Positions 1-64,000 of a DNA stretch of 64,000 nucleotides are shown here, in pieces. Under the pieces are notes generated by a model. The model made no database searches. It worked only from the letters and a program-made list of their open reading frames with translations, and was not told the origin of the DNA. Both the position numbers and the translations under genes were made by a program. The DNA lies in the NCBI GenBank assembly GCA_964016885.1, contig OZ024742.1:116870001-116934000 (forward strand), written 5' to 3'. Within the stretch, counting starts at the first letter, position 1; the number at the start of each line of letters is the position of its first letter. The DNA comes from Eledone cirrhosa (Eukaryota).

Positions 1-3636
<3,636 letters not shown>

Positions 3637-3811
3637 AGTAGTAGTAGATCAAACTCATTTCTATCCTGTTGATTCCTCATAATCATTCTCTCCTTTATCC
3701 ATCACCAAACTTTAGTAGACAAATTCTTTGATGTCATCAAAGATGATTCTTTGAAATGTTCAATGATTGCTATCACCATCATCATCAGTACATCATTCAA
3801 CATTCTCATCA

Positions 3812-3855
3812 ACATCATCACTTTAATGTCCGTTTTCCCTGCTAGCAAGGGTTGT
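3812..3855 (-). mobile_element. RTE-type 3' tail remnant
   Basis: Reverse complement of cccttgctagcagggaaaacggacattaaa + (ATG)n, matching the RTE 3' end at 37955-38020. Confidence 0.75.
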
Positions 3856-4167
3856 TATTTGATATCAGAACAAAATTACTAATGAGTCTTTGCTTCATTC
3901 CTTGCTGCTTTGAGATTCATGCTATATTTGGCAATTTATATGTATCCTGTTTTACAAAATCAATTGATTTTATGCTCAGGATCTGGAACCCTTTTATCAC
4001 CATATTTCTAAAGAAAGACTTTAACTATGTTTTTTAATAACTCAAAATGATTAACCATTTGTAGGGATTTAGTAGTATGATTTTATTATTTTTAAGTTAT
4101 TGTTTAGAACATAACATAATATTTCTGTTATAAAATTATAAAATTATGATAGAATGTTTATAATATT

Positions 4168-4196
4168 TACTAGACCACCCATGACCCATTGGGTCA
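4168..4196 (-). mobile_element. Helitron-like 3' terminus
   Basis: Minus strand reads gaccc-aat-gggtc hairpin, 9 nt, then CTAG-T. Confidence 0.5.
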
Positions 4197-4618
4197 CGTT
4201 CACTTCAAAATAGTTTTTAAAAATCATGTTCACTTAAAAATAATTTTTAAATAATTAGAATATAGAGACATGTATATAATGTGAAATGAAACTGGAAGGC
4301 CCATATATATATATATGTGTGTGTGTGTGTATGTACATAGATAAATGTGTGTGTGTATACCCACATATATATATATACACACATATGTGGTAAAATGAGG
4401 TATCCTAGTTGGATTGTTTATCGACATAGACGTGAGGGAAGGTCCCTCGTCTATTTACCATTTTTGTAAGTGAGAATTATAACAAGTGAGTGGATGTGTG
4501 CGTAAACACGACAATACGAGAGTTATATTTAACAATGTAAATAATGGTGATGTTTATTTTGCTTATATGTGTTTATTATATTACAAATGAAACATACCAA
4601 ATATATACGTGATCCAGT

Positions 4619-4833
4619 TGTAGTGAAGGGAGCGTATTACAATTACAAAGGTATTGTGGTGTTTGCTGTTCCGAGGGCTGTTTATCGTTTCGTGGTACAG
4701 AGGCTGTTTTCTGTGGCGTGTATACCGTCTGCTTTCCCGTGGCTGTCTCTCTGCTTACCTCAGTGTTCTCCTCAGGGGGAGACAACTAGGCCTGGTCCAT
4801 TATCCGCCAGGGGGCGTGAGGCGTCTTACTACA
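4619..4833 (-). mobile_element. Gypsy LTR (3' LTR, 215 bp)
   Basis: TGTAGT...ACTACA inverted termini; purine-rich ggcaggggata (PPT-like, 4835-4845) immediately upstream on the minus strand; lies downstream of the integrase fragment. Confidence 0.75.
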
Positions 4834-5040
4834 ATATCCCCTGCCAGATTTTCAAATCATCGAAAATCGATGTTATTACTCACACGTGGAGTAAGATGGT
4901 GAACAATGCAACAAGGGGGAGCTATTCGCTCTACCAATCATTAAATCCAGAATAAGGATTTGAAAATGTTTTAAAAACACAACATGCATGAAAACAAGGC
5001 AAAGAAAAAGCAGAAACACAGAGGCAAAAAAAAGGTGCAG

Positions 5041-5344
5041 CTAACATAGTCTAAATATAGACGGTGCTGCAAATTTTTGGGGCCAGTGGACCCTACGACC
5101 TGAACGGGTCGTGGTCTTGTAACGTGGCGATGGTGGTGGTGTAGGGACAGGCGATGATGGTGGTTCAGGAACAGGCGTTCGCTCAACAGGCAAATACGAA
5201 GGGGTTCGTGGATCAGGAACCACAGCGTCCGTGTCAAAGTGTGCCTGCTTAAGCGTGTCTATTGTAACTGTATCCCTGGACCCTTTAATATCTAAAGTGA
5301 AATGCTTAGCTGAGCGCGCTAAGACACGGTAAGGTCCAGTGTAA
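5041..5344 (-). pseudogene. Gypsy pol C-terminal fragment (integrase GPY/F module and tail)
   Basis: Translates YTGPYRVLARSAKHFTLDIKGSRDTVTIDTLKQAH...TTTRSGRRVHWP, typical of Ty3/Gypsy integrase ends. Confidence 0.85.
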
Positions 5345-5665
5345 TAGCCTGGAGGGCAATAATAAATAGTAGGGGGCTAAGAACAGAGCCCTGATGAACA
5401 CCAACTTTTACACTAAACTCTTCACTATATTCGTTGTTAATTCTAACCTTGCTGACTGTTTCTTTATACATGGCTTGTATAGCTCTCACAAGCCATTCAT
5501 CAACACCTAGTTTTCTAAGAGCCCACCAGATAATGGAACGGGGGACTCTGTCGAAGGCCTTCTCCAAGTCGACGAAAGCTAAGTATAGGGGTTTACTTTT
5601 AGCTAGGTACTTCTCCTGTAGTTGTCGTACAATGAAAAGAGCGTCTGTGGTACTTTTTCCTGACA
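5345..5665 (-). mobile_element. RTE LINE internal RT fragment (family A)
   Basis: FVDLEKAFDRVPR...GVHQGSVLSPLLF; nearly identical to 15645-15965. Confidence 0.95.
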
Positions 5666-5884
5666 ATTCGCTCTCAACAGTGTTTCAAAATTAAAATGGT
5701 GGATGTTGGTGGTGGTGGCCAGTCTTCCTTTAGTATACTTATCATCAAAGATATTCCAGTATTGACCACCCTATTTTTTTGTATTTGACAGTCGATCAAA
5801 TTTCGTCAAATTGCACCGACGAAAGAATGTTTCCATTGGTCTTTCGAATTGCTAATACTATCTAATAGTCGCAAAGGCAGGTAG

Positions 5885-6000
5885 AAGGAGCAACATGAAA
5901 TAAAGTGTCTTGCTCCAGGACATAACACATCACCCAGTCCGAAAATCGAACTCACAACCTCATGATTGCGAATCCAATTCTCTAACCATTCAGCAACTCA
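5885..6000 (-). mobile_element. tRNA-derived SINE head (same family as 44525-44872)
   Basis: B-box gagttcgattt and cctggagcaagacactttattt on the minus strand. Confidence 0.75.
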
Positions 6001-6054
6001 TCATCACATATATATAGGTCCACATTGTCTAATGTTTCCTTCTAATCTTAAAAT

Positions 6055-6510
6055 GGTAGGGAGTGATTTCATGCAATTTAGCTACTATTTCTAGCAAGTC
6101 AATCAACTACATATAGGTTCCCTTAAATGAGAGATAATGATGTCTTCTCAGGAAATTAACCTAGTATTAGAAGTTATTCTAGCATTGAATTTCCTCTTTT
6201 TTTAATGTTATGTTAGACTACATCATCTAAATTGCCCTTTCCCTAGTTATGACAATAGAGTATAATTTGATAGAAATTTGGCTGCTGTTTTTAGCAGGTT
6301 GAGTGACCATACAGAAGTTCTCTTTGTTGCTATTGTTAATGTCAGTGGTCAGACGTTATTTAGAAAATCTGATAAACGATGTTCCAGCCTTGACCTCCTC
6401 TCCCTCAACCCAGACAACTTATTGAGACAACATCATCTAAAGTGTCCTATTTTCAAAGATTGTAGGGTATGATCCAAGGAAAATTTTGTTGATATTTCTA
6501 GCAGGTTGAA
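6055..6510 (+). repeat. Three degenerate copies of an unclassified interspersed repeat module
   Basis: atttggctgctatttctagcaggttga-like motif at ~6075, ~6276 and ~6483. Confidence 0.5.
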
Positions 6511-9310
6511 CTCAAATCGTTTATTAACACAAAATCAAATGGTGCAATTCTTTCATAATTCTATCTCTATATGCAGTTTCTATTTTATTTTCAATACTAT
6601 TGAAAATAGATATTATCACGCTAAAAATCAACACAATGATGGGGTAGCCACCATGAGATCATTCAACATGTTAAATGCATCAGTTAAACCTCACTTGAAT
6701 CATGTCTCATCATCTTAAAAAATTGGAGTATGTATTGTATTATCTGGTCTGGAGAACACCGTCTGAAAAAGAAATTAGAAGGGGTGGTAATCGCTGGAAA
6801 ATTTATATTATAAGATTGCTTGATTTTGGCTGAACTTGGATTAAAAAATAGCAACTAATAGTAAGTTTAGTTAAACAGTTTTTGGTTTTTTTTGTCACTG
6901 TTGATGACTTATGATCTTCCTTTATCTCATCACCATATTAATTTTATACCTTCCTTACATGCTGCCATGGGTTGGATGGAATGTCATTGACTGTGTCCTT
7001 TATTCAAAGTTACTACCCTCATAGACCATATCTCATTCCTTTCATCATTGTCATTAATTAATGTCTATTTTCCATGCTTGCATGGGTTATATAGGGAAGG
7101 TGTATCATCATCATAATCTAATGTCTATTTATCCCTGCAAGCAAGGATTGGATGGGTTGTCACTCACTGAGTCAGTACTCAAGTGGATTTACTGAACTCT
7201 CAGATGGAAATAGAGCCTCCATCACACTTATATTCCCATGCTCTACTCAATGAATTTTATTGTGGCACTAGCACTAGTGAGGTTGTTATTTCTTTCAATA
7301 TCTGAGAGTACACCCAACCCAATTGTTTGACAGGTTGTCTACAGCTCGATGCCCTTCCTATCACCAACCATTTTACAGAGTATACTGGGTACATTTATCA
7401 TATGGATAAATAAGACTAGGGAGATTGTCAAATCTTTGCAATTTTTATACTTATTTCTCGCGTTAATTTTATTGCAAAGTTATAACTTATTTATGTTGAA
7501 TCAATAACTATTTTTGATAAACTACTGAATCCTAATAACCACCACATGTGTTCCAATCAATATTTTTTGGTGATGTTTTATGATACATAGTGAAATACGT
7601 TCAGCTACTCCCTCGACATTTGTTTTATATTTACAGTCACATTTTCAAATGACATTGAAGAAATCTAAATCTAAATTAAATAAACAAAAGAAAAAGCAAT
7701 TTAATTATTTTGTGAACATAATTCATAATTATAATGAAGTTCATTGTCTATATGTTAAACTTAATTTTGAAAATAGTATCCAATGGGATCATTTGCATAT
7801 GGTTGCTTTTCACAAGACTCTCTGGAAGGCATGTTTGAAGACTGTACCTCTTAGTAATAAGTGGGCAAAGAAGTAAATAGTTTGAAGGTGTTTACTAAAA
7901 TAATTTCCATTAAGGCAAAGTTTAATATATGACTTAACAAAAGATTCTTATATGCAACTATGATGGAAGATCTTTATTTTTAATATTAACACTTTAAAAT
8001 GAGAGGTTGTGTTTCAAAGAACCAGAATTTGAACAAGTTAGTATTGAAAGAGTTAAAGTAGAACATTCTAATATTTATCGATAAATCTGATTAACAATCT
8101 TTTTTTTTTTTGGTTTGAAAATATAAATCTTCAGTTGATATCATTCATGTAAATACCTGCAAGTCATTTTCGTAAAAGAATTTTCATGTATGAAGAAATA
8201 TGATTGCAAAGTTCATAACAAATGTTATTCTTCATTGCATACTACAATACGAATAAATAGAAGTGATATGCCTCTCTTGTAAATTGTATGTCAGATGTAT
8301 GTCATATTATTAGGCAATATATGTTTTTATATGAATATAAAAACATCAAATAGTTGTATTAAATAGATTTCTCAAGTTAATGATAGACATTTTCTATAAA
8401 AGCAAATATACAGATATATTTTCATTATTGACATTCCATAAATCTATTGACTAATTGATCTTACTAACAATAAGTAAGATGCATTGATTGAGAGATGTGT
8501 TTTTGTGTTTTCATGTTTACTTTAATTTAAATTAATCGATTACTGATTACTTTTACAAAAAAAGACATTTAGAAATTTAAATCACAAAGGATTGTACAAT
8601 GTTGGTGATATAAAAATTACAATGATATATCTATAACTAAGTCATACTTAAAGGCTTAATCAATCCATTTTATTATTATTATCCGATTTGCAAATTATAC
8701 TCAATTCATTCCACTCTAGTCAACTACTATAATGATTTATTTCAGTCACTGAGCATCATGGTCAAATTTTATTACACTGTAAACTCTATAGAGCTTGGCA
8801 ATTCTACTTCATGTAGTTCTTGTAAATCAATACATCTGAGTAGTTTTGCTATTATCATCAATCTTGTTGTTCAAAATCGAACCTGTCTTATTAATGGTGA
8901 ACAGGTATGGTCATCTTTTGTTAGGTTCATCTTTCTGTCACTACTCTGTTTTAGTTACAGCTTCAGGTCAAGTAAAGAGAGTGGGTACCTAGCATGTTGT
9001 AGGTACTCATATTCCTCTACCAATAGAAAGTCCATGTTAGTTCTTGGTGGTCATAAGCAACAACATTCTTGAAGAAACTATAGATGTTAACCAGAAGGAA
9101 CTGACTAGTTTGTTCCAGAGGACTTTCTGCTCTGGTACTATGGATAATTTCCTGAAAAGTCTATCTTGGCAGTGCTAGTAGAGACAGTTTGAGTCAATTT
9201 CTATAGGCATGGAAGTGCTGTCAGATGGACCTATCTGAAACATGCCCATTCATTGAAAACTAATCCTATACCTCTGCATAATTACCATGATCTACTTTTT
9301 ACTCAACATA

Positions 9311-9855
9311 TACGAGGTGGTATCAAACGTTTTTGGATTAGTTCTGTAGCATACCAACAGATACGAACACAAAGTTGCACACATAGTGAGAGCTAGCAGT
9401 GACCTTGATGTGCCAGTGTGCTGAGTGACATCACTGTGTTCACTGCACAAGTTGATAAATTTGTATTTTTGTGATCATGTAGCTTGCGATTTTCTTATGA
9501 ACTGGAAGTTGGAACAAAGAGCCAATGCAAAATTTTGCGTTCAAGTTGGGAAGTCTGCTAGAGAGACATTAAGCATGCTTTGGCAAGCTTACGGGGATGA
9601 GGCAACAGTTTATATACAATTTTTCTTGTTGCACGAGTGCTTCAAAAGTGGAAGAACATCCCTGGAGGATGCTGAGTGAGGGGAAGACCTGCCATGAGCA
9701 TCACCCCCGGAAATGTGGAGAATATTAATCAAGAGTACTACTGCAACGCTTTAAGGTGCTTGAAGGAATTTGTTTGGTGAAAGCAACGAGATCTGTAGAG
9801 CACAAATAATTGGATTCTCCACGATGACAATGCACCCTGTCACCAAGCACTCCGC
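9311..9855 (+). mobile_element. Mariner transposon fragment, internally deleted
   Basis: TA-cgaggtggtatcaaa terminus; EQRANAKFCVQVGKSARETLSMLWQAYGDEA and WILHDDNAPCH transposase motifs. Confidence 0.85.
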
Positions 9856-10377
9856 TATCTGAAATAGCAGGCAGACTAACGGAAAGGGTAGACTTTGTAT
9901 GAAGCAGATGTACAGGATTAGCTGGTTGTAAGGACTTAAAGATAGGGTTGATAGCTTTGGCTAGCTAGATGATCTAAATAGCAGTGGAGAGGGTTTCACT
10001 GAGTGCATAATAGCTAGAATAAGAACAGGTTGAGAAAAGTTCAGGCAACTACCATCCCTGTTGACAACAAAAGGTTTCTCTCTACAAAAGAAAGCTGTAT
10101 GGCACCTATGTGTGATGTGAGGAGCTGAGAGAGATGCTGAGTATAAGGGGAAGTGGATGTAGCATGCAAAAGAGATGACTGTACTGATTCAGGTATATAA
10201 TGCATCTGGATGACGATTGTTGCATGAAGTAGTGCCAAGAATTCCCAGTGGAAGGAATCTGCTGAAGAGTGATTCCAAAGAAGACAAGGACTACTGCAAG
10301 TGGACGAATTCTATGCTGGAAAAGATCCATCCAACATTGCTAGCTTGGAAAAGCAGACTTAAAACTATGATGATGAT
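9856..10377 (+). mobile_element. Degenerate RTE LINE 3' part
   Basis: Decayed VDSF.YL / ARIRTG..KF motifs and (ATG)n tail. Confidence 0.8.
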
Positions 10378-10478
10378 ATATGTGTCTTTATGTATATATG
10401 TAGATAGATAGATATTAATGTAGGTATGTAAATGCATATATGTTTATGTATACATATGTATGTTTGTATATGTAAGTA

Positions 10479-10555
<77 letters not shown>

Positions 10556-10876
10556 TAATTTAGTCTACTTTGATATTCCAGTTAAAAGGATAAACTCCCT
10601 ATTTTAATAAAATGATAGCTTTTACATTTATCATGATTTTTCATCTAAGTTAATGCAACACAAGATCATGCTGCATCATACTTAATTATCTTTTCAAGTT
10701 TATTTACTACATTCTTTTGAGCTTCTATGGAATTGCTAATATGTTTTCTAAATATAGAATAATATTTATTTAAGTCGTTGAATTGAACACAAGTTACCTT
10801 ATCGGATGTTTTCTTGAAATATATAAGAAGTATATATGGCAGGAACACAAGCCAGTATTTTCAACATGTTGAATGA

Positions 10877-11260
10877 ATCATCATCATCACTGTTTAATAT
10901 CTATTTTCCATACTTGAATAGATTCAAAAGTTGTTGCATGCTGTGGCCAAACTAATAAGGCAACTAGTTCCTGTTAGTATGTTTTGTTTTAACTTAGTTT
11001 CTACAGCTGGATGCCTTTCCTACTGCCAACCCCTTTAGAGCATCTCCCAGGAACAGTGTTTCTACAGCTGGATGCCTTTACTAATGTTAACCACCTTACA
11101 GCATGTACTAGGAGCATTTTATCGTAATTCCATCATTATCATTACACATGGTCTAATGGTTGATTTTCATCATGGCACCAGCACTACCACCTTAATGGGT
11201 GAACTGGGTGCTTGCCATTGTGATACCAGCACTAAGATGCTCAGTGCCTTTGATCTTTCT
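10877..11260 (-). mobile_element. Degenerate RTE-tailed SINE / bipartite RTE derivative
   Basis: (CAT)n tail and two tttctacagctggatgcct motifs. Confidence 0.6.
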
Positions 11261-11799
11261 AGGAAGGTATTAGTGGGGGTTTGAGCTGGGGTACAGACAT
11301 CACATTGTCATAGGATGATGGAGGCAGTTTTGAACCAACTGGATTGTGTGTGATTGTGGTGTGCCTGACTTTCCTTGATGAATTAAAATGGAGATTTATA
11401 TCCTACTTGTGGTGGAGAGTAGGGCACCTCATCATTGGTGTGGCATTGGAGCTGGTAGGTGGGTAGTGTCTCTCATTTTGGAGTGTGCCTAATTTTCTTG
11501 TGTTGGGAACATGTTGGAGAGGTATGGGTTCAGAAGGAAAGGTGAATCAAAGGTTCAGCTGAGCTTTCCATGCTAGCATTAGTTGGGCAATGGGTCAGGA
11601 ATTAGCAGGTGAGGACCTGAGTTGTTGTCTCTCTGCTTCTTCTGGTTTTTGGTGGTGATAAGAAATCAGGGGTATGCTGGGAGAGATTTCAGGTGTATGC
11701 AGTACATGGGTGGTGGGACCTGAGTGTTGAACTACATCCTTGCTTCTTCAAGTTAGATTAGCTATCTTTCTTATTCTGTTTCATTCCAGTTGCATGGAA

Positions 11800-12030
11800 C
11801 GGTGAATGGCCAGTTTTCTTGATCCTGGGTCCTATTTTTTATTTTAGCTCCAGCTGCATGAAGTCTGTCTTCACCACATCGTCCCACTTTTTCTCTTTGA
11901 CATCAAGCCCCCTGCACTTCTTTATGCAGCTGTCTTCTTTCATAAGCATTATATCCCCATACCATCTAGTCTCCTTTCTTTCACACTGCACATGATGCCT
12001 ATTAACACACATCCATCTGAGCATGCTCAC
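11800..12030 (-). mobile_element. Degenerate RTE C-terminal fragment
   Basis: SMLRWMC...RWYGDIM...DSCIKKCR. Confidence 0.75.
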
Positions 12031-12098
12031 CTCTACACACAGATGTATATATCTACCTATCTATATATATAGATCAATAGATCTATATATATAGATAG

Positions 12099-12187
12099 AT
12101 CCCAAATTAAATCAGGGGTAACCACAGTTAACAAGGCACTCATACAAATGAAACAGCTCATGTCCTGTAGAAGTCCGTTCTATATTA
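12099..12187. mobile_element. Deleted relative of the palindromic hammerhead element
   Basis: Left part matches 29540-29585 and right part (aatgaaacag...tcctgtagaag...ctatatta) matches 29686-29726; the centre is missing. Confidence 0.65.
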
Positions 12188-12449
12188 AATATAGAAATAT
12201 ATCTTACGTAACCTGGCCACTGAAATGTGCATAGTGTTTGCATAAATAAATAATTAAGGAAATTCAACCTTTTTGGCCTCCTGTCATTTTACTTTATAAT
12301 ATATTTGACTCTGTTCCTACACCACCAACATGATTCAAGATCAAAGATGGGTCAGTTGCATAACGTTGAGTGCTTTTCTCATATTACATCATTATTAATA
12401 TTGAAAAATAACCAATTCTACCCAGTGGTAAACCACCTAATTTTAAACG

Positions 12450-12548
<99 letters not shown>

Positions 12549-12949
12549 GTAATCATCATTGTTTAATGTCCATTTTCCACACTTGCATGAGTTAGATGGG
12601 TTATCATGTTATGAGACAAATCAGGTATAGAGACCATGTTTATGGAGTATGTGTATATAAAGAGATGGGCAATTATTTATAAAATAGGGGTTGGAATTTA
12701 TGAATAAAAAATAATTTTCTATGTGAGAAAAATTAGTTGTGGGTAGAACATTGACCTGGCATTAGTCAAATAATTTAATCATATTCTCGTGAGGGATATC
12801 CCAGCCTTTTTTGTATCATCACCCATTTCCACATAGAAACATTTTCCATCACCTACCTGTATAGTAAATATTCAAAAGTTTTTCAAAAATATTTGGTAAA
12901 AGTATATTACTGGTTTGCAAACTGACATCTTATAATGTAGTAAAAAAGA

Positions 12950-14228
12950 CTAAGTGGGGTAACAAATAATGCTGATTTATGCTGATTTAAATTACAAACG
13001 AAAGTAAACTTAACAATTTAAAACTGTATTGCATCAAATTTAATTGAAAAGGATATAATTTAGTTTTATGGTCAAGGTTAGGGCTAGCGAATATGTCACT
13101 AAGAAAAAATATCACATTTTAAAGTTATCAGAGAAGTGGATAGTGGAGTATTTTTAAAAAAAAATTTGTGTCAAACATTTTATGTATTACTGTTGACAGA
13201 ACTTCTTCAATATTAGGTCGAAGTAATGTTTCTTCTATAGTGTGGGAATTACTGGACATTGTGACCAGTGATGCTATGTTGTATAAGGCAATCATTCCAT
13301 TATCTTGCTTTCTGAAATTCTGAGATCAATGTTCTCTGCTTTTCAAATGAGATCTTAAGTTGTAAGAAATATAACTAAGCTTTTTCCTTCTGGTCAACAT
13401 GATTAGAATATAAATGATACTTTAAGATTTCATGTCTTTGTTGCTTAGTGTTTGGATGCCCATAAGACAGAGAGGTAATTGACTGCTGTGAGGAGAAATG
13501 ATAAACTCTTAAGGTGAATAATCAATGCTGTACTGATGACAAATTTCTCTTAAATGGAGATATTTGGATGTTTAAAAATTGTACAATGCTAAGAGAAAAT
13601 AGTAGGAACAATAGATTACAAAATTTTCGTTTACCAAGTTATATTGGTATTGGAAGTCCATTTTCAATAATCCAGAAATATAAGAATAGGAGAGTGTTGC
13701 AAACACATGGCAATCAATATAATCCATCTTACAATTCTCACATTTTATCTGGCATTGTCATCCACTCCACCTTGTCCTATCGTCAGATTTCTTTGTGGTC
13801 AATGCCTGTGTTAATTTTAAGTGTGTTCTCTCTCGGTGCTGGTAGCACAGGAAAGTTTATCTTGAAGACACTCCTTAATTTTACTAGCAAAGATGTTTTT
13901 GCTCTTCCCTATCTGATTTATATCCACCCAAAAATGTTATTTCATCTAAACTATTTGAATCTTAAAGACCCTTCTTAAAACTATAGAAAATACCTATATA
14001 TTCCTTGTTTGCAGGGATGTTTAATAGTTATTTCCATTTAACAACCTGTTTTTTTATACATATTCTTTGCATATCTCCTTTGAATTCCTTTTTCGGGTAG
14101 CATTTATTGTTATCTTTCTTAATACTCAACATCCTATGTTGTCCACCAAAATTTCCACTCACTCACCATTTTCTGTTTGGTTGCTCATCCAAAAGATGAA
14201 ATCGCCCAGGTTTGGAAACCTCTGTCTA
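12950..14228 (-). mobile_element. Degenerate hAT (Charlie/Buster-like) DNA transposon
   Basis: cagaggtttccaaacc TIR-like start at ~14225; decayed SHTIEETLLRPNIEEVLSTV...PLS transposase-like peptide near 13140-13250; boundaries approximate. Confidence 0.45.
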
Positions 14229-15151
14229 GCATGACAGGTTATGTTAGAAAATGTGTTTGTGGTATCTAGTTAGATTAAATGAAGTGGGATGTCATGTGTA
14301 TGTGTGGATGTGTTTTGTGTGTGTTTTGTGTGTCTCTGTGTGTGTAAAGGTGAAACTTCTTGATATTTAATTGATATAAAAAGTGATTGGTTATATATGA
14401 AAGCTTAGGAATTTAACTATGGAATAGTTTAGGAATGAGTAACTAAATTATTTCTAAAATTTTCTTATTGCTGGTATTTGCAAATGATACAAGAATATTA
14501 ATATGTACTTGGTGTTGTTCATTTAAAACAATTTGGTTTAAAGTTATTAGCCAGTGCTTGTGAATATGTATGATTGTGTTTTAATTCTTGAGTGGGGCTG
14601 GGTAGAAGAATTTGTGTGTGTTTTTTGTTTTTTTTTAAAGGTTAATGGGTGTTTTAAAATTTGTTAAATATATACACACACACGTATATATATGATGCTG
14701 GTGATGATGACATATATATATATAGTTGTAGGGCTGCAAGGTAATAAATGTGATATGATGCAACACTGAATCCTCATTCTTTATAGTAATTATACATATG
14801 TATATATATATATAGTGTAAATAATCAAATATAAGTTGCCTTTAGCTCTTAGACATTAGAATCCATATATGGGGGACCATGGTAGTATTTTACGGGCCCA
14901 TGCAAAAATTTGCTTTCAAGGAAAATATCTGAAGTCTTAGAGAAAGAATAAACATTAAAAAAAAATTAAACAATTAAGGAAAGCATTTGATCAAATAATT
15001 CCCAAGGAAATTAATTGAAATCAAAATATATAATAGGGTGGACCGCCAGAATCAGTGGTGATAGAATGTAACTAAATCTATATGCATATTCAGGCATACA
15101 TACATACATAGACACACATGAATATATATATATATTTATATATATATATAT

Positions 15152-17346
15152 GTGTGTGTACTTAATGATGACGGCGTACTTGCCATCACCGACGCTGATA
15201 AAAAGGTAGCTTGGAAGTGTCACTATGAAAGGCTACTAAATGAGGAGAATAAATGGGAGAAAGACAGTCTCCCCCATATCGACCCAATAGAGGGACCAGC
15301 AGTGTTAGTCGAGGGGAGTATAATAAGTAAGGCAATGAAGGATATGAAGACGGGTAAGGCGGGTGGGCCTTCGGAGATAGTTGCTGAGATGCTGAAGGCA
15401 TCTGGCACGGTGGGACACACCATGGTCACCCGCATAGTTAACCAAGTCGTACAGAATGGGGTTGTTCCGAAGGACTGGCATAGCAGCATCATCGTTAACT
15501 GTTATAAGGGTAAAGGAGACGCCCTAGATAGGAGTAACTATAGAGGCATTAAATTAATCGACCAGGTCATGAAGGTCATGGAAAAAGTAATAGCGCAACT
15601 AATCAGAGAGAGAATTCACCTAGATGAAATGCAGTTCGGGTTTGTGTCAGGCAAAAGTACCACAGACGCTCTTTTCATTGTACGACAACTACAAGAGAAG
15701 TACCTAGCTAAAGGTAAACCCCTCTACTTAGCTTTTGTCGACTTGGAGAAAGCCTTCGACAGAGTCCCCCGCTCCATTATCTGGTGGGCTCTTAGAAAAC
15801 TAGGCGTTGACGAATGGCTTGTGAGAGCTATACAAGCCATGTATAAAGAAACAGTCAGCAAGGTTAGAATTAACAACGAATATAGTGAAGAGTTTAGCGT
15901 AAAAGTTGGCGTCCATCAGGGCTCTGTTCTCAGCCCCCTACTATTTATTATTGCCCTTCAGGCTATAACAGAGGAGTTCAAGACCGGCTGCCCATGGGAA
16001 CTCCTATACGCAGACGACCTGACACTTATAGCTGAATCAATGGCCGAGCTAGAGAAGAAATTCCAAACATGGAAGCACGGCCTAGAATCAAAAGGCCTTA
16101 AAATTAACCTGGCTAAGACTAAAGTTCTAGTTTGTAGGAAATAAAATAAGGCGGCGGTCCCTTCCGGGAAATGGCCATGCTCAGTGTGTAGGAAAGGCGT
16201 AGGTAGAAACTCCAAATGCAAAGTATGGCTGCATAAAAGATGTAGTGGGATCACAGGTAAGCTAACTAAGAACATAGATTTTACATGTGGCCGGTGCTCT
16301 GGTGCAATAAGTAGCAGTGAGTGCCCACAAAATACTAACTCTTTCAATTGCGCAGAGGACTCTATAGAAATAGTGGACAGCTTCCGTTACCTGGGTGACA
16401 AAATCAGCAGTGGGGGAGGGTGCTCCGAAAGTACTGTAGCTAGAGTCAGAACTGGATGGAAAAAGTTCAGAGAGCTTATACCACTATTAGCCGCTAAAGG
16501 GTTCTCCCTAAAAATGAAAGGCAGGTTGTATGATGCCTGCATACGAACAGCAATGTTGCATGGCAGTGAGACCTGGGCATTGTGCACAGAGGATATACGC
16601 AGACTAGAGAGGAACGAAGCTTGCATGCTCCGCTGGATGTGTAATAGTAATATACGTGAACGGCAAAGCATAAACGAACTAAGGAAAAAATTAGAAATAA
16701 GAGGGATCAGATGTTGTTTACTCGAGAGAAGGCTACGTTGGTACGGACACGTGATGCGCATGAAAGTCGATAGCAGTATAACAAAGTGCAGGGCAATAAA
16801 GATAGACGGTAGACACGGAATAGGCAGACCTAGAAAATCCTGGGACGAGCTGATAAACTCCGACCTCACACACTTACACCTCTCCAAGACAATGTCACTG
16901 GACCGAGACCTTTGGCGGTACTCAGTAATAGAGAAGACCCGCCTTACCTAAATACATAGTAAAACCTACTACAGCCAGTAGGCATCTCTAACAAAATACA
17001 CCCCCGTCCCACCACCCACACCCCCATCCACACCACCCCCTTCTATGTAAAGTTATGTTGGTGCCACGCCATCCAGGCCGAAACAAATGAGATCGTGTAG
17101 GTGTCACGACAAAAAACACACAGTCCACGCTGTAATGTGGCCGTGTAGGCAACACGGTAAAAACCTCCCAGTCCCACACTGTAAATGTGGTTGGTGTTAG
17201 GAAGGGCATCCAACTGTAGAAAACCTGCCAGACAGTCCTATGCGAGCAAGACAATCACTCTTGCCTCAAGTGGGAATACCCCCGTCCAAACCCATGCAAG
17301 CGTGGATCACGGACGTTAAACGTTGATGATGATGATGATGATGATG
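15152..17346 (+). mobile_element. 5'-truncated RTE LINE (family A): RT, PHD-like finger, C-terminus, long 3' UTR, (ATG)n tail
   Basis: ORFs 15152-16144 (LLYADDL) and 16184-16951 are in one frame split by a TAA at 16142; 12-nt in-frame deletion relative to the 52.4 kb copy. Confidence 0.97.
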
Positions 17347-17489
17347 TATGTATATAAATAAATAAATATATATATATATATATATATAAGCACACACACA
17401 AGACGACTGTCTCCTGTTCATTTTTCCTGGGGAATTTGGCTGTCACGGGGTAGAGGTTCTATGTACCCTTCAGTACATAGAAACTCTAA

Positions 17490-20247
17490 CCAAAGAAGTA
17501 ATAACAACTATCCATGTACAAATCAGATGAAATTGTGGAACTGTTAAAGAGAAGACGAGGAATACTGTGTACAAGAAGTGAGATGGAGAGGTACCTCAGT
17601 GAAATTAATCACAGGCAAGCAACTTGGATATGAACTCTACTGAACAGGAAATGAGAATGGTCTGGGAGTTGTAGGCATACTAGTGGAGAAATGGATAGAT
17701 AAGGTAATAGAGATAGTTAGAGTGACAGAATCATCATGCTTAGACTAACTGTAATAAATATACTGGTGACAATCTCATCTAACTATGCTCCACAGGCAGG
17801 GCTAGGTAAAAAAACAAAAAGACAGGTTCTATGAAGAACTTTTACAGACAACTTCAGGTATTGACAAAAGAGATCTCATCATCTTGGCAGGCAAGTTTAA
17901 TGGACATGCGGGACAGTACCAGGATAGATTCAGCAGAATTTGTGGTGTCTATGGTTATAGCGCAAGGAATGAAGATGGTCTGAGACTCCTGGAATTCTGT
18001 GATGCAAATAAACTAACTATCTGCAAAACAAATGTCAGGAAACCAGCCAACCACCAGAATTCATATAAATATGGTGAACACATAAGCCATAATAATTACT
18101 TACTTGATAGACAACAGGCCAAACCAACTGTAGTAAATACTCAGGCCTTCCCTAGGGAAAAATACACTCCCCAGCATAGATCAGTTATTAGTAACATCAA
18201 AATAATCAAAAGACAGAACTAGACACACAGGAAAATAAGGAGATTGAGGGTGTGGAAGCTAAAGGACCTCTCGGTTAAATATAGGTTTAGAAAAGCCTTA
18301 CAGGATGCACTTGAGAGGTATGATGAACTAGATACATAAAATATAGAGGACAACTGGAAATCTTACGTGACAACCTTTTGCTAAACACTGGCAAGACTTG
18401 CAGCTGGAGTAAAGCACCAGCCAGACAGAGGGTGATCTGCTGGTGGAACAGCACAATAGATGTAGCCATTAAAGCCGGGAGACAGGCATGGAAAGACTGG
18501 AAAAATGGGGGTAACAGAGATTGGTAGCTAAGAAAGAAGCTAAGAAACAGTTACACACAGCTCAGGAATAGGCTGAAGAAAGTAAATTAGCCAATGTCTT
18601 GAGACATGAGGATTAGAGGTGTGAAGTGTTCCGTATTGCAAGGCAGTCTGTTAGTGTGAGTCAGGATGTTGTTGTGGAAAAATGTGTTATAAATGAGGCT
18701 GATGCATTTAGCACCACTGATGCCCAAAATAAAGAGGCCTGGATATGTTACTATGAGAGATTGATTAATGTAGAGAATGAATGGGAAGAAGAGAAACTAT
18801 TACCCAAAGGAAGGACCAGCTATTGAAGTTGATAGTGTGAGGGTCAAAGACGCAGTCAAGGAGATGAAGAATGCTAAAGATGCAGGACCATCAGAGATAG
18901 TTCCTGAAATGCTAAGAGCTTCGGAAGAGATAGGAGTTAACATAATAACCTGTATAGTAAATCAAGTAAAACATCATGGAGTCATACCCAATGACTGGCA
19001 CAGCAGTACAATCAGAAATTTCTACAAGGGCAAAGGTCATGCTCTAGAAAGGAGCAACTCAAGAGGAATAAAATTAATGGACTAAGTTATGAAAGTGACA
19101 GAAAGAGTTATAGTGTAGCTAGTTAGGGAAAGATTCAAAATAGATGAGATGCAGTTTGGTTTCATGCCTAAGAAATTTACTGCAGATGCCCTCTTCTTAC
19201 TGAAGCAACTACAAGAGAAGTTCCTAGCTAAAGATAAACCACTATATTTAGCTTTTGTTGATTTAGAAAATGCCTTTGACAGAGTACCCCAATCTATTAT
19301 CTGGTGGTCCGTGAGGAAATTAGGTGCAGAAGAATGACTTGTGAGAGCAGTGCAAGTTATGTACAGAGGAGCTGTCAATAAAGGGAGAGTAGGAAAGGAG
19401 TTTAGTGAGGAATTCAAAGGACCCAGATTCCCTCAAGGAAATGGCAATGCTCAATATGCAAAAAAGGAGTAGGTATAAAATCCATACAATGTACACAATG
19501 TAAATCTTGGGTACTCAAAAATGTAGTGGGATAACAAGTAGACTAACAGGGAGGAAGAACTTTGCTTGAAGAAGATGTGCAGGAGAAATCAAAAGTAAGA
19601 CTGCTAATGATATAAACCTTTTCCAATCACAGGAAGGATCCATAGACAATGGTTGATAGCTTCTACTATTTAAGTGACCAAATTAGAAGTGGCAGAGGGT
19701 GTGGCAAAATTATAACAACTAGAATAAGGATAGGATTGAAGAAATTTGGAGAACTGATCCCACTGCTGACAACAAAAGTTTTCTCCTTTCATACAAAAGG
19801 AAGGCTGTATGATGTCTGTGTGTGGTGTGCAATGCTGCATGATAGGGAAACATGGGCTATGACTCCAGAGGACATGCGTAGACTGGAAAGAAAAGAAGCC
19901 ATCATGTTTCTTTGGATCTGCAATGTAAATGTGAGAGAAAGTAGAGCTTGGACAAGCTTGGAAGAGCTGAGAGGGTGTGTCGAAGAGAAGACTGCATTGG
20001 TATGGACATGTGATGTGCATGGAGAATGACCAATGGGTGAAGAAATGCCAACAAATCCCAATGAAAGGAAGCTGCAAAAGAGGACGACCAAGAAAGACCT
20101 GGGCAAAGTTTGTGAGAGTGGACCGCAAAACCAAAGATCAGCAAAGGAGATGACAAATGAATGCGACAAGTAGAGAGATGTCATACTGAGAAGGACCCGT
20201 CCAACCCATGCAAGTATGGAAAAGTGGACATAAAAACGATGATGATA
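17490..20247 (+). mobile_element. Degenerate near-full-length RTE LINE with internal deletion of the YADD region
   Basis: APE motifs (YAPQAG, AG.FNGH), RT motifs, jump from EEF to the PHD-like region at ~19417, many stops, (ATG)n tail. Confidence 0.93.
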
Positions 20248-20449
20248 TATAAAACCCTATTGTATTGCATATCTGTGTTAATCATCATTCATTCATTATA
20301 TATAAAGTCAGCAGGAATGAAGTCAAGGTGGCACCATAAATAAACATTATTGCTTATGACAATTGTTTCGATATCCATCCTCATATTGGTCAGAGGCACA
20401 GAACACACTTGAATGTGTTCTGTGCCTACAAATGCATATCTGATATAAT

Positions 20450-20637
20450 AATTGTTTCTACTTTTGGCACAAGGCCAGCAATTACCCAGTGCATTACTGG
20501 TACTTTATTTCATCGACCCCGTAAAGATGAAAGGCAAAGTTAATCTCGGCGGGATTTGAACTCAGAAAAGCAAGGGCCGTAACTCTATGTTGCAAAGCAT
20601 GGCGTCTGATCATCTACCGATACTGCCAATCCACCGC
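20450..20637 (-). mobile_element. tRNA-derived Deu/Nin-domain SINE with TSD
   Basis: A and B boxes, ctttgcctttcatc...ggggtcgat...aagtaccag core; gcatatctgatataataat repeated at 20434 and 20636. Confidence 0.9.
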
Positions 20638-21384
20638 ATATCTGATATAATAATAAAGGTATGTGGCTTACTAATTTAGATTAAATAATGGAATGATAGA
20701 AAAGCAATCTAAATTCTTTTTAACCTTGGAGAGATACAGGCTGGTTTCAGTGAAATAGGAATATTAAGGCATTCTAAAGATATGAACAGTGAGGTATTGG
20801 AAGGAATAATAACTAGTATTGTGTGGAATAATATAAGATAAGATTCAGAATAGAGAAGTGGTCAAAAGGTATGATTAAGTGACTGAAGTTTGCAAACATT
20901 TTACTTGTCTTTAAGATGAAGAAATTTTGCTGCCAGATATTGCTAAAGAACTGACAACAATGGCAGCAAACAAGTATTGTACTTAAGTATTAAAATATTC
21001 CACAAAATCAAAAATGTCATATTGTTTTACCATCACAGAAATGTTTTGCCTTTTAATTATAAGCGATTTTAATTATAAGCGATTCACAATACCTTCTAGA
21101 ACAGTCTACAGTATATCCCAAAATCAATAAAATTAATTTTTTTATTTAAAAATCAGCTGTTTCAATCATGCTTCTGCATAATATTGGCTCATATCCTATT
21201 TTTGCTTAATCAAGTTGGGGTTTGCCATTTTGTAGAGAATAAACAAGGATATATTAAATTAAACCACACAATGAAATAAGTCAGTATTATTTTCATTTCA
21301 AAAATATAGTTTTTCCTTTTCATACATTTGTATACACTGCAGAAGGTATACATGTGCAGAAGGTGGTGTTTCTGATATATATAT

Positions 21385-21436
21385 ATCTAAACCCATGCTA
21401 GTGTGGAAAATAGACATTAAACGATGATGATGATGA

Positions 21437-21440
<4 letters not shown>
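21385..21440 (+). mobile_element. Isolated RTE 3' tail
   Basis: acccatgctagtgtggaaaatagacattaaacgatgatgatg. Confidence 0.75.
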
Positions 21441-21472
<32 letters not shown>

Positions 21473-21486
21473 GAGACAGAGAGAGG

Positions 21487-21700
21487 AGTGGTGATTGAAG
21501 TTATGTTCACTTTGCAGTCATGAGATTCTGAATTCAATCCTACTTCATGGTGACTTTAGCAAGTGTCCTTTCCCATAGCCTCAGGTCAACTGAAGCCTTA
21601 TGAGTGAAACTGTTTAGAAGACCATTGGATAGACTGTAACTTTAATAGAAAGGGCTAGCCTTGTCACACACTGTCCCACTAAATCTCTTTGAGTTTAATG
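21487..21700 (+). mobile_element. Degenerate tRNA-derived SINE
   Basis: gaattcaatcc B-box then actttagcaagtgtc...atagcctcagg body. Confidence 0.55.
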
Positions 21701-22149
21701 TTAATTGATACACACAGCCACTTCACTTTATTTCAACTACTACTATTACTACCACCAATAATTCCTCTACTGTTTCAGTGTATCATATTGTTTGAATAGC
21801 TAATTAATCTGGTTGCTTAGTTTCCCCTTTTCCTCAAAACCTTAATCATTAAATCATCATCACATACAACCCCTTACACATTAATTTTACATATTGATAA
21901 TTGCATTGATCAAACAACTGGAGCCCTCATTGTCTATGAGAATTACATTTGGTACATTTGCCTGTGGAGTACAGAGCCACTTATACCTTAATTTAACAAG
22001 TTGGTCTCTACATTGTTCAGAAAAGTAGTGCACCCACTCCCCAAGCAAAATGTAAAGGGTAGTCATGTCTGTGGAATACTAGACCACTTGGAATACTGAA
22101 CCCCTTCAACAGGTCTACATCTCGATTTATGATATAAAACGAAACACTT

Positions 22150-22448
22150 ATTGTGCCTGAGAATTATGTAAACAATATATTTGTCTTACATGAACATTTA
22201 ATATGTTCATCATTCTGTTGTTCAAAGAACTGAAACACTCTTTATACAAGTTCCAAGTGGAAGGAAACAGCAGAAGAAAACAAATGGAAATCTGGACATG
22301 GTCAGAAGTGTGGAGAGCTGATCTCAGAATTCTGAATCTCACAGAGGAGATGACAATGGACCTTGAGAGATGGAGCAAAGCTGTGCTGGAAGAGACTCAT
22401 CCAGATTCTGCAAACAAGAAATGATGGACATAAAAGTGACGATGATGA
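22150..22448 (+). mobile_element. Degenerate RTE 3' fragment
   Basis: TWSEVWRADLRILNLTEEMTMD plus tail. Confidence 0.75.
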
Positions 22449-23099
22449 GAAGAAGAATATTTGCTGAGTAGGAGAAAAATAGAATGTCCAATTATTCTCT
22501 CCATTATTAAGTTGACACATTTGTATAGAATTGGATCTGATTATAAGTCAACTGCTGCTATACCAGTGTGTTATCGCTATCCAGTATAGAATTCTAGTAA
22601 TAATTTTTTTTTTTTAATGAATATTGGAAGAAAGATAGAAATTGCTTATTTGTTGAGATATCTTTTAAGGCAGAATTTTAAATGTGAAATAATTTTACCT
22701 CTTTCACCTGCCCCCCCCCCCCCCCTCTCTCTGCTGATCTCTCTGTACTATACACTTTCCATTTCTTCTCCCATTGTGTTTATATCTCTTTGCTTTTACC
22801 TCTCTCTGCCCTCTCTATTATTCTACTATTAGGTAACTAAAAAACTCATCATACTCACTGAATTAGTTTTCTTCTTTCAAGGTTTAAAAATAACTTCCTC
22901 ACAGTAGTGATGGCAGTGATGGTCATCATTGTAATGTTGTAGTAGTATAGAAACTAATCAACAGACAATATAATATATTCTATTAATAATTTATTTGTGG
23001 TAACTTACATATTTTGATCAATACAATCCGATTAGCAATTTTAGCTTAGAAGTCCTCATGAATTTTAGCTTAGAAGTCCTCATGTCATAGTTTCATATT

Positions 23100-23380
23100 C
23101 TCTTATTCTTTTACTGGTTTTAGTCATTAAACTATGGTTATGTTAGGGCACAGACTTCATTGGTGTTTTAGTTGATCATATTAAGCCCAGTACTTATTTT
23201 TCAAGCCTGACACTTATTTTATTTATCCCTTTTTTGAATCACAAAGTTACAGTAAATGGACACACATACACACATGGTTATTTAGTTGGTCAAACTGAGT
23301 AGAAGACAGTGTATGAAGCAAAGAAACTGAACCTAAAACTATGCGCTGTGGAATAAGCACCTTAACCATACTGTCATGCA
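23100..23380 (-). mobile_element. Degenerate SINE of another family (opposite-strand relative at ~24020-24170)
   Basis: cttttactggttttagtcatt...cccagtacttattt; reverse-complement motifs at 24040-24145. Confidence 0.5.
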
Positions 23381-24660
23381 TACACCTGTATATGTGTTTG
23401 TGTCAATAAATTATCAGTTTTTTCAGAAATTAAATCGTTTTAAACATTTTTTCCTGAGAGTTATAGACTTTTTAGGCAGTAAATTGGAAGCATTATAAGG
23501 GATCGCTTTAATATCTTCGATTCTGGTCCAGTTCCCTGTGAATTGAGATCAAATTTTGATGAGGTTAACCTAGTTGTTTATCATATCAGGATCAATAATT
23601 GAGGTACCATTCCAAGGATGAGGGATTAGTAAAATTGTTAAAGTGTCATCAGAAGGGCTGCTTTGTGGTGCCTGTTCTGGATTTGTGTTTTGAGTTCAAA
23701 TTCTGCCTCCAGTTACCAATAAAGCAATGATGCATAAACTGATTGAGAGTATCAGCAAAGGAAAGACCAACAAAAATATTATTTCCTTGGTCTGATCAAA
23801 CAATCTTCTGATTTTATATTTCTTTTAACAGAATTAATATACTAAAATGTCTAGTTTAGTGATGTCTACAATACTTTTACAAAACACACAGTGTGGATGA
23901 AGCCTTTGTGATTTATAAAGGTTTATTAGCTAACTGGAATAGATGGAAGATTGAAATCATTGATTAATAGCAGCGTGGTAAGAAATGTTACTGTTTTTTT
24001 TTTATGTTCCATAACATACCAGTTTAACAAAATGAAATTGATAAAATAAGTACCAGAATTAATAAGTACCAAACAAGTGCTAAGGTCAATATGACTGACT
24101 AAAACCCTTGGCTTGGCTTCAGTAAAATGAGTGAAACCAGTAAACAAATAACATGAATAGCATATCAAACTTAAAAGTATGGAAGCAGAGTAGAACGACA
24201 TTTAGTGTTATAGTGATGATATGTGAATCAATATAGCCTTCCTTTAATATTTATCTTGTTGTTTAGCCATATGTTGTCTTTAACGGAACAAACCTCAAAT
24301 CATGTTTTGTGGTTTTTTTAAAAATAAATCTACACTATTCAACAACTATCTTTATTTTTAAAGCAATATGGTATGAATTGAGGCTACTAATATTAGCTGG
24401 GTAAGCAGCCACAAAGAGTTTCCATAGTAAATTAAATGGCGATATCAGAGAACAGCAAACTATATTATTTCAAAGTTAACAATACTTTGTGTGATTACAT
24501 GATTGAAAAGTGTAAACATTAAATAATTTTGATTATAATTTATTGAACTTTATGTAATCACCAAATAGATTTTAGTTTAATTCACACTTTGGTTTAACAA
24601 AACGATTAAATGAATAATTTAATTGATATTAATAATAAATTTGTCAAGTAGCGTTTATTT

Positions 24661-24695
24661 ATTAATCATTTTTTTGTTTTCTTTTTCAGGTAAGT
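24661..24695 (+). promoter_or_regulatory. Candidate recursive splice site (ratchet point): 3' splice site fused to a perfect 5' splice site
   Basis: attaat branch-like motif (24661-24666), tttttttgttttctttttCAG (AG at 24688-24689), then GTAAGT (24690-24695). Confidence 0.7.
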
Positions 24696-24749
24696 ACCAA
24701 CATCCTTCTGTTTGTAAACAAATCAAACTGCTGTTGTGAATAAACAGAA
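24690..24749 (+). other. Candidate cryptic RS-exon (60 nt)
   Basis: Bounded by the acceptor above and a downstream donor GAA|GTAAGC at 24750 (alternative CAG|GTACAA at 24758); stop codons in all three frames. Confidence 0.5.
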
Positions 24750-25169
24750 GTAAGCAGGTACAAATTTTAAAATTATATTACATATTTAAAAAAAAATATT
24801 AAATTAAATAACAATTAATGTTGTGGTTTCTCAAAATGTAATGTTTCATAATTTTCAAATGTAAAATAATAACGCAAAAATTGTTTATTGTATAATCTAA
24901 AAATGATATATTTGGGAAGTTGGGGGAGCTAGGCCACTAACAAAGAAATGTTGGTTGGCAGTTAGGTTAGCTATGGTATCTGGAGAAGCTCATGAGTGTG
25001 TTTGGCTTTTCTAAAGCCTTAGCCTCACTATCTTTTGTAGAAAGGCTGTGAATATTTCCAGGTGCTTCAAAAACTTTTAGAGAGCAACATAAGCATTTCT
25101 CTCTGTAGCATGTAATTAAGTGAGAGTACATGTTTTTCTTTTATTCTTTACTAATATAAAGTTGTTTCT

Positions 25170-25282
25170 TGACGTCTCAATGAGATTTGGATAATGACAG
25201 AGAGACTGAGCATAAGTGGAATCAAATGCTGTGTGCAGGAGGGGAGGATGCATTGGTATGGACATGTGATGGATATGAAGAA
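25170..25282 (+). mobile_element. RTE C-terminal fragment
   Basis: cattggtatggacatgtgatg (HWYGHVM). Confidence 0.6.
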
Positions 25283-26024
25283 TTTATCCAGGTTTCATGT
25301 GACATTAAACAACTGAGATTATAAGACCACCTTTAGAAGCCATGTCAGTCTGCTATAAAGTTAACACCCAGCTGCTACTGCTTATGGTACTCATCTTTTC
25401 AGCTGCATGGAGTGGAACCCTTGACCTTACAATGAGACCAACATACCTCTCCGCTAGATTGCATGCCTTCATTCACAAATATTTTGATAAAAACTGCCCA
25501 CTTAATATTAAAATTGAGATCTATTGTCTCATAACAAATATTATTACTTCTAAAGTAATGTATTTAGGTATACACACATGCATACACACATAGACACACT
25601 CACATGCACACACAAGCAGTTATTGTATTTTATTTATATCAATTTTTACAAAGTAACACTATTTTAATTCTAAATGGAAATGTAATTGCTGCCACTTAGG
25701 TTAACTAGATTTATATATCTTAAAGCAAATTCTTCCTCTTCACGTAGTGAACTGAAATGAAGTTTGAAATATTGAATATTATTTTACCTATGGGTTATTT
25801 AACATCATTCTAGTCATCATTAATTCTAGTCATGACAATTAGAATTTAATTGCAAATTTGTATACATGTTTTAAGCTCTATTTACTGTTGCCAGATACAT
25901 AGGATAGACAATAACATTTTAAACCAATCAGCTTCTTTTCTGCTGATGAAATTCTGTTATCAGTGAAATGGGTAATATATTGAGGTAGGCAACATCCGAA
26001 AAAACAAACAAGTTTATTGATGCC

Positions 26025-26088
<64 letters not shown>

Positions 26089-26289
26089 TATGTATACGTA
26101 CATACATATATGTATACAGACGTACAGTAGTATGTATATATATATACATACATGCACACATATATATGTACGTATGGATTCACCGAACATTTATTTTAAT
26201 GCTCGTGTGTTTGTAAACAAACATCCCGAATTAATCCGTACAGTGTCTAGCAACCATTGTTGCTCTTTTGTGCAACACTGACAAAAGAA

Positions 26290-26330
26290 CGCTGTACTAG
26301 TTTCAAGCTTATTAACTATCGTCAGCAACG
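26290..26330 (-). ncRNA. Type I minimal hammerhead ribozyme
   Basis: cgttg-CTGACGA-t agt taataa gct t-GAAAC-TA-GTA-cagcg: 5-bp stem I, palindromic ACTAGT stem III, GUA cleavage triplet. Confidence 0.8.
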
Positions 26331-26719
26331 TATACCTTCCTGCAAGATGATTGAACGTCTGAAAGTATATACTTTCCTTATGCATATTAACGGCTGAGCA
26401 GCCCAATTTGCATATCGAATGAGTTAATCGGCCGGGCGCACCGAAAACGATAAACGGAAAAAATGAAACGAAATTTCATTTCTCACTCTTAGTACGGCTG
26501 TTACTTAAATATAAGTATGTATACGTACATACATATATGTATACAGACGTACAGTAGTATGGATATACATATACATACATGCACATATATATATATGTAC
26601 GTATGGATTCACCGAACATTTATTATAATGCTCGGTGTGTTTGTAAACAAACATCCCGAATTAAGCCGTACAGTGTCTAGCAACCATCGTTGGTCTTTTG
26701 TTCAACACTGACAAAGGAA

Positions 26720-26760
26720 CACTGTACTTGTTTCAAGCTTATTAGCTATCGTCAGCAACG
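26720..26760 (-). ncRNA. Type I minimal hammerhead ribozyme (second tandem copy)
   Basis: cgttg-CTGACGA-tagctaataagctt-GAAAC-AA-GTA-cagtg; stem III palindrome broken by one substitution. Confidence 0.7.
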
Positions 26761-27509
26761 TATACCTTCCTGACGATAGCTAATAAGCTTGAAACTAGTA
26801 CAGCGTTCCTTTGTCAGTGTTGAACAAAAGAGCAACGATGGTTGCTAGACACTGTACGGCTTAATTCGGGGATGTTTGTTTACAAACACACCGAGCATTA
26901 TAATAAATGTTCGGTGAATCCATACGTACATATATATATATGTGTGCATCTATGTATATGTATATACATACTACTGTACGTCTGTATACATATATGTATG
27001 TACGTATACATACTTATATTTAAGTAACAGCCGTACTAAGAGTGAGAAATGAAATTTCGTTTCATTTTTTCCGTTTATATATATACATATATATATATAT
27101 AAATGGAAAATATGAAACCAAATCTCATTTATATATATATATACTAGCAGTAAAGCCCGGCGTTGCTCGGGGCTGCTCAGTAGCTGTGTTAAAGTTACAC
27201 TGTTAAGTACCTTTCTTGGCTTAAAAACTGTAGGGTCTACAGTGTAGACTTTCATGTGGTAATTTTGATTAATATTCTCTCAAACAACAGTATGCCTTAT
27301 GAAGTTAAGAAAACATATCCATAACTCGAATATTAAAACAAAAGAGGATGCTGGGGATAAAAACTGCACTGGTAATCTATTAACAAAAATCGAAAATGTA
27401 AACATTGCAACACTTGTCTCAAAAAAAACATCATCGTAACGAAACTATCAGTTATTTTGAAACAAAGAAATTGGATGAACATGAAAAAAAAAAAAAAAAA
27501 TGCAATTTG

Positions 27510-27692
27510 ATCGCCTATCACCTCTCTGCACGACTGTCTGTCTGTACAACTTTATCTCCTATATCACTTCTCTGCACGATTGTCTGTCTGAATGCTTACA
27601 TCGTCTATCAGCCCGACCGTCTGTCTGCACAACTTTATCGCCTATATCACCTCTATGCACGACTGTCTGTCTGCACAACTGTATCGCCTATA
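27510..27692. repeat. Minisatellite (~45-nt unit, about 4 copies) inside the Helitron-like element
   Basis: cctatatcacctctctgcacgactgtctgtctgcacaactttatcg-like unit repeated. Confidence 0.8.
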
Positions 27693-28164
27693 GCAGTAAA
27701 GCCCGGCGTTGCTCGGGGCTGCTCAGTAGCTGTGTTAAATTTACAATGTTACGTTCCTTTCACATTCATCTGTAGAACAAACGTAGCCCATGTGTCAAGT
27801 TCTGTGAAAATCGGTTGCGAACTCCAGAAGTTATGACGTTTTGTTACATTGCACTGCAGTGCTTCAGTCGACTCCAAGAAAGTGGTTAAAGGGCGTTATC
27901 TGCCGGCAGGCCCTATAATCAATATCTGGAAAAATGAAAGTGCCCATGACCATCCGGAGTACATAAGTAACCTATGTCTTAAGTTTGGCGAAAATACTGT
28001 AGAAATGCATAAGGTTTACACACACACGCGCGCGTGCGTGTGTGTGTGTGTGTTTGTGTGTGTGTATGTATTTGTGTGTGCGTATGCATATGTATGTGTA
28101 TGTCCGTCGGCGCATACGTATGTACTGGCCTAAATCTTCACTATATACTTTTACTATTTTAAGG

Positions 28165-28275
28165 CAAAGTTAAAATCCCGTCGAGGTTAACTTTGCCTTT
28201 CATCCTTTGTTGATAAAATAAAGTACCAGTAATGTACTGGGTATTTGCTGGCCTTGTGCCAAAAGTAGAAACAGC
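28165..28275 (+). mobile_element. Partial Deu/Nin-domain SINE
   Basis: cccgtcgaggttaactttgcctttcatcc...taaagtaccagtaatg. Confidence 0.8.
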
Positions 28276-29534
28276 TATTTTAATAACCTCTGTCATTTTC
28301 GTTTACAATTTTATTTACATCATTCTTAAACTCCGAGGCTGGAAATCATTCGGTTATTTTAAATAGAATATTAGTCTAACGACTCCATTTACACCATAAA
28401 CTTGGTCTCGTCTTTGCATGAAATTGTTCATCACGGTCCACATAACGACGTATTATCCTTGCTTTTTTCCGTTCATTACCACGGAACGTCTTCACGAACC
28501 AAAATATCGTCTTCCCGTTTTTCTTCGGTTACAACTTTTCTCGAAATATTTAATTCTGCGTTCACAGATTGAATTTTTTAGTTTAAGAAGATCCCAGATG
28601 TTGAAAGCAGCGATTCTTTGCTTAAACTTTCTTTCTTTCTCAACCACTCTCCATTTTTTCTCATACCCTCTCTCTCTTTCTTTCTCTCTCTCTCTGTCTC
28701 TCTCTGTCTTTATATATATATATGTGTGTGTGTGTGAACCAGCGTTCGACGCCATTCTTTCTCTCTCCGATTATCTTGTACCTCTCTCTGTATAACAACC
28801 TATCTCACTTTCTCTCTCTACATCTCTCTTTCTCTCTTTAGATGTATATGTGTGTGTGTGTGTGATATATAGAGAGAGAGAGTTGCAACATGTATGTAGT
28901 TTCATAGATTTTTTAGGGTAGTAGTGAGAGGAATTAAGCGTGTAAGATAGAGGATTACAGCATGTATTTAGTTTTATCGATTTCTTTTCATAGAAGCAGG
29001 AAATGTTTGGTAAAGTTTATTACGAATTGACCAGCCTTGGTAAATTTGGAGCACATTGGAAAAAAAATCATCAAAATCGGTAGAGAAATGTAGAAATGCA
29101 TAAAAATCATACACACACACAGACATCTTCCGTTTTATATATAGAGCGATTAGAGGAACATGCTTCCATTAAAAAACACATACATCTGTTGGGCTTCATT
29201 TCAATTTATCAACAACAAATTCATAATAAGGTCCTTCTAGTGAACCTATAAATATATTTATGTTTTTAATGACTTGAATTGTGCAAATATAGTATATGCA
29301 TACTACCTGGTCCTTGAGCATCTGTAGCAGAGTTCATAGAATTGCAATGATACAAACCCTATCCGCGGATAACCTGAGATTGTTTCTTTTCTAATTTCCC
29401 TCACTAGCTTGTAACTCACTGTAAAAGGTAACTTCATGCTTAACTAGGTCATAAAAGTAAGGATTTCACAAAAATTTCATTGCTAGAGATTTGCTTGTTA
29501 ATTGAGTGACAACCATCATATACATATATATATA

Positions 29535-29726
29535 TGTTTATCCCGGGTTCAATCGGAGGTAACCACAGTAAGTAAGGTGCTCAATACATAGCAGAGTATA
29601 AATATTTAATATAGAAATGGCTTCTACAGGACTAGAACTGTTTCATTCGGAAGAAATCATCAGGAAGCTCTGATGATTTCTCCCGAATGAAACATTTCTA
29701 GTCCTGTAGAAGCCATTTCTATATTA
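29535..29726. mobile_element. Short palindromic hammerhead element, copy 1
   Basis: ~70-nt leader then 57-nt arms 29607-29663 and 29670-29726 (2 mismatches), each with a CTGATGA...GAAAC...GTA core. Confidence 0.85.
29620..29668 (-). ncRNA. Type I hammerhead ribozyme
   Basis: gcttc-CTGATGA-t ttc ttcc gaa t-GAA-ACAG ttctagtc CTGT-A-gaagc: 5-bp stem I, 3-bp stem II, 4-bp stem III, GUA triplet. Confidence 0.75.
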
Positions 29727-29959
29727 CACACACAGACACACGCACATGCACATACGCACACACAGGCAACTACATTAAGAGCATACAACTTGAAAATCCA
29801 CTATCGGTCAGCACATGAACTTGTTCAAGCTGGTGCATTATCTCGTCTTATTGACAATCATACTCCACCAGCCAGAAGAGGTTGCCATTGCAACAGCTGA
29901 ATACTACCAGATGCAGTCCAGGTGCTACCCATAACAGCAGATAATATTAAACATCGCAT

Positions 29960-30430
29960 AGAGATAAAAAAACTTTTTTTCAACATGTTATCAGTTATCT
30001 GCGTTTGTGGAGGCCTAAAACAAATGATGGTATAATAAAACAGTTTTTCAATAACCGTAATTAATTATCTGTGATCAATGGAGGTTTAGTGCTTAGTGAA
30101 TGAGTTGTGGTTCCACAGCCACTGCAGACAGAAGTCAACGAGCAGTTTCATACAAGACATCCATGTATCAACCAGATGAAAGCAATTGCACGAAGTTTCA
30201 TTTATTGGATATTTCTGGAACAAGCGCTAGAGCAGTTTTGTAAAACCTGAGATGGCTGTATTCATGCACTTAAACATCTGCCGAAAGGTGAACCACATTT
30301 TGTCTAATCATAGTATAACACGTACACCTGTTCCAGAACATTCTAAAGTTTTAACTGTATTTAAAACTATAGAGGAGGTTTTGAATTTTTTTTATTTTGT
30401 CATTTGTTCATCTTCAAAAGGACAGTATTT
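29960..30430 (-). mobile_element. Possible Tc1/mariner fragment
   Basis: TA-ctgtccttttgaa terminus near 30428 and a decayed HTH-like peptide; weak. Confidence 0.35.
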
Positions 30431-31499
30431 CAATATATTCTTTTACTCATCTTTATATTATTTTGTTTAATCATTTCAATTGTTAGAAAACACGTAACAA
30501 TATACGTGTACACACACAAATATATATAATTGCACACATAGAAACGTGTATATATTGTATTAACTTCTGCCTAGATAATATCAGATAATATCAGCAAAGG
30601 AAAGACCAATAGAAACTTTATTTTCTTGGACTGATCAGTGAGCATTAACGTAATTTATCAGTACCATATGATTTTGTTTCTTGAAATGATATATTGCGAT
30701 TTGTTTATTTAAAATTGATTGAAACTTCAAACAACATAGAGGAAGAAACATTGACACTAACATATGTTATCAATTTACAGACAGAAAATATTTTTATCAT
30801 GTTTCCTTTAGTTCACTGAAGCAAAATTACAAAATTTCTATAAAACCAGAATTTTAAACATTTCAAACAAATATAAACACATTATAATTTGTAGTAGTTT
30901 TTATCAAATATTTTCATTATCATAAATTTTGGGAGTAAATTTCATCAGTCATTCAATTTAATACCACTACCTGACCCTTGGAGCCTTTTATGTAAGTTCA
31001 CAATGTTGCAAGCATTTGGCTACATCTCTGGTTTAATGATTACGTTGTCACTCCCACCAGTTTTGAAGACCCAGAAAAGGGTAATGAGCATTGCTTTCCC
31101 CTTCCTGATTATACAGTAAAATAAAATATGTTGAGTTCGCACCTTACAATTTATGCTATGTATGCATTAAAAACAGTGTATCAGAAGCAAAAGAGCCAAT
31201 GTCCATAGTACTCAAAGATTCTCTCAGATTTTTGAGATTGATGTGGAATTAGAACCAGGGATCTGGATTGAATGCTTGCAGTAGAGGAAATTCTGCTAAA
31301 GGCATTCAAGGATCAGAGTTTCCCCAAAAGATTTCCATAGCACACTTCAAGATAAGCTGTTTTTTTTATTTATTTTTATTTATTTTTTTTTTTATTAAAG
31401 TTTAATATAAATTTCTTCATATGATAAATTTATATTTTAATAAAAGACACCTTATCTTAAAGTTTTTCTCTCTAAAATAATTTTAGTCAAAGATGCCAT

Positions 31500-33640
31500 C
31501 CGAGCAAAGTCGGAAGTCTACAATGCTTGGCTTGGAAATAAGTCTTCCTTCTTGCACTTGCAGATCAGTAAATAAAGTATTCTGGCAGACTATCCATCAA
31601 CTTTGTAATTAGAAGTCTTCCTCCACACCTACTATTAGGAACTTGTCTGGGGTGCTCCTCTCTTCAGAGAGATGTATTCTTGTGAAGTGGAGAGAATACT
31701 TTTCTGAGATCCCCTAAACCCAGTCATAACAGCATCTTCTGATGTAAATGAGGTGTATCTGAGAGCGATGATTAATTTCTCAGATGCTGAGAAATTAAAG
31801 TGTTCAAGTGTGGCAAGGCCGATGGGAAATATGAAATCTGGCCTAAGATGTTAAAAGCCTTAAATAGAGAAGGTATTCTCTTGTTGACTCATGTGTGCTG
31901 GGCGGTCTAGATCTCTGATAAGGCACCTAAGCAATGGCAATCAGGAGTCATCATCATCATCATCATCACCGTTTTACGTCCGTTCTTCCATGCTAGCATG
32001 GGTTAGACGTGTTGTCCTGTTGTGGGCAGTGCCTGGTCGGCTGACCATGCCTTGCTCATACAGGAACTGATTTTGGCTTGATTTCTACAGCTGGGCGTCC
32101 TTCCTAACACCAACCTCATTTACAGTGAGTGCTGGGTGCTTTTTTCCGTGGCGCCTACACGTCCACTTTACAGTGTGGGCTGGGTGCTTTTTTGCCGTGG
32201 CGCCTCCACGACCACTTTGCAGTGGGAGGGAGGGTGTGGGGGCATATTGTCTATATGCTTCAGCTTGTACACATGGGAGGTCGGGTACTCTGTATTACTG
32301 CGTGACACAGTCGTATGTCATCGCCTTTGAGAAGTGATAATCCCAATTTTACAAAAGGGAGATGAGAGGTTGTTCCAATAACAGAAGGATCTCCTTGTTA
32401 AGCCTCCCCAGAAAAGTCTATGCTAAGTGTCTGGCAAAGAGATGCAGGGAGATTGTCAAGTCCACACTAGCTGCTTGAACAGCGCAGATTTTGGCCTGGA
32501 TACAGCACAGACAACCAAATATTCACATTGGGACAGGTCCTTGAGAAATAGTGGGAGTATTGCCAAGAGGTATATTCTTGTTTTGTAGACCTCTAAAAGG
32601 AATATGACTGCATTCCTCAGGACATACTGTGGAAAATTTTGCAGGAGTATGGGATCAATGGTCAGCTTTTTATTGCCCTGATGTCTCTATATGAATGCCC
32701 AACTATTTGTGTTTGGATAAATGGTGCTAAATGAAAACTATTCAATGTGGGGTTTGGACTCTGCCAAGGGTGCATACTTTCACCTCTCAAGTACACTATT
32801 TTCATGAACAGAATTGACATGAGCAGCCAGGTTGGATGTGGTATTATGACTGGTGGGTGTAAAATCAGTCAGCTGGAATTTACGGATGACATGGTGTTAC
32901 TTAACTCTCCAGCCTGCACTCGATAGGTTTGATCCAAGTGCTGCATGGCTGGAATGAAAATCAGTGTTGCGAAAACTGACGTACTCATCCTCTCAAGGAA
33001 GCCTGTGCAATGAACTCTACATGTGAATGGAGTTCAACTGAAGCAGGTGAAGGAGTTTAAGTATCTAGGGGCTATGTTCACAAATGATGGAAGTCAGGCA
33101 GCTGAATTAAGTGCAGGAATAGTAGGAACTGGTGCATTAATGTGCCAGCTTAATCATTTGGTAATCAGAAGAAGGGATATAGATGTAAAAGCCAAACTCA
33201 CTATGTTCAATTCTATATTCATGCCAATCTTTACCTATAGTCAAGAATCTTGGGTAATGACCAAAAGAACACAATCGCAAATACAAGAGCCCAAAATGGG
33301 GTTCCTCCAAAGGATCTTTAGAGTAGCGTTATTTGATAGGATGCACAGCTTGGAGATCAGAGAGTCACACCAGGTAGAGCCACTACTTCACTGAATTGAG
33401 ACCATAGCTCCAATACTATTAGCAAGTCTCAGGAAAGAATTGCAGGACAAATTTTATGGGCAAAACCAGCCGGCAGTAGACCCCAAGCAAGATGGTTTGA
33501 TAACATCCATGATCTTGGCTGGTCTTGCTTGGGGAACCAGCTGTATCAGTTGGAGAAGTTGTTTCTGACAGGATTTACTGGAAGGAGTGTTTGGGGACTC
33601 TGCCCACCACAACCCTCTCAGGAAAAAGGAGAAGGAGATT
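31500..33640 (+). mobile_element. Degenerate RTE LINE of a different family, interrupted by a SINE
   Basis: WQSGV/IIPILQKGD, NNRRISLLSLPRKVY, GLCQGCILSP, FTDDMVL and LKQVKEFKYLG motifs. Confidence 0.88.
31948..32330 (-). mobile_element. RTE-tailed SINE / bipartite element with internal tandem units
   Basis: (CAT)n tail at 31948, ttcctaacaccaac motif, 2-3 copies of tttacagtg..gctgggtgctttttt.ccgtggcgcct.cacg.ccac. Confidence 0.85.
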
Positions 33641-34115
33641 TTATTTTATCTAATATGTGGTAGCATTACAGTGGTAGCATTTGTCTATAAAATATATTCT
33701 GCAATTTATGGAAAATCATATATGTTAAAGTTCCTTTACAATTAGATCAGAATCACTGAAATGACCAAACTATTTTCTTGGGGAATCATTGCCGATGGTT
33801 ACCAAACCTTCAATACAAGCAATGTTTATGAGTATTCATTCATATGTAAGGAGAAGATTTAGGAAAGAAATATGTATATCCATAAGACTACCTTTAGTGA
33901 TGAATAACAATGGCTTTCACATTTAGAAACTTTCCTTCTGCAGCAGAAGCCTAAGATAGATTTTTTTGTAGAAGACAAGCAGTCATTTATGCATGCTTGT
34001 CTCAATTCTCTATGCCACCACTTATTTTTCCAACTAAGTCATCATGGAATCGAACACATAGTCCAATGATTGTGAACCCAACAATCTAACCACTAGACTA
34101 TACACCTTCATTTAT

Positions 34116-34146
<31 letters not shown>

Positions 34147-34739
34147 ACGCTGATGAACCATAGGCTAATCATTTCTGTCAACAAATTAGTTGGTGAAACA
34201 TATCCTTTTGGATTTGTACGTGTGTGTTAGATAGTTATCAAGGTATGTGTTTGCACTTTGATTTATACTTTTAATTATTGTGTGTCTACTTTGCCTTCCA
34301 GGGGCTATAGATTCCATACACTGGTGGTTTTTCCCTGTTTGACTGATGGCGCACTATCTCTCTCTCTGGTGTGTTATCTTTTCTACATATTGTATATATA
34401 TATATAACACTGGCTCTTTCTTTCTTTATCCTTATAGTATATATATATACATATATATATATATATCGTTTACCAATCGATTAATTGGTGAAATATATTT
34501 CTTTAATGGAGTATATACAAGGAAGATTAATCAATTTATAAGGTATTTATTTTTGAAGTTCTAGTTAAACATTATTTAGTTACCTACATAGCTATGTGTG
34601 CTTACACACTTTTACAAATTATCCCCTGTGATTGTTTCATATGTTTATTTTAGATATATTTATATGTCAATCAATTTCTAGTTGATATATATATATATAT
34701 ATATTTTTATTTATAATTTTTTTTTTAATGACCATGCTG

Positions 34740-37700
34740 TAAAATGGAGGGGTAGAGAGGGCCCCTGAGTCTAGTATGACATCCTCTCTAGTGCTGGTGG
34801 CACAAATAAAAGCACCCAGTCCATGCTGTAAACTGGCGCTGGTGTTAGGAAGGGCATCCAACCAGTGTATCAATGCCAAAACGCTTATCAGCACAGCAAC
34901 AAATAGGAACAACAACAAAATATGAAGACGTCGCATCTCAGAGTTGCAACACTTAATGTCGGCACTCTCAGAGGTAGATCTGCTGAAATAGCGGAGATGC
35001 TGGAGAGAAGGCAGGTGGATGTGTGATGCGTGCAAGAGGTGAGATGGAGAGGTGCTTCTGAGAGACTAGTCGTAGGCAAGCGTCTTAGCTATAAGCTATT
35101 CTGGCTAGGTAAGGATGATGGGCTAGGGGAGTAGGCATTTTCCTGGCTGAGAAATGGATCAATAAGACAATAGAGGTAGTTCGAGTTAGTAATCGAATAA
35201 TTAAGCTTAGATTAGTTGTAGGTAGGAGACTACTGACAATCATCTCGGCCTATGCTCCCCAAGCAGGCCTAGGCAAAGATGAGAAAGACTGCTTTTATGA
35301 GCAACTTTTGCAAACAACCGCAATGACAGAGGACAAAGACATCGTTATGCTAGCAGGAGACTTCAATGGTCATGTTGGACAACTCCAGGATGGTTACACT
35401 GGGGTACATGGTGGGCACGGTTACGGTTCAAGAAATGAAGAAGGAGTGAGACTTCTTGAATTTTGTGATGCGGGTACATTGACTATTTGCAATACAAACT
35501 TCCAGAAACCTGCCAATCACCTAATAACCTACAAATCTGGTGAGCACATAAGCCAGATTGACTTCCTACTAGTTAGACAGCGGGACAGGCAGATAGTGTC
35601 TAATACCAAGGCATACCCTTGGGAAGAATGTACCCCACAGCATAGGTTAGTTGTTAGTGATATCTCAGTAAGCAAGAGATGGAATGAGACATACAGGAAG
35701 GTGTGGAGAAGAAAGGTCTGGAAGCTAAAAGACCTTTCACTAAAATACAAATTTAGGAAAGCCCTTCAAGATGTATATGACGAAAAAGAAGACGATTTAG
35801 AGACGTATGACATAGATAAATACTGGAATTTCTTACGTGACAACTTGCTGCAGGCTACTGATGAAACCTGTGGCTGGAGCCGAGCTCCAACCAGACAGAG
35901 AGTGACCTGGTGGTGGAACAGCACAGTAGATAAGGCTATTAGAGACAAAAGACTAGCATGGAAGGCTTGGAAAAAGGGTGGGAGTAGGGAAGAATATACA
36001 GCCACTAAGAGAGAAGCTAGACGTCAGGTGTACTTAGCACGCAGGGAGGCAGAGAGCAGGAAGTTTGCCAATGTTCTGCAACGGGAAGATCAGAGGCGTG
36101 CGGTGTTCCACATTGCAAGGCAGTGTGTCAATGCAAATCAGGATGTTGTTGGAGATAAATGTGTCCGGGATGATGCCGGTGTACTTAGTGTCACGAATGA
36201 TCAGAAAAAGAAGGCCTGGAAATGTCATTATGAGAGACTGATGAATGTGGAGAACGAATGGAAGAGAGAGAAATTACCCCCAGTAGATCCGACAGAGGGA
36301 CCAGTTATTGAGATTGACGAATATAGGGTCCAAGAAGCGATTAGGGAAATGAAAAATGGTAAGGCTGCCGGACCATCGGGAATAGTTGCTGAGATGCTGA
36401 AGGCATCAGGGGACGTAGGCACTAAACTGATTGCACGCATCATCAATCAGGCTATATATGGTGGTGTCATACCCAAAGAGTGGTGCAGCAGTATTCTCAT
36501 AAATTGCTACAAAGGTAAAGGAGATGCTTTGGAGAGGAGCAATTATAGGGGTATAAAACTGATAGATCAGGTTATGAAAGTGGCAGAAAGGATTTTAGCA
36601 CAACTAATTAGAGAAAGGGTCAAACTAGATGAGATGCAGTTTGGTTTTGTGCCTGAGAAGAGTAAAACAGATGCCCTCTTCTTGGTGAGACAATTGCAAG
36701 AGAGGTTCTTAGAGAAGAATAAGCCACTATACTTAGCCTTTGTTGACCTAGAGAAGGCCTTTGATAGGGTACCCCGATCTGTCATCTGGTGGTCCCTAAG
36801 GAAGCTAGGTGTTGAGGAATGGCTTGTGAGGACAGTGCAAACTTTGTACAGAAGTACTCTCAGTAAAGTCAGGGTAGGAATGGAGTTTAGTGAGGAATTC
36901 CAGATACAAGTAGGAGTACATCAGGGTTCGGTCCTCAGCCCGCTCTTGTTGATTATAGTCCTCCAAGCCATAACAGAGGAGTTTAAGACTGGCTGTCCAT
37001 GGGAACTTCTCTATGCTGACGATCTGGTTCTTATAGCAGAATCAGTAGAGGAGCTAGAGAATAAATTCTGGTTATGGAAATAGCAGTTGGAAGCAAGAGG
37101 ACTGAGAGTGAATCTAGCTAAGACAAAAGTGTTGATGAGTTGAAAAGAGGACAAAACCCTGATTCCGTCAGGGAAATGGCCATGTTCGATATGCAGAACA
37201 GGAACTGGCATAAATTCTATAAAATGCACACAATGCAGATCCTGGGTACACAAGAGATGTAGCGGGATAGCAGGCAAACTAACAGGTAGGGAGAAATATG
37301 TATGCAGTAGATGTACAGGGAAATTAGACAGTAGAAGTCGCACTGATAGACACATTTTTCAAATGCAAGAGGGCGCTATAGAAGTGGTGGATAGCTTCTG
37401 GTACCTAGGAGATCAGATTAGCATGGGAGGAGGGTGTTCCGAGGCCATAGTATCTAGAATAAGGACGGGTTGGAAGAAGTTTAGGGGGCTGCTTCCTCTG
37501 TTGACGAAGAAGGGTTTCTCCCTGCGTACGAAAGGCCGGTTGTATGATGCCTGTGTGAGGAGCACGATGCTGCATGGTAGTGAGACATGGGCAGCAACTG
37601 CAGAGGATATGCGACGGCTGGAGAGAAATGAGGCAAGCATGCTCAGTTGGATGTGCAGTGTAAATGTGTGTGAACGACCCAGCATAAATGTGTTGAGAGA

Positions 37701-37990
37701 GAAACTGTGTCTGAGAGGGATAGAAAGTAGTGTATGGGAGAGGAGACTGAGGTGGTATGGACATGTGATGCACATGGAGGATGACCGATGGGTGAAGCAG
37801 TGCCAGGAATTGCCAGTTGAAGGAAGACGTGGTAGAGGTAGACCACGAAAAACATGGGCGGAGGTGGTGAGAACAGACCTCAGATCATTGAAGCTCACGG
37901 TGGAGATGACGAGGGACCGTGACGAGTGGAGAGATGCTGTGCTGAATAAGACCCGTCCCACCCTTGCAAGCAGGGAAAATCGGACGTAAA

Positions 37991-38021
<31 letters not shown>
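34740..38021 (+). mobile_element. Near full-length RTE LINE (family B): 5' UTR, APE, RT, PHD-like finger, (ATG)n tail; inactivated
   Basis: ATG at 34922 (MKTSHLRVATLNVG), AYAPQAG, AGDFNGHVG, SQIDF, LLYADDL; premature stops (~35024, 37081, 37141) and frameshifts; ORF ends 37989. Confidence 0.97.
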
Positions 38022-38022
<1 letters not shown>

Positions 38023-39869
38023 ATATAATTGCATCTAAACTGCATTAAACATATGTAAATGAATTGACACCTTAACAGTGTAAATCTTATAAATTCATAA
38101 TAAGAATGAAGGAATATATACATAAATTATAATTAGATGGTTGAATGTGCCTAAAGTCACAGACAGGAATATTTTATAGCCATATGATCAAAATAAGGAA
38201 CTTATTGGTTAAACTGTATCAAAGATAATGCTATTGTTTCACAAAATAAAAGAAATAGAGAAATTGTAACTGAAAATATTTAGTAAGACATGTGAATAAT
38301 CCAGCAAACTGGATTATGTCTTGTACATTTTAAGTTCAAATTTCACCTAGATCCACTTAATTTTTCATTGTTTTGAACTCAGTAAAACAGACATAAGCTG
38401 ATGAAACAAGTACTTAAGTTGATTACACCGTTGAAATTGGTACACTAGTGATTGCAATTAACAAAAGAAAGACTACAAAAATATCAAGGATCATTGAGGG
38501 AGCTTTCTAAAATATTGGTGCATAAGAAAAGACATTCTATTGATATTTGTTCTTGACATATGTAGCCTGTGTGTTCTATCTGGGTTTATCTTTTAGTTTG
38601 CTGCTTTCCCAACCTCCCTACTAAAAACAACAGAATATATCAATATAATTAAATGTGCCACTTCTCCTCCTCACTGAATATACATGAGTCTCTCGCATGA
38701 CTAACATTAGATTCAGTAATAGGATAAATGAAGACAGGTATTTATTAAACTAAAGGAAATGTTCATAGATCATCAATATTTGACATTTGAAACATTAGAT
38801 TTCAACCTAAGCAGGTCAAATCGATAGACTTAATAGTCAAGTGAGTACTAACATACCTGATGTCACAAATTGAGTAATTTTAGTTAATTGAAATTACACC
38901 TGGGGATACATCATTATCTAAATTACCAATTCTTGTAAAAGATGGCAGCAGAAACAACACCAAAATTTTAATTAACTAAAGTTATATAAATATGGAATGT
39001 AGTAGAGAATAATTGGGATATTTAGCAGTAGTGACAACTGCAGACATGTATCAGTCTCATTAGACCTCATCAGTAAATAATCATCAAACCATAATTGTAT
39101 GATGTTAGGATGAATATAGAAATATAGATTTTTTTTCTTGAATGAACACCCAGTTATTCAAATCAATAGACTGTTTTGCCAACTAAAAGCATTATGGTTC
39201 TTATCTATAGATCAACCTGTGTGTCCCTCCACTTGGCAAGAAACCAAACTACATAACAGTAAATAGAATGGAATATACTTCCATTTATTTCAATGATGAG
39301 TGTTCCATTGTACAATCATTGGAACAGTCTGCTCCTAAAATTACGTCCAAGTGGCTGAGCATTCCACAAAAATGTGTTCCCTTAATGCAATTCACAGGAA
39401 TTTTAAGCATATCAGAATATGTGACAACTTACAGATAGTCCAATCAATAGGCTTTCAAACAGTTTCCATCTTATCAAATTGTCTTGCAATGTTCAGGTTT
39501 AACTGTGGCTTTGGTAACTTGACCAAGATTCCACACAGTAAGATAGAACCCAGGACATTATTTCTTAACCATTAAGCAATGCTGCATCCATCTATAATAG
39601 TAAATCAGTATCATGTGAAGGTACATTTCCTACTTGTAGATAGAGGTAGCAATTTATTGTTGACAAGAATTTCATAGCATACAGATATATATCTAATTCT
39701 CTGAAGTTAATTTAGCTAATTAATCATTGATGAATTTCTCTGATTAGGAGATATTGATGAATTAGATGTGTTTATCATGTTTACTTAAGATAAAGGAAAT
39801 GTTAATTGATTGATTCACACTATTGACTAATATTGATACTGAAGAAGTTTTACATAACAGTATTTGATG

Positions 39870-40220
39870 TTTTCATATATCTATTTTCCATGCTTGCATG
39901 GGTTGGATAGCTAATGTGTGATGAGGCCAAATCAATCAGGTAACGAAGACCTGTTAATATGCACTGTCTTGTATTGATTTCTACTGATGGATGGCCTTCC
40001 TAATGCCAACAACTTTACAGTGTGTACTGGGAGCACAGATACTACAGCTAATTGCAACTACTTTACAGCAAGTACTGGAAGAATTTAATCATGACTCCCG
40101 CATTACTACCTTACAGAGTGTGCTAGATTCTTATTATTGTAGAACAAGAACCACCACCTTACAGGGTGGACCAGCTGCTTTTCATTATGGCATCAGCACC
40201 ACATTTGAGCACTAAGGTGC
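39870..40220 (-). mobile_element. Degenerate RTE-tailed SINE with tandem units
   Basis: tttccatgcttgcatgggttgg tail, gccttcctaatgccaac and four c(t/c)ttacag..tgt.ct units. Confidence 0.65.
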
Positions 40221-40663
40221 TTAGTTTTCTTGGTCTTGCAGAGAAGGCATTGGTGAAAGTTCTGACTGGAGTACAGATAGCGCACTGCCGTCAGGGGCCA
40301 TGTCCAGAAGCAGCTTAGAAGCATGTGGTTGATATCTGACATATAATAGGGTGTGACTGGCTTCCTTTGATGGCCTAAATGAGGGCTTGAATATGGTGCT
40401 TGCAGTGGGAGATAAGGAAGGGTGCACCAGAACTTAGAAATTGTATTGGAGCAATGGCTGTATGGTATGCCATTTTGGGAGGTCCCCAGATTTCCTTGAT
40501 TTTCAAAGTGTTGGGGTACAAGAATTCGGCAAAAAACAAAAAACATTCACGGTTCAAACTAGCTTTAGATGCTATCATGGGTTGAGCGAAGGAGTCAGGG
40601 TATGCAACAGCTTGCGGCCTGAGACTTTTTCAATTTCTCAGCTTCTTTATATATATATATATG

Positions 40664-40719
<56 letters not shown>

Positions 40720-40805
40720 GTATATATATATATATATATATATTTAAATTTATACATATATATAAATATAGAAAAGTTTGAATGGATACAGTTTAGTTGA
40801 AAGGA

Positions 40806-40932
40806 ATATATTGACACGTGTTTCTATAACAGTTACATAACCTGAAAACAGCTGCTATCTACAAAGTATTAGTTATGCAGACATTCAATATTTCAATGTT
40901 ATTATCTACTGTCATTTCATCAGAGCAATATT
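40806..40932 (-). ncRNA. Hammerhead-like motif with a 92-nt structured stem II insertion
   Basis: gct-CTGATGA (40923-40917)-a atgacagt...actgttat a-GAAAC-ACGT-GTC-aat; palindromic ACACGTGT stem III. Confidence 0.6.
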
Positions 40933-41449
40933 ACTGAGGACCTGTTTGGTTTTTATAGAGAATATTAGGAGGGAGGGGTGAAGTTGTTAGAAGAATAGTT
41001 GAGGGACTGGTTTTTTGATAGCAGTGAGAATTTTTGGTGGCAGTGACTAATTAGATTCCCATCTGTTGTTTTGACATTTTTATAGAATATATTATTGGTT
41101 ATTTTTCTAAATCTATAGAAAGATTAGAGATAGTAAAGATTCGCGTGGTTGGTTTTGTGTTTGCACTTAATTAACATTCAGACTTAAATTTTTCTTTCAA
41201 GTGTACGTATCCTTTCGCCCACGCATTCACACACAAACATATTTGCACACCTCTACAAAATACATATACTCACATTCACATAGTAACATGTTCATACTTA
41301 CATACATATATACATGCATACATATATATATATACACACATGTATTCATATACATACATACGCGTTCATGTGTATACATTTTCATACTCAACTTATCTTT
41401 ATATACACACGTATAGACACACACATATATACATACATACTCTAGTCTA

Positions 41450-41541
<92 letters not shown>

Positions 41542-41817
41542 CACTTTAATACATGAATACACTTACATCTAACTATACACATCAAACATATATATATATT
41601 TACTTATTTATATACATTTTCACATATATATACATACTTATGGTCGCTTTTAGACACATTCATTATCGCATATTTGCACCTATTCTCATCAGCATATCTT
41701 TCCATTATTAGTGTGGTAATTTAAGGTTATTAATATACATATATATGTTGAGAAGAGATTGTTTTTATATTTTTCTAACTAGATTGAGGTTTATATAGTT
41801 GGGGGGATGTCCCTCTT

Positions 41818-42985
41818 TTATGTAATATTCGGCTTGTAGTGGGAAAAAAGGGTTTTAGTTCGGTGACGGCAGAATAATGTTCGTTCAATTCTGTTATTCA
41901 GCAATTTCTTCTTGTGTGTGATTATGTAATAAATCTCAAGATTACACAATTTGCAGAAATTTTGGCTCCTGGAAAAGCTTTGGGTTTTAGCTAATTTCTC
42001 CCATTTTAGGGTAAACTTTTGATCGCTATCCCTGAGCGTCCAAGATTTTTCTGCTAAAGTTGTTACATTTCTTTGGCTCTGGTGTTTTATTGAGTAAGAA
42101 TGCCTATATAATCGAGATTTAAACGATGTTGCCGTTGATGCCACATAATACCACTCGTTGCCTCCGGATTTAATGGTACACTTATAAATAATATTTTTTT
42201 CCAGGCAGTTATTGCCGAGGGGGCAGTTGTCAGGATAGGTGCAGTTACAGTTGTGTACGTTGGGTTTTCTCTGGAGTAGTATTGCGGACGAACTTAGGTG
42301 TGGTTTATTTATGTTCTGTAGTGTATTGTCTACTGTTTTTTTTGTGTTCTTTGTACTTAAGTTTTTAGTGTTTTCGTTTAACCTTCTAATATTGATCTTT
42401 TTTATGTGTTGTTCAAGGTTTAACGCTGTAGAGTATGACAGTCTTATAGTGGTAGGGTTTAGGATTTTGTGGTATTTGTGTGATGTAGGGAAGTGTCTCT
42501 TAATTATTTTAAAGAAGAGTACTGGTAAATTTGTACTAATGGAACTATTGTATTCGGGGTTATACCATAAGTACTCTTTGCATCGCTTTCTATTAGTTTT
42601 GTTTGTTGGTTTACTGGTGTGCATACTATGGTAGTAAGTGTGGTTTGGTGTTGTGTTATTATATCTACCTATGTGGGATTTATTTTGGGTGTTTTGATTG
42701 TTCCCTTCTATATACTCTATTTTGTTGAGGTGGCCTGCTTTACTAAGGGCGTTATCGTAGTACTCGGCGTGTTCCTTAAATACTTGTATGTTAGAAGATA
42801 GACCCGAGATTCTAAGGGAAATATTTTTAGGGATAGATTTAATTATAGAGATGGGGTGGTTAGACCCAACATTTACGTATTTGAGATTTTCATTCAATTT
42901 ATGAAACGGTTTAATCAGACCAGAGTTTAAATTGAGTGTGACATCCAGGAAGTTAACTACTTTAAGGTTGTATTCATATGTCATT
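41818..42985 (-). pseudogene. Penelope-like ORF fragment: RT thumb, linker, GIY-YIG endonuclease
   Basis: VNFLDVTLNL, NHP, WYNP, CNC..CPL..C, IIYKCTI...YYVAST..FKSR..H, CKLCNLE. Confidence 0.92.
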
Positions 42986-43608
42986 GAAATATTGAATGTC
43001 TGCATAACTAATACTTTGTAGATAGCAGCTGTTTTCAGGTTATGTAACTGTTATAGAAACACGTGTCAATAAATTCCTTTCAACTAAACTGTATCCATTC
43101 AAATCTTTCTATTTTTCTCCGGATTACTTTTGGAACTACAACTGGAACCGTCGAGCAAACTCTACGTGAGCTGTCAATCTACTGTGTGTAATATTTATAT
43201 TACAACACAACGGAAAATACTGTATATATATAAATATATATAGATAATGCATATCATTGTCAACTGTGTGAGCATATGGAGTCTGTCTTTTGGAATGATA
43301 ACTTCATTAGATGGGCTGCCTCCATATTAATTCTTTGTTTATATTTTGATGTAACCCAGTAGGGACTATATATTTCAGCTCAGCCACAAAAGATGTAAAT
43401 CGTCTGGTGGACTTAAGAAACATTATAGAATCCACAGAGATGGGGATGATTAGAGAAGACACTTTCCATTAATACCCTCATGAGTTAAATGTGGCCATTA
43501 TGGTGCCATGATGAAAGTCCACATTGTATAGTGGTCATGTAGGTGTTATGATAAAATTACCCAACACACACTGTAAATGTAATAGGAAATGGTGTCCAGC
43601 TAGATATA

Positions 43609-43801
43609 TGTTTATCCTGGGTTCAATCAGGCGTAACCACAGTAAGTAAGGTACTCAATACATAGCAGGGTATAAATATTTAATTTAGAAATGGCTTCTA
43701 CAGGACTAGAACTGTTTCATTCGGTAGAAATCATCAGGAAAGCCCTGATGATTTCTCCCGATTCAAACAGTTCTAGTCCTGTAGAAGCCATTTCTATATT
43801 A
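43609..43801. mobile_element. Short palindromic hammerhead element, copy 2
   Basis: Same leader and arms (43681-43737 and 43745-43801) as 29535-29726; minus-strand core intact, plus-strand GAAA mutated to CAAA. Confidence 0.85.
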
Positions 43802-44229
43802 GAAAAAAAAATATATATATATACATACATATATTCACCCTCAAGACATTGATCAGAATATATATTTATATATTCAGAAAAGCCGATGTTTCAAGAAAAC
43901 AATGAGGAATGCTTAAAGTAATATTCAAAACAAATATATATTATCAATTTTAAATTTGAATTAAGGTATGTTTTAAATTCTCTTTTCAATTGAATTTAGA
44001 GAATTATTTCTATGATAAAAATATTTACATGAATATATAAATCATACAATATTACAATGGATATTGACAAAGGAAATTGTGGGAAAAGACATTATGAAAT
44101 GTTTCCTTCTATAATAATTGAAATTTAGACAAGTGAAATGGAGTTTCAGTGGCCCAATCTTATAAGATTGGCTAGGAACATTCATATAAATTATCATATA
44201 TTGCTGGATATGAGAATGGTTAAGTGGAT

Positions 44230-44455
44230 GAGTAGAATTTAATTCAGAGAAAGCAAGACAAATAAGGAATTGCAGGAGAATGTTTTGAAGAGAAATTGAA
44301 TGAGATGGTTGGGCCACATGTTGAAGAAAGATAAAATTGAGTGAGAGCAGTGATGGAAATGTAATAAATGTGGAAGGAAGTAGAAGAGGAAGACCAAGTA
44401 AAACATAACTAAAGTTGATAGATGTAGAAACAAATGATATGGAGCTTGCAAGGCT
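44230..44455 (+). mobile_element. Degenerate RTE C-terminal fragment
   Basis: RWLGHML...NVEGSRRGRPSKT. Confidence 0.65.
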
Positions 44456-44524
44456 AACACCGTTTTTAGATGTTACAGTGGTCATAAAATGCTTGTTTCT
44501 GTAGTGTTGTAGGAAATAGATAAT

Positions 44525-44872
44525 GGAGGCACATGGCTTAGAGGTTATAGCATTGGCCTTGTAATCGAAAGGTTGTGAGTTCAATTCTCAGACCAGGTGA
44601 TGTGTTGTTTCCTTGAGCAAGACACTTTATTTCACATTGCTTCAGTTTACTCAGCTGTAGAAATGAGATGATAGGGACTGGGGTTCCTATCATTCCACTG
44701 CAAAGTGATCGTGGCTGTGCCACGGCAAAAAAGCACCCAGCACTCAATGTAAATGAGGTTGGTGTTAGGAAGGGCATCCAGCTATAGAAATCAAGCCAGT
44801 ATCAGTTCCCGTCCCACCCTTGCAAGCAGGGAAAAGCGGACGTAAAATGATGATGATGATGATAATGATGAT
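44525..44872 (+). mobile_element. Full-length tRNA-derived SINE (Meta/V-like body plus bipartite RTE 3' half)
   Basis: A box tggcttagagg, B box gagttcaattc, ccttgagcaagacactttatttc body, ggtgttaggaagggcatcca motif, tail nearly identical to RTE 37952-38020. Confidence 0.9.
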
Positions 44873-45139
44873 TCTAGCATAGGCACATGACCACATATTT
44901 GGTGAAGGAGTGTAGTTTATTATATCAACATATAGAATTGCTACCAAGCAAACAAGGAAGCTTTTATGTTTTTATTCTATATCAGAGCTCACCAACGGGT
45001 GAATCAATCTCTGGGTGTTGGACCTTTTCAATTGTTCATATAAGATATAATATAATATACATTATGAGTTTAAAAAGATAATCAAAAGTGGGCTACTACT
45101 AAAAGTAGTTGCTTATTATTTCCTTATATGTTGATATTC

Positions 45140-46112
45140 CAGCGGCTTCCAGCCTACATTAGTAATCCCCTCTCGCCTCTCAACATTCTCTACCAGACAT
45201 TTTGTCTTAGTCTCATTCATTCTCAGCCCCACACTCATTGACACAGTTTCAACTTCCTGCATCAAATCCTCTGCCTCCTTCACTGTATTTGTCACCAAAA
45301 CTATGTCGTCGGCAAATTCAGCATCCGATATCTTTTTCGCCTTAACTTTCCTGCTCTGAACTGGTGTTACAGTAAAGCCAGAGTCCTGGTGTTTCTCCAG
45401 TGCAAGGCGCATACAATAGTCCACTACTATGATAAAAAGGTAGGGAGCCAATGTATCTCCCTGGAGCACTCCAGCGAGTATCTCAAAGAACTCTGTCATC
45501 CCATCAGGTGTAATGACTTGGGCTTTGGTGTTGGTGTAGAGGAGTGATATCAGCAAAGATTGGGAATACAGAAGATAATGTGGTTGAGAGGAAGAGCAAA
45601 GCCTGGGTGGCATGGCACAGTTTGAGATCGGTGTTTGAAGTCAGACCTTCATGTAGACCTGAAGATCCGCCTCTTCATTGCTGTAATGGAGTCTGTGCTG
45701 CTGTACAGGTCTGAGACTTGGACACTGACCAAGAAACTCACTCAGATGGTGGATGGGTGCTACACGAGAATGTTGAGGATGGCTCTGAACATTAATCCGT
45801 ATACACTAAGGATGAAAAACTCAGAGCTGTATGGGAGACTCCCAAAAGTCAGCTCAAATGTGACACAGAGGAGATTGAGGTTAGCTGGACATGCTCACCG
45901 ACATCCAGAGTTGACACTGCACTCAGTGCTCCTGTGGGAGCCCCTGCATGGACACACTGGAAGAGGAAGACCAAGGTTAACGTAGTTGATGCCCTGAGGA
46001 CAGACACTGCTCTGTTGGAGACGCAGGACAAGGCAGCAATAATGAGGGACAGAGACTGCTGGAGAGAACTCGTCCATGGATCTCGGGAATTTTACCCGCC
46101 CTAGATATAGAA
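45140..46112. mobile_element. 5'-inverted non-LTR retrotransposon (RTE-group-like) with 12-bp TSD
   Basis: RT core GVLQGDTLAPYLF/FADDIVL on minus 45140-~45555; C-terminus ESVLLY.SETW/RRLRLAGH on plus ~45555-46112; atgttgatattc at 45128-45139 and 46113-46124. Confidence 0.9.
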
Positions 46113-46178
46113 ATGTTGATATTCTAACATAATTCACTCCAATAATACTTTACTATCATAGAATAGTTGGATAAATTG

Positions 46179-46368
46179 AATAATTGTTTCTACTTTTGGT
46201 ACAAGGTCAGTAATTACCCCAGTGCATTACTGGTACTTTATTTTATCGACCCTGTAAGGATGAAAGGCAAAGTTAACCTCGGCGGGATTTGAACTCAGAC
46301 CATAAAGGGCCGTAACTCTTTGCTGCAAAGCATGGCGTCCGACCCTCTACCGATACTGTAAATCCACC
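46179..46368 (-). mobile_element. Deu/Nin-domain SINE
   Basis: Matches 20450-20637. Confidence 0.9.
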
Positions 46369-47458
46369 AAATTGAGTCCTGGTATTACAATATAAATGCT
46401 TGTCATAGGACTGCTCAATTACAACTAGTACTTTATTTATGGGCATTTGGATGGATGAAATGAAAAATAAAATTTGGCAGGATAAGACCTGAAAAGATAA
46501 AATGCATGCAAATAAATACTCTTATGCATTTCATCTTAGAATTACTCCCCCAATTCTAGCATCTGTCTCTCACTCTAACAATTCTACAATCTATCAGTAA
46601 CTTCACCAATTCTACCATTCTATCGGTCATTCCATCATCATTTGTACATTGTTTTTATGCAGCATAATTTGGATGTAAACTTTTCTACAGATGTTCTTCC
46701 TGACACCAACCCATGCATTTTATTTATTTACATATGATGTATGTAATATTCATTAAAACACTACTGTGGGGAGTAATGCACATATTTGACATATACAATT
46801 GTCTCCAATTGATTTAAGCCTTATCAGTAAACTGGCATGCACACATGGAAACATACTGCATAAATTACAATGTATAAATTACAATTTTTACCCTTGAAAA
46901 TACATGAAAAAGGAGCATGTGGCTTATCTAGTCTACTTAAAAGCCCTCAATTTAAAATATACATTACATTGTAATTGTCTATAACATAGAGATGTTACTT
47001 ATCTCCTTGTGCAACTTATACATGAGTATATATGGCATATGATGGGCTTCTTTTACTGTTTCTGTTTACCAAATTCATTCTCATGATATTGGTTGGCCTA
47101 TATAACTTCCCATGTAACTAGCATCGAGTAAACCTCTGGGAAAGTTGATGAGAAAAAAACATCTATACAGGGTCGAATTACTCCTTATGTCTAAACTACA
47201 TCCACAAATCTTGATTCTTGCTGTTAACATATAAGTTGTATCTATGATATGGTACAATGTTGGGATCCTCAAATGGATTTAGATAGAGTTTGATGAAATA
47301 GACTATTGAACAAGAATGATGACCCTGCATAAGACATTATATCGAAAAGTAAGTGTGAATTGGCTGTATATGAAACACACAGTTAAAGGAAGAGGGCTAA
47401 TAACTATTGTAAATAGAATGCACATAGAAACAAGTCATTATTTATCATCTGATAAAAA

Positions 47459-47648
47459 GGGCGGTGGATGGCAATATCAGTAGAGTGTCGAACACCATGC
47501 TTTCCAGCATAGTTACGTCCCTTTACGATCTGAGTTCAAATCCCGTCGAGGTTGACTTTGCTTTTCATCCTTATGGGGTTGATAAAATAAAGTACCAGTA
47601 ATGCACTAGGTAATTGCTTGCCTTGTGCCTAAAGTAGAGACAATTATT
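47459..47648 (+). mobile_element. Deu/Nin-domain SINE
   Basis: Matches the family; flanking atctgataaa repeat as TSD. Confidence 0.9.
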
Positions 47649-47729
47649 ATATATCTGATAAATAGCAACAAAAGTCTTCTACATTATACTTCTGCAGTGG
47701 TAGGACTAGAATAAACAAAAACAGAAAAC

Positions 47730-48150
47730 ATTAAGAGAAGAGTCTCTGCTGAAAAAAGTGAAACAGTAGTAATAAAAATATTGCATAACCAATTTGAATG
47801 ATAACAATTTGAATTAACGACTGAAAGGTCTTGGGATAAGCTTTCCTGCAGTGATCCAAGAGGTGAGACTGAAGCAGTACTGATCTCGGCCAAAGACCAA
47901 GCTTTCAGCATAAGTTGGTGACATAAGAGAATCAGGGTGACAGTGTGAAGTCCCACATGTGTAGAATTAATACAGAAAGTGTTATCTATATAGTAAACAC
48001 ATACAAAATGCTGGCTCAAAAAGAGTTAAAAGAAAACACAAAGTCTGTATGTACATTTTCTGGACAATGTACAAAACATATGGCTATCAGATGTCCAATC
48101 AGAGGTATCAACCTATCCCAGAAAATGTGCTGGATGACAGACAAACATTT
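47730..48150 (+). mobile_element. Degenerate R4/Dong-like non-LTR fragment
   Basis: GETEAVLISAKDQA motif; homologous to 50940-51130 on the opposite strand. Confidence 0.6.
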
Positions 48151-48154
48151 ATAT

Positions 48155-48648
48155 ATCATCATCATTTTTTCCCTGCTTGCAAGGGCGGGACAGGTCTTCT
48201 TCAGCACAGTCTCTTTCTATTTGTACTGGTCCTTCATCATCTCCTCTGTGAGCTTCAACGATCTGAGGTCAGCTCTCACCACCTCTGCCCATGTTTTTCG
48301 TGGTTTCCCTCAACTGTGTCTTCCTTCCACTGGGATTACTTGGCACTTCTTCACCCAGTGGTCATCATCCATGCACATCACAAGGCTATAACAACATAGT
48401 CTTCTCTCCTGCACACTACAGATTATTCAACTTATACACAGTTTCTCTTTTAATTCATCCATGCTTGGTCATTCATGCCCATTGGCATTGCACATCCATC
48501 GAAACATGCTTGCTTCCTTTCTCTCCAGCCTTCGGATATCCTACACAGTTGCTATTCACGTCTCACTATCATGCAGCATCGTGCATCTCCCACAGGAATC
48601 ATACAGCCGATCTTTCATTTGTAGGGAGAAACAATTTGCTCTCAACAA
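48155..48648 (-). mobile_element. Degenerate RTE 3' fragment (family B-like)
   Basis: KKTCPALASREK end and (CAT)n tail. Confidence 0.85.
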
Positions 48649-50159
48649 TTATAGAGATGCACATATATATATGTAAAAGGTAAACAGAAATAACAACACA
48701 ATCGGTACAGTATATGAAAGGAATATATTAGGTTAATGCTTGAAATAGCAGGAAGAGGGGGTTTTAATGTTGCAACTTTAGTCCTTCATCAGAAGAAAGA
48801 ATGAGAAATAAGATAGATTGAAGGAACAGGCGGGGTGGAATTGGATAAAAATAATAGGTCCATTCATATTGACATCTCTTGGGATACTGTTGATCCTCGC
48901 ATTTTGTGTATGATTTATTTTTTTAGAAACATGGATGATGGAGCGCATCTACCTGAAATGGAAAAAATACGTTTTGTATAAAGAACTATACTTGTGCGTG
49001 TGCATATACATGTGTGTGTCTGTGTTATACATCCTTACGAATCTAAGAAGATATGTGCATATATATATACATTATGAATAAATTTAGATTAAGTTCAGAT
49101 TGTTTTTGGTTTTTCTAAATTTGTAATAGATCAAATTGTTAACCATGTTAAACAGTTCACCTCTTTACATAACTCAAAACAACCATTTAATGTGAACAGG
49201 TATTGATATCTCAACCAGTAATTTGATTGATTGTTTGAACTGAAGCTGATATTGTTAAAAATCTGTTACTAAAAATTATTACTATGAATATATACAAATA
49301 TATACACTCATGTATATATTGAGAGCAAGAGAATGAGAGAAAACAGGCAAATTATATAAAAATGTTCATTATTGATTAGCTTCACATGTTTTGTTTATAT
49401 TATTATTACTATCGTCATCATCATCATAGTTTTAGAGAAGCACTTTGATCCTAGGTTCTCAAATATTATTATTCAAAATAAAGGTTATAAATCTGAAAGA
49501 GTTATTGCTTACTGAGACTGCAATATCAACATGTTTTGTTTATCTACCATCACCGCTGCTACTACAACTACTACTACTACTACTACTACTACTACAACTA
49601 ATCAAATAAATTTAATAATGGAATAATTCAATTGTTATATTTATATTTGATTTAATTATTTGCCACTTTGTTATACCTCACAACTGCTTGCTTGTTTCCT
49701 ATAGCTATTATTATATAATCCCTTTCTTTACAGATTTTCTAATAATGATTACGAGCTTCAATGTAGAAAATTTTAGCATTCAAAACATTACCTTTTAACA
49801 TTTCTCCCACACCACTCATCTTTCCTTACAAAACAATTTTATAATTCTATTTGAATTAAATCTAATTAAGAGAGGAACAAACTCTTAACAATTTCTCGTA
49901 ATTAAATTCTCCCCAAACTAACCAAATTTCTGCAAATCTGGAACTATATTTTTCTCTAGCAGCTTTGATTGAAAGAAATACTACCAACACATGTTGAATA
50001 TTTCTCATTAGAAATCTAATTTGAAATACCAGTCAGAAATTAAAGCAGAAATTTTATTTTTTATAAGTGAATTTGTGGTTAAGAAGTTCATTTTGCAAGA
50101 ATATATATTTGGAGCCTCACCACACTATGCTCTATATGAATATAACAACTGGAATATAT

Positions 50160-50680
50160 ATATTGTTATACTTTGGGAGGCTCATGCTGCCAATAAAATA
50201 CACATGAACCTGTTGGATTTCATTAAAATTTACCAGTTGGTTAATTTAAGAACTGAATGGTTCTTTAATTGTTGTTGATTGTCAAAGTTCTTTCATCACA
50301 CATTCTGCGACCTCCTCAGTGACTACTTTTGAGTCTCGCCTTTGTTCTGTTCTACACCAACTTGTTTTTGTGAGTTGTGTACTTGGGCTGTGCATGCATT
50401 AAATCCAGGTTTGTGTGTGTTTTCATTTATTTATGTATTTTATTATATCTATTTGTTTATTCATTTATGCATTTAATTTTTTATCACTAGTTGGTTATTT
50501 GTTCTATCTGTTTGTGTCTGGTTTGTTTTATTAGTTTAGTTTTTCTGTGTCTCTGTATGTATTTAACTTGTCCTTACTTACTAAGTAGGGAGCTTGTTGC
50601 TATTCCACTCATGTTTTCTGTTTAGTTTTTGTTGGAGTTTGTTTATGCTTGTCGAAGCATTTCGTCTGTTCTGTGTGGAT
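50160..50680 (-). mobile_element. Solo pLTR-like repeat of the 53.8-55.0 kb Penelope family, with hammerhead at 50281-50323
   Basis: Aligns by eye to 53837-54345; gtca-CTGAGGA-ggtcgcagaatgtgtgat-GAAAGAACTT-tgac. Confidence 0.75.
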
Positions 50681-50689
50681 GATTTTTAT

Positions 50690-51370
50690 CTCAATGTTCT
50701 CTTGTGTGCCCCTATGTTCCATTCTGGCATTATGGTGGAGTATTGATGAGTGTTTTCTATCTTGGAGTGTTTGCCAGTGTTCTTTTATCCTTTCTTCTAT
50801 GCTACAGACTGCTGTTGCTGTCATACCATTAGTGGATCTTATTTGTCTTCTTATTCCAAAATTTGCTCCTATACATGGGGCAAGTCCAATTTGCATCATT
50901 TTCTACAATCATCATCCACTTGTCCCTGGCACCTTCATACATCTTGATCCTGTCTCTCTGGAAGCTTGGTCTTCAGTTGAGATCAACACTGCTTCAGTCT
51001 CACCTCTCAGATTGCTGCAGGAGAGCTACTTCCAAGACCTTTCAGCCTTTAATTTAAATGTTTATAATTCAAGTTGGCTATGCAATATTTTTCTCACTAC
51101 TGTTTCTATTTTCTCAGCTGAGACTCTTCTCTTAGTGTTACTACATGTCTCTCAACTATGTCTCAATTTACTTCTGCATTCATATTATTGTTTAGGATAG
51201 CTGCACTATCACAAACTCCTCTTCTAATTCAAAATAGCTATCTCCTGATCTCCACAATGTCCACTTCTGCCATCCACCCCTTTGCTTTTATCTGTCTAGC
51301 CTAGTTATTGTTTGCTTATATTGGACATATACATTTTGAGCCAGTTAGAACACTCTATATCTATATAACC
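50690..51370 (-). mobile_element. Degenerate R4/Dong-like non-LTR fragment
   Basis: GETEAVLISTEDQA motif; homologous to 47730-47930. Confidence 0.55.
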
Positions 51371-52355
51371 AGTTGGTTTTGGTCTACTTTGAATATAGCA
51401 CTCCATAACTGTCTGATGGTGTGTGCACCAGTCAATTCTAACTCTTTTTTTGTTTAGGTGGAATAATCTGCACATTTCCAGCAGTTGTGGATTACCAGTT
51501 TATATAATTAACCTTAAACTACATTTTAATGGGAAAATGCCATCTCTAACAATACACTTTGACTGGTTAACTCACGGGTAAATCAGATACAGACTAGGAA
51601 CTACTAAGCAAAGAGACTAATTAAATACATATCCTACTGCCTTTACTTCATTCAAAATCTTCACCAAATAGGATGCTACCCCTCCTACTAAAAACAAAAC
51701 TGCTTGATCTATCCAAATTATTCCATTATTCCCTTAAAACCATATGAGTCCTATTATTTTAAAAAATAGTATGAGATCATGTGTGCTTTTTAATAGATGA
51801 GTAATGCATGCACATATGTATATGTTTATATTTGTATGCAAAGAATAAAAGGAGTTGCCAAAAATTTACCTTTTGTCAAAGTGTATGAAAAACTACCCTG
51901 TGTATGGAAGTAAAACAAGCTGATGAAGTCGAATGTGGGGATATTCTCCAAAGAAATCTCTAAAGTGAGAAAATACACAGGATATCTAAGTTCCCAGAAT
52001 AAGAAGACAAGCAGAAACTTATGCGCACAGAAACAATTGTAAAGGACTCATATATATTGCCATTTGAATATTCCATTGCAATTTGTTTATATATATATAT
52101 ATTATTAAGGCCAGTTACTGCAACAGCACCATACAAGGTACATTCATTTCATTGGTTTGGAGAACCAACTTGTTCAATCTGTGCCAATGAAAGTGAACCA
52201 GAAAATGTTTATTTCATCGGCACATGATGAACAATTTGGTCCTCCAGACAAACTAAATATACATACCCAGTATTGTAGTAACTGACCACAATAATTATAT
52301 TATAACTTGCCCTATGAACTTCAGTTTCTCTCTATCTTGGATATCTTTACCAACC

Positions 52356-52414
<59 letters not shown>

Positions 52415-52418
<4 letters not shown>

Positions 52419-53696
52419 AGAAATTCCAAACATGGAAGCACGGGCTAGAATCAAAAGGCCTTAAAATTAACCGGGCTAAGACTAAAGTTCTAGTTTGTAA
52501 GAAAGAAAATAAGGCGGCGGTCCCCTCCGGGAAGTGGCCATGCGCAGAGTGTAGGAAAGGCGTAGGTAGAAATTCCATTTTGTGTCCCAAATGCAAAGTT
52601 TGGGTTCATAAAAGATGTAGTGGGATCACAGGTAAGCTAACTAAGAACATAGATTTTACATGTGGCCGGTGTTCTGGGGCAATAAGTAGCAGCAAGTGCC
52701 CACAAAATACTAGCTCTTTCAACTGCGCAGAGGGTTCTATAGAAATAGTGGACAGCTTCCGTTACCTGGGTGACAAAATCAGCAGTGGGGGAGGGTGCTC
52801 TGAAAGTACAGTAGCTAGAGTCAGAACTGGGTGGAAAAAGTTCAGAGAGCTTATACCACTATTAGCCGCTAAAGGGTTCTCCCTAAAAATGAAAGGCAGA
52901 TTGTACGATGCCTGCATACGAACAGCAATGTTGCATGGCAGTGAGACCTGGGCATTGTGTGCAGAGGATATACGCAGACTAGAGAGAAACGAAGCTTGCA
53001 TGCTCCGCTGGATGTGTAATAGTAATATACGTGAACGACAAAGCATAAACGAACTAAGGAAAAAATTAGAAATAAGAGGGATCAGATCTTGTTTACTAGA
53101 GAGAAGGCTACGTTGGTATGGTCACGTGATGCGCATGAAGGACGATAGCTGTATAACAAAGTGCAGGGCAATAAAGATAGACGGTAGCCACGGAATAGGC
53201 AGACCCAGAAAAACCTGGGACGAGCTGATAAAGTCCGACCTCACACACTTACACCTCACCAAGACAATCTCACTGGACCGAGACCTTTGGCGGTACTCAG
53301 TAATAGAGAAGACCCGCCTTACCTAAATACAAAGTAAAACCTACTACAGTCAGTAAGCATTTCTAACAAAATACACCCCCGTCCCACCACCCCTACCCCA
53401 TCCACACCGCCCCCTTCTATGTAAAGTTATGTTGGTGCCACACCATCCAGGCCGAAACAAATGAGATCGTGTAGGTGTCACGACAAAAAAACACACAGTC
53501 CACGCTGTAATGTGGCCGTGTAGGCAACACGGTAAAAACCTCCCAGACCCACACTGTAAATGTGGTTGGTGTTAGGAAGGGCATCCAACTGTAGAAAACC
53601 TGCCAGACAGTCCTATGCGAGCAAGACAATCACTCTTGCCTCAAGTGGGAAAACCCCCGTCCAAACCCATGCAAGCGTGGAACACGGACGTTAAAC

Positions 53697-53729
<33 letters not shown>
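52415..53729 (+). mobile_element. 5'-truncated RTE LINE (family A) with an open C-terminal frame and long 3' UTR
   Basis: ORF to 53326; near-identical to 16053-17346. Confidence 0.97.
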
Positions 53730-53795
53730 ATAAACGGAAAAATGAAACGAAATTTCATTTCTCACTCTTGGTACGGCTGTTTGTTACTTAAATAC
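53729..53795. repeat. Terminal fragment of the 26 kb retrozyme-like element
   Basis: taaacggaaaaatgaaacgaaatttcatttctcactctt.gtacggctgtt matches 26450-26510. Confidence 0.8.
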
Positions 53796-53806
53796 ATATA
53801 TACTTA

Positions 53807-53836
<30 letters not shown>

Positions 53837-53843
<7 letters not shown>

Positions 53844-54972
53844 ATACTTTGAGAGGGTCATGTTGCCAATAAGAAACACACACACCAGTTGCTTTCACTT
53901 CAATTTATTATAATAAATTTATAAATTTAGGAATTTATAAATTTCCGGTTGGTTGGCTGGTTCCACAACCAGATGGTTATTTATATATTGTCAAAGTTCT
54001 TTCGTCACACATTCTGTTACCTCTTCAGTGACTAGGGATTATTTTCTTTGTTTTTGTGCTTCTCCTTTGTTCTGTCCTATGCCATCTTGTTTTTGTGTGT
54101 GTGTTGTGTGCTTAGTTTGCGCATGTGTTACATCCGAGTGTCTGTGTGTGTTTATATTTGTTTATTTATTTGTTCATTTACATGTTACTGGTTGGTTTGT
54201 TCTATGTGCGTGTGTGTTTTCATTTTGTCCTTAATTGTAAGTTGTGATGTTGCTGTTCCACTCATGTTTTCTATTTAATTTTGGTTGGAGTTCATTTATG
54301 TTTATTGCCTCTGTGATTTGTCTAAACATTGCGTCTTTTTATTTCTATGCTCTCTAAACATAAACTCAATATTAAGATAGTAGAAAGACCAGGAACCTCC
54401 ATAAAAACACTTATTAGCAAGACATACCCTTTTCAAAGACCTCCTTGTATAGATAAGAAATGTATAATCTGTAAATTAAGCCCCCATATTAACTGTAAAA
54501 CTAGAAATGTAGTATATAGCATAACATGTACTGAAGGACAATGTAGAGATAAACATATAGTGTACATAGGTGAGACAGCTCGTATTATAGGGAAACGGAT
54601 AAATGAACACTGGTGAGACCTTCAAGATAGTAAAGAATCATCTGTACTCTACCAACATGCTAAAATAGAACATAAGGGTAAATTAGAGAGCATAGAAATA
54701 AAAATACAGACACCCGGAATGCGCAAACTAAGCACACAACACACACACAAAAACAAGATCACTTAGGACAGAACAAAGGAGAGGCACAAAAACAAAGAAA
54801 AGAATCCCCAGTCACTGAAGAGGTCACAGAATGTGTGACGAAAGAACTTTGACAATATAACCGGAAATTTATAAATTCCTAAATTTATAAATTTATTATA
54901 ATAAATTGAAGTGAAAGCAACTGGTGCGTGTGTTTCTTATTGGCAACATGACCCTCCCAAAGTATAACAATA
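53837..54972 (+). mobile_element. Penelope-like remnant: GIY-YIG fragment between inverted pLTRs
   Basis: CKTRNVVYSITC...VYIGETAR..GKRINEH at 54345-54710; 53837-54136 inverted at 54710-54972. Confidence 0.9.
54811..54853 (+). ncRNA. Minimal type I hammerhead ribozyme (other copies on minus at 53990-54032, 56069-56111, 50281-50323)
   Basis: gtca-CTGAAGA-g gtcaca gaatg tgtgac-GAAAG-AA-CTT-tgac. Confidence 0.7.
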
Positions 54973-55519
54973 TCGGTTTCAACACACGTTTTCAGATAAA
55001 GAATCTTGCTAAACAAATTCAGAAACGAAATATATATATATATATATATACATACATATAGTATAATATGTGTACGTGTGTGTGTGTGTATAATTGTATA
55101 TATATATATATATATATATATTATTCTCTGCTTGTCTCAATCCATACTCTGGCTTTTAAAATATTTCTTCCCCCACTCCACAAGCCCATCACCACATCAG
55201 CTCTATCACCATACTCTACTTACGTATTTCCTCTGCAACTTTTATAGCTCTAAGTTTAGAATCCATCACCAACCATCAACCAACAACAGAGAAGCAACAC
55301 TGGAGTTAGCTGCACTAAAGTAAAAGTCTGTGACATGTATCACAGTTATTGGTGAAGTGAACCAAAAAGCAGTTGTCAATATGATGACTTCCATAAATTA
55401 CTTCAGCTATGATTGAATCATTTAACATGCAATAATAATGTCTTCAGTACCAGCTTTGTCATAAAACCTACTGTCTCTATGACTGTCTACATGTCTACCT
55501 ATTTGCTTTCATTATTTTT

Positions 55520-55701
55520 GTTGGCAGTATCGGTAGAGAGTCGGACGCCATGCTTTCCAGCATAGTTACGTCCCTTTACGATCTGAGTTCAAATCCCGCC
55601 GAGGTTGACTTTGCCTTTCATCTTAACGGGGTCGATAAAATAAAGTACCAGTAATGCACTGAGTAATTGCTGGCCTTGTGCCTAAAGTAGAAACAATTAT
55701 T
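55520..55701 (+). mobile_element. Deu/Nin-domain SINE
   Basis: Matches the family. Confidence 0.9.
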
Positions 55702-55927
55702 CTTGTTGAATTTTTGTTTGTTATTTCCCCATTTTCTGCCTATTTCTCCCCCCCCCCTCCCCCTCTCTCTCTATTATTATTATTGTTAATTTTATTTCTA
55801 AAATGTTTATCATATTTTAACTTTCTTGGTGTGTATATATATATATGTGTACTTATATATATGTATATATATATATAAAATGATATTAAATAAATGGAAA
55901 CTATATTTATAAAACCATATTTATTCT

Positions 55928-56182
55928 TTATACTTTGGGAGGTTCATGTTGCCAATAAGAAACACACACACCAGTTGCTTTCACTCCAATTTATTATAAA
56001 TTAAATTATAAATTTAAAAGTTTATAAATTCCCGGTTGGTTCCACAACCGGACGGTTGTTCATACATTGTCAAAGTTCTTTCGTCACACATTATGTGACC
56101 TCTTCAGTGACTGGGGATTCTTTTCTTTGTTTTGTGCCTCTCCTTTGTTCTGTCCTACGCCATCTTGTTTTTGTGTGTGTTC
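55928..56182 (-). mobile_element. Solo pLTR copy with hammerhead (56069-56111)
   Basis: Near-identical to 53842-54100. Confidence 0.85.
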
Positions 56183-56442
56183 ATATTTATTCTATTATAT
56201 ATATTTCAAGGGTACCAAAACATTTGGTACGCTATCATCAGATAAAATACAAAATGTTTTATAAATATTTGACATGACCAAGGATAATATACCTTAACAG
56301 TTCAAGTTATCCCTGGAAAGTGAAGGGAAGAGAGAAGAAAAGTCAGATATTTAAAATTATTAATATGAGTATGCAAATGATGTTTATATTAAAGGGCTGA
56401 AAAAACGTTATTTTAGACGGTATGGAAAATTTAAATATTTAA

Positions 56443-56489
<47 letters not shown>

Positions 56490-56640
56490 TACATATACAG
56501 ATATACATAGGAAATTGTATGACCCCGACGGCAGAGCTCAAGCCGTTTCAATGGCAATTTCTGGACCCACTCTACTACCCTCTACTATTTAGTACTCTGG
56601 TGCGTTATGGTCCATCTGGTTCCTTACCACAACTCTTTCG

Positions 56641-56744
<104 letters not shown>

Positions 56745-56745
56745 T

Positions 56746-56817
<72 letters not shown>

Positions 56818-56855
56818 CATATATATTTATATATATATATATATATTTACATATA

Positions 56856-56919
<64 letters not shown>

Positions 56920-56934
56920 CATATATCCTCTCTC

Positions 56935-57251
56935 TGTAAAGTTGGTACCACAACATCCAGTCCAAATAAATGAGATAATGAGATCGAGATTGTGTAGGTG
57001 TCAAGACAAAATAAAAACACACATTCCACGCTGTAATGTGGCCATGTAGGTAACACGGTAAAATTTTCCCAGTTCCACACTGTAAATGTGGTTGGTGTTA
57101 GGAAGGGCATCCAGCCGTAGAAAACCTGCCAGATAGTCCTGTACGAGTGAGACACGGTCACCTGACCAACGTTGTCTCAAGTGGGACAACTCCCGTCTAA
57201 CCTATGCTAGCGTGGAAGATGGACGTTAAACGAAGATGATGATTATGATGA
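56935..57251 (+). mobile_element. 3'-UTR-only relative of RTE family A
   Basis: Matches 17046-17346 with more divergence; (ATG)n tail. Confidence 0.85.
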
Positions 57252-57344
57252 TATATATATATATATATACAGAGTTTAATAAAAGAACAGAGAACAAAAA
57301 ACAGAGAGGCAGTACAAATGATATTTGTATTAGTTTCACGCTTG

Positions 57345-57390
57345 AGAGTGGAGACGATGTTTCGGGCATAAGCCCTTCATCAGGAGAACA
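57345..57390 (-). ncRNA. Hammerhead-like motif, stem I not evident
   Basis: CTGATGA-a gggc ttat gccc-GAAAC-atc-GTC; a decayed relative lies at ~48760-48795. Confidence 0.45.
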
Positions 57391-57429
57391 GTGGGTAGGA
57401 AGAGAGTTCCGAGGGTGTGTGGGGTAGTG

Positions 57430-57505
<76 letters not shown>

Positions 57506-57519
57506 TAATATATATATAA

Positions 57520-60500
57520 TTCAAGAAAGAAGATTGTCATGGTTCGCTATACAATAAGGGCTTTATTCACATTACTGACAATTGTTTCTTTGATCTGGCA
57601 GGTCTAGAGTTTGCTATACGCCTGATTTTGCGCCAATCGATCACCAATACTTTGTTTATAACCAGTCTGTTTCATCGGAGCGGATGAAATGAAGAAAATA
57701 CACAAGGCATGGTTTTTATATAAGTGTGGTATTAAACCAGAACAATAATATCAATAATAAAATAAAATAACTAGATAGCATACAATTAAAATAATAACAT
57801 CAATGTAAGTAAGAGATAGAGTATAATGGAGAATGTAGCATGTTAAACAGACTGATATGATACAGATGTATGGAGTTGACATGTGAAAACTGCTATAGGG
57901 TACATTAAATATAGTGATAGGGTAGCGACTAGATGACAGTAACCACTAAGATGTACTTGGAGACATAATCTATGAGATATCCACTGTGCTGTAGGTATTC
58001 TAGCAATAAACCGGAGATTTGCTTCTTTTTTTTTTTTATTATTTGACTGATAAACATTTTCGTTTGATTAATTTAGTGATGATGATAGTTTTTATGGGGT
58101 GCTAAATGGAGTTGTAGATTCGTTATTTAAGTGTACTAAAGGTAGGGATTGTTATTTCGAATCGTGGGAGTTTAGTTTTCACAGCATCAATAACAAATCG
58201 TGTATAAATAACAGAAGGTAGTAAAGTAGTAAAATGTGCATGGTAGGTATATAGAACATGATGAATAATATTAGGGCTATATTGAGATGTTCATAATAAT
58301 AATAATAAGAAGAAGAATAATAATAAGAATAATAAGAGGAAAGTGAGATTTCAAGGGGTGTAGGAGTAATAAAATAATGTACTTAGAATTAGGTTCGTCT
58401 GTTAGAGATCGTGAGTGCTAATGAGAGATATACATCCTTGGTCCGAAGTAGTGGGTAATAGCGAAGGTATGATTGATTTATGGGCTGATAAGATAGTGGT
58501 AGACATCTTCCAGTGGGATAGAATTAGGGAGGCTATAAGGTATTTCTAGAAGATTATAGTTCCCTATTGGGCTGTGAAAGAAGGTGGATTTCATATGTTA
58601 AAAGCTAAGTGGTATTGGTTCGAATCACGGTGGTTTAAATCTCGCGAATTTTGTAGCAATCTTATGTCTGCAGAAAATTGACCTCTCTATTTTGCTGTTG
58701 AGTAGCATTTTATCGTTCCTTAAGATATGCAGCAATTCAAGGTTGCAGAGCCCGCAGTAGGACATACCGCTGCTATATGTCTTTGCGGTCGCCAATTTCG
58801 ACCAGCTAATATTATAATCAAGGTTTTTGTCCTTAAGTTGCCAGATTTTATTGGCGAGGGTTGAAGAATTTATCAGTGCACGGTTCTTCATTGAATGTCT
58901 GTGTACATACCATCTTTTTTTAAAAGCACCCGCGGTGGATCCAATGTAGTGCCAAGTGAAGTTGCCCGATTTTATAGTACACATGTACACTAGGCCCGAA
59001 TCAAGGCACCTATTCGCTAGTGGGCACTTATCCGGTAGGTGACAGTTGCAGTTCGGGGTATTACTCTGTGAAGCTTTCACATTGCCATTTTGTAAGCTAT
59101 TGTATGTGGGTTGTGATTTATGCCTATTGAAGTTTTGCTGCGGTGTGTTCATGTGCGTTTGCGGTTGTGATACTGTAATGTGTTTGTGTTTTGTGTTTGG
59201 TGCTACGTTGCGTATGGGTGGGATATCTTTCCTAGAGGTATTCTTGTGGTTGATCTTGCGTATGTGCGATTCAATGTTTGCAGCAGTAGAGTATGAGAGT
59301 TTTATAGTTTTTCTATTGAAGATTTTATGATATTTATGCGATATAGGGAAGTGCTGATCTATTAGTTTAAAGAACGTAGAAGACAGTTTAGTTCTTATAG
59401 CGGAGTTGAAGATTGGATTAAACCAAAGGTATTTTCTCTATCTAGTTCTTCTATAGTTTCTGGGGTTTACATTATTCGTGTTCGGTCCTCGTACTCTAAG
59501 TGCTTTTGCTTAGTTTTATGTCTAGTCCGGTTACCTCTATTCTTGTATGAGTGGTTGGTATCGGTGTTAATGGGTTCATTTGTGTTGTCCTTATCTGTTA
59601 TAACCTGCAGCTTTTCTTTGTGTCCAGCCCTACGCAATGCTGCGTTATAATAGTTAGCATATTCTTTAAAAATTTCTAGGTTTGAGGATATACTTCATGC
59701 TATGGATTTAATTATGGATCGGGGTGGTTTGAGCTATAATTAATGTAGGCTAGATTCTCATTATTTTTGTGGAAGAGTTCTATTAATCCCGTGCTTAGGT
59801 TTAGAGTTACGTCTAGAAAGTTTGCCTTTTTAGAGTTCAGTTCATAGGTAATATATAGGCCTAGTTTTTTTAAGAATGTTCTAATGTTTTTTCTTAATCT
59901 TTCCATGCTCTGGTTATTTAAGTTCCTAGCTATAAATTCCCCCTTGGAGGTTATTAAATTCCATCAAATCGTTCGATCCCATTGTGATGTCGAAACTGTT
60001 CATCCTGTTTTTTCTTTCCCAGTAGCTATTTTCAAATGTTATGATAGTCCTTCTAGCTGCAAGTATTATTTTAATTTCTTCTGGGGTAAGGTCCGGGTTA
60101 TTTTGGGCAAATATTAGTGCTTTATCTAGGGTGACTGGAGATATGGATGCGTAATAATCATTTATGTAAAATTGTATGAAGTTGCATTCTTCCCTATTTC
60201 CTATTCTATTGAACCATTCAATTGCTTCATTAGTGTTACCCCATAAATTGATTTCTAGTTTTCCCTTAATTTGTGCGATTACTCTATCTAGAATATTCTT
60301 GCTAATTTTACCTATATCCGACTTGGATGGGCATATTAATCTAATAGTAGGGTTTGTTTCGAAGTTATTTTTGTGATCCTTAGGGTTAAATGTGGGGTTG
60401 CATGGAGTCAGAGGTTCGGTTCTGTCAGATATTTCGAGTTTTTTTACTATGCTAAAACCTTCCTTATTAATGCTAGTGAGTGTAGATTCATTTTTTTTTT

Positions 60501-60570
60501 TTTTTTTTTTGTGTAGTTCACGTCGAATGAAATTATTGTATGTATTGAGGTCCATAGTGTATACGTTTGA
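57520..60570 (-). mobile_element. Penelope-like element, internally deleted (RT N-part, thumb, GIY-YIG, long 3' region)
   Basis: KDHKNNF..NPTIRLICPSKSDIG, FDITMGS, ANFLDVTLNL, GLVYMC...HYIGST..FKKRWYVH, CGLCNLE; catalytic YxDD region deleted near 59930-59970. Confidence 0.92.
57565..57690 (-). ncRNA. Hammerhead-like motif with an 83-nt stem II insertion
   Basis: gct-CCGATGA (57678-57672)...GAAAC-AATT-GTC-agt, in the same 3' position relative to the Penelope ORF as the 40.8 kb motif. Confidence 0.5.
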
Positions 60571-60611
60571 TGTTTTGTATGCTTTTATTTACACATATAT
60601 ATACATATATT

Positions 60612-60644
<33 letters not shown>

Positions 60645-60725
60645 ATATATATATATATATATATTTACATATATATATATATATATATATTTACTTTTAT
60701 ATATATATATATATATATATATTTA

Positions 60726-60769
<44 letters not shown>

Positions 60770-60789
60770 CTTATATATATATTTATTTA

Positions 60790-60884
<95 letters not shown>

Positions 60885-61371
60885 GTATATAGACATATTT
60901 ACATATACATATATATTACACACACGTATATATGTATATGTATATGTATATATACATATTTACATATATATTATATATATATTACACATGCGTATATATG
61001 TATATATATACACACATTTATATATAGATTATATATATTAAACACATGTGTATATATATATATATATATATAGATATATATATTACATATACATATATAT
61101 CATGTACATACATATACATATGTGTGTATATATATATACACACATAGTGATTGAGTGGTTACTAATCTCATTAATATGTTATCTATAAGGATGTCAATCT
61201 CATATTTTTATTGATACTCCAATCGGGTTTGATTAGCAGTGAATATTGTCACATGTTTACTCGGCTGTATTGACATTAAGTCTCAAGTTATATTTCTCCT
61301 TCCTCACACATTGAATTTATTTCCATCTCAAATATATCTGACTTGGTTATTCCATAAAACACCAATAATAA

Positions 61372-61562
61372 TAGTAATGGTTTCTACATTTGGCACAAGG
61401 CCAGCTATTATCCCAGTGTATTACTGGTGCTTTATTTTATCGACCCCGTAAGGATAAAAGGCTAAGTTAACTTCGGCGGGATTTGAACTCAGACCATAAA
61501 GTGCCATAACTCTTTAATGCAAAGCATGGCGTCTGACCTTCTACCACTACTGCAATCCACCC
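61372..61562 (-). mobile_element. Deu/Nin-domain SINE followed by a second, longer variant (61585-61790)
   Basis: Matches the family; two tandem insertions. Confidence 0.85.
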
Positions 61563-62055
61563 TTTTAATCCACCCAATAATAATAATAATGGTTTCTAAT
61601 TTAGGCACAAGACCAACAATTTTGAGGGAAGGGGAATGTCAATTAAATTGGCCTTAGTACTCTTTTGGTACTTTATTTTATCAACCCCATAAAGATAAAA
61701 GGCAAAGCTAACCTTGGTAGGATTTGAACTAAAGGGATATAACTCTGTCTTGCGAAGTATGTTGTCTGAGACTCTAGTAATAACAAATTGTAAATATTTG
61801 CAACATGTACAGCAATAGAAAGAAGGTATATGTACGTACTGACATATTATCATTATCAATACCACCACATCCGCAATCATCTTCGTCATGGTTTTCCATC
61901 TACTTTTCATGCTGGCATGTATTGGAATCATCATTATGATCAGATTCAGTTTGCATTCAGAAATTTGCTACTCACATTTTAAAAAGCCTATAATAATAGT
62001 AATAACTTAAGCATGCACATAAGTAATATGGCTATAAATTAAAATCTTGATAACG

Positions 62056-63290
62056 TCATCATCATCATCATTTTTACATACTTGCATGAGTTAGATGGGT
62101 CCTCTTCAGCAATCCTTTGTCATTTCCTCTGTGAGTCTGTGATTTGAGGTCAGCTCTTAAAAACTCTGCCCTGGTCTTTTTTGGTTGAACTTCACTGTGG
62201 CTTCCTTCCACTGACATTTCCTGGCACTTCTTTATCCAACGATCATTGTCCATGTGCATCACATATCCATACTACTGGATTCGCCTTAAACCCAACTTCT
62301 CCCTCAACACGTCCAAGCTTTGCCTTTCTCTCACACTTAAATTGCACATCAAACGAAGCATGGTTGCTTAATTTTTCTCCTGTCTATGCATTTCCTCTGC
62401 AGTCACAGCCCATGTTTCACTACCATGCAGCATCAAATTTCTCACACAGGCATCATGCAGTCCTCCTTTTATATGTAGGGAGAAACCTTTTGTTGTCAAC
62501 AGTCAGTTAGTATGCTCACTGAACACTGTCCTTTTTTGTTAATTTTGTTGCCTATATAGCAGAAGATATCAACCAATTCTATAGATCCTTCCTGTGACTT
62601 GAATAGGTTTAGATCACTGGCTCTCTTTCGCTCAGTTACTCCTGTGATTCTTCTACACACACAGTCTTCCCTTCCTATTGTTCTTCCCACTCCATCTCTT
62701 GTGTATCTAAGCTCTACATTGTGTACTTCGTATGGAGTTTATACTTATTCCATTTCTACATGTTGAGTAGAATCACTTTCCTGAAGGAATCAGGGACCTA
62801 CCTTCTCTCCTACTAACTAGCACTTTAGTCTTGGCTAAGCTTATTCTCAGACCTTTTGATTCTAAATTCTGTTTCCATAGTTGGAAATTATTTTCTAGAT
62901 CTTTAATTTATTTGGCTATGATCATCTGCATAGAGAAGTTTCCATGGCCAGCCAGTCTTAAACTTCTCTGTTATACCCTGGAGAACTATAATGAATAGTA
63001 GTGGGTTAAGAACCAAACCTTGATGAACTCCTGCTTGTACCTTGAATTCCTCACTAAACTCTCTTCCTATTCTCCCTTTGCTGACAACTCCTCTGTACAT
63101 GGCTTGCACTACTCTCACCAACCATTATTCTGCCCTCAATTTCCATAAGGATCACCAGATAATACATTGAGGTACTCTGTCAAGCACTTTTTTTAGATCA
63201 ACGAAAGCTAGGTATACTGGCTTATTTTGGCTAAGATCTTCTTTTCAAGTTGCCTCACTAAAACGTGAGTACATGTAATACTTTTTCCCA
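62056..63290 (-). mobile_element. Degenerate RTE LINE 3' half
   Basis: GVHQGLVLNPLLF, LLYADD, (CAT)n tail at 62056. Confidence 0.9.
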
Positions 63291-63299
63291 GGAAAGGAA

Positions 63300-63440
63300 A
63301 CAACTACATAAAAGTACTCTGGGATATGAAGAATCAAACGGATAAGCAAATAGAACATACTCACCCAGATATTGTTATACTCAATAAAAAGAACAGAGTT
63401 TGTTGACTAATGCTGGTTTCCCATTTGATACAGAATTGAT
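63300..63440 (+). mobile_element. R4/Dong-like restriction-like endonuclease fragment
   Basis: KVLWDMKNQTDKQIEHTHPDIVILNKKNRVC. Confidence 0.7.
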
Positions 63441-64000
63441 AGGCAAAGAACACAGAGGTGCACTTGAGTACTTAGTAGAAACTGGGCCAAAAACATGAAG
63501 AAAAATATAACTAATCAGTCAGTGAGGATTTATATGAAATTGGTAAATAGAAAATAAGCTAATTACAAAATAACAATAAATGAATAACAGAATTCTCCAA
63601 AAGGCGGAAGACTCACCTACGAGTAATTAAGGAAACACACACATTTGAGAATACCCCAATCACCCCAGTAAATGCCCTTCTCTCCTCTATTCAACCTAGC
63701 CAACAAGCACCTGCTTAAAGTAGGCTTATTCACTCAAACCATCCTCACTACATTTATCGAACCTTTTATGAATATACTGGTTTTGTTATTTTATTTTGTG
63801 TTGGTACCTTAACTCAAATACCCAACCCTACATGGAGCCCCTTGCTGGCCTACATGGCGGGTGCTTGGACGCACAGACTCGGGGACTCAGACTCTCAACG
63901 GGACAACGGCACACATAGAGTTCGATACGACCTGACTATTTGCTCTTCACATGGATGTGTATATACCAAAACATACACTATTTAGACGATACGGATGTTA

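Follow-up and report, generated by a model that had tools for sequence, protein, structure and literature searches.

A Candidate Recursive-Splicing Ratchet Point in the Probable Giant 5′ Intron of an Octopus Dpr/ZIG-8-Like Gene

Sequence Elements of the Site

The stretch of DNA analysed here (the window) comprises 64,000 nucleotides, C3:116,870,001–116,934,000, of a 3.0-Gb octopus genome. At window position 24690, which is C3 116,894,690, a strong 3′ splice site is fused to a consensus 5′ splice site. The site is one of an array of similar sites on the plus strand, upstream of and co-oriented with a Dpr/ZIG-8-like gene with two Ig domains, whose nearest exon lies 214 kb downstream. The features are collected in Table 1, where a slash in a motif marks the splice junction. 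Donors were scored with a self-written matrix of metazoan frequencies and acceptors with a matrix trained on the 44 genome-wide sites described below.

Table 1: Features of the window, of the C3 locus, and of the second array on C13. Positions without a contig name are window positions.
Feature	Position	Strand	Remarks
Branch-point-like ATTAAT (YTRAY type)	24661..24666	+	Read from sequence; about 24 nt 5′ of the acceptor; putative branch point
Polypyrimidine tract and CAG, strong 3′ splice site	24669..24689	+	18/20 pyrimidines; acceptor score 17.8
GTAAGT, consensus 5′ splice site	24690..24695	+	Candidate ratchet donor that would be regenerated on splicing; read from sequence, hexamer enriched genome-wide
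Candidate cryptic 60-nt RS-exon	24690..24749	+	Likely skipped; phase-0 stop at codon 18; contains no ATG
Weaker downstream donor GAA/GTAAGC	24750..24755	+	Score 3.3; 60 nt from 24690; would define the cryptic exon
Third weak donor CAG/GTACAA	24758..24763	+	Score 1.2; 68-nt variant; may be chance
Island without matches elsewhere in 264 kb	23799..25194		Single-copy depth apart from two short repeat scraps
Putative interior of a plus-strand intron, >679 kb, of the Dpr/ZIG-8-like gene	1..64000	+	Contains site 4 of the five ratchet-like sites that are evenly spaced
Array site 1	C3 116,429,978	+	
Array site 2	C3 116,587,831	+	
Array site 3	C3 116,745,177	+	
Array site 4 (site in the window)	C3 116,894,690	+	
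Array site 5	C3 117,049,300	+	
Site 6	C3 117,108,829	+	Starts the 61-nt coding exon
61-nt exon	C3 117,108,829–117,108,889	+	GTGAGT start after a very strong acceptor; open, phase 0 to 1
Site 7	C3 117,237,413	+	
87-nt exon	C3 117,307,728–117,307,814	+	Frame-preserving; 93% identical to O. bimaculoides
Exon	C3 117,361,128	+	By homology
Ig1 exon	C3 117,369,218	+	Pfam V-set, E 2e-5, just below the curated cut-off
Exon	C3 ~117,534,895	+	By homology
Exon	C3 ~117,641,697	+	By homology
Second ratchet-like array	C13:3,363,097; 3,485,927; 3,626,254	−	123 and 140 kb apart

A T-rich tract (24669–24686) runs into CAG (24687–24689), and GTAAGT follows directly, giving the form YnNYAG/GTRAG. Among the 9 YAG/GTRAG sites of the window this is the only one with at least 17 pyrimidines in the 20 upstream bases, and its acceptor ranks third among the 110 plus-strand AG/GTRAG sites of 1.26 Mb. 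The short cryptic exon is closed by a donor that scores 3.3 against 9.0 for GTAAGT, both with the self-written matrix. Taking into account these scores and what has been described in flies, the 60-nt RS-exon is likely to be skipped. An earlier note on this DNA had pointed out ATTAAT, the T tract, CAG/GTAAGT, a second donor (GAA/GTAAGC) at 60 nt and a third (CAG/GTACAA) at 68 nt, and all of them were recovered at the same positions. The stops that it had reported in all three frames of the 60-nt segment are present but unremarkable, with one TAA belonging to the donor motif and the other two frames of an AT-rich 60-mer being closed about 60% of the time (rough estimate).

The segment also contains AATAAA at 24739–24744, overlapping the phase-0 stop, which would suit a cryptic alternative last exon in which splicing to 24690 is followed by the stop at codon 18 and by cleavage at this signal. 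The chance of finding AATAAA in 60 AT-rich bases is roughly 10% (rough estimate), and such an exon would explain neither the consensus donor at its first base nor the array; we regard this reading as highly improbable.

A 301-nt stretch around the site has a single match in the genome, the array sites are not homologous to one another, and the depth is single-copy. An origin from a multicopy repeat, which the earlier note had named as a possible objection, is thereby ruled out. The repeat-free island that it had described exists and is larger than the 0.5 kb or so claimed (Table 1). As it had also stated, no coding exon was seen in the 64-kb window, whose long ORFs resemble, by eye, remnants of LINE and Penelope-type elements and simple repeats. 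Positions 1–3632 form a 3.6-kb (AT)n array with a 200-N assembly gap inside. An RTE-like LINE family carries TAG/GTAAGG with a moderate pyrimidine tract near its 3′ end (window 16947 and 53322, both on the minus strand, and many copies in the flanks). Such LINE-borne motifs could be a seed of new recursive sites, though they occur here on both strands. Their scores are far lower than those of the array sites.

Because public contigs of one sample (three runs) cover the site, at background depth, it is not an assembly artefact. One public contig is identical, and another has 12 differing letters and 1 gap over 2093 positions, all outside 24640–24770; the variant-free motif is uninformative, since about 0.75 variants were expected there (rough estimate). 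Among the 15 joints listed from the public contigs of one sample none falls at the site.

An Array of Similar Sites on C3

Within the 1.464 Mb that surround the window, 7 of the 136 AG/GTRAG sites on the plus strand and 0 of the 156 on the minus strand had acceptors scoring above 3 (Fisher p 0.004), where one of the seven is the site itself and the cut-off was set after seeing the data. The array acceptors are well separated from the rest, with scores of 5.3–19.4, followed by 2.7 and then by values below −5. No strong site was present on either strand in 116.02–116.37 Mb, and in a further 150 kb upstream the counts of strong sites were 0/22 and 0/16 on the two strands.

Five of the sites, picked post hoc, follow one another at 157.9, 157.3, 149.5, and 154.6 kb (CV 0.025), the 149.5-kb interval containing two 200-N assembly gaps. 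Compared with random placement, the evenness of these four gaps has a p value of 2.4e-5, and that of all seven gaps to the next exon has a p value of 0.004. The gap between the fifth and the sixth sites is 59.5 kb; that the sixth is off the 155-kb rhythm would be explained by its likely role as the acceptor of a coding exon. At the C3 locus, successive sites or exons are never more than 158 kb apart. A tandem or segmental duplication as the cause of the spacing was discarded, considering that the sites are not homologous and that a 155-kb duplication is absent. The even spacing was seen at this C3 locus only, and gaps between neighbours vary widely across the genome, from 85 to 700 kb.

All seven sites have a weaker donor 33–81 nt downstream, and the ratchet donor outscores the exon donor at 7/7. 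With the best donors, the lengths at the six non-coding sites are 81, 39, 33, 60, 81, and 60 nt, all divisible by three. The earlier note had interpreted the 60-nt segment as a poison exon whose inclusion triggers NMD. This part of its proposal is not supported: among the five sibling cryptic exons of the array, those of 39 and 33 nt have no stop in phase 0 and keep the frame. Inclusion of the 60-nt segment would bring a stop at codon 18 if translation enters it in phase 0, as in the O. sinensis model, and this stop would be irrelevant if the intron lies in the 5′ UTR, as in the O. bimaculoides model.

The Dpr/ZIG-8-Like Gene Downstream

By comparison with solved structures, the closest to the Ig1 domain are Dpr6, Dpr10, other Dprs, and ZIG-8, and Ig1 matches the ortholog LOC106868246 of Octopus bimaculoides at 81%, which points to an octopod as the source of the DNA. 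Dprs and ZIG-8 are placed in one family with the vertebrate IgLONs (PMC10084454). The two Ig domains, an Ig1 nearest to Dpr6, Dpr10, and ZIG-8, and the hydrophobic C-terminus are all shared with the Dpr/ZIG-8 branch of the Wirin family as described there, a placement made by sequence similarity. The host is likely to be a Dpr/ZIG-8-like gene.

The N-terminal piece of the O. sinensis RefSeq protein XP_029643349.2 aligns to the 61-nt segment at 117,108,829. The tblastn E value is weak (0.078), and the segment ranks first of 5925 open AG...GT segments of the same size and phase (score 38, next 26). Its phase fits the following exons, and in the O. sinensis protein the counterpart of this exon opens with V-S, which at the protein level is compatible with a GTRAGY start. 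It is likely, judging from the sequence, that we are dealing with the real acceptor of a coding exon that begins with a donor-like hexamer, as the Ubx microexons do. The same exon is a candidate for an expressed RS-exon and likely codes for a portion of the signal peptide; it would be lost if re-splicing took place at its first base. Since it starts at a strong acceptor, the gene must begin farther upstream.

The 87-nt exon is better conserved than the Ig exons. It is likely an alternative cassette, because it is absent from the Logan proteins and from one O. bimaculoides model. Two of the introns defined by homology are longer than 160 kb, and each has a site on the sense strand: 117,237,413 divides a 199-kb intron into 129 and 70 kb, and a weaker one at 117,492,841 (score 2.7) divides a 165-kb intron into 123 and 42 kb.

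Public ortholog models disagree at the N-terminus, the O. sinensis model starting upstream of the giant intron and that of O. bimaculoides downstream of it, in the 61-nt exon. Searches for the first exon by tblastn and donor scans, with the N-terminus of O. sinensis and another one, gave no convincing match upstream. Strong plus-strand donors in unique sequence are present at C3 116,271,002, 116,275,773, and 116,277,340 (unranked), 153–159 kb upstream of site 1, a distance at which one would expect the first exon. The acceptor at 116,273,915, in the same stretch, lacks a donor-like start.

A Pfam scan was run on 67 of 78 exon candidates, leaving out overlapping duplicates and two candidates across locus borders. 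The Ig1 exon of the Dpr-like gene was the sole credible match, with a marginal one to DUF5432 (E 0.0098). The 34 upstream candidates and the long ORFs, among those listed, appeared by eye to be transposon remnants or noise. The exon finder had limited sensitivity, with only 2 of 4 longer known exons of the region recovered, and for this reason the region may hold hidden exons.

Because the first exon was not found, the array might belong to another plus-strand transcript, either a long non-coding RNA or an unrecognised gene, of which the site would be a true ratchet point. The 214 kb to the nearest Dpr-gene exon and the limits of the exon finder go in the same direction. Against this stand the 61-nt exon, whose strong acceptor requires an exon upstream and into which the array leads straight, and the result of the Pfam scan, in which none of the 67 candidates other than the Dpr Ig1 exon had a credible match. 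In addition, a paralog has the same pattern upstream (see below). We hold this attribution unlikely.

The Motif Class in the Whole Genome

The strict pattern Y15-N-CAG/GTAAGT occurs 31 times in the genome and its reversed version 4 times. A fairer control keeps the acceptor and alters one base of the donor; six such hexamers together gave 45 matches (18 for GTAA[ACT]T and 27 for G[ACG]AAGT, 7.5 per hexamer). GTAAGT is then about four times as frequent after strong acceptors as the control hexamers (31 versus 45 for six; binomial p 1.5e-8), and the motif class exceeds chance. A control with a purine tract, R15-N-CAGGTAAGT, had 12 matches genome-wide, from which it follows that some of the pattern matches are background. 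With a loose pattern the CAG form gave 111 matches against 49 for the reversed control, and the TAG form gave 90 against 69, barely above it.

A slightly looser version of the strict pattern gave 48 sites. These are not one repeat family, since sequence similarity across the motif, apart from the pattern that was searched, is limited to three duplicate pairs; one member of each pair and the site's own locus were dropped, leaving 44. Two features that lie outside the search pattern were then counted. At 20 of the 44 sites a donor scoring at least 3 was present at +25..+100 (p 1e-11); in 1496 control windows taken from those loci the share was 7.6%, and six separate control windows gave 1–6 of 44. 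The other 24 sites have no downstream donor of that score. YTRAY at −45..−18 was found at 25/44 against 18.8% of control windows (p 2e-8), a contrast that local AT-richness may inflate.

The strand of neighbouring sites was also considered. Among 98 looser sites on contigs C1–C4, neighbours less than 1 Mb apart share the strand in 15/15 pairs, which include two duplicates and the pair of the own locus, and 14 pairs are closer than 600 kb, where 3.5 are expected. In a held-out set (contigs C5–C23, later contigs left out; 81 sites) the strand is shared by 13 of 16 pairs below 1 Mb among the matches listed (p 0.011), one same-strand pair being a known duplicate. The remaining 3 of these 16 close pairs, again among the matches listed, are on opposite strands. 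Below 700 kb it is shared by 13/15 of the pairs listed in that set. Pairs farther apart had no strand bias (31/79 and 27/48).

Same-strand clusters of ratchet-like sites were seen at C4:108.10–108.35 Mb (+), C4:227.98–229.16 Mb (−), C4:186.84–186.97 Mb (−), C2:81.24–81.35 Mb (−), C2:293.62–293.73 Mb (+), and C11:39.94–40.09 Mb (+). At C3:79,024,081 and 79,076,222 two copies 52 kb apart have 89% identity over only about 155 nt, centred on a ratchet-like site and a 34-nt cryptic exon. This is possibly a duplicated locus in which only the ratchet-like element was kept conserved.

The data on the whole class also bear on another possibility, in which the segment of 60 or 68 nt would be a short exon of the ordinary or a regulated type (5′ UTR or poison), regularly present in the mRNA, with a GTAAGT start that is incidental or suppressed. 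In its favour, PMC8605326 describes expressed RS-exons for both flies and mammals, site 6 of the present locus starts a coding exon, and the divisibility by three of the six non-coding lengths would suit cassette exons. Plain exons leave the roughly fourfold enrichment of GTAAGT after strong acceptors unexplained, and the even 155-kb spacing would not be expected from them. Neither do they agree with the higher score of the ratchet donor at 7/7 sites or with the best-donor exon lengths genome-wide, which fall, by eye, in all three frames. Regular inclusion is, in our opinion, quite unlikely.

A Second Array on C13

Two strict minus-strand sites, 263 kb apart on C13, lie upstream of a Dpr paralog, whose exons are at about 2.79–2.95 Mb; the link between this array and the paralog is putative. 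Before the scan, a further minus-strand site was predicted at 3.46–3.53 Mb. It was found at C13:3,485,927, where it splits the gap into 140 and 123 kb, and none was found on the plus strand (1/18 minus versus 0/18 plus). Its acceptor is modest (3.3) and its second donor poor (0.2). At least six further Dpr-like paralogs were noticed, on C3 at 27.9, 49.6, 171.3, and 350.5 Mb and on C13 at 2.8 and 8.5 Mb, and they are candidates for the same intron architecture.

With these results a chance origin can be weighed. T-rich tracts are common and the control patterns match too (reversed 4; others 12, 18, and 27), so that the motif could be an accident of untranscribed or intronic AT-rich DNA, or a decayed relic. 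Such an accident would not produce the strand bias of 7/136 versus 0/156, the spacing with a CV of 0.025, the second donor at 7/7 sites, or the site predicted on C13, and we consider it very unlikely.

Proposed Mechanism

The ratchet-point and RS-exon architecture proposed in the earlier note is well supported by sequence statistics, namely, the enrichment of the hexamer, of the second donor, and of the branch motif and the strand bias. The statistics also favour its plus-strand giant intron, still putative, through the strand bias of the array and the co-oriented gene downstream, and the cephalopod origin that it had assumed is well supported. It appears quite probable that the site serves some transcript as a ratchet point. 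The more specific reading, and the one we prefer, is a recursive-splicing ratchet point in a giant 5′ intron of the Dpr/ZIG-8-like gene, to which we assign, from the sequence evidence, a probability of about 0.72. If the array belongs to that gene, the intron would run from upstream of C3 116,429,978 to 117,108,828 and exceed 679 kb.

By analogy with fly ratchet points, removal of this intron would proceed as follows. When the nascent transcript arrives at the site, the 60-nt cryptic exon would be defined, with the acceptor at 24689 on one side and the weak donor at 24750 on the other. The upstream exon would then be spliced onto 24690, with release of a lariat of about 150 kb. The new junction, exon/GTAAGT, would be a renewed consensus donor that beats the weak one. 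The same exon would finally be joined to the next ratchet point, 154.6 kb downstream, and no base of the site would remain in the mRNA. At least six such steps would remove the >679 kb, ending at the 61-nt coding exon with its GTGAGT start. We infer in this scheme the transcription across the window, the use of the site, the order of the steps, the skipping of the cryptic exon, and the membership of the array in the Dpr-like gene.

Comparison with Known Systems

In flies, according to PMC8605326, exon definition takes place over a cryptic exon, the upstream exon is spliced to its acceptor, a stronger donor arises anew, and the next step leaves the cryptic exon out; conservation and competing models of recursive splicing are treated in PMC6110457 and PMC5126111. 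The ratchet points reported for Drosophila (Ubx, kuz, Bx, and luna) resemble the octopus sites in the fusion of a strong acceptor with a consensus donor and in the presence of several sites per intron. They are also alike in the cryptic exon, which in the fly measures about 50 nt and ends at a weaker donor, and in the expression of a few RS-exons of the gene (Ubx m1 and m2). The scale is different. For the fly, 10.1101/006163 reports one to six sites in an intron and recursive segments of 17,953 bp on average and 63,580 bp at most, the introns measuring up to 133 kb, whereas the octopus segments would measure 123–158 kb in an intron predicted to exceed 679 kb. The kind of evidence also differs, the Drosophila sites being proven, in the reports cited, by sawtooth coverage, junction and lariat reads, and conservation, and the octopus sites being candidates read from the sequence.

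Human CADM2, as described in 10.1101/2025.08.14.666599 and PMC5126111, is alike in its very long 5′ intron, in being an Ig-type neuronal adhesion gene, and in the native donor of its recursive exon, which is weaker than the regenerated one. It differs in having two sites in a 767-kb first intron, with segments of about 279, 273, and 214 kb, where the octopus would have five in about 680 kb. Two of the five octopus sibling exons depart from the premature-stop rule described for human recursive exons. For mammals, PMC8605326 notes definitively only nine fully suppressed sites, whereas across the octopus genome the candidates number from dozens to hundreds.

For combined acceptor/donor sites in large introns, Shepard et al. 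2009 (PMC2773006) give a sense/antisense excess of 4–22 fold in insects and sea urchin and of 0.9–1.5 in vertebrates, with no mollusc among the species treated. Compared with those figures, the strand contrast of the octopus is of the invertebrate type. Its density of about 0.5–0.6 per 100 kb is near those given for sea urchin and bee and below that of the fly (2.2), with scoring methods that differ between the two studies.

Implications for Octopus Introns

The earlier note knew of no recursive splicing characterised in molluscs, and our search of the open-licence literature likewise brought up none for octopus, cephalopods, or molluscs in general. Proof of the process exists for flies and for a few brain genes of humans, and cephalopods have large genomes and long neuronal genes. 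The present case apparently extends a known mechanism to a new phylum, and its steps are unusual in both length and evenness. A wider idea, which we put forward tentatively and hold as possible though doubtful, is that octopods remove near-megabase introns of neuronal wiring genes by constitutive recursive splicing of the fly style, at hundreds of sites and with a ceiling of about 155–160 kb per step.

The candidate set genome-wide and the five sites at near-constant 155-kb steps offer exact coordinates for a check with RNA. They also carry a warning for annotation, since octopus Dpr-like genes may have their 5′ ends 0.7–1 Mb farther upstream than current models place them. This locus also offers a natural measure for the question of what sets the spacing of recursive sites, which is about 18 kb in the fly, about 250 kb in human CADM2, and about 150 kb in the octopus. 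If the proposal is true, the near-constant spacing would be a ruler for how far the octopus spliceosome can reach at most in a single step, close to ten times the average in the fly. One ratchet-type exon would have been recruited to encode part of a signal peptide, and cryptic-exon recursive splicing would be present in all three bilaterian branches.

Follow-up and report, generated by a model that had tools for sequence, protein, structure and literature searches.

Two elements of about 190 bp in the genome of Eledone cirrhosa, each built from two hammerhead ribozyme motifs placed back to back, raise the question of how such a palindrome multiplies: does it spread as a unit, or is it formed again at each insertion? 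We analyzed the surrounding window, a stretch of 64,000 nucleotides (GenBank assembly GCA_964016885.1, contig OZ024742.1, positions 116,870,001 to 116,934,000 of the forward strand), and refer to the two elements and a shorter relative as family A. An initial annotation had described them as a MITE-sized, self-silenced ribozyme element. Our analysis favors a different reading, to which we assign a probability of about 0.62: family A consists of head-to-head pieces of a Penelope-like element (PLE) that were likely remade at each insertion from two fixed priming sites, with likely run-off at the 5′ end of the RNA.

Anatomy of the family A copies

Copies 1 (29535-29726) and 2 (43609-43801) align from end to end with 93% identity over 201 columns. 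They share both ends, as the initial annotation had it, and their flanks are unrelated to each other. Each copy carries two arms of 57 nt, separated by a spacer of 6 nt in copy 1 and 7 nt in copy 2, again as annotated. Only in copy 1 does the arm complementarity amount to the reported 55/57. It is 53/57 in copy 2, where the right arm no longer has the conserved G in its GAAA core. The palindrome covers 120 of the 192 nt of copy 1, and the other 72 nt form a one-sided tail that continues from the minus-strand arm only, making the element asymmetric.

In copy 1, the tail (29535..29606, minus strand, 72 nt) contains a Hydra-type hairpin at about 29575-29597 and terminates in (TA)n. The direct arm (29607..29663, minus strand) holds the hammerhead core, a GUA site and the 3′ strand of stem I, with a U.U at the base of a 3-bp stem II and a 4-bp stem III; cleavage is predicted between 29625 and 29624 on the minus strand. 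The spacer (29664..29669, minus strand) provides the 5′ strand of stem I and constitutes the head-to-head junction. The inverted, tail-less arm (29670..29726, plus strand) starts at the core, lacks stem I, has one mismatch in stem III and is followed by (CA)n. Copy 2 repeats this layout with a tail at 43609..43680 (minus strand; 6 differences from the copy 1 tail in 72 nt), a direct arm plus 7-nt spacer at 43681..43744 (minus strand; complete hammerhead with a bulged stem I) and an inverted tail-less arm at 43745..43801 (plus strand; damaged GAAA core). The distance from the core of the complete hammerhead to the tail end is 129 nt in both. Tail ends border TA runs in all three family A copies, and the non-tail ends border (CA)n, an A run followed by TA, or TA-rich sequence. 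Copy 1 and its microsatellites apparently sit inside a decayed LTR-retrotransposon pol region (29440-30250), with an integrase zinc-binding domain match at 30104-30247 (E 1.5e-5) and RNase H-like motifs recognized by eye.

The two copies differ at 6/72 positions in the tail and 2/57 in the arm, which is no difference in divergence (p = 0.30). An arm-specific loop II variant common to both copies had been taken as a sign of joint descent. This variant does not hold up: the loop II site reads T and C in the left and right arms of copy 1 and A and C in those of copy 2, so that the left arms, with T and A, have no shared derived state. Of the five variable arm columns, none has one state in both left arms and another in both right arms, none tells copy 1 apart from copy 2, and four are private to a single arm. 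By sequence, the arm columns thus do not discriminate one origin from two. One pair in the last hairpin of the tail looks compensatory, with C-G in copy 1 changed to T-A in copy 2 or the reverse; it was discarded as a selection signal because both changes are CpG-type transitions.

A relative near 12097-12192, initially annotated as a deleted one (12099-12187), is real (nhmmer E 1.9e-11 and 6.7e-8). It joins, head to head, an inverted tail-less piece (12147..12192, plus strand; +16 to about +62 relative to the core), in which stem III is kept and the central palindrome is changed, to a distal tail piece (12097..12146, minus strand), with (TA)n flanks. Its junction differs from that of copies 1 and 2. 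A foreign locus described below (L016 8257-8368) mirrors this arrangement, and copy 3 would therefore most simply be a separate insertion; a deletion within the palindrome, as first proposed, is also possible. These three are the only family A copies in the window, from which a parent element and its native upstream sequence are absent. Two changes distinguish the 4-nt palindrome at the center of loop III in copy 3 (12152-12167) from that in copies 1 and 2 (29625-29640 in copy 1), yet it stays palindromic. Both versions can form a self-duplex, which would be consistent with dimeric hammerheads.

Hammerhead motifs and predicted folding

A descriptor scan found complete type I hammerheads of family A on the minus strand only, at -29663 (with a GUA site and with 5, 3 and 4 bp in stems I, II and III) and at -43737. 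In copy 1 the plus arm amounts to a core with a single stem I pair, in line with the annotated palindrome in which stem I serves only the minus-strand ribozyme. Across the window the scan returned seven complete hammerheads, compared with a mean of 0.017 in 60 shuffles.

For RNA of the complete element, the predicted fold is a hairpin of 57 bp (-100.5 kcal/mol, z = -15.7), with a stability reached by none of 200 shuffles. Adopting the hammerhead fold inside the full element costs about 70 kcal/mol (-30.4 vs -100.5), which agrees with the earlier proposal that the hairpin should suppress ribozyme folding. In the isolated 53-nt motif of copy 1 the hammerhead is the lowest-energy fold. In the arm plus tail, even with the inverted arm removed, it is still not (-13.8 vs -19.3), and self-cleavage is therefore uncertain on folding grounds. 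Stem II, at 3 bp with its U.U, is weak, and published metazoan PLE hammerhead motifs are described as cleaving poorly or requiring protein (PMC11167929, PMC4209133).

Rfam gave no match at gathering score in the window, its models leaving the hammerheads unscored. Sub-threshold matches to microRNA models (46.6 bits against a cut-off of 100) reflect generic pairing only, and a microRNA identity was discarded. ARAGORN found no tRNA genes. An origin from a tRNA-derived SINE was likewise rejected, since the B-box-like heptamer sits so close to one end that an A box would not fit, and copy 3 lacks it. Six of the seven complete hammerheads and both Hydra-type ORFs of the window lie on the minus strand, where most PLE-derived sense pieces are thus found. 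No host exon that would explain this bias was found in the window; a Pfam scan of 106 non-repeat window frames gave two matches, both to transposon domains, and no host exon.

Family A probably belongs with Hydra-clade Penelope-like elements

The initial annotation had named truncated Penelope insertions as the alternative to its own reading, and this alternative is supported by several ties to the Hydra clade of PLEs. By eye, 14/25 Hydra families in File S2 of PMC8557442 share the U.U at the stem II base and 4/25 share the stem III pairs of family A, and the consensus ends published there for Hydra-2_Amil, Hydra-2_Ajap and Hydra-1_Ajap show, again by eye, a hairpin like that of the family A tail. 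The inverted 5′-truncated copy that adjoins the 5′ end of such elements is present in family A as the 57-nt head-to-head arm.

For comparison we fetched 22 loci with Hydra-type ORFs (L001-L022), most of them from one assembly; they lie on eukaryote-type contigs inside bacterial genome bins, which we attribute to carry-over of host DNA. Animal-type Penelope elements together with (TA)n tracts thus occur in contigs of several bacterial genome bins. A hairpin motif follows 14/32 Hydra-type hammerheads (12/30 without family A) and 0/11 hammerheads of the other type (p = 0.018), many of the Hydra-type hammerheads without it being tail-less copies. In an alignment of 13 foreign Hydra tails, chosen for carrying the hairpin, 97.3% of cells are paired and eight two-sided changes occur, which none of 500 shuffles reaches. 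A covariance model built from foreign Hydra tails only ranked the copy 1 tail first (E 0.011) of four matches in the window and the copy 2 tail second (E 1.8, not significant alone). The 72-nt family A tail is also similar in length to the tails of 63-70 nt in the fetched loci. We propose the tail hairpin as a candidate recognition signal for the PLE enzyme. The conserved, covarying hairpin lies 70-110 nt downstream of the core in the tails of L003, L004, L006-L011, L016, L018, L001 and L005, and one published Hydra consensus (PMC8557442) has it at its 5′ end as well.

Hammerhead style, tail hairpin and TA-rich flanks tie family A to the Hydra-clade PLEs; it agrees with this group in its non-coding features and behaves as a PLE insertion product. 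The family A element contains no ORF with a reverse transcriptase, a CxCX5C linker and, at the C terminus, a GIY-YIG endonuclease. The family A profile gave only weak matches in the 22 fetched loci (best E 0.26), which thus yielded no close relative. The exact family A pattern had no match in the genome_contigs collection, the element had none among phages and the Hydra protein none among plasmids.

Back-to-back hammerheads recur in unrelated families

An unrelated Hydra family among the fetched loci repeats the form. In L010 (7011-7298), back-to-back hammerheads combine a tailed piece (-14 to +170 relative to the core) with a tail-less inverted piece (-9 to +100) inside (TA)n. The same contig also has the paralogous site in its empty state, at about 3199; the ORF-bearing parent of this family lies in L016 (5001-6804). 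In L016 (8257-8368), an inverted piece of +49..+100 is joined to a direct piece of +109..+170, and an inverted stub of +74..+100 also belongs to the L010/L016 family. Outer ends are thus fixed in this family and junctions are variable. Variable junctions were what the initial annotation had named as speaking against a spreading palindrome; the finding comes close to that outcome, but in an unrelated Hydra PLE family. A palindrome at L010 7700-8127, with its junction at -54/-123, argues against a single junction rule. The inverted piece of L016 8257-8368 begins, with 1-nt ambiguity, at the predicted hammerhead cleavage site, a single case suggesting that self-cleaved RNA may have served as template.

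Family B of the window (26088..27078) consists of a 430-nt tandem unit and an inverted copy, with back-to-back hammerheads at -26755/+26770. As in family A, its 14-nt spacer is the 5′ strand of stem I. The junction lies at -14/-17 with CAG common at it, and the native upstream sequence is visible. A tail of about 62 nt is attached to one end, and (TA)n borders both. A TATATA at 26371 on the minus strand precedes the A at the junction by 30 nt (chance about 0.017), and 72 nt upstream (-72) lies what we take to be an octamer-like motif. Family B is unrelated to family A, non-coding and retrozyme-like, with a minimal palindromic stem III, and a tail-only piece of it occurs at 53728-53826. In family D, a head-to-head PLE insertion (53836..55030) with one tailed and one tail-less end contains a GIY-YIG fragment (PF01541, E 0.003, below cut-off), and its junction is far from the hammerhead. 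The family D copies at 50154-50650, 53836-55030 and 55902-56180 have minimal hammerheads with a bulged base after the core.

A junction hotspot and a possible RNA start

We tabulated 17 5′ boundaries of Hydra-type pieces, leaving out family A, ORF-selected copies, two pieces that extend more than 400 nt upstream, a rearranged L005 copy, the window motif at -57383 and non-Hydra families; a few of the retained pieces adjoin ORF-selected insertions. In bins chosen post hoc, six boundaries fall within -20..0, six further upstream and five downstream, corresponding to densities of 0.29 per nt in the interval, 0.018 upstream and 0.045 downstream. Counted per event, four of nine fall within -20..0 (p about 0.017). 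The best TATA-like 8-mer, scored with an approximate matrix, begins at -50..-36, a slot also chosen post hoc, in 11/17 Hydra upstream regions and 1/8 others (p = 0.03); this placement was reached by none of 2000 shuffles. In the parent of the L010 palindrome, the TATA-like match is weak, and the best one lies at -73. Together, these patterns, both from few and partly related sequences, suggest that the RNA of Hydra PLEs may start at the 5′ edge of the hammerhead. The Penelope promoter of D. virilis is reported as TATA-less and internal (PMC2377424). A literature search, with subscription papers and Repbase outside its reach, found no description of a start-site hotspot or of the Hydra tail hairpin.

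Proposed formation of the palindrome

The anatomy comprises two pieces: the sense piece begins where stem I has its 5′ edge, includes the hammerhead and reaches the end of the tail, whereas the inverted piece begins at the core and stops 72 nt before that end. A PLE protein studied in purified form cleaved both target strands and extended them, and it started reverse transcription at two internal RNA sites bracketing the tail, hammerhead cleavage not being needed (PMC11167929). In the reading that we prefer, a TATA-type promoter in the terminal repeat of the parent would place the RNA start at roughly 6-20 nt before the core. The two cDNAs, with priming at +57 and +129, would run off this start and, given its position, be only about 60 and 135 nt long. 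A match of 3-4 nt, CAG(G)/(C)CTG, would then let their ends fold back or anneal and so be joined, which would yield the same junction repeatedly. The junction of L010 7011-7298, for its part, has no microhomology. The product would lack the upstream promoter, read-through RNA would form the 57-bp hairpin that blocks the ribozyme, and the palindrome would be a dead-end by-product, now decaying.

Tentatively, we extend this to a strong-stop-like step, a possibility to which we give well under even odds, of which the palindromes would be genomic footprints: reverse transcription would begin on the 5′ terminal repeat, at sites on either side of the tail hairpin, run off the TATA-defined start at the 5′ edge of the hammerhead and normally jump to the 3′ copy, two short cDNAs fusing when that jump fails. 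If this were true, one mechanism would account for pseudo-LTRs (pLTRs), inverted 5′ copies and tails, and the Hydra tail hairpin would be an enzyme recognition signal.

Of the alternatives, the one proposed initially has the palindrome form once and then spread by copying as a unit; a Hydra PLE enzyme would have moved it as a non-autonomous passenger. Unit spread, too, predicts the identical junction and ends of copies 1 and 2, and their overall identity amid unrelated flanks and the C at the loop II site of both right arms fit as well. Non-autonomous PLE derivatives are known (PMC8557442; bioRxiv 2026.07.22.740005). We nevertheless consider copying as a unit unlikely. No arm-specific change is shared, left arms included, copy 3 has another junction, and unrelated families show the same form beside siblings with variable junctions. 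The exact end of the inverted arm would require an additional coincidence, whereas a fixed priming site explains it. Moreover, a unit that begins at stem I has no upstream promoter region inside.

A further alternative, which we regard as rather improbable, accepts the same PLE by-product and attributes the junction hotspot to a splice acceptor where stem I has its 5′ end, to microhomology alone or to RNA structure. The intron of D. virilis Penelope has its 3′ end at the 5′ end of helix I (PMC4209133), and the family B junction follows a pyrimidine-rich CAG resembling an acceptor; the parent of the L010 palindrome, however, has no AG at its junction. The cDNA ends of copies 1 and 2 can, as DNA, fold back with four pairs in both. 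The solo copy L018 +4726 and the non-palindromic L016 +9022 speak against this alternative, as they start at -7 and -15 with no fold-back in either, and so does the position of the TATA-like signal about 30 nt upstream.

MITEs are small, non-coding elements with an inverted repeat, and a MITE that captured a hammerhead and moved by a DNA transposase would share with family A its small size, internal palindrome, several copies and TA-rich flanks. This reading is highly improbable: the termini are not inverted repeats, the inverted repeat covering one end only and the 72-nt tail being one-sided; no target-site duplication is visible in flanks that are microsatellites; and the tail matches PLE 3′ ends. 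Equally improbable is a hairpin RNA locus retained by the host, as a precursor of microRNA or endogenous siRNA or as an editing substrate, which the very stable hairpin and the weak Rfam microRNA matches might suggest, since those matches stay below gathering score and reflect pairing only, the substitutions look like decay and the 106 non-repeat window frames contain no detected host exon.

Relation to known systems

Craig et al. (2021; PMC8557442) describe for Hydra-clade PLEs a type I hammerhead placed some 100-200 nt before the 3′ end, a stem II U.U base, an inverted 5′-truncated copy and a one-sided tail, all as in family A. Inverted 5′-truncated copies with one-sided tails are the standard PLE layout there, (TA)n targets are given for 26 of 27 listed Hydra families, and Penelope-13_HM is listed with an inverted copy attached. 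Family A differs in having no ORF and only about 135 nt of terminal repeat, a tail of 72 nt compared with the quoted 30-40 bp, and a loop III of 8 nt compared with 1-3 nt in the Hydra table (PMC8557442).

Penelope itself has inverted pLTR structures (Arkhipova et al. 2013, PMC3846280; Schostak et al. 2008, PMC2377424) that are likewise head-to-head, share a short overlap or palindrome where they meet and may carry a tail. They flank ORFs, and their junctions are attributed to self-priming on an antisense template (PMC3846280); in family A, in contrast, the inverted pair is the entire insertion and the junction lies at the 5′ edge of the hammerhead. PLE remnants in Schistosoma (Cervera and de la Pena 2014, PMC4209133) also contain opposite-strand hammerhead pairs, attributed to truncated PLEs and lying 100-700 bp apart, whereas only 6-7 nt separate the family A cores, one of which has no stem I. 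Non-LTR retrozymes resemble family A in being non-coding and PLE-related with a type I hammerhead, and an axolotl retrozyme also has a U.U at the base of helix II (PMC7229834; bioRxiv 2026.07.22.740005). Retrozymes are, however, direct tandem repeats of about 300 bp, unlike the single inverted pair of family A; the 430-nt tandem of family B brings that family nearer to them. Family A is thus neither a retrozyme nor a MITE, and likely represents a minimal Hydra-PLE insertion rather than a new self-spreading family.

As an element, family A is ordinary, if unusually compact, Penelope debris, and its value is mechanistic. How PLE inverted repeats and tails form is a standing question in the literature (PMC8557442, PMC11167929), and fixed outer ends together with a junction hotspot give exact predictions of an RNA start, two priming sites and a conserved hairpin. 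Judging from the predicted folding, insertions of this kind could also seed promoter-less 57-bp hairpins that give double-stranded RNA on read-through.

Other PLE fragments and repeats in the window

The window as a whole has the character of animal DNA, is rich in repeats and contains long (TA)n tracts along with several fragments of LINEs and PLEs. Two broken Hydra-clade ORF fragments, both with a CxCX5C linker, lie on the minus strand at 41818..43050 (profile match, probability 100) and at 58625-60588 (within a broken ORF region of 57500-60588). They are 44% identical to each other, and neither carries a family A hammerhead. At their 3′ ends no intact hammerhead was found, with a possible decayed one near 57680. 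The possibility that the ORF at 41818-43050 has copy 2 for its 5′ repeat was rejected: the intervening 560 nt match nothing Hydra-like by eye, and the 3′ end of that ORF has no family A hammerhead. A short hammerhead-core fragment at -57383 (57270-57430), with no clear stem I, lies between two (TA)n runs.

An inverted duplicate of 135 nt (40764-40898 and 42982-43116; 97%) spans the 5′ truncation point of a Hydra ORF with one copy, the other lying 900 nt past the 3′ end beside (TA)n. A dispersed repeat of about 190 nt, possibly a SINE, is present in at least six copies with 84-92% identity (20443-20637, 28168-28282, 46178-46368, 47451-47652, 55521-55719 and 61357-61782). LINE fragments with reverse transcriptase and endonuclease domains, presumably of the RTE type, occupy 15122-20250, 35027-38016, 52416-53734 and 62113-63261.
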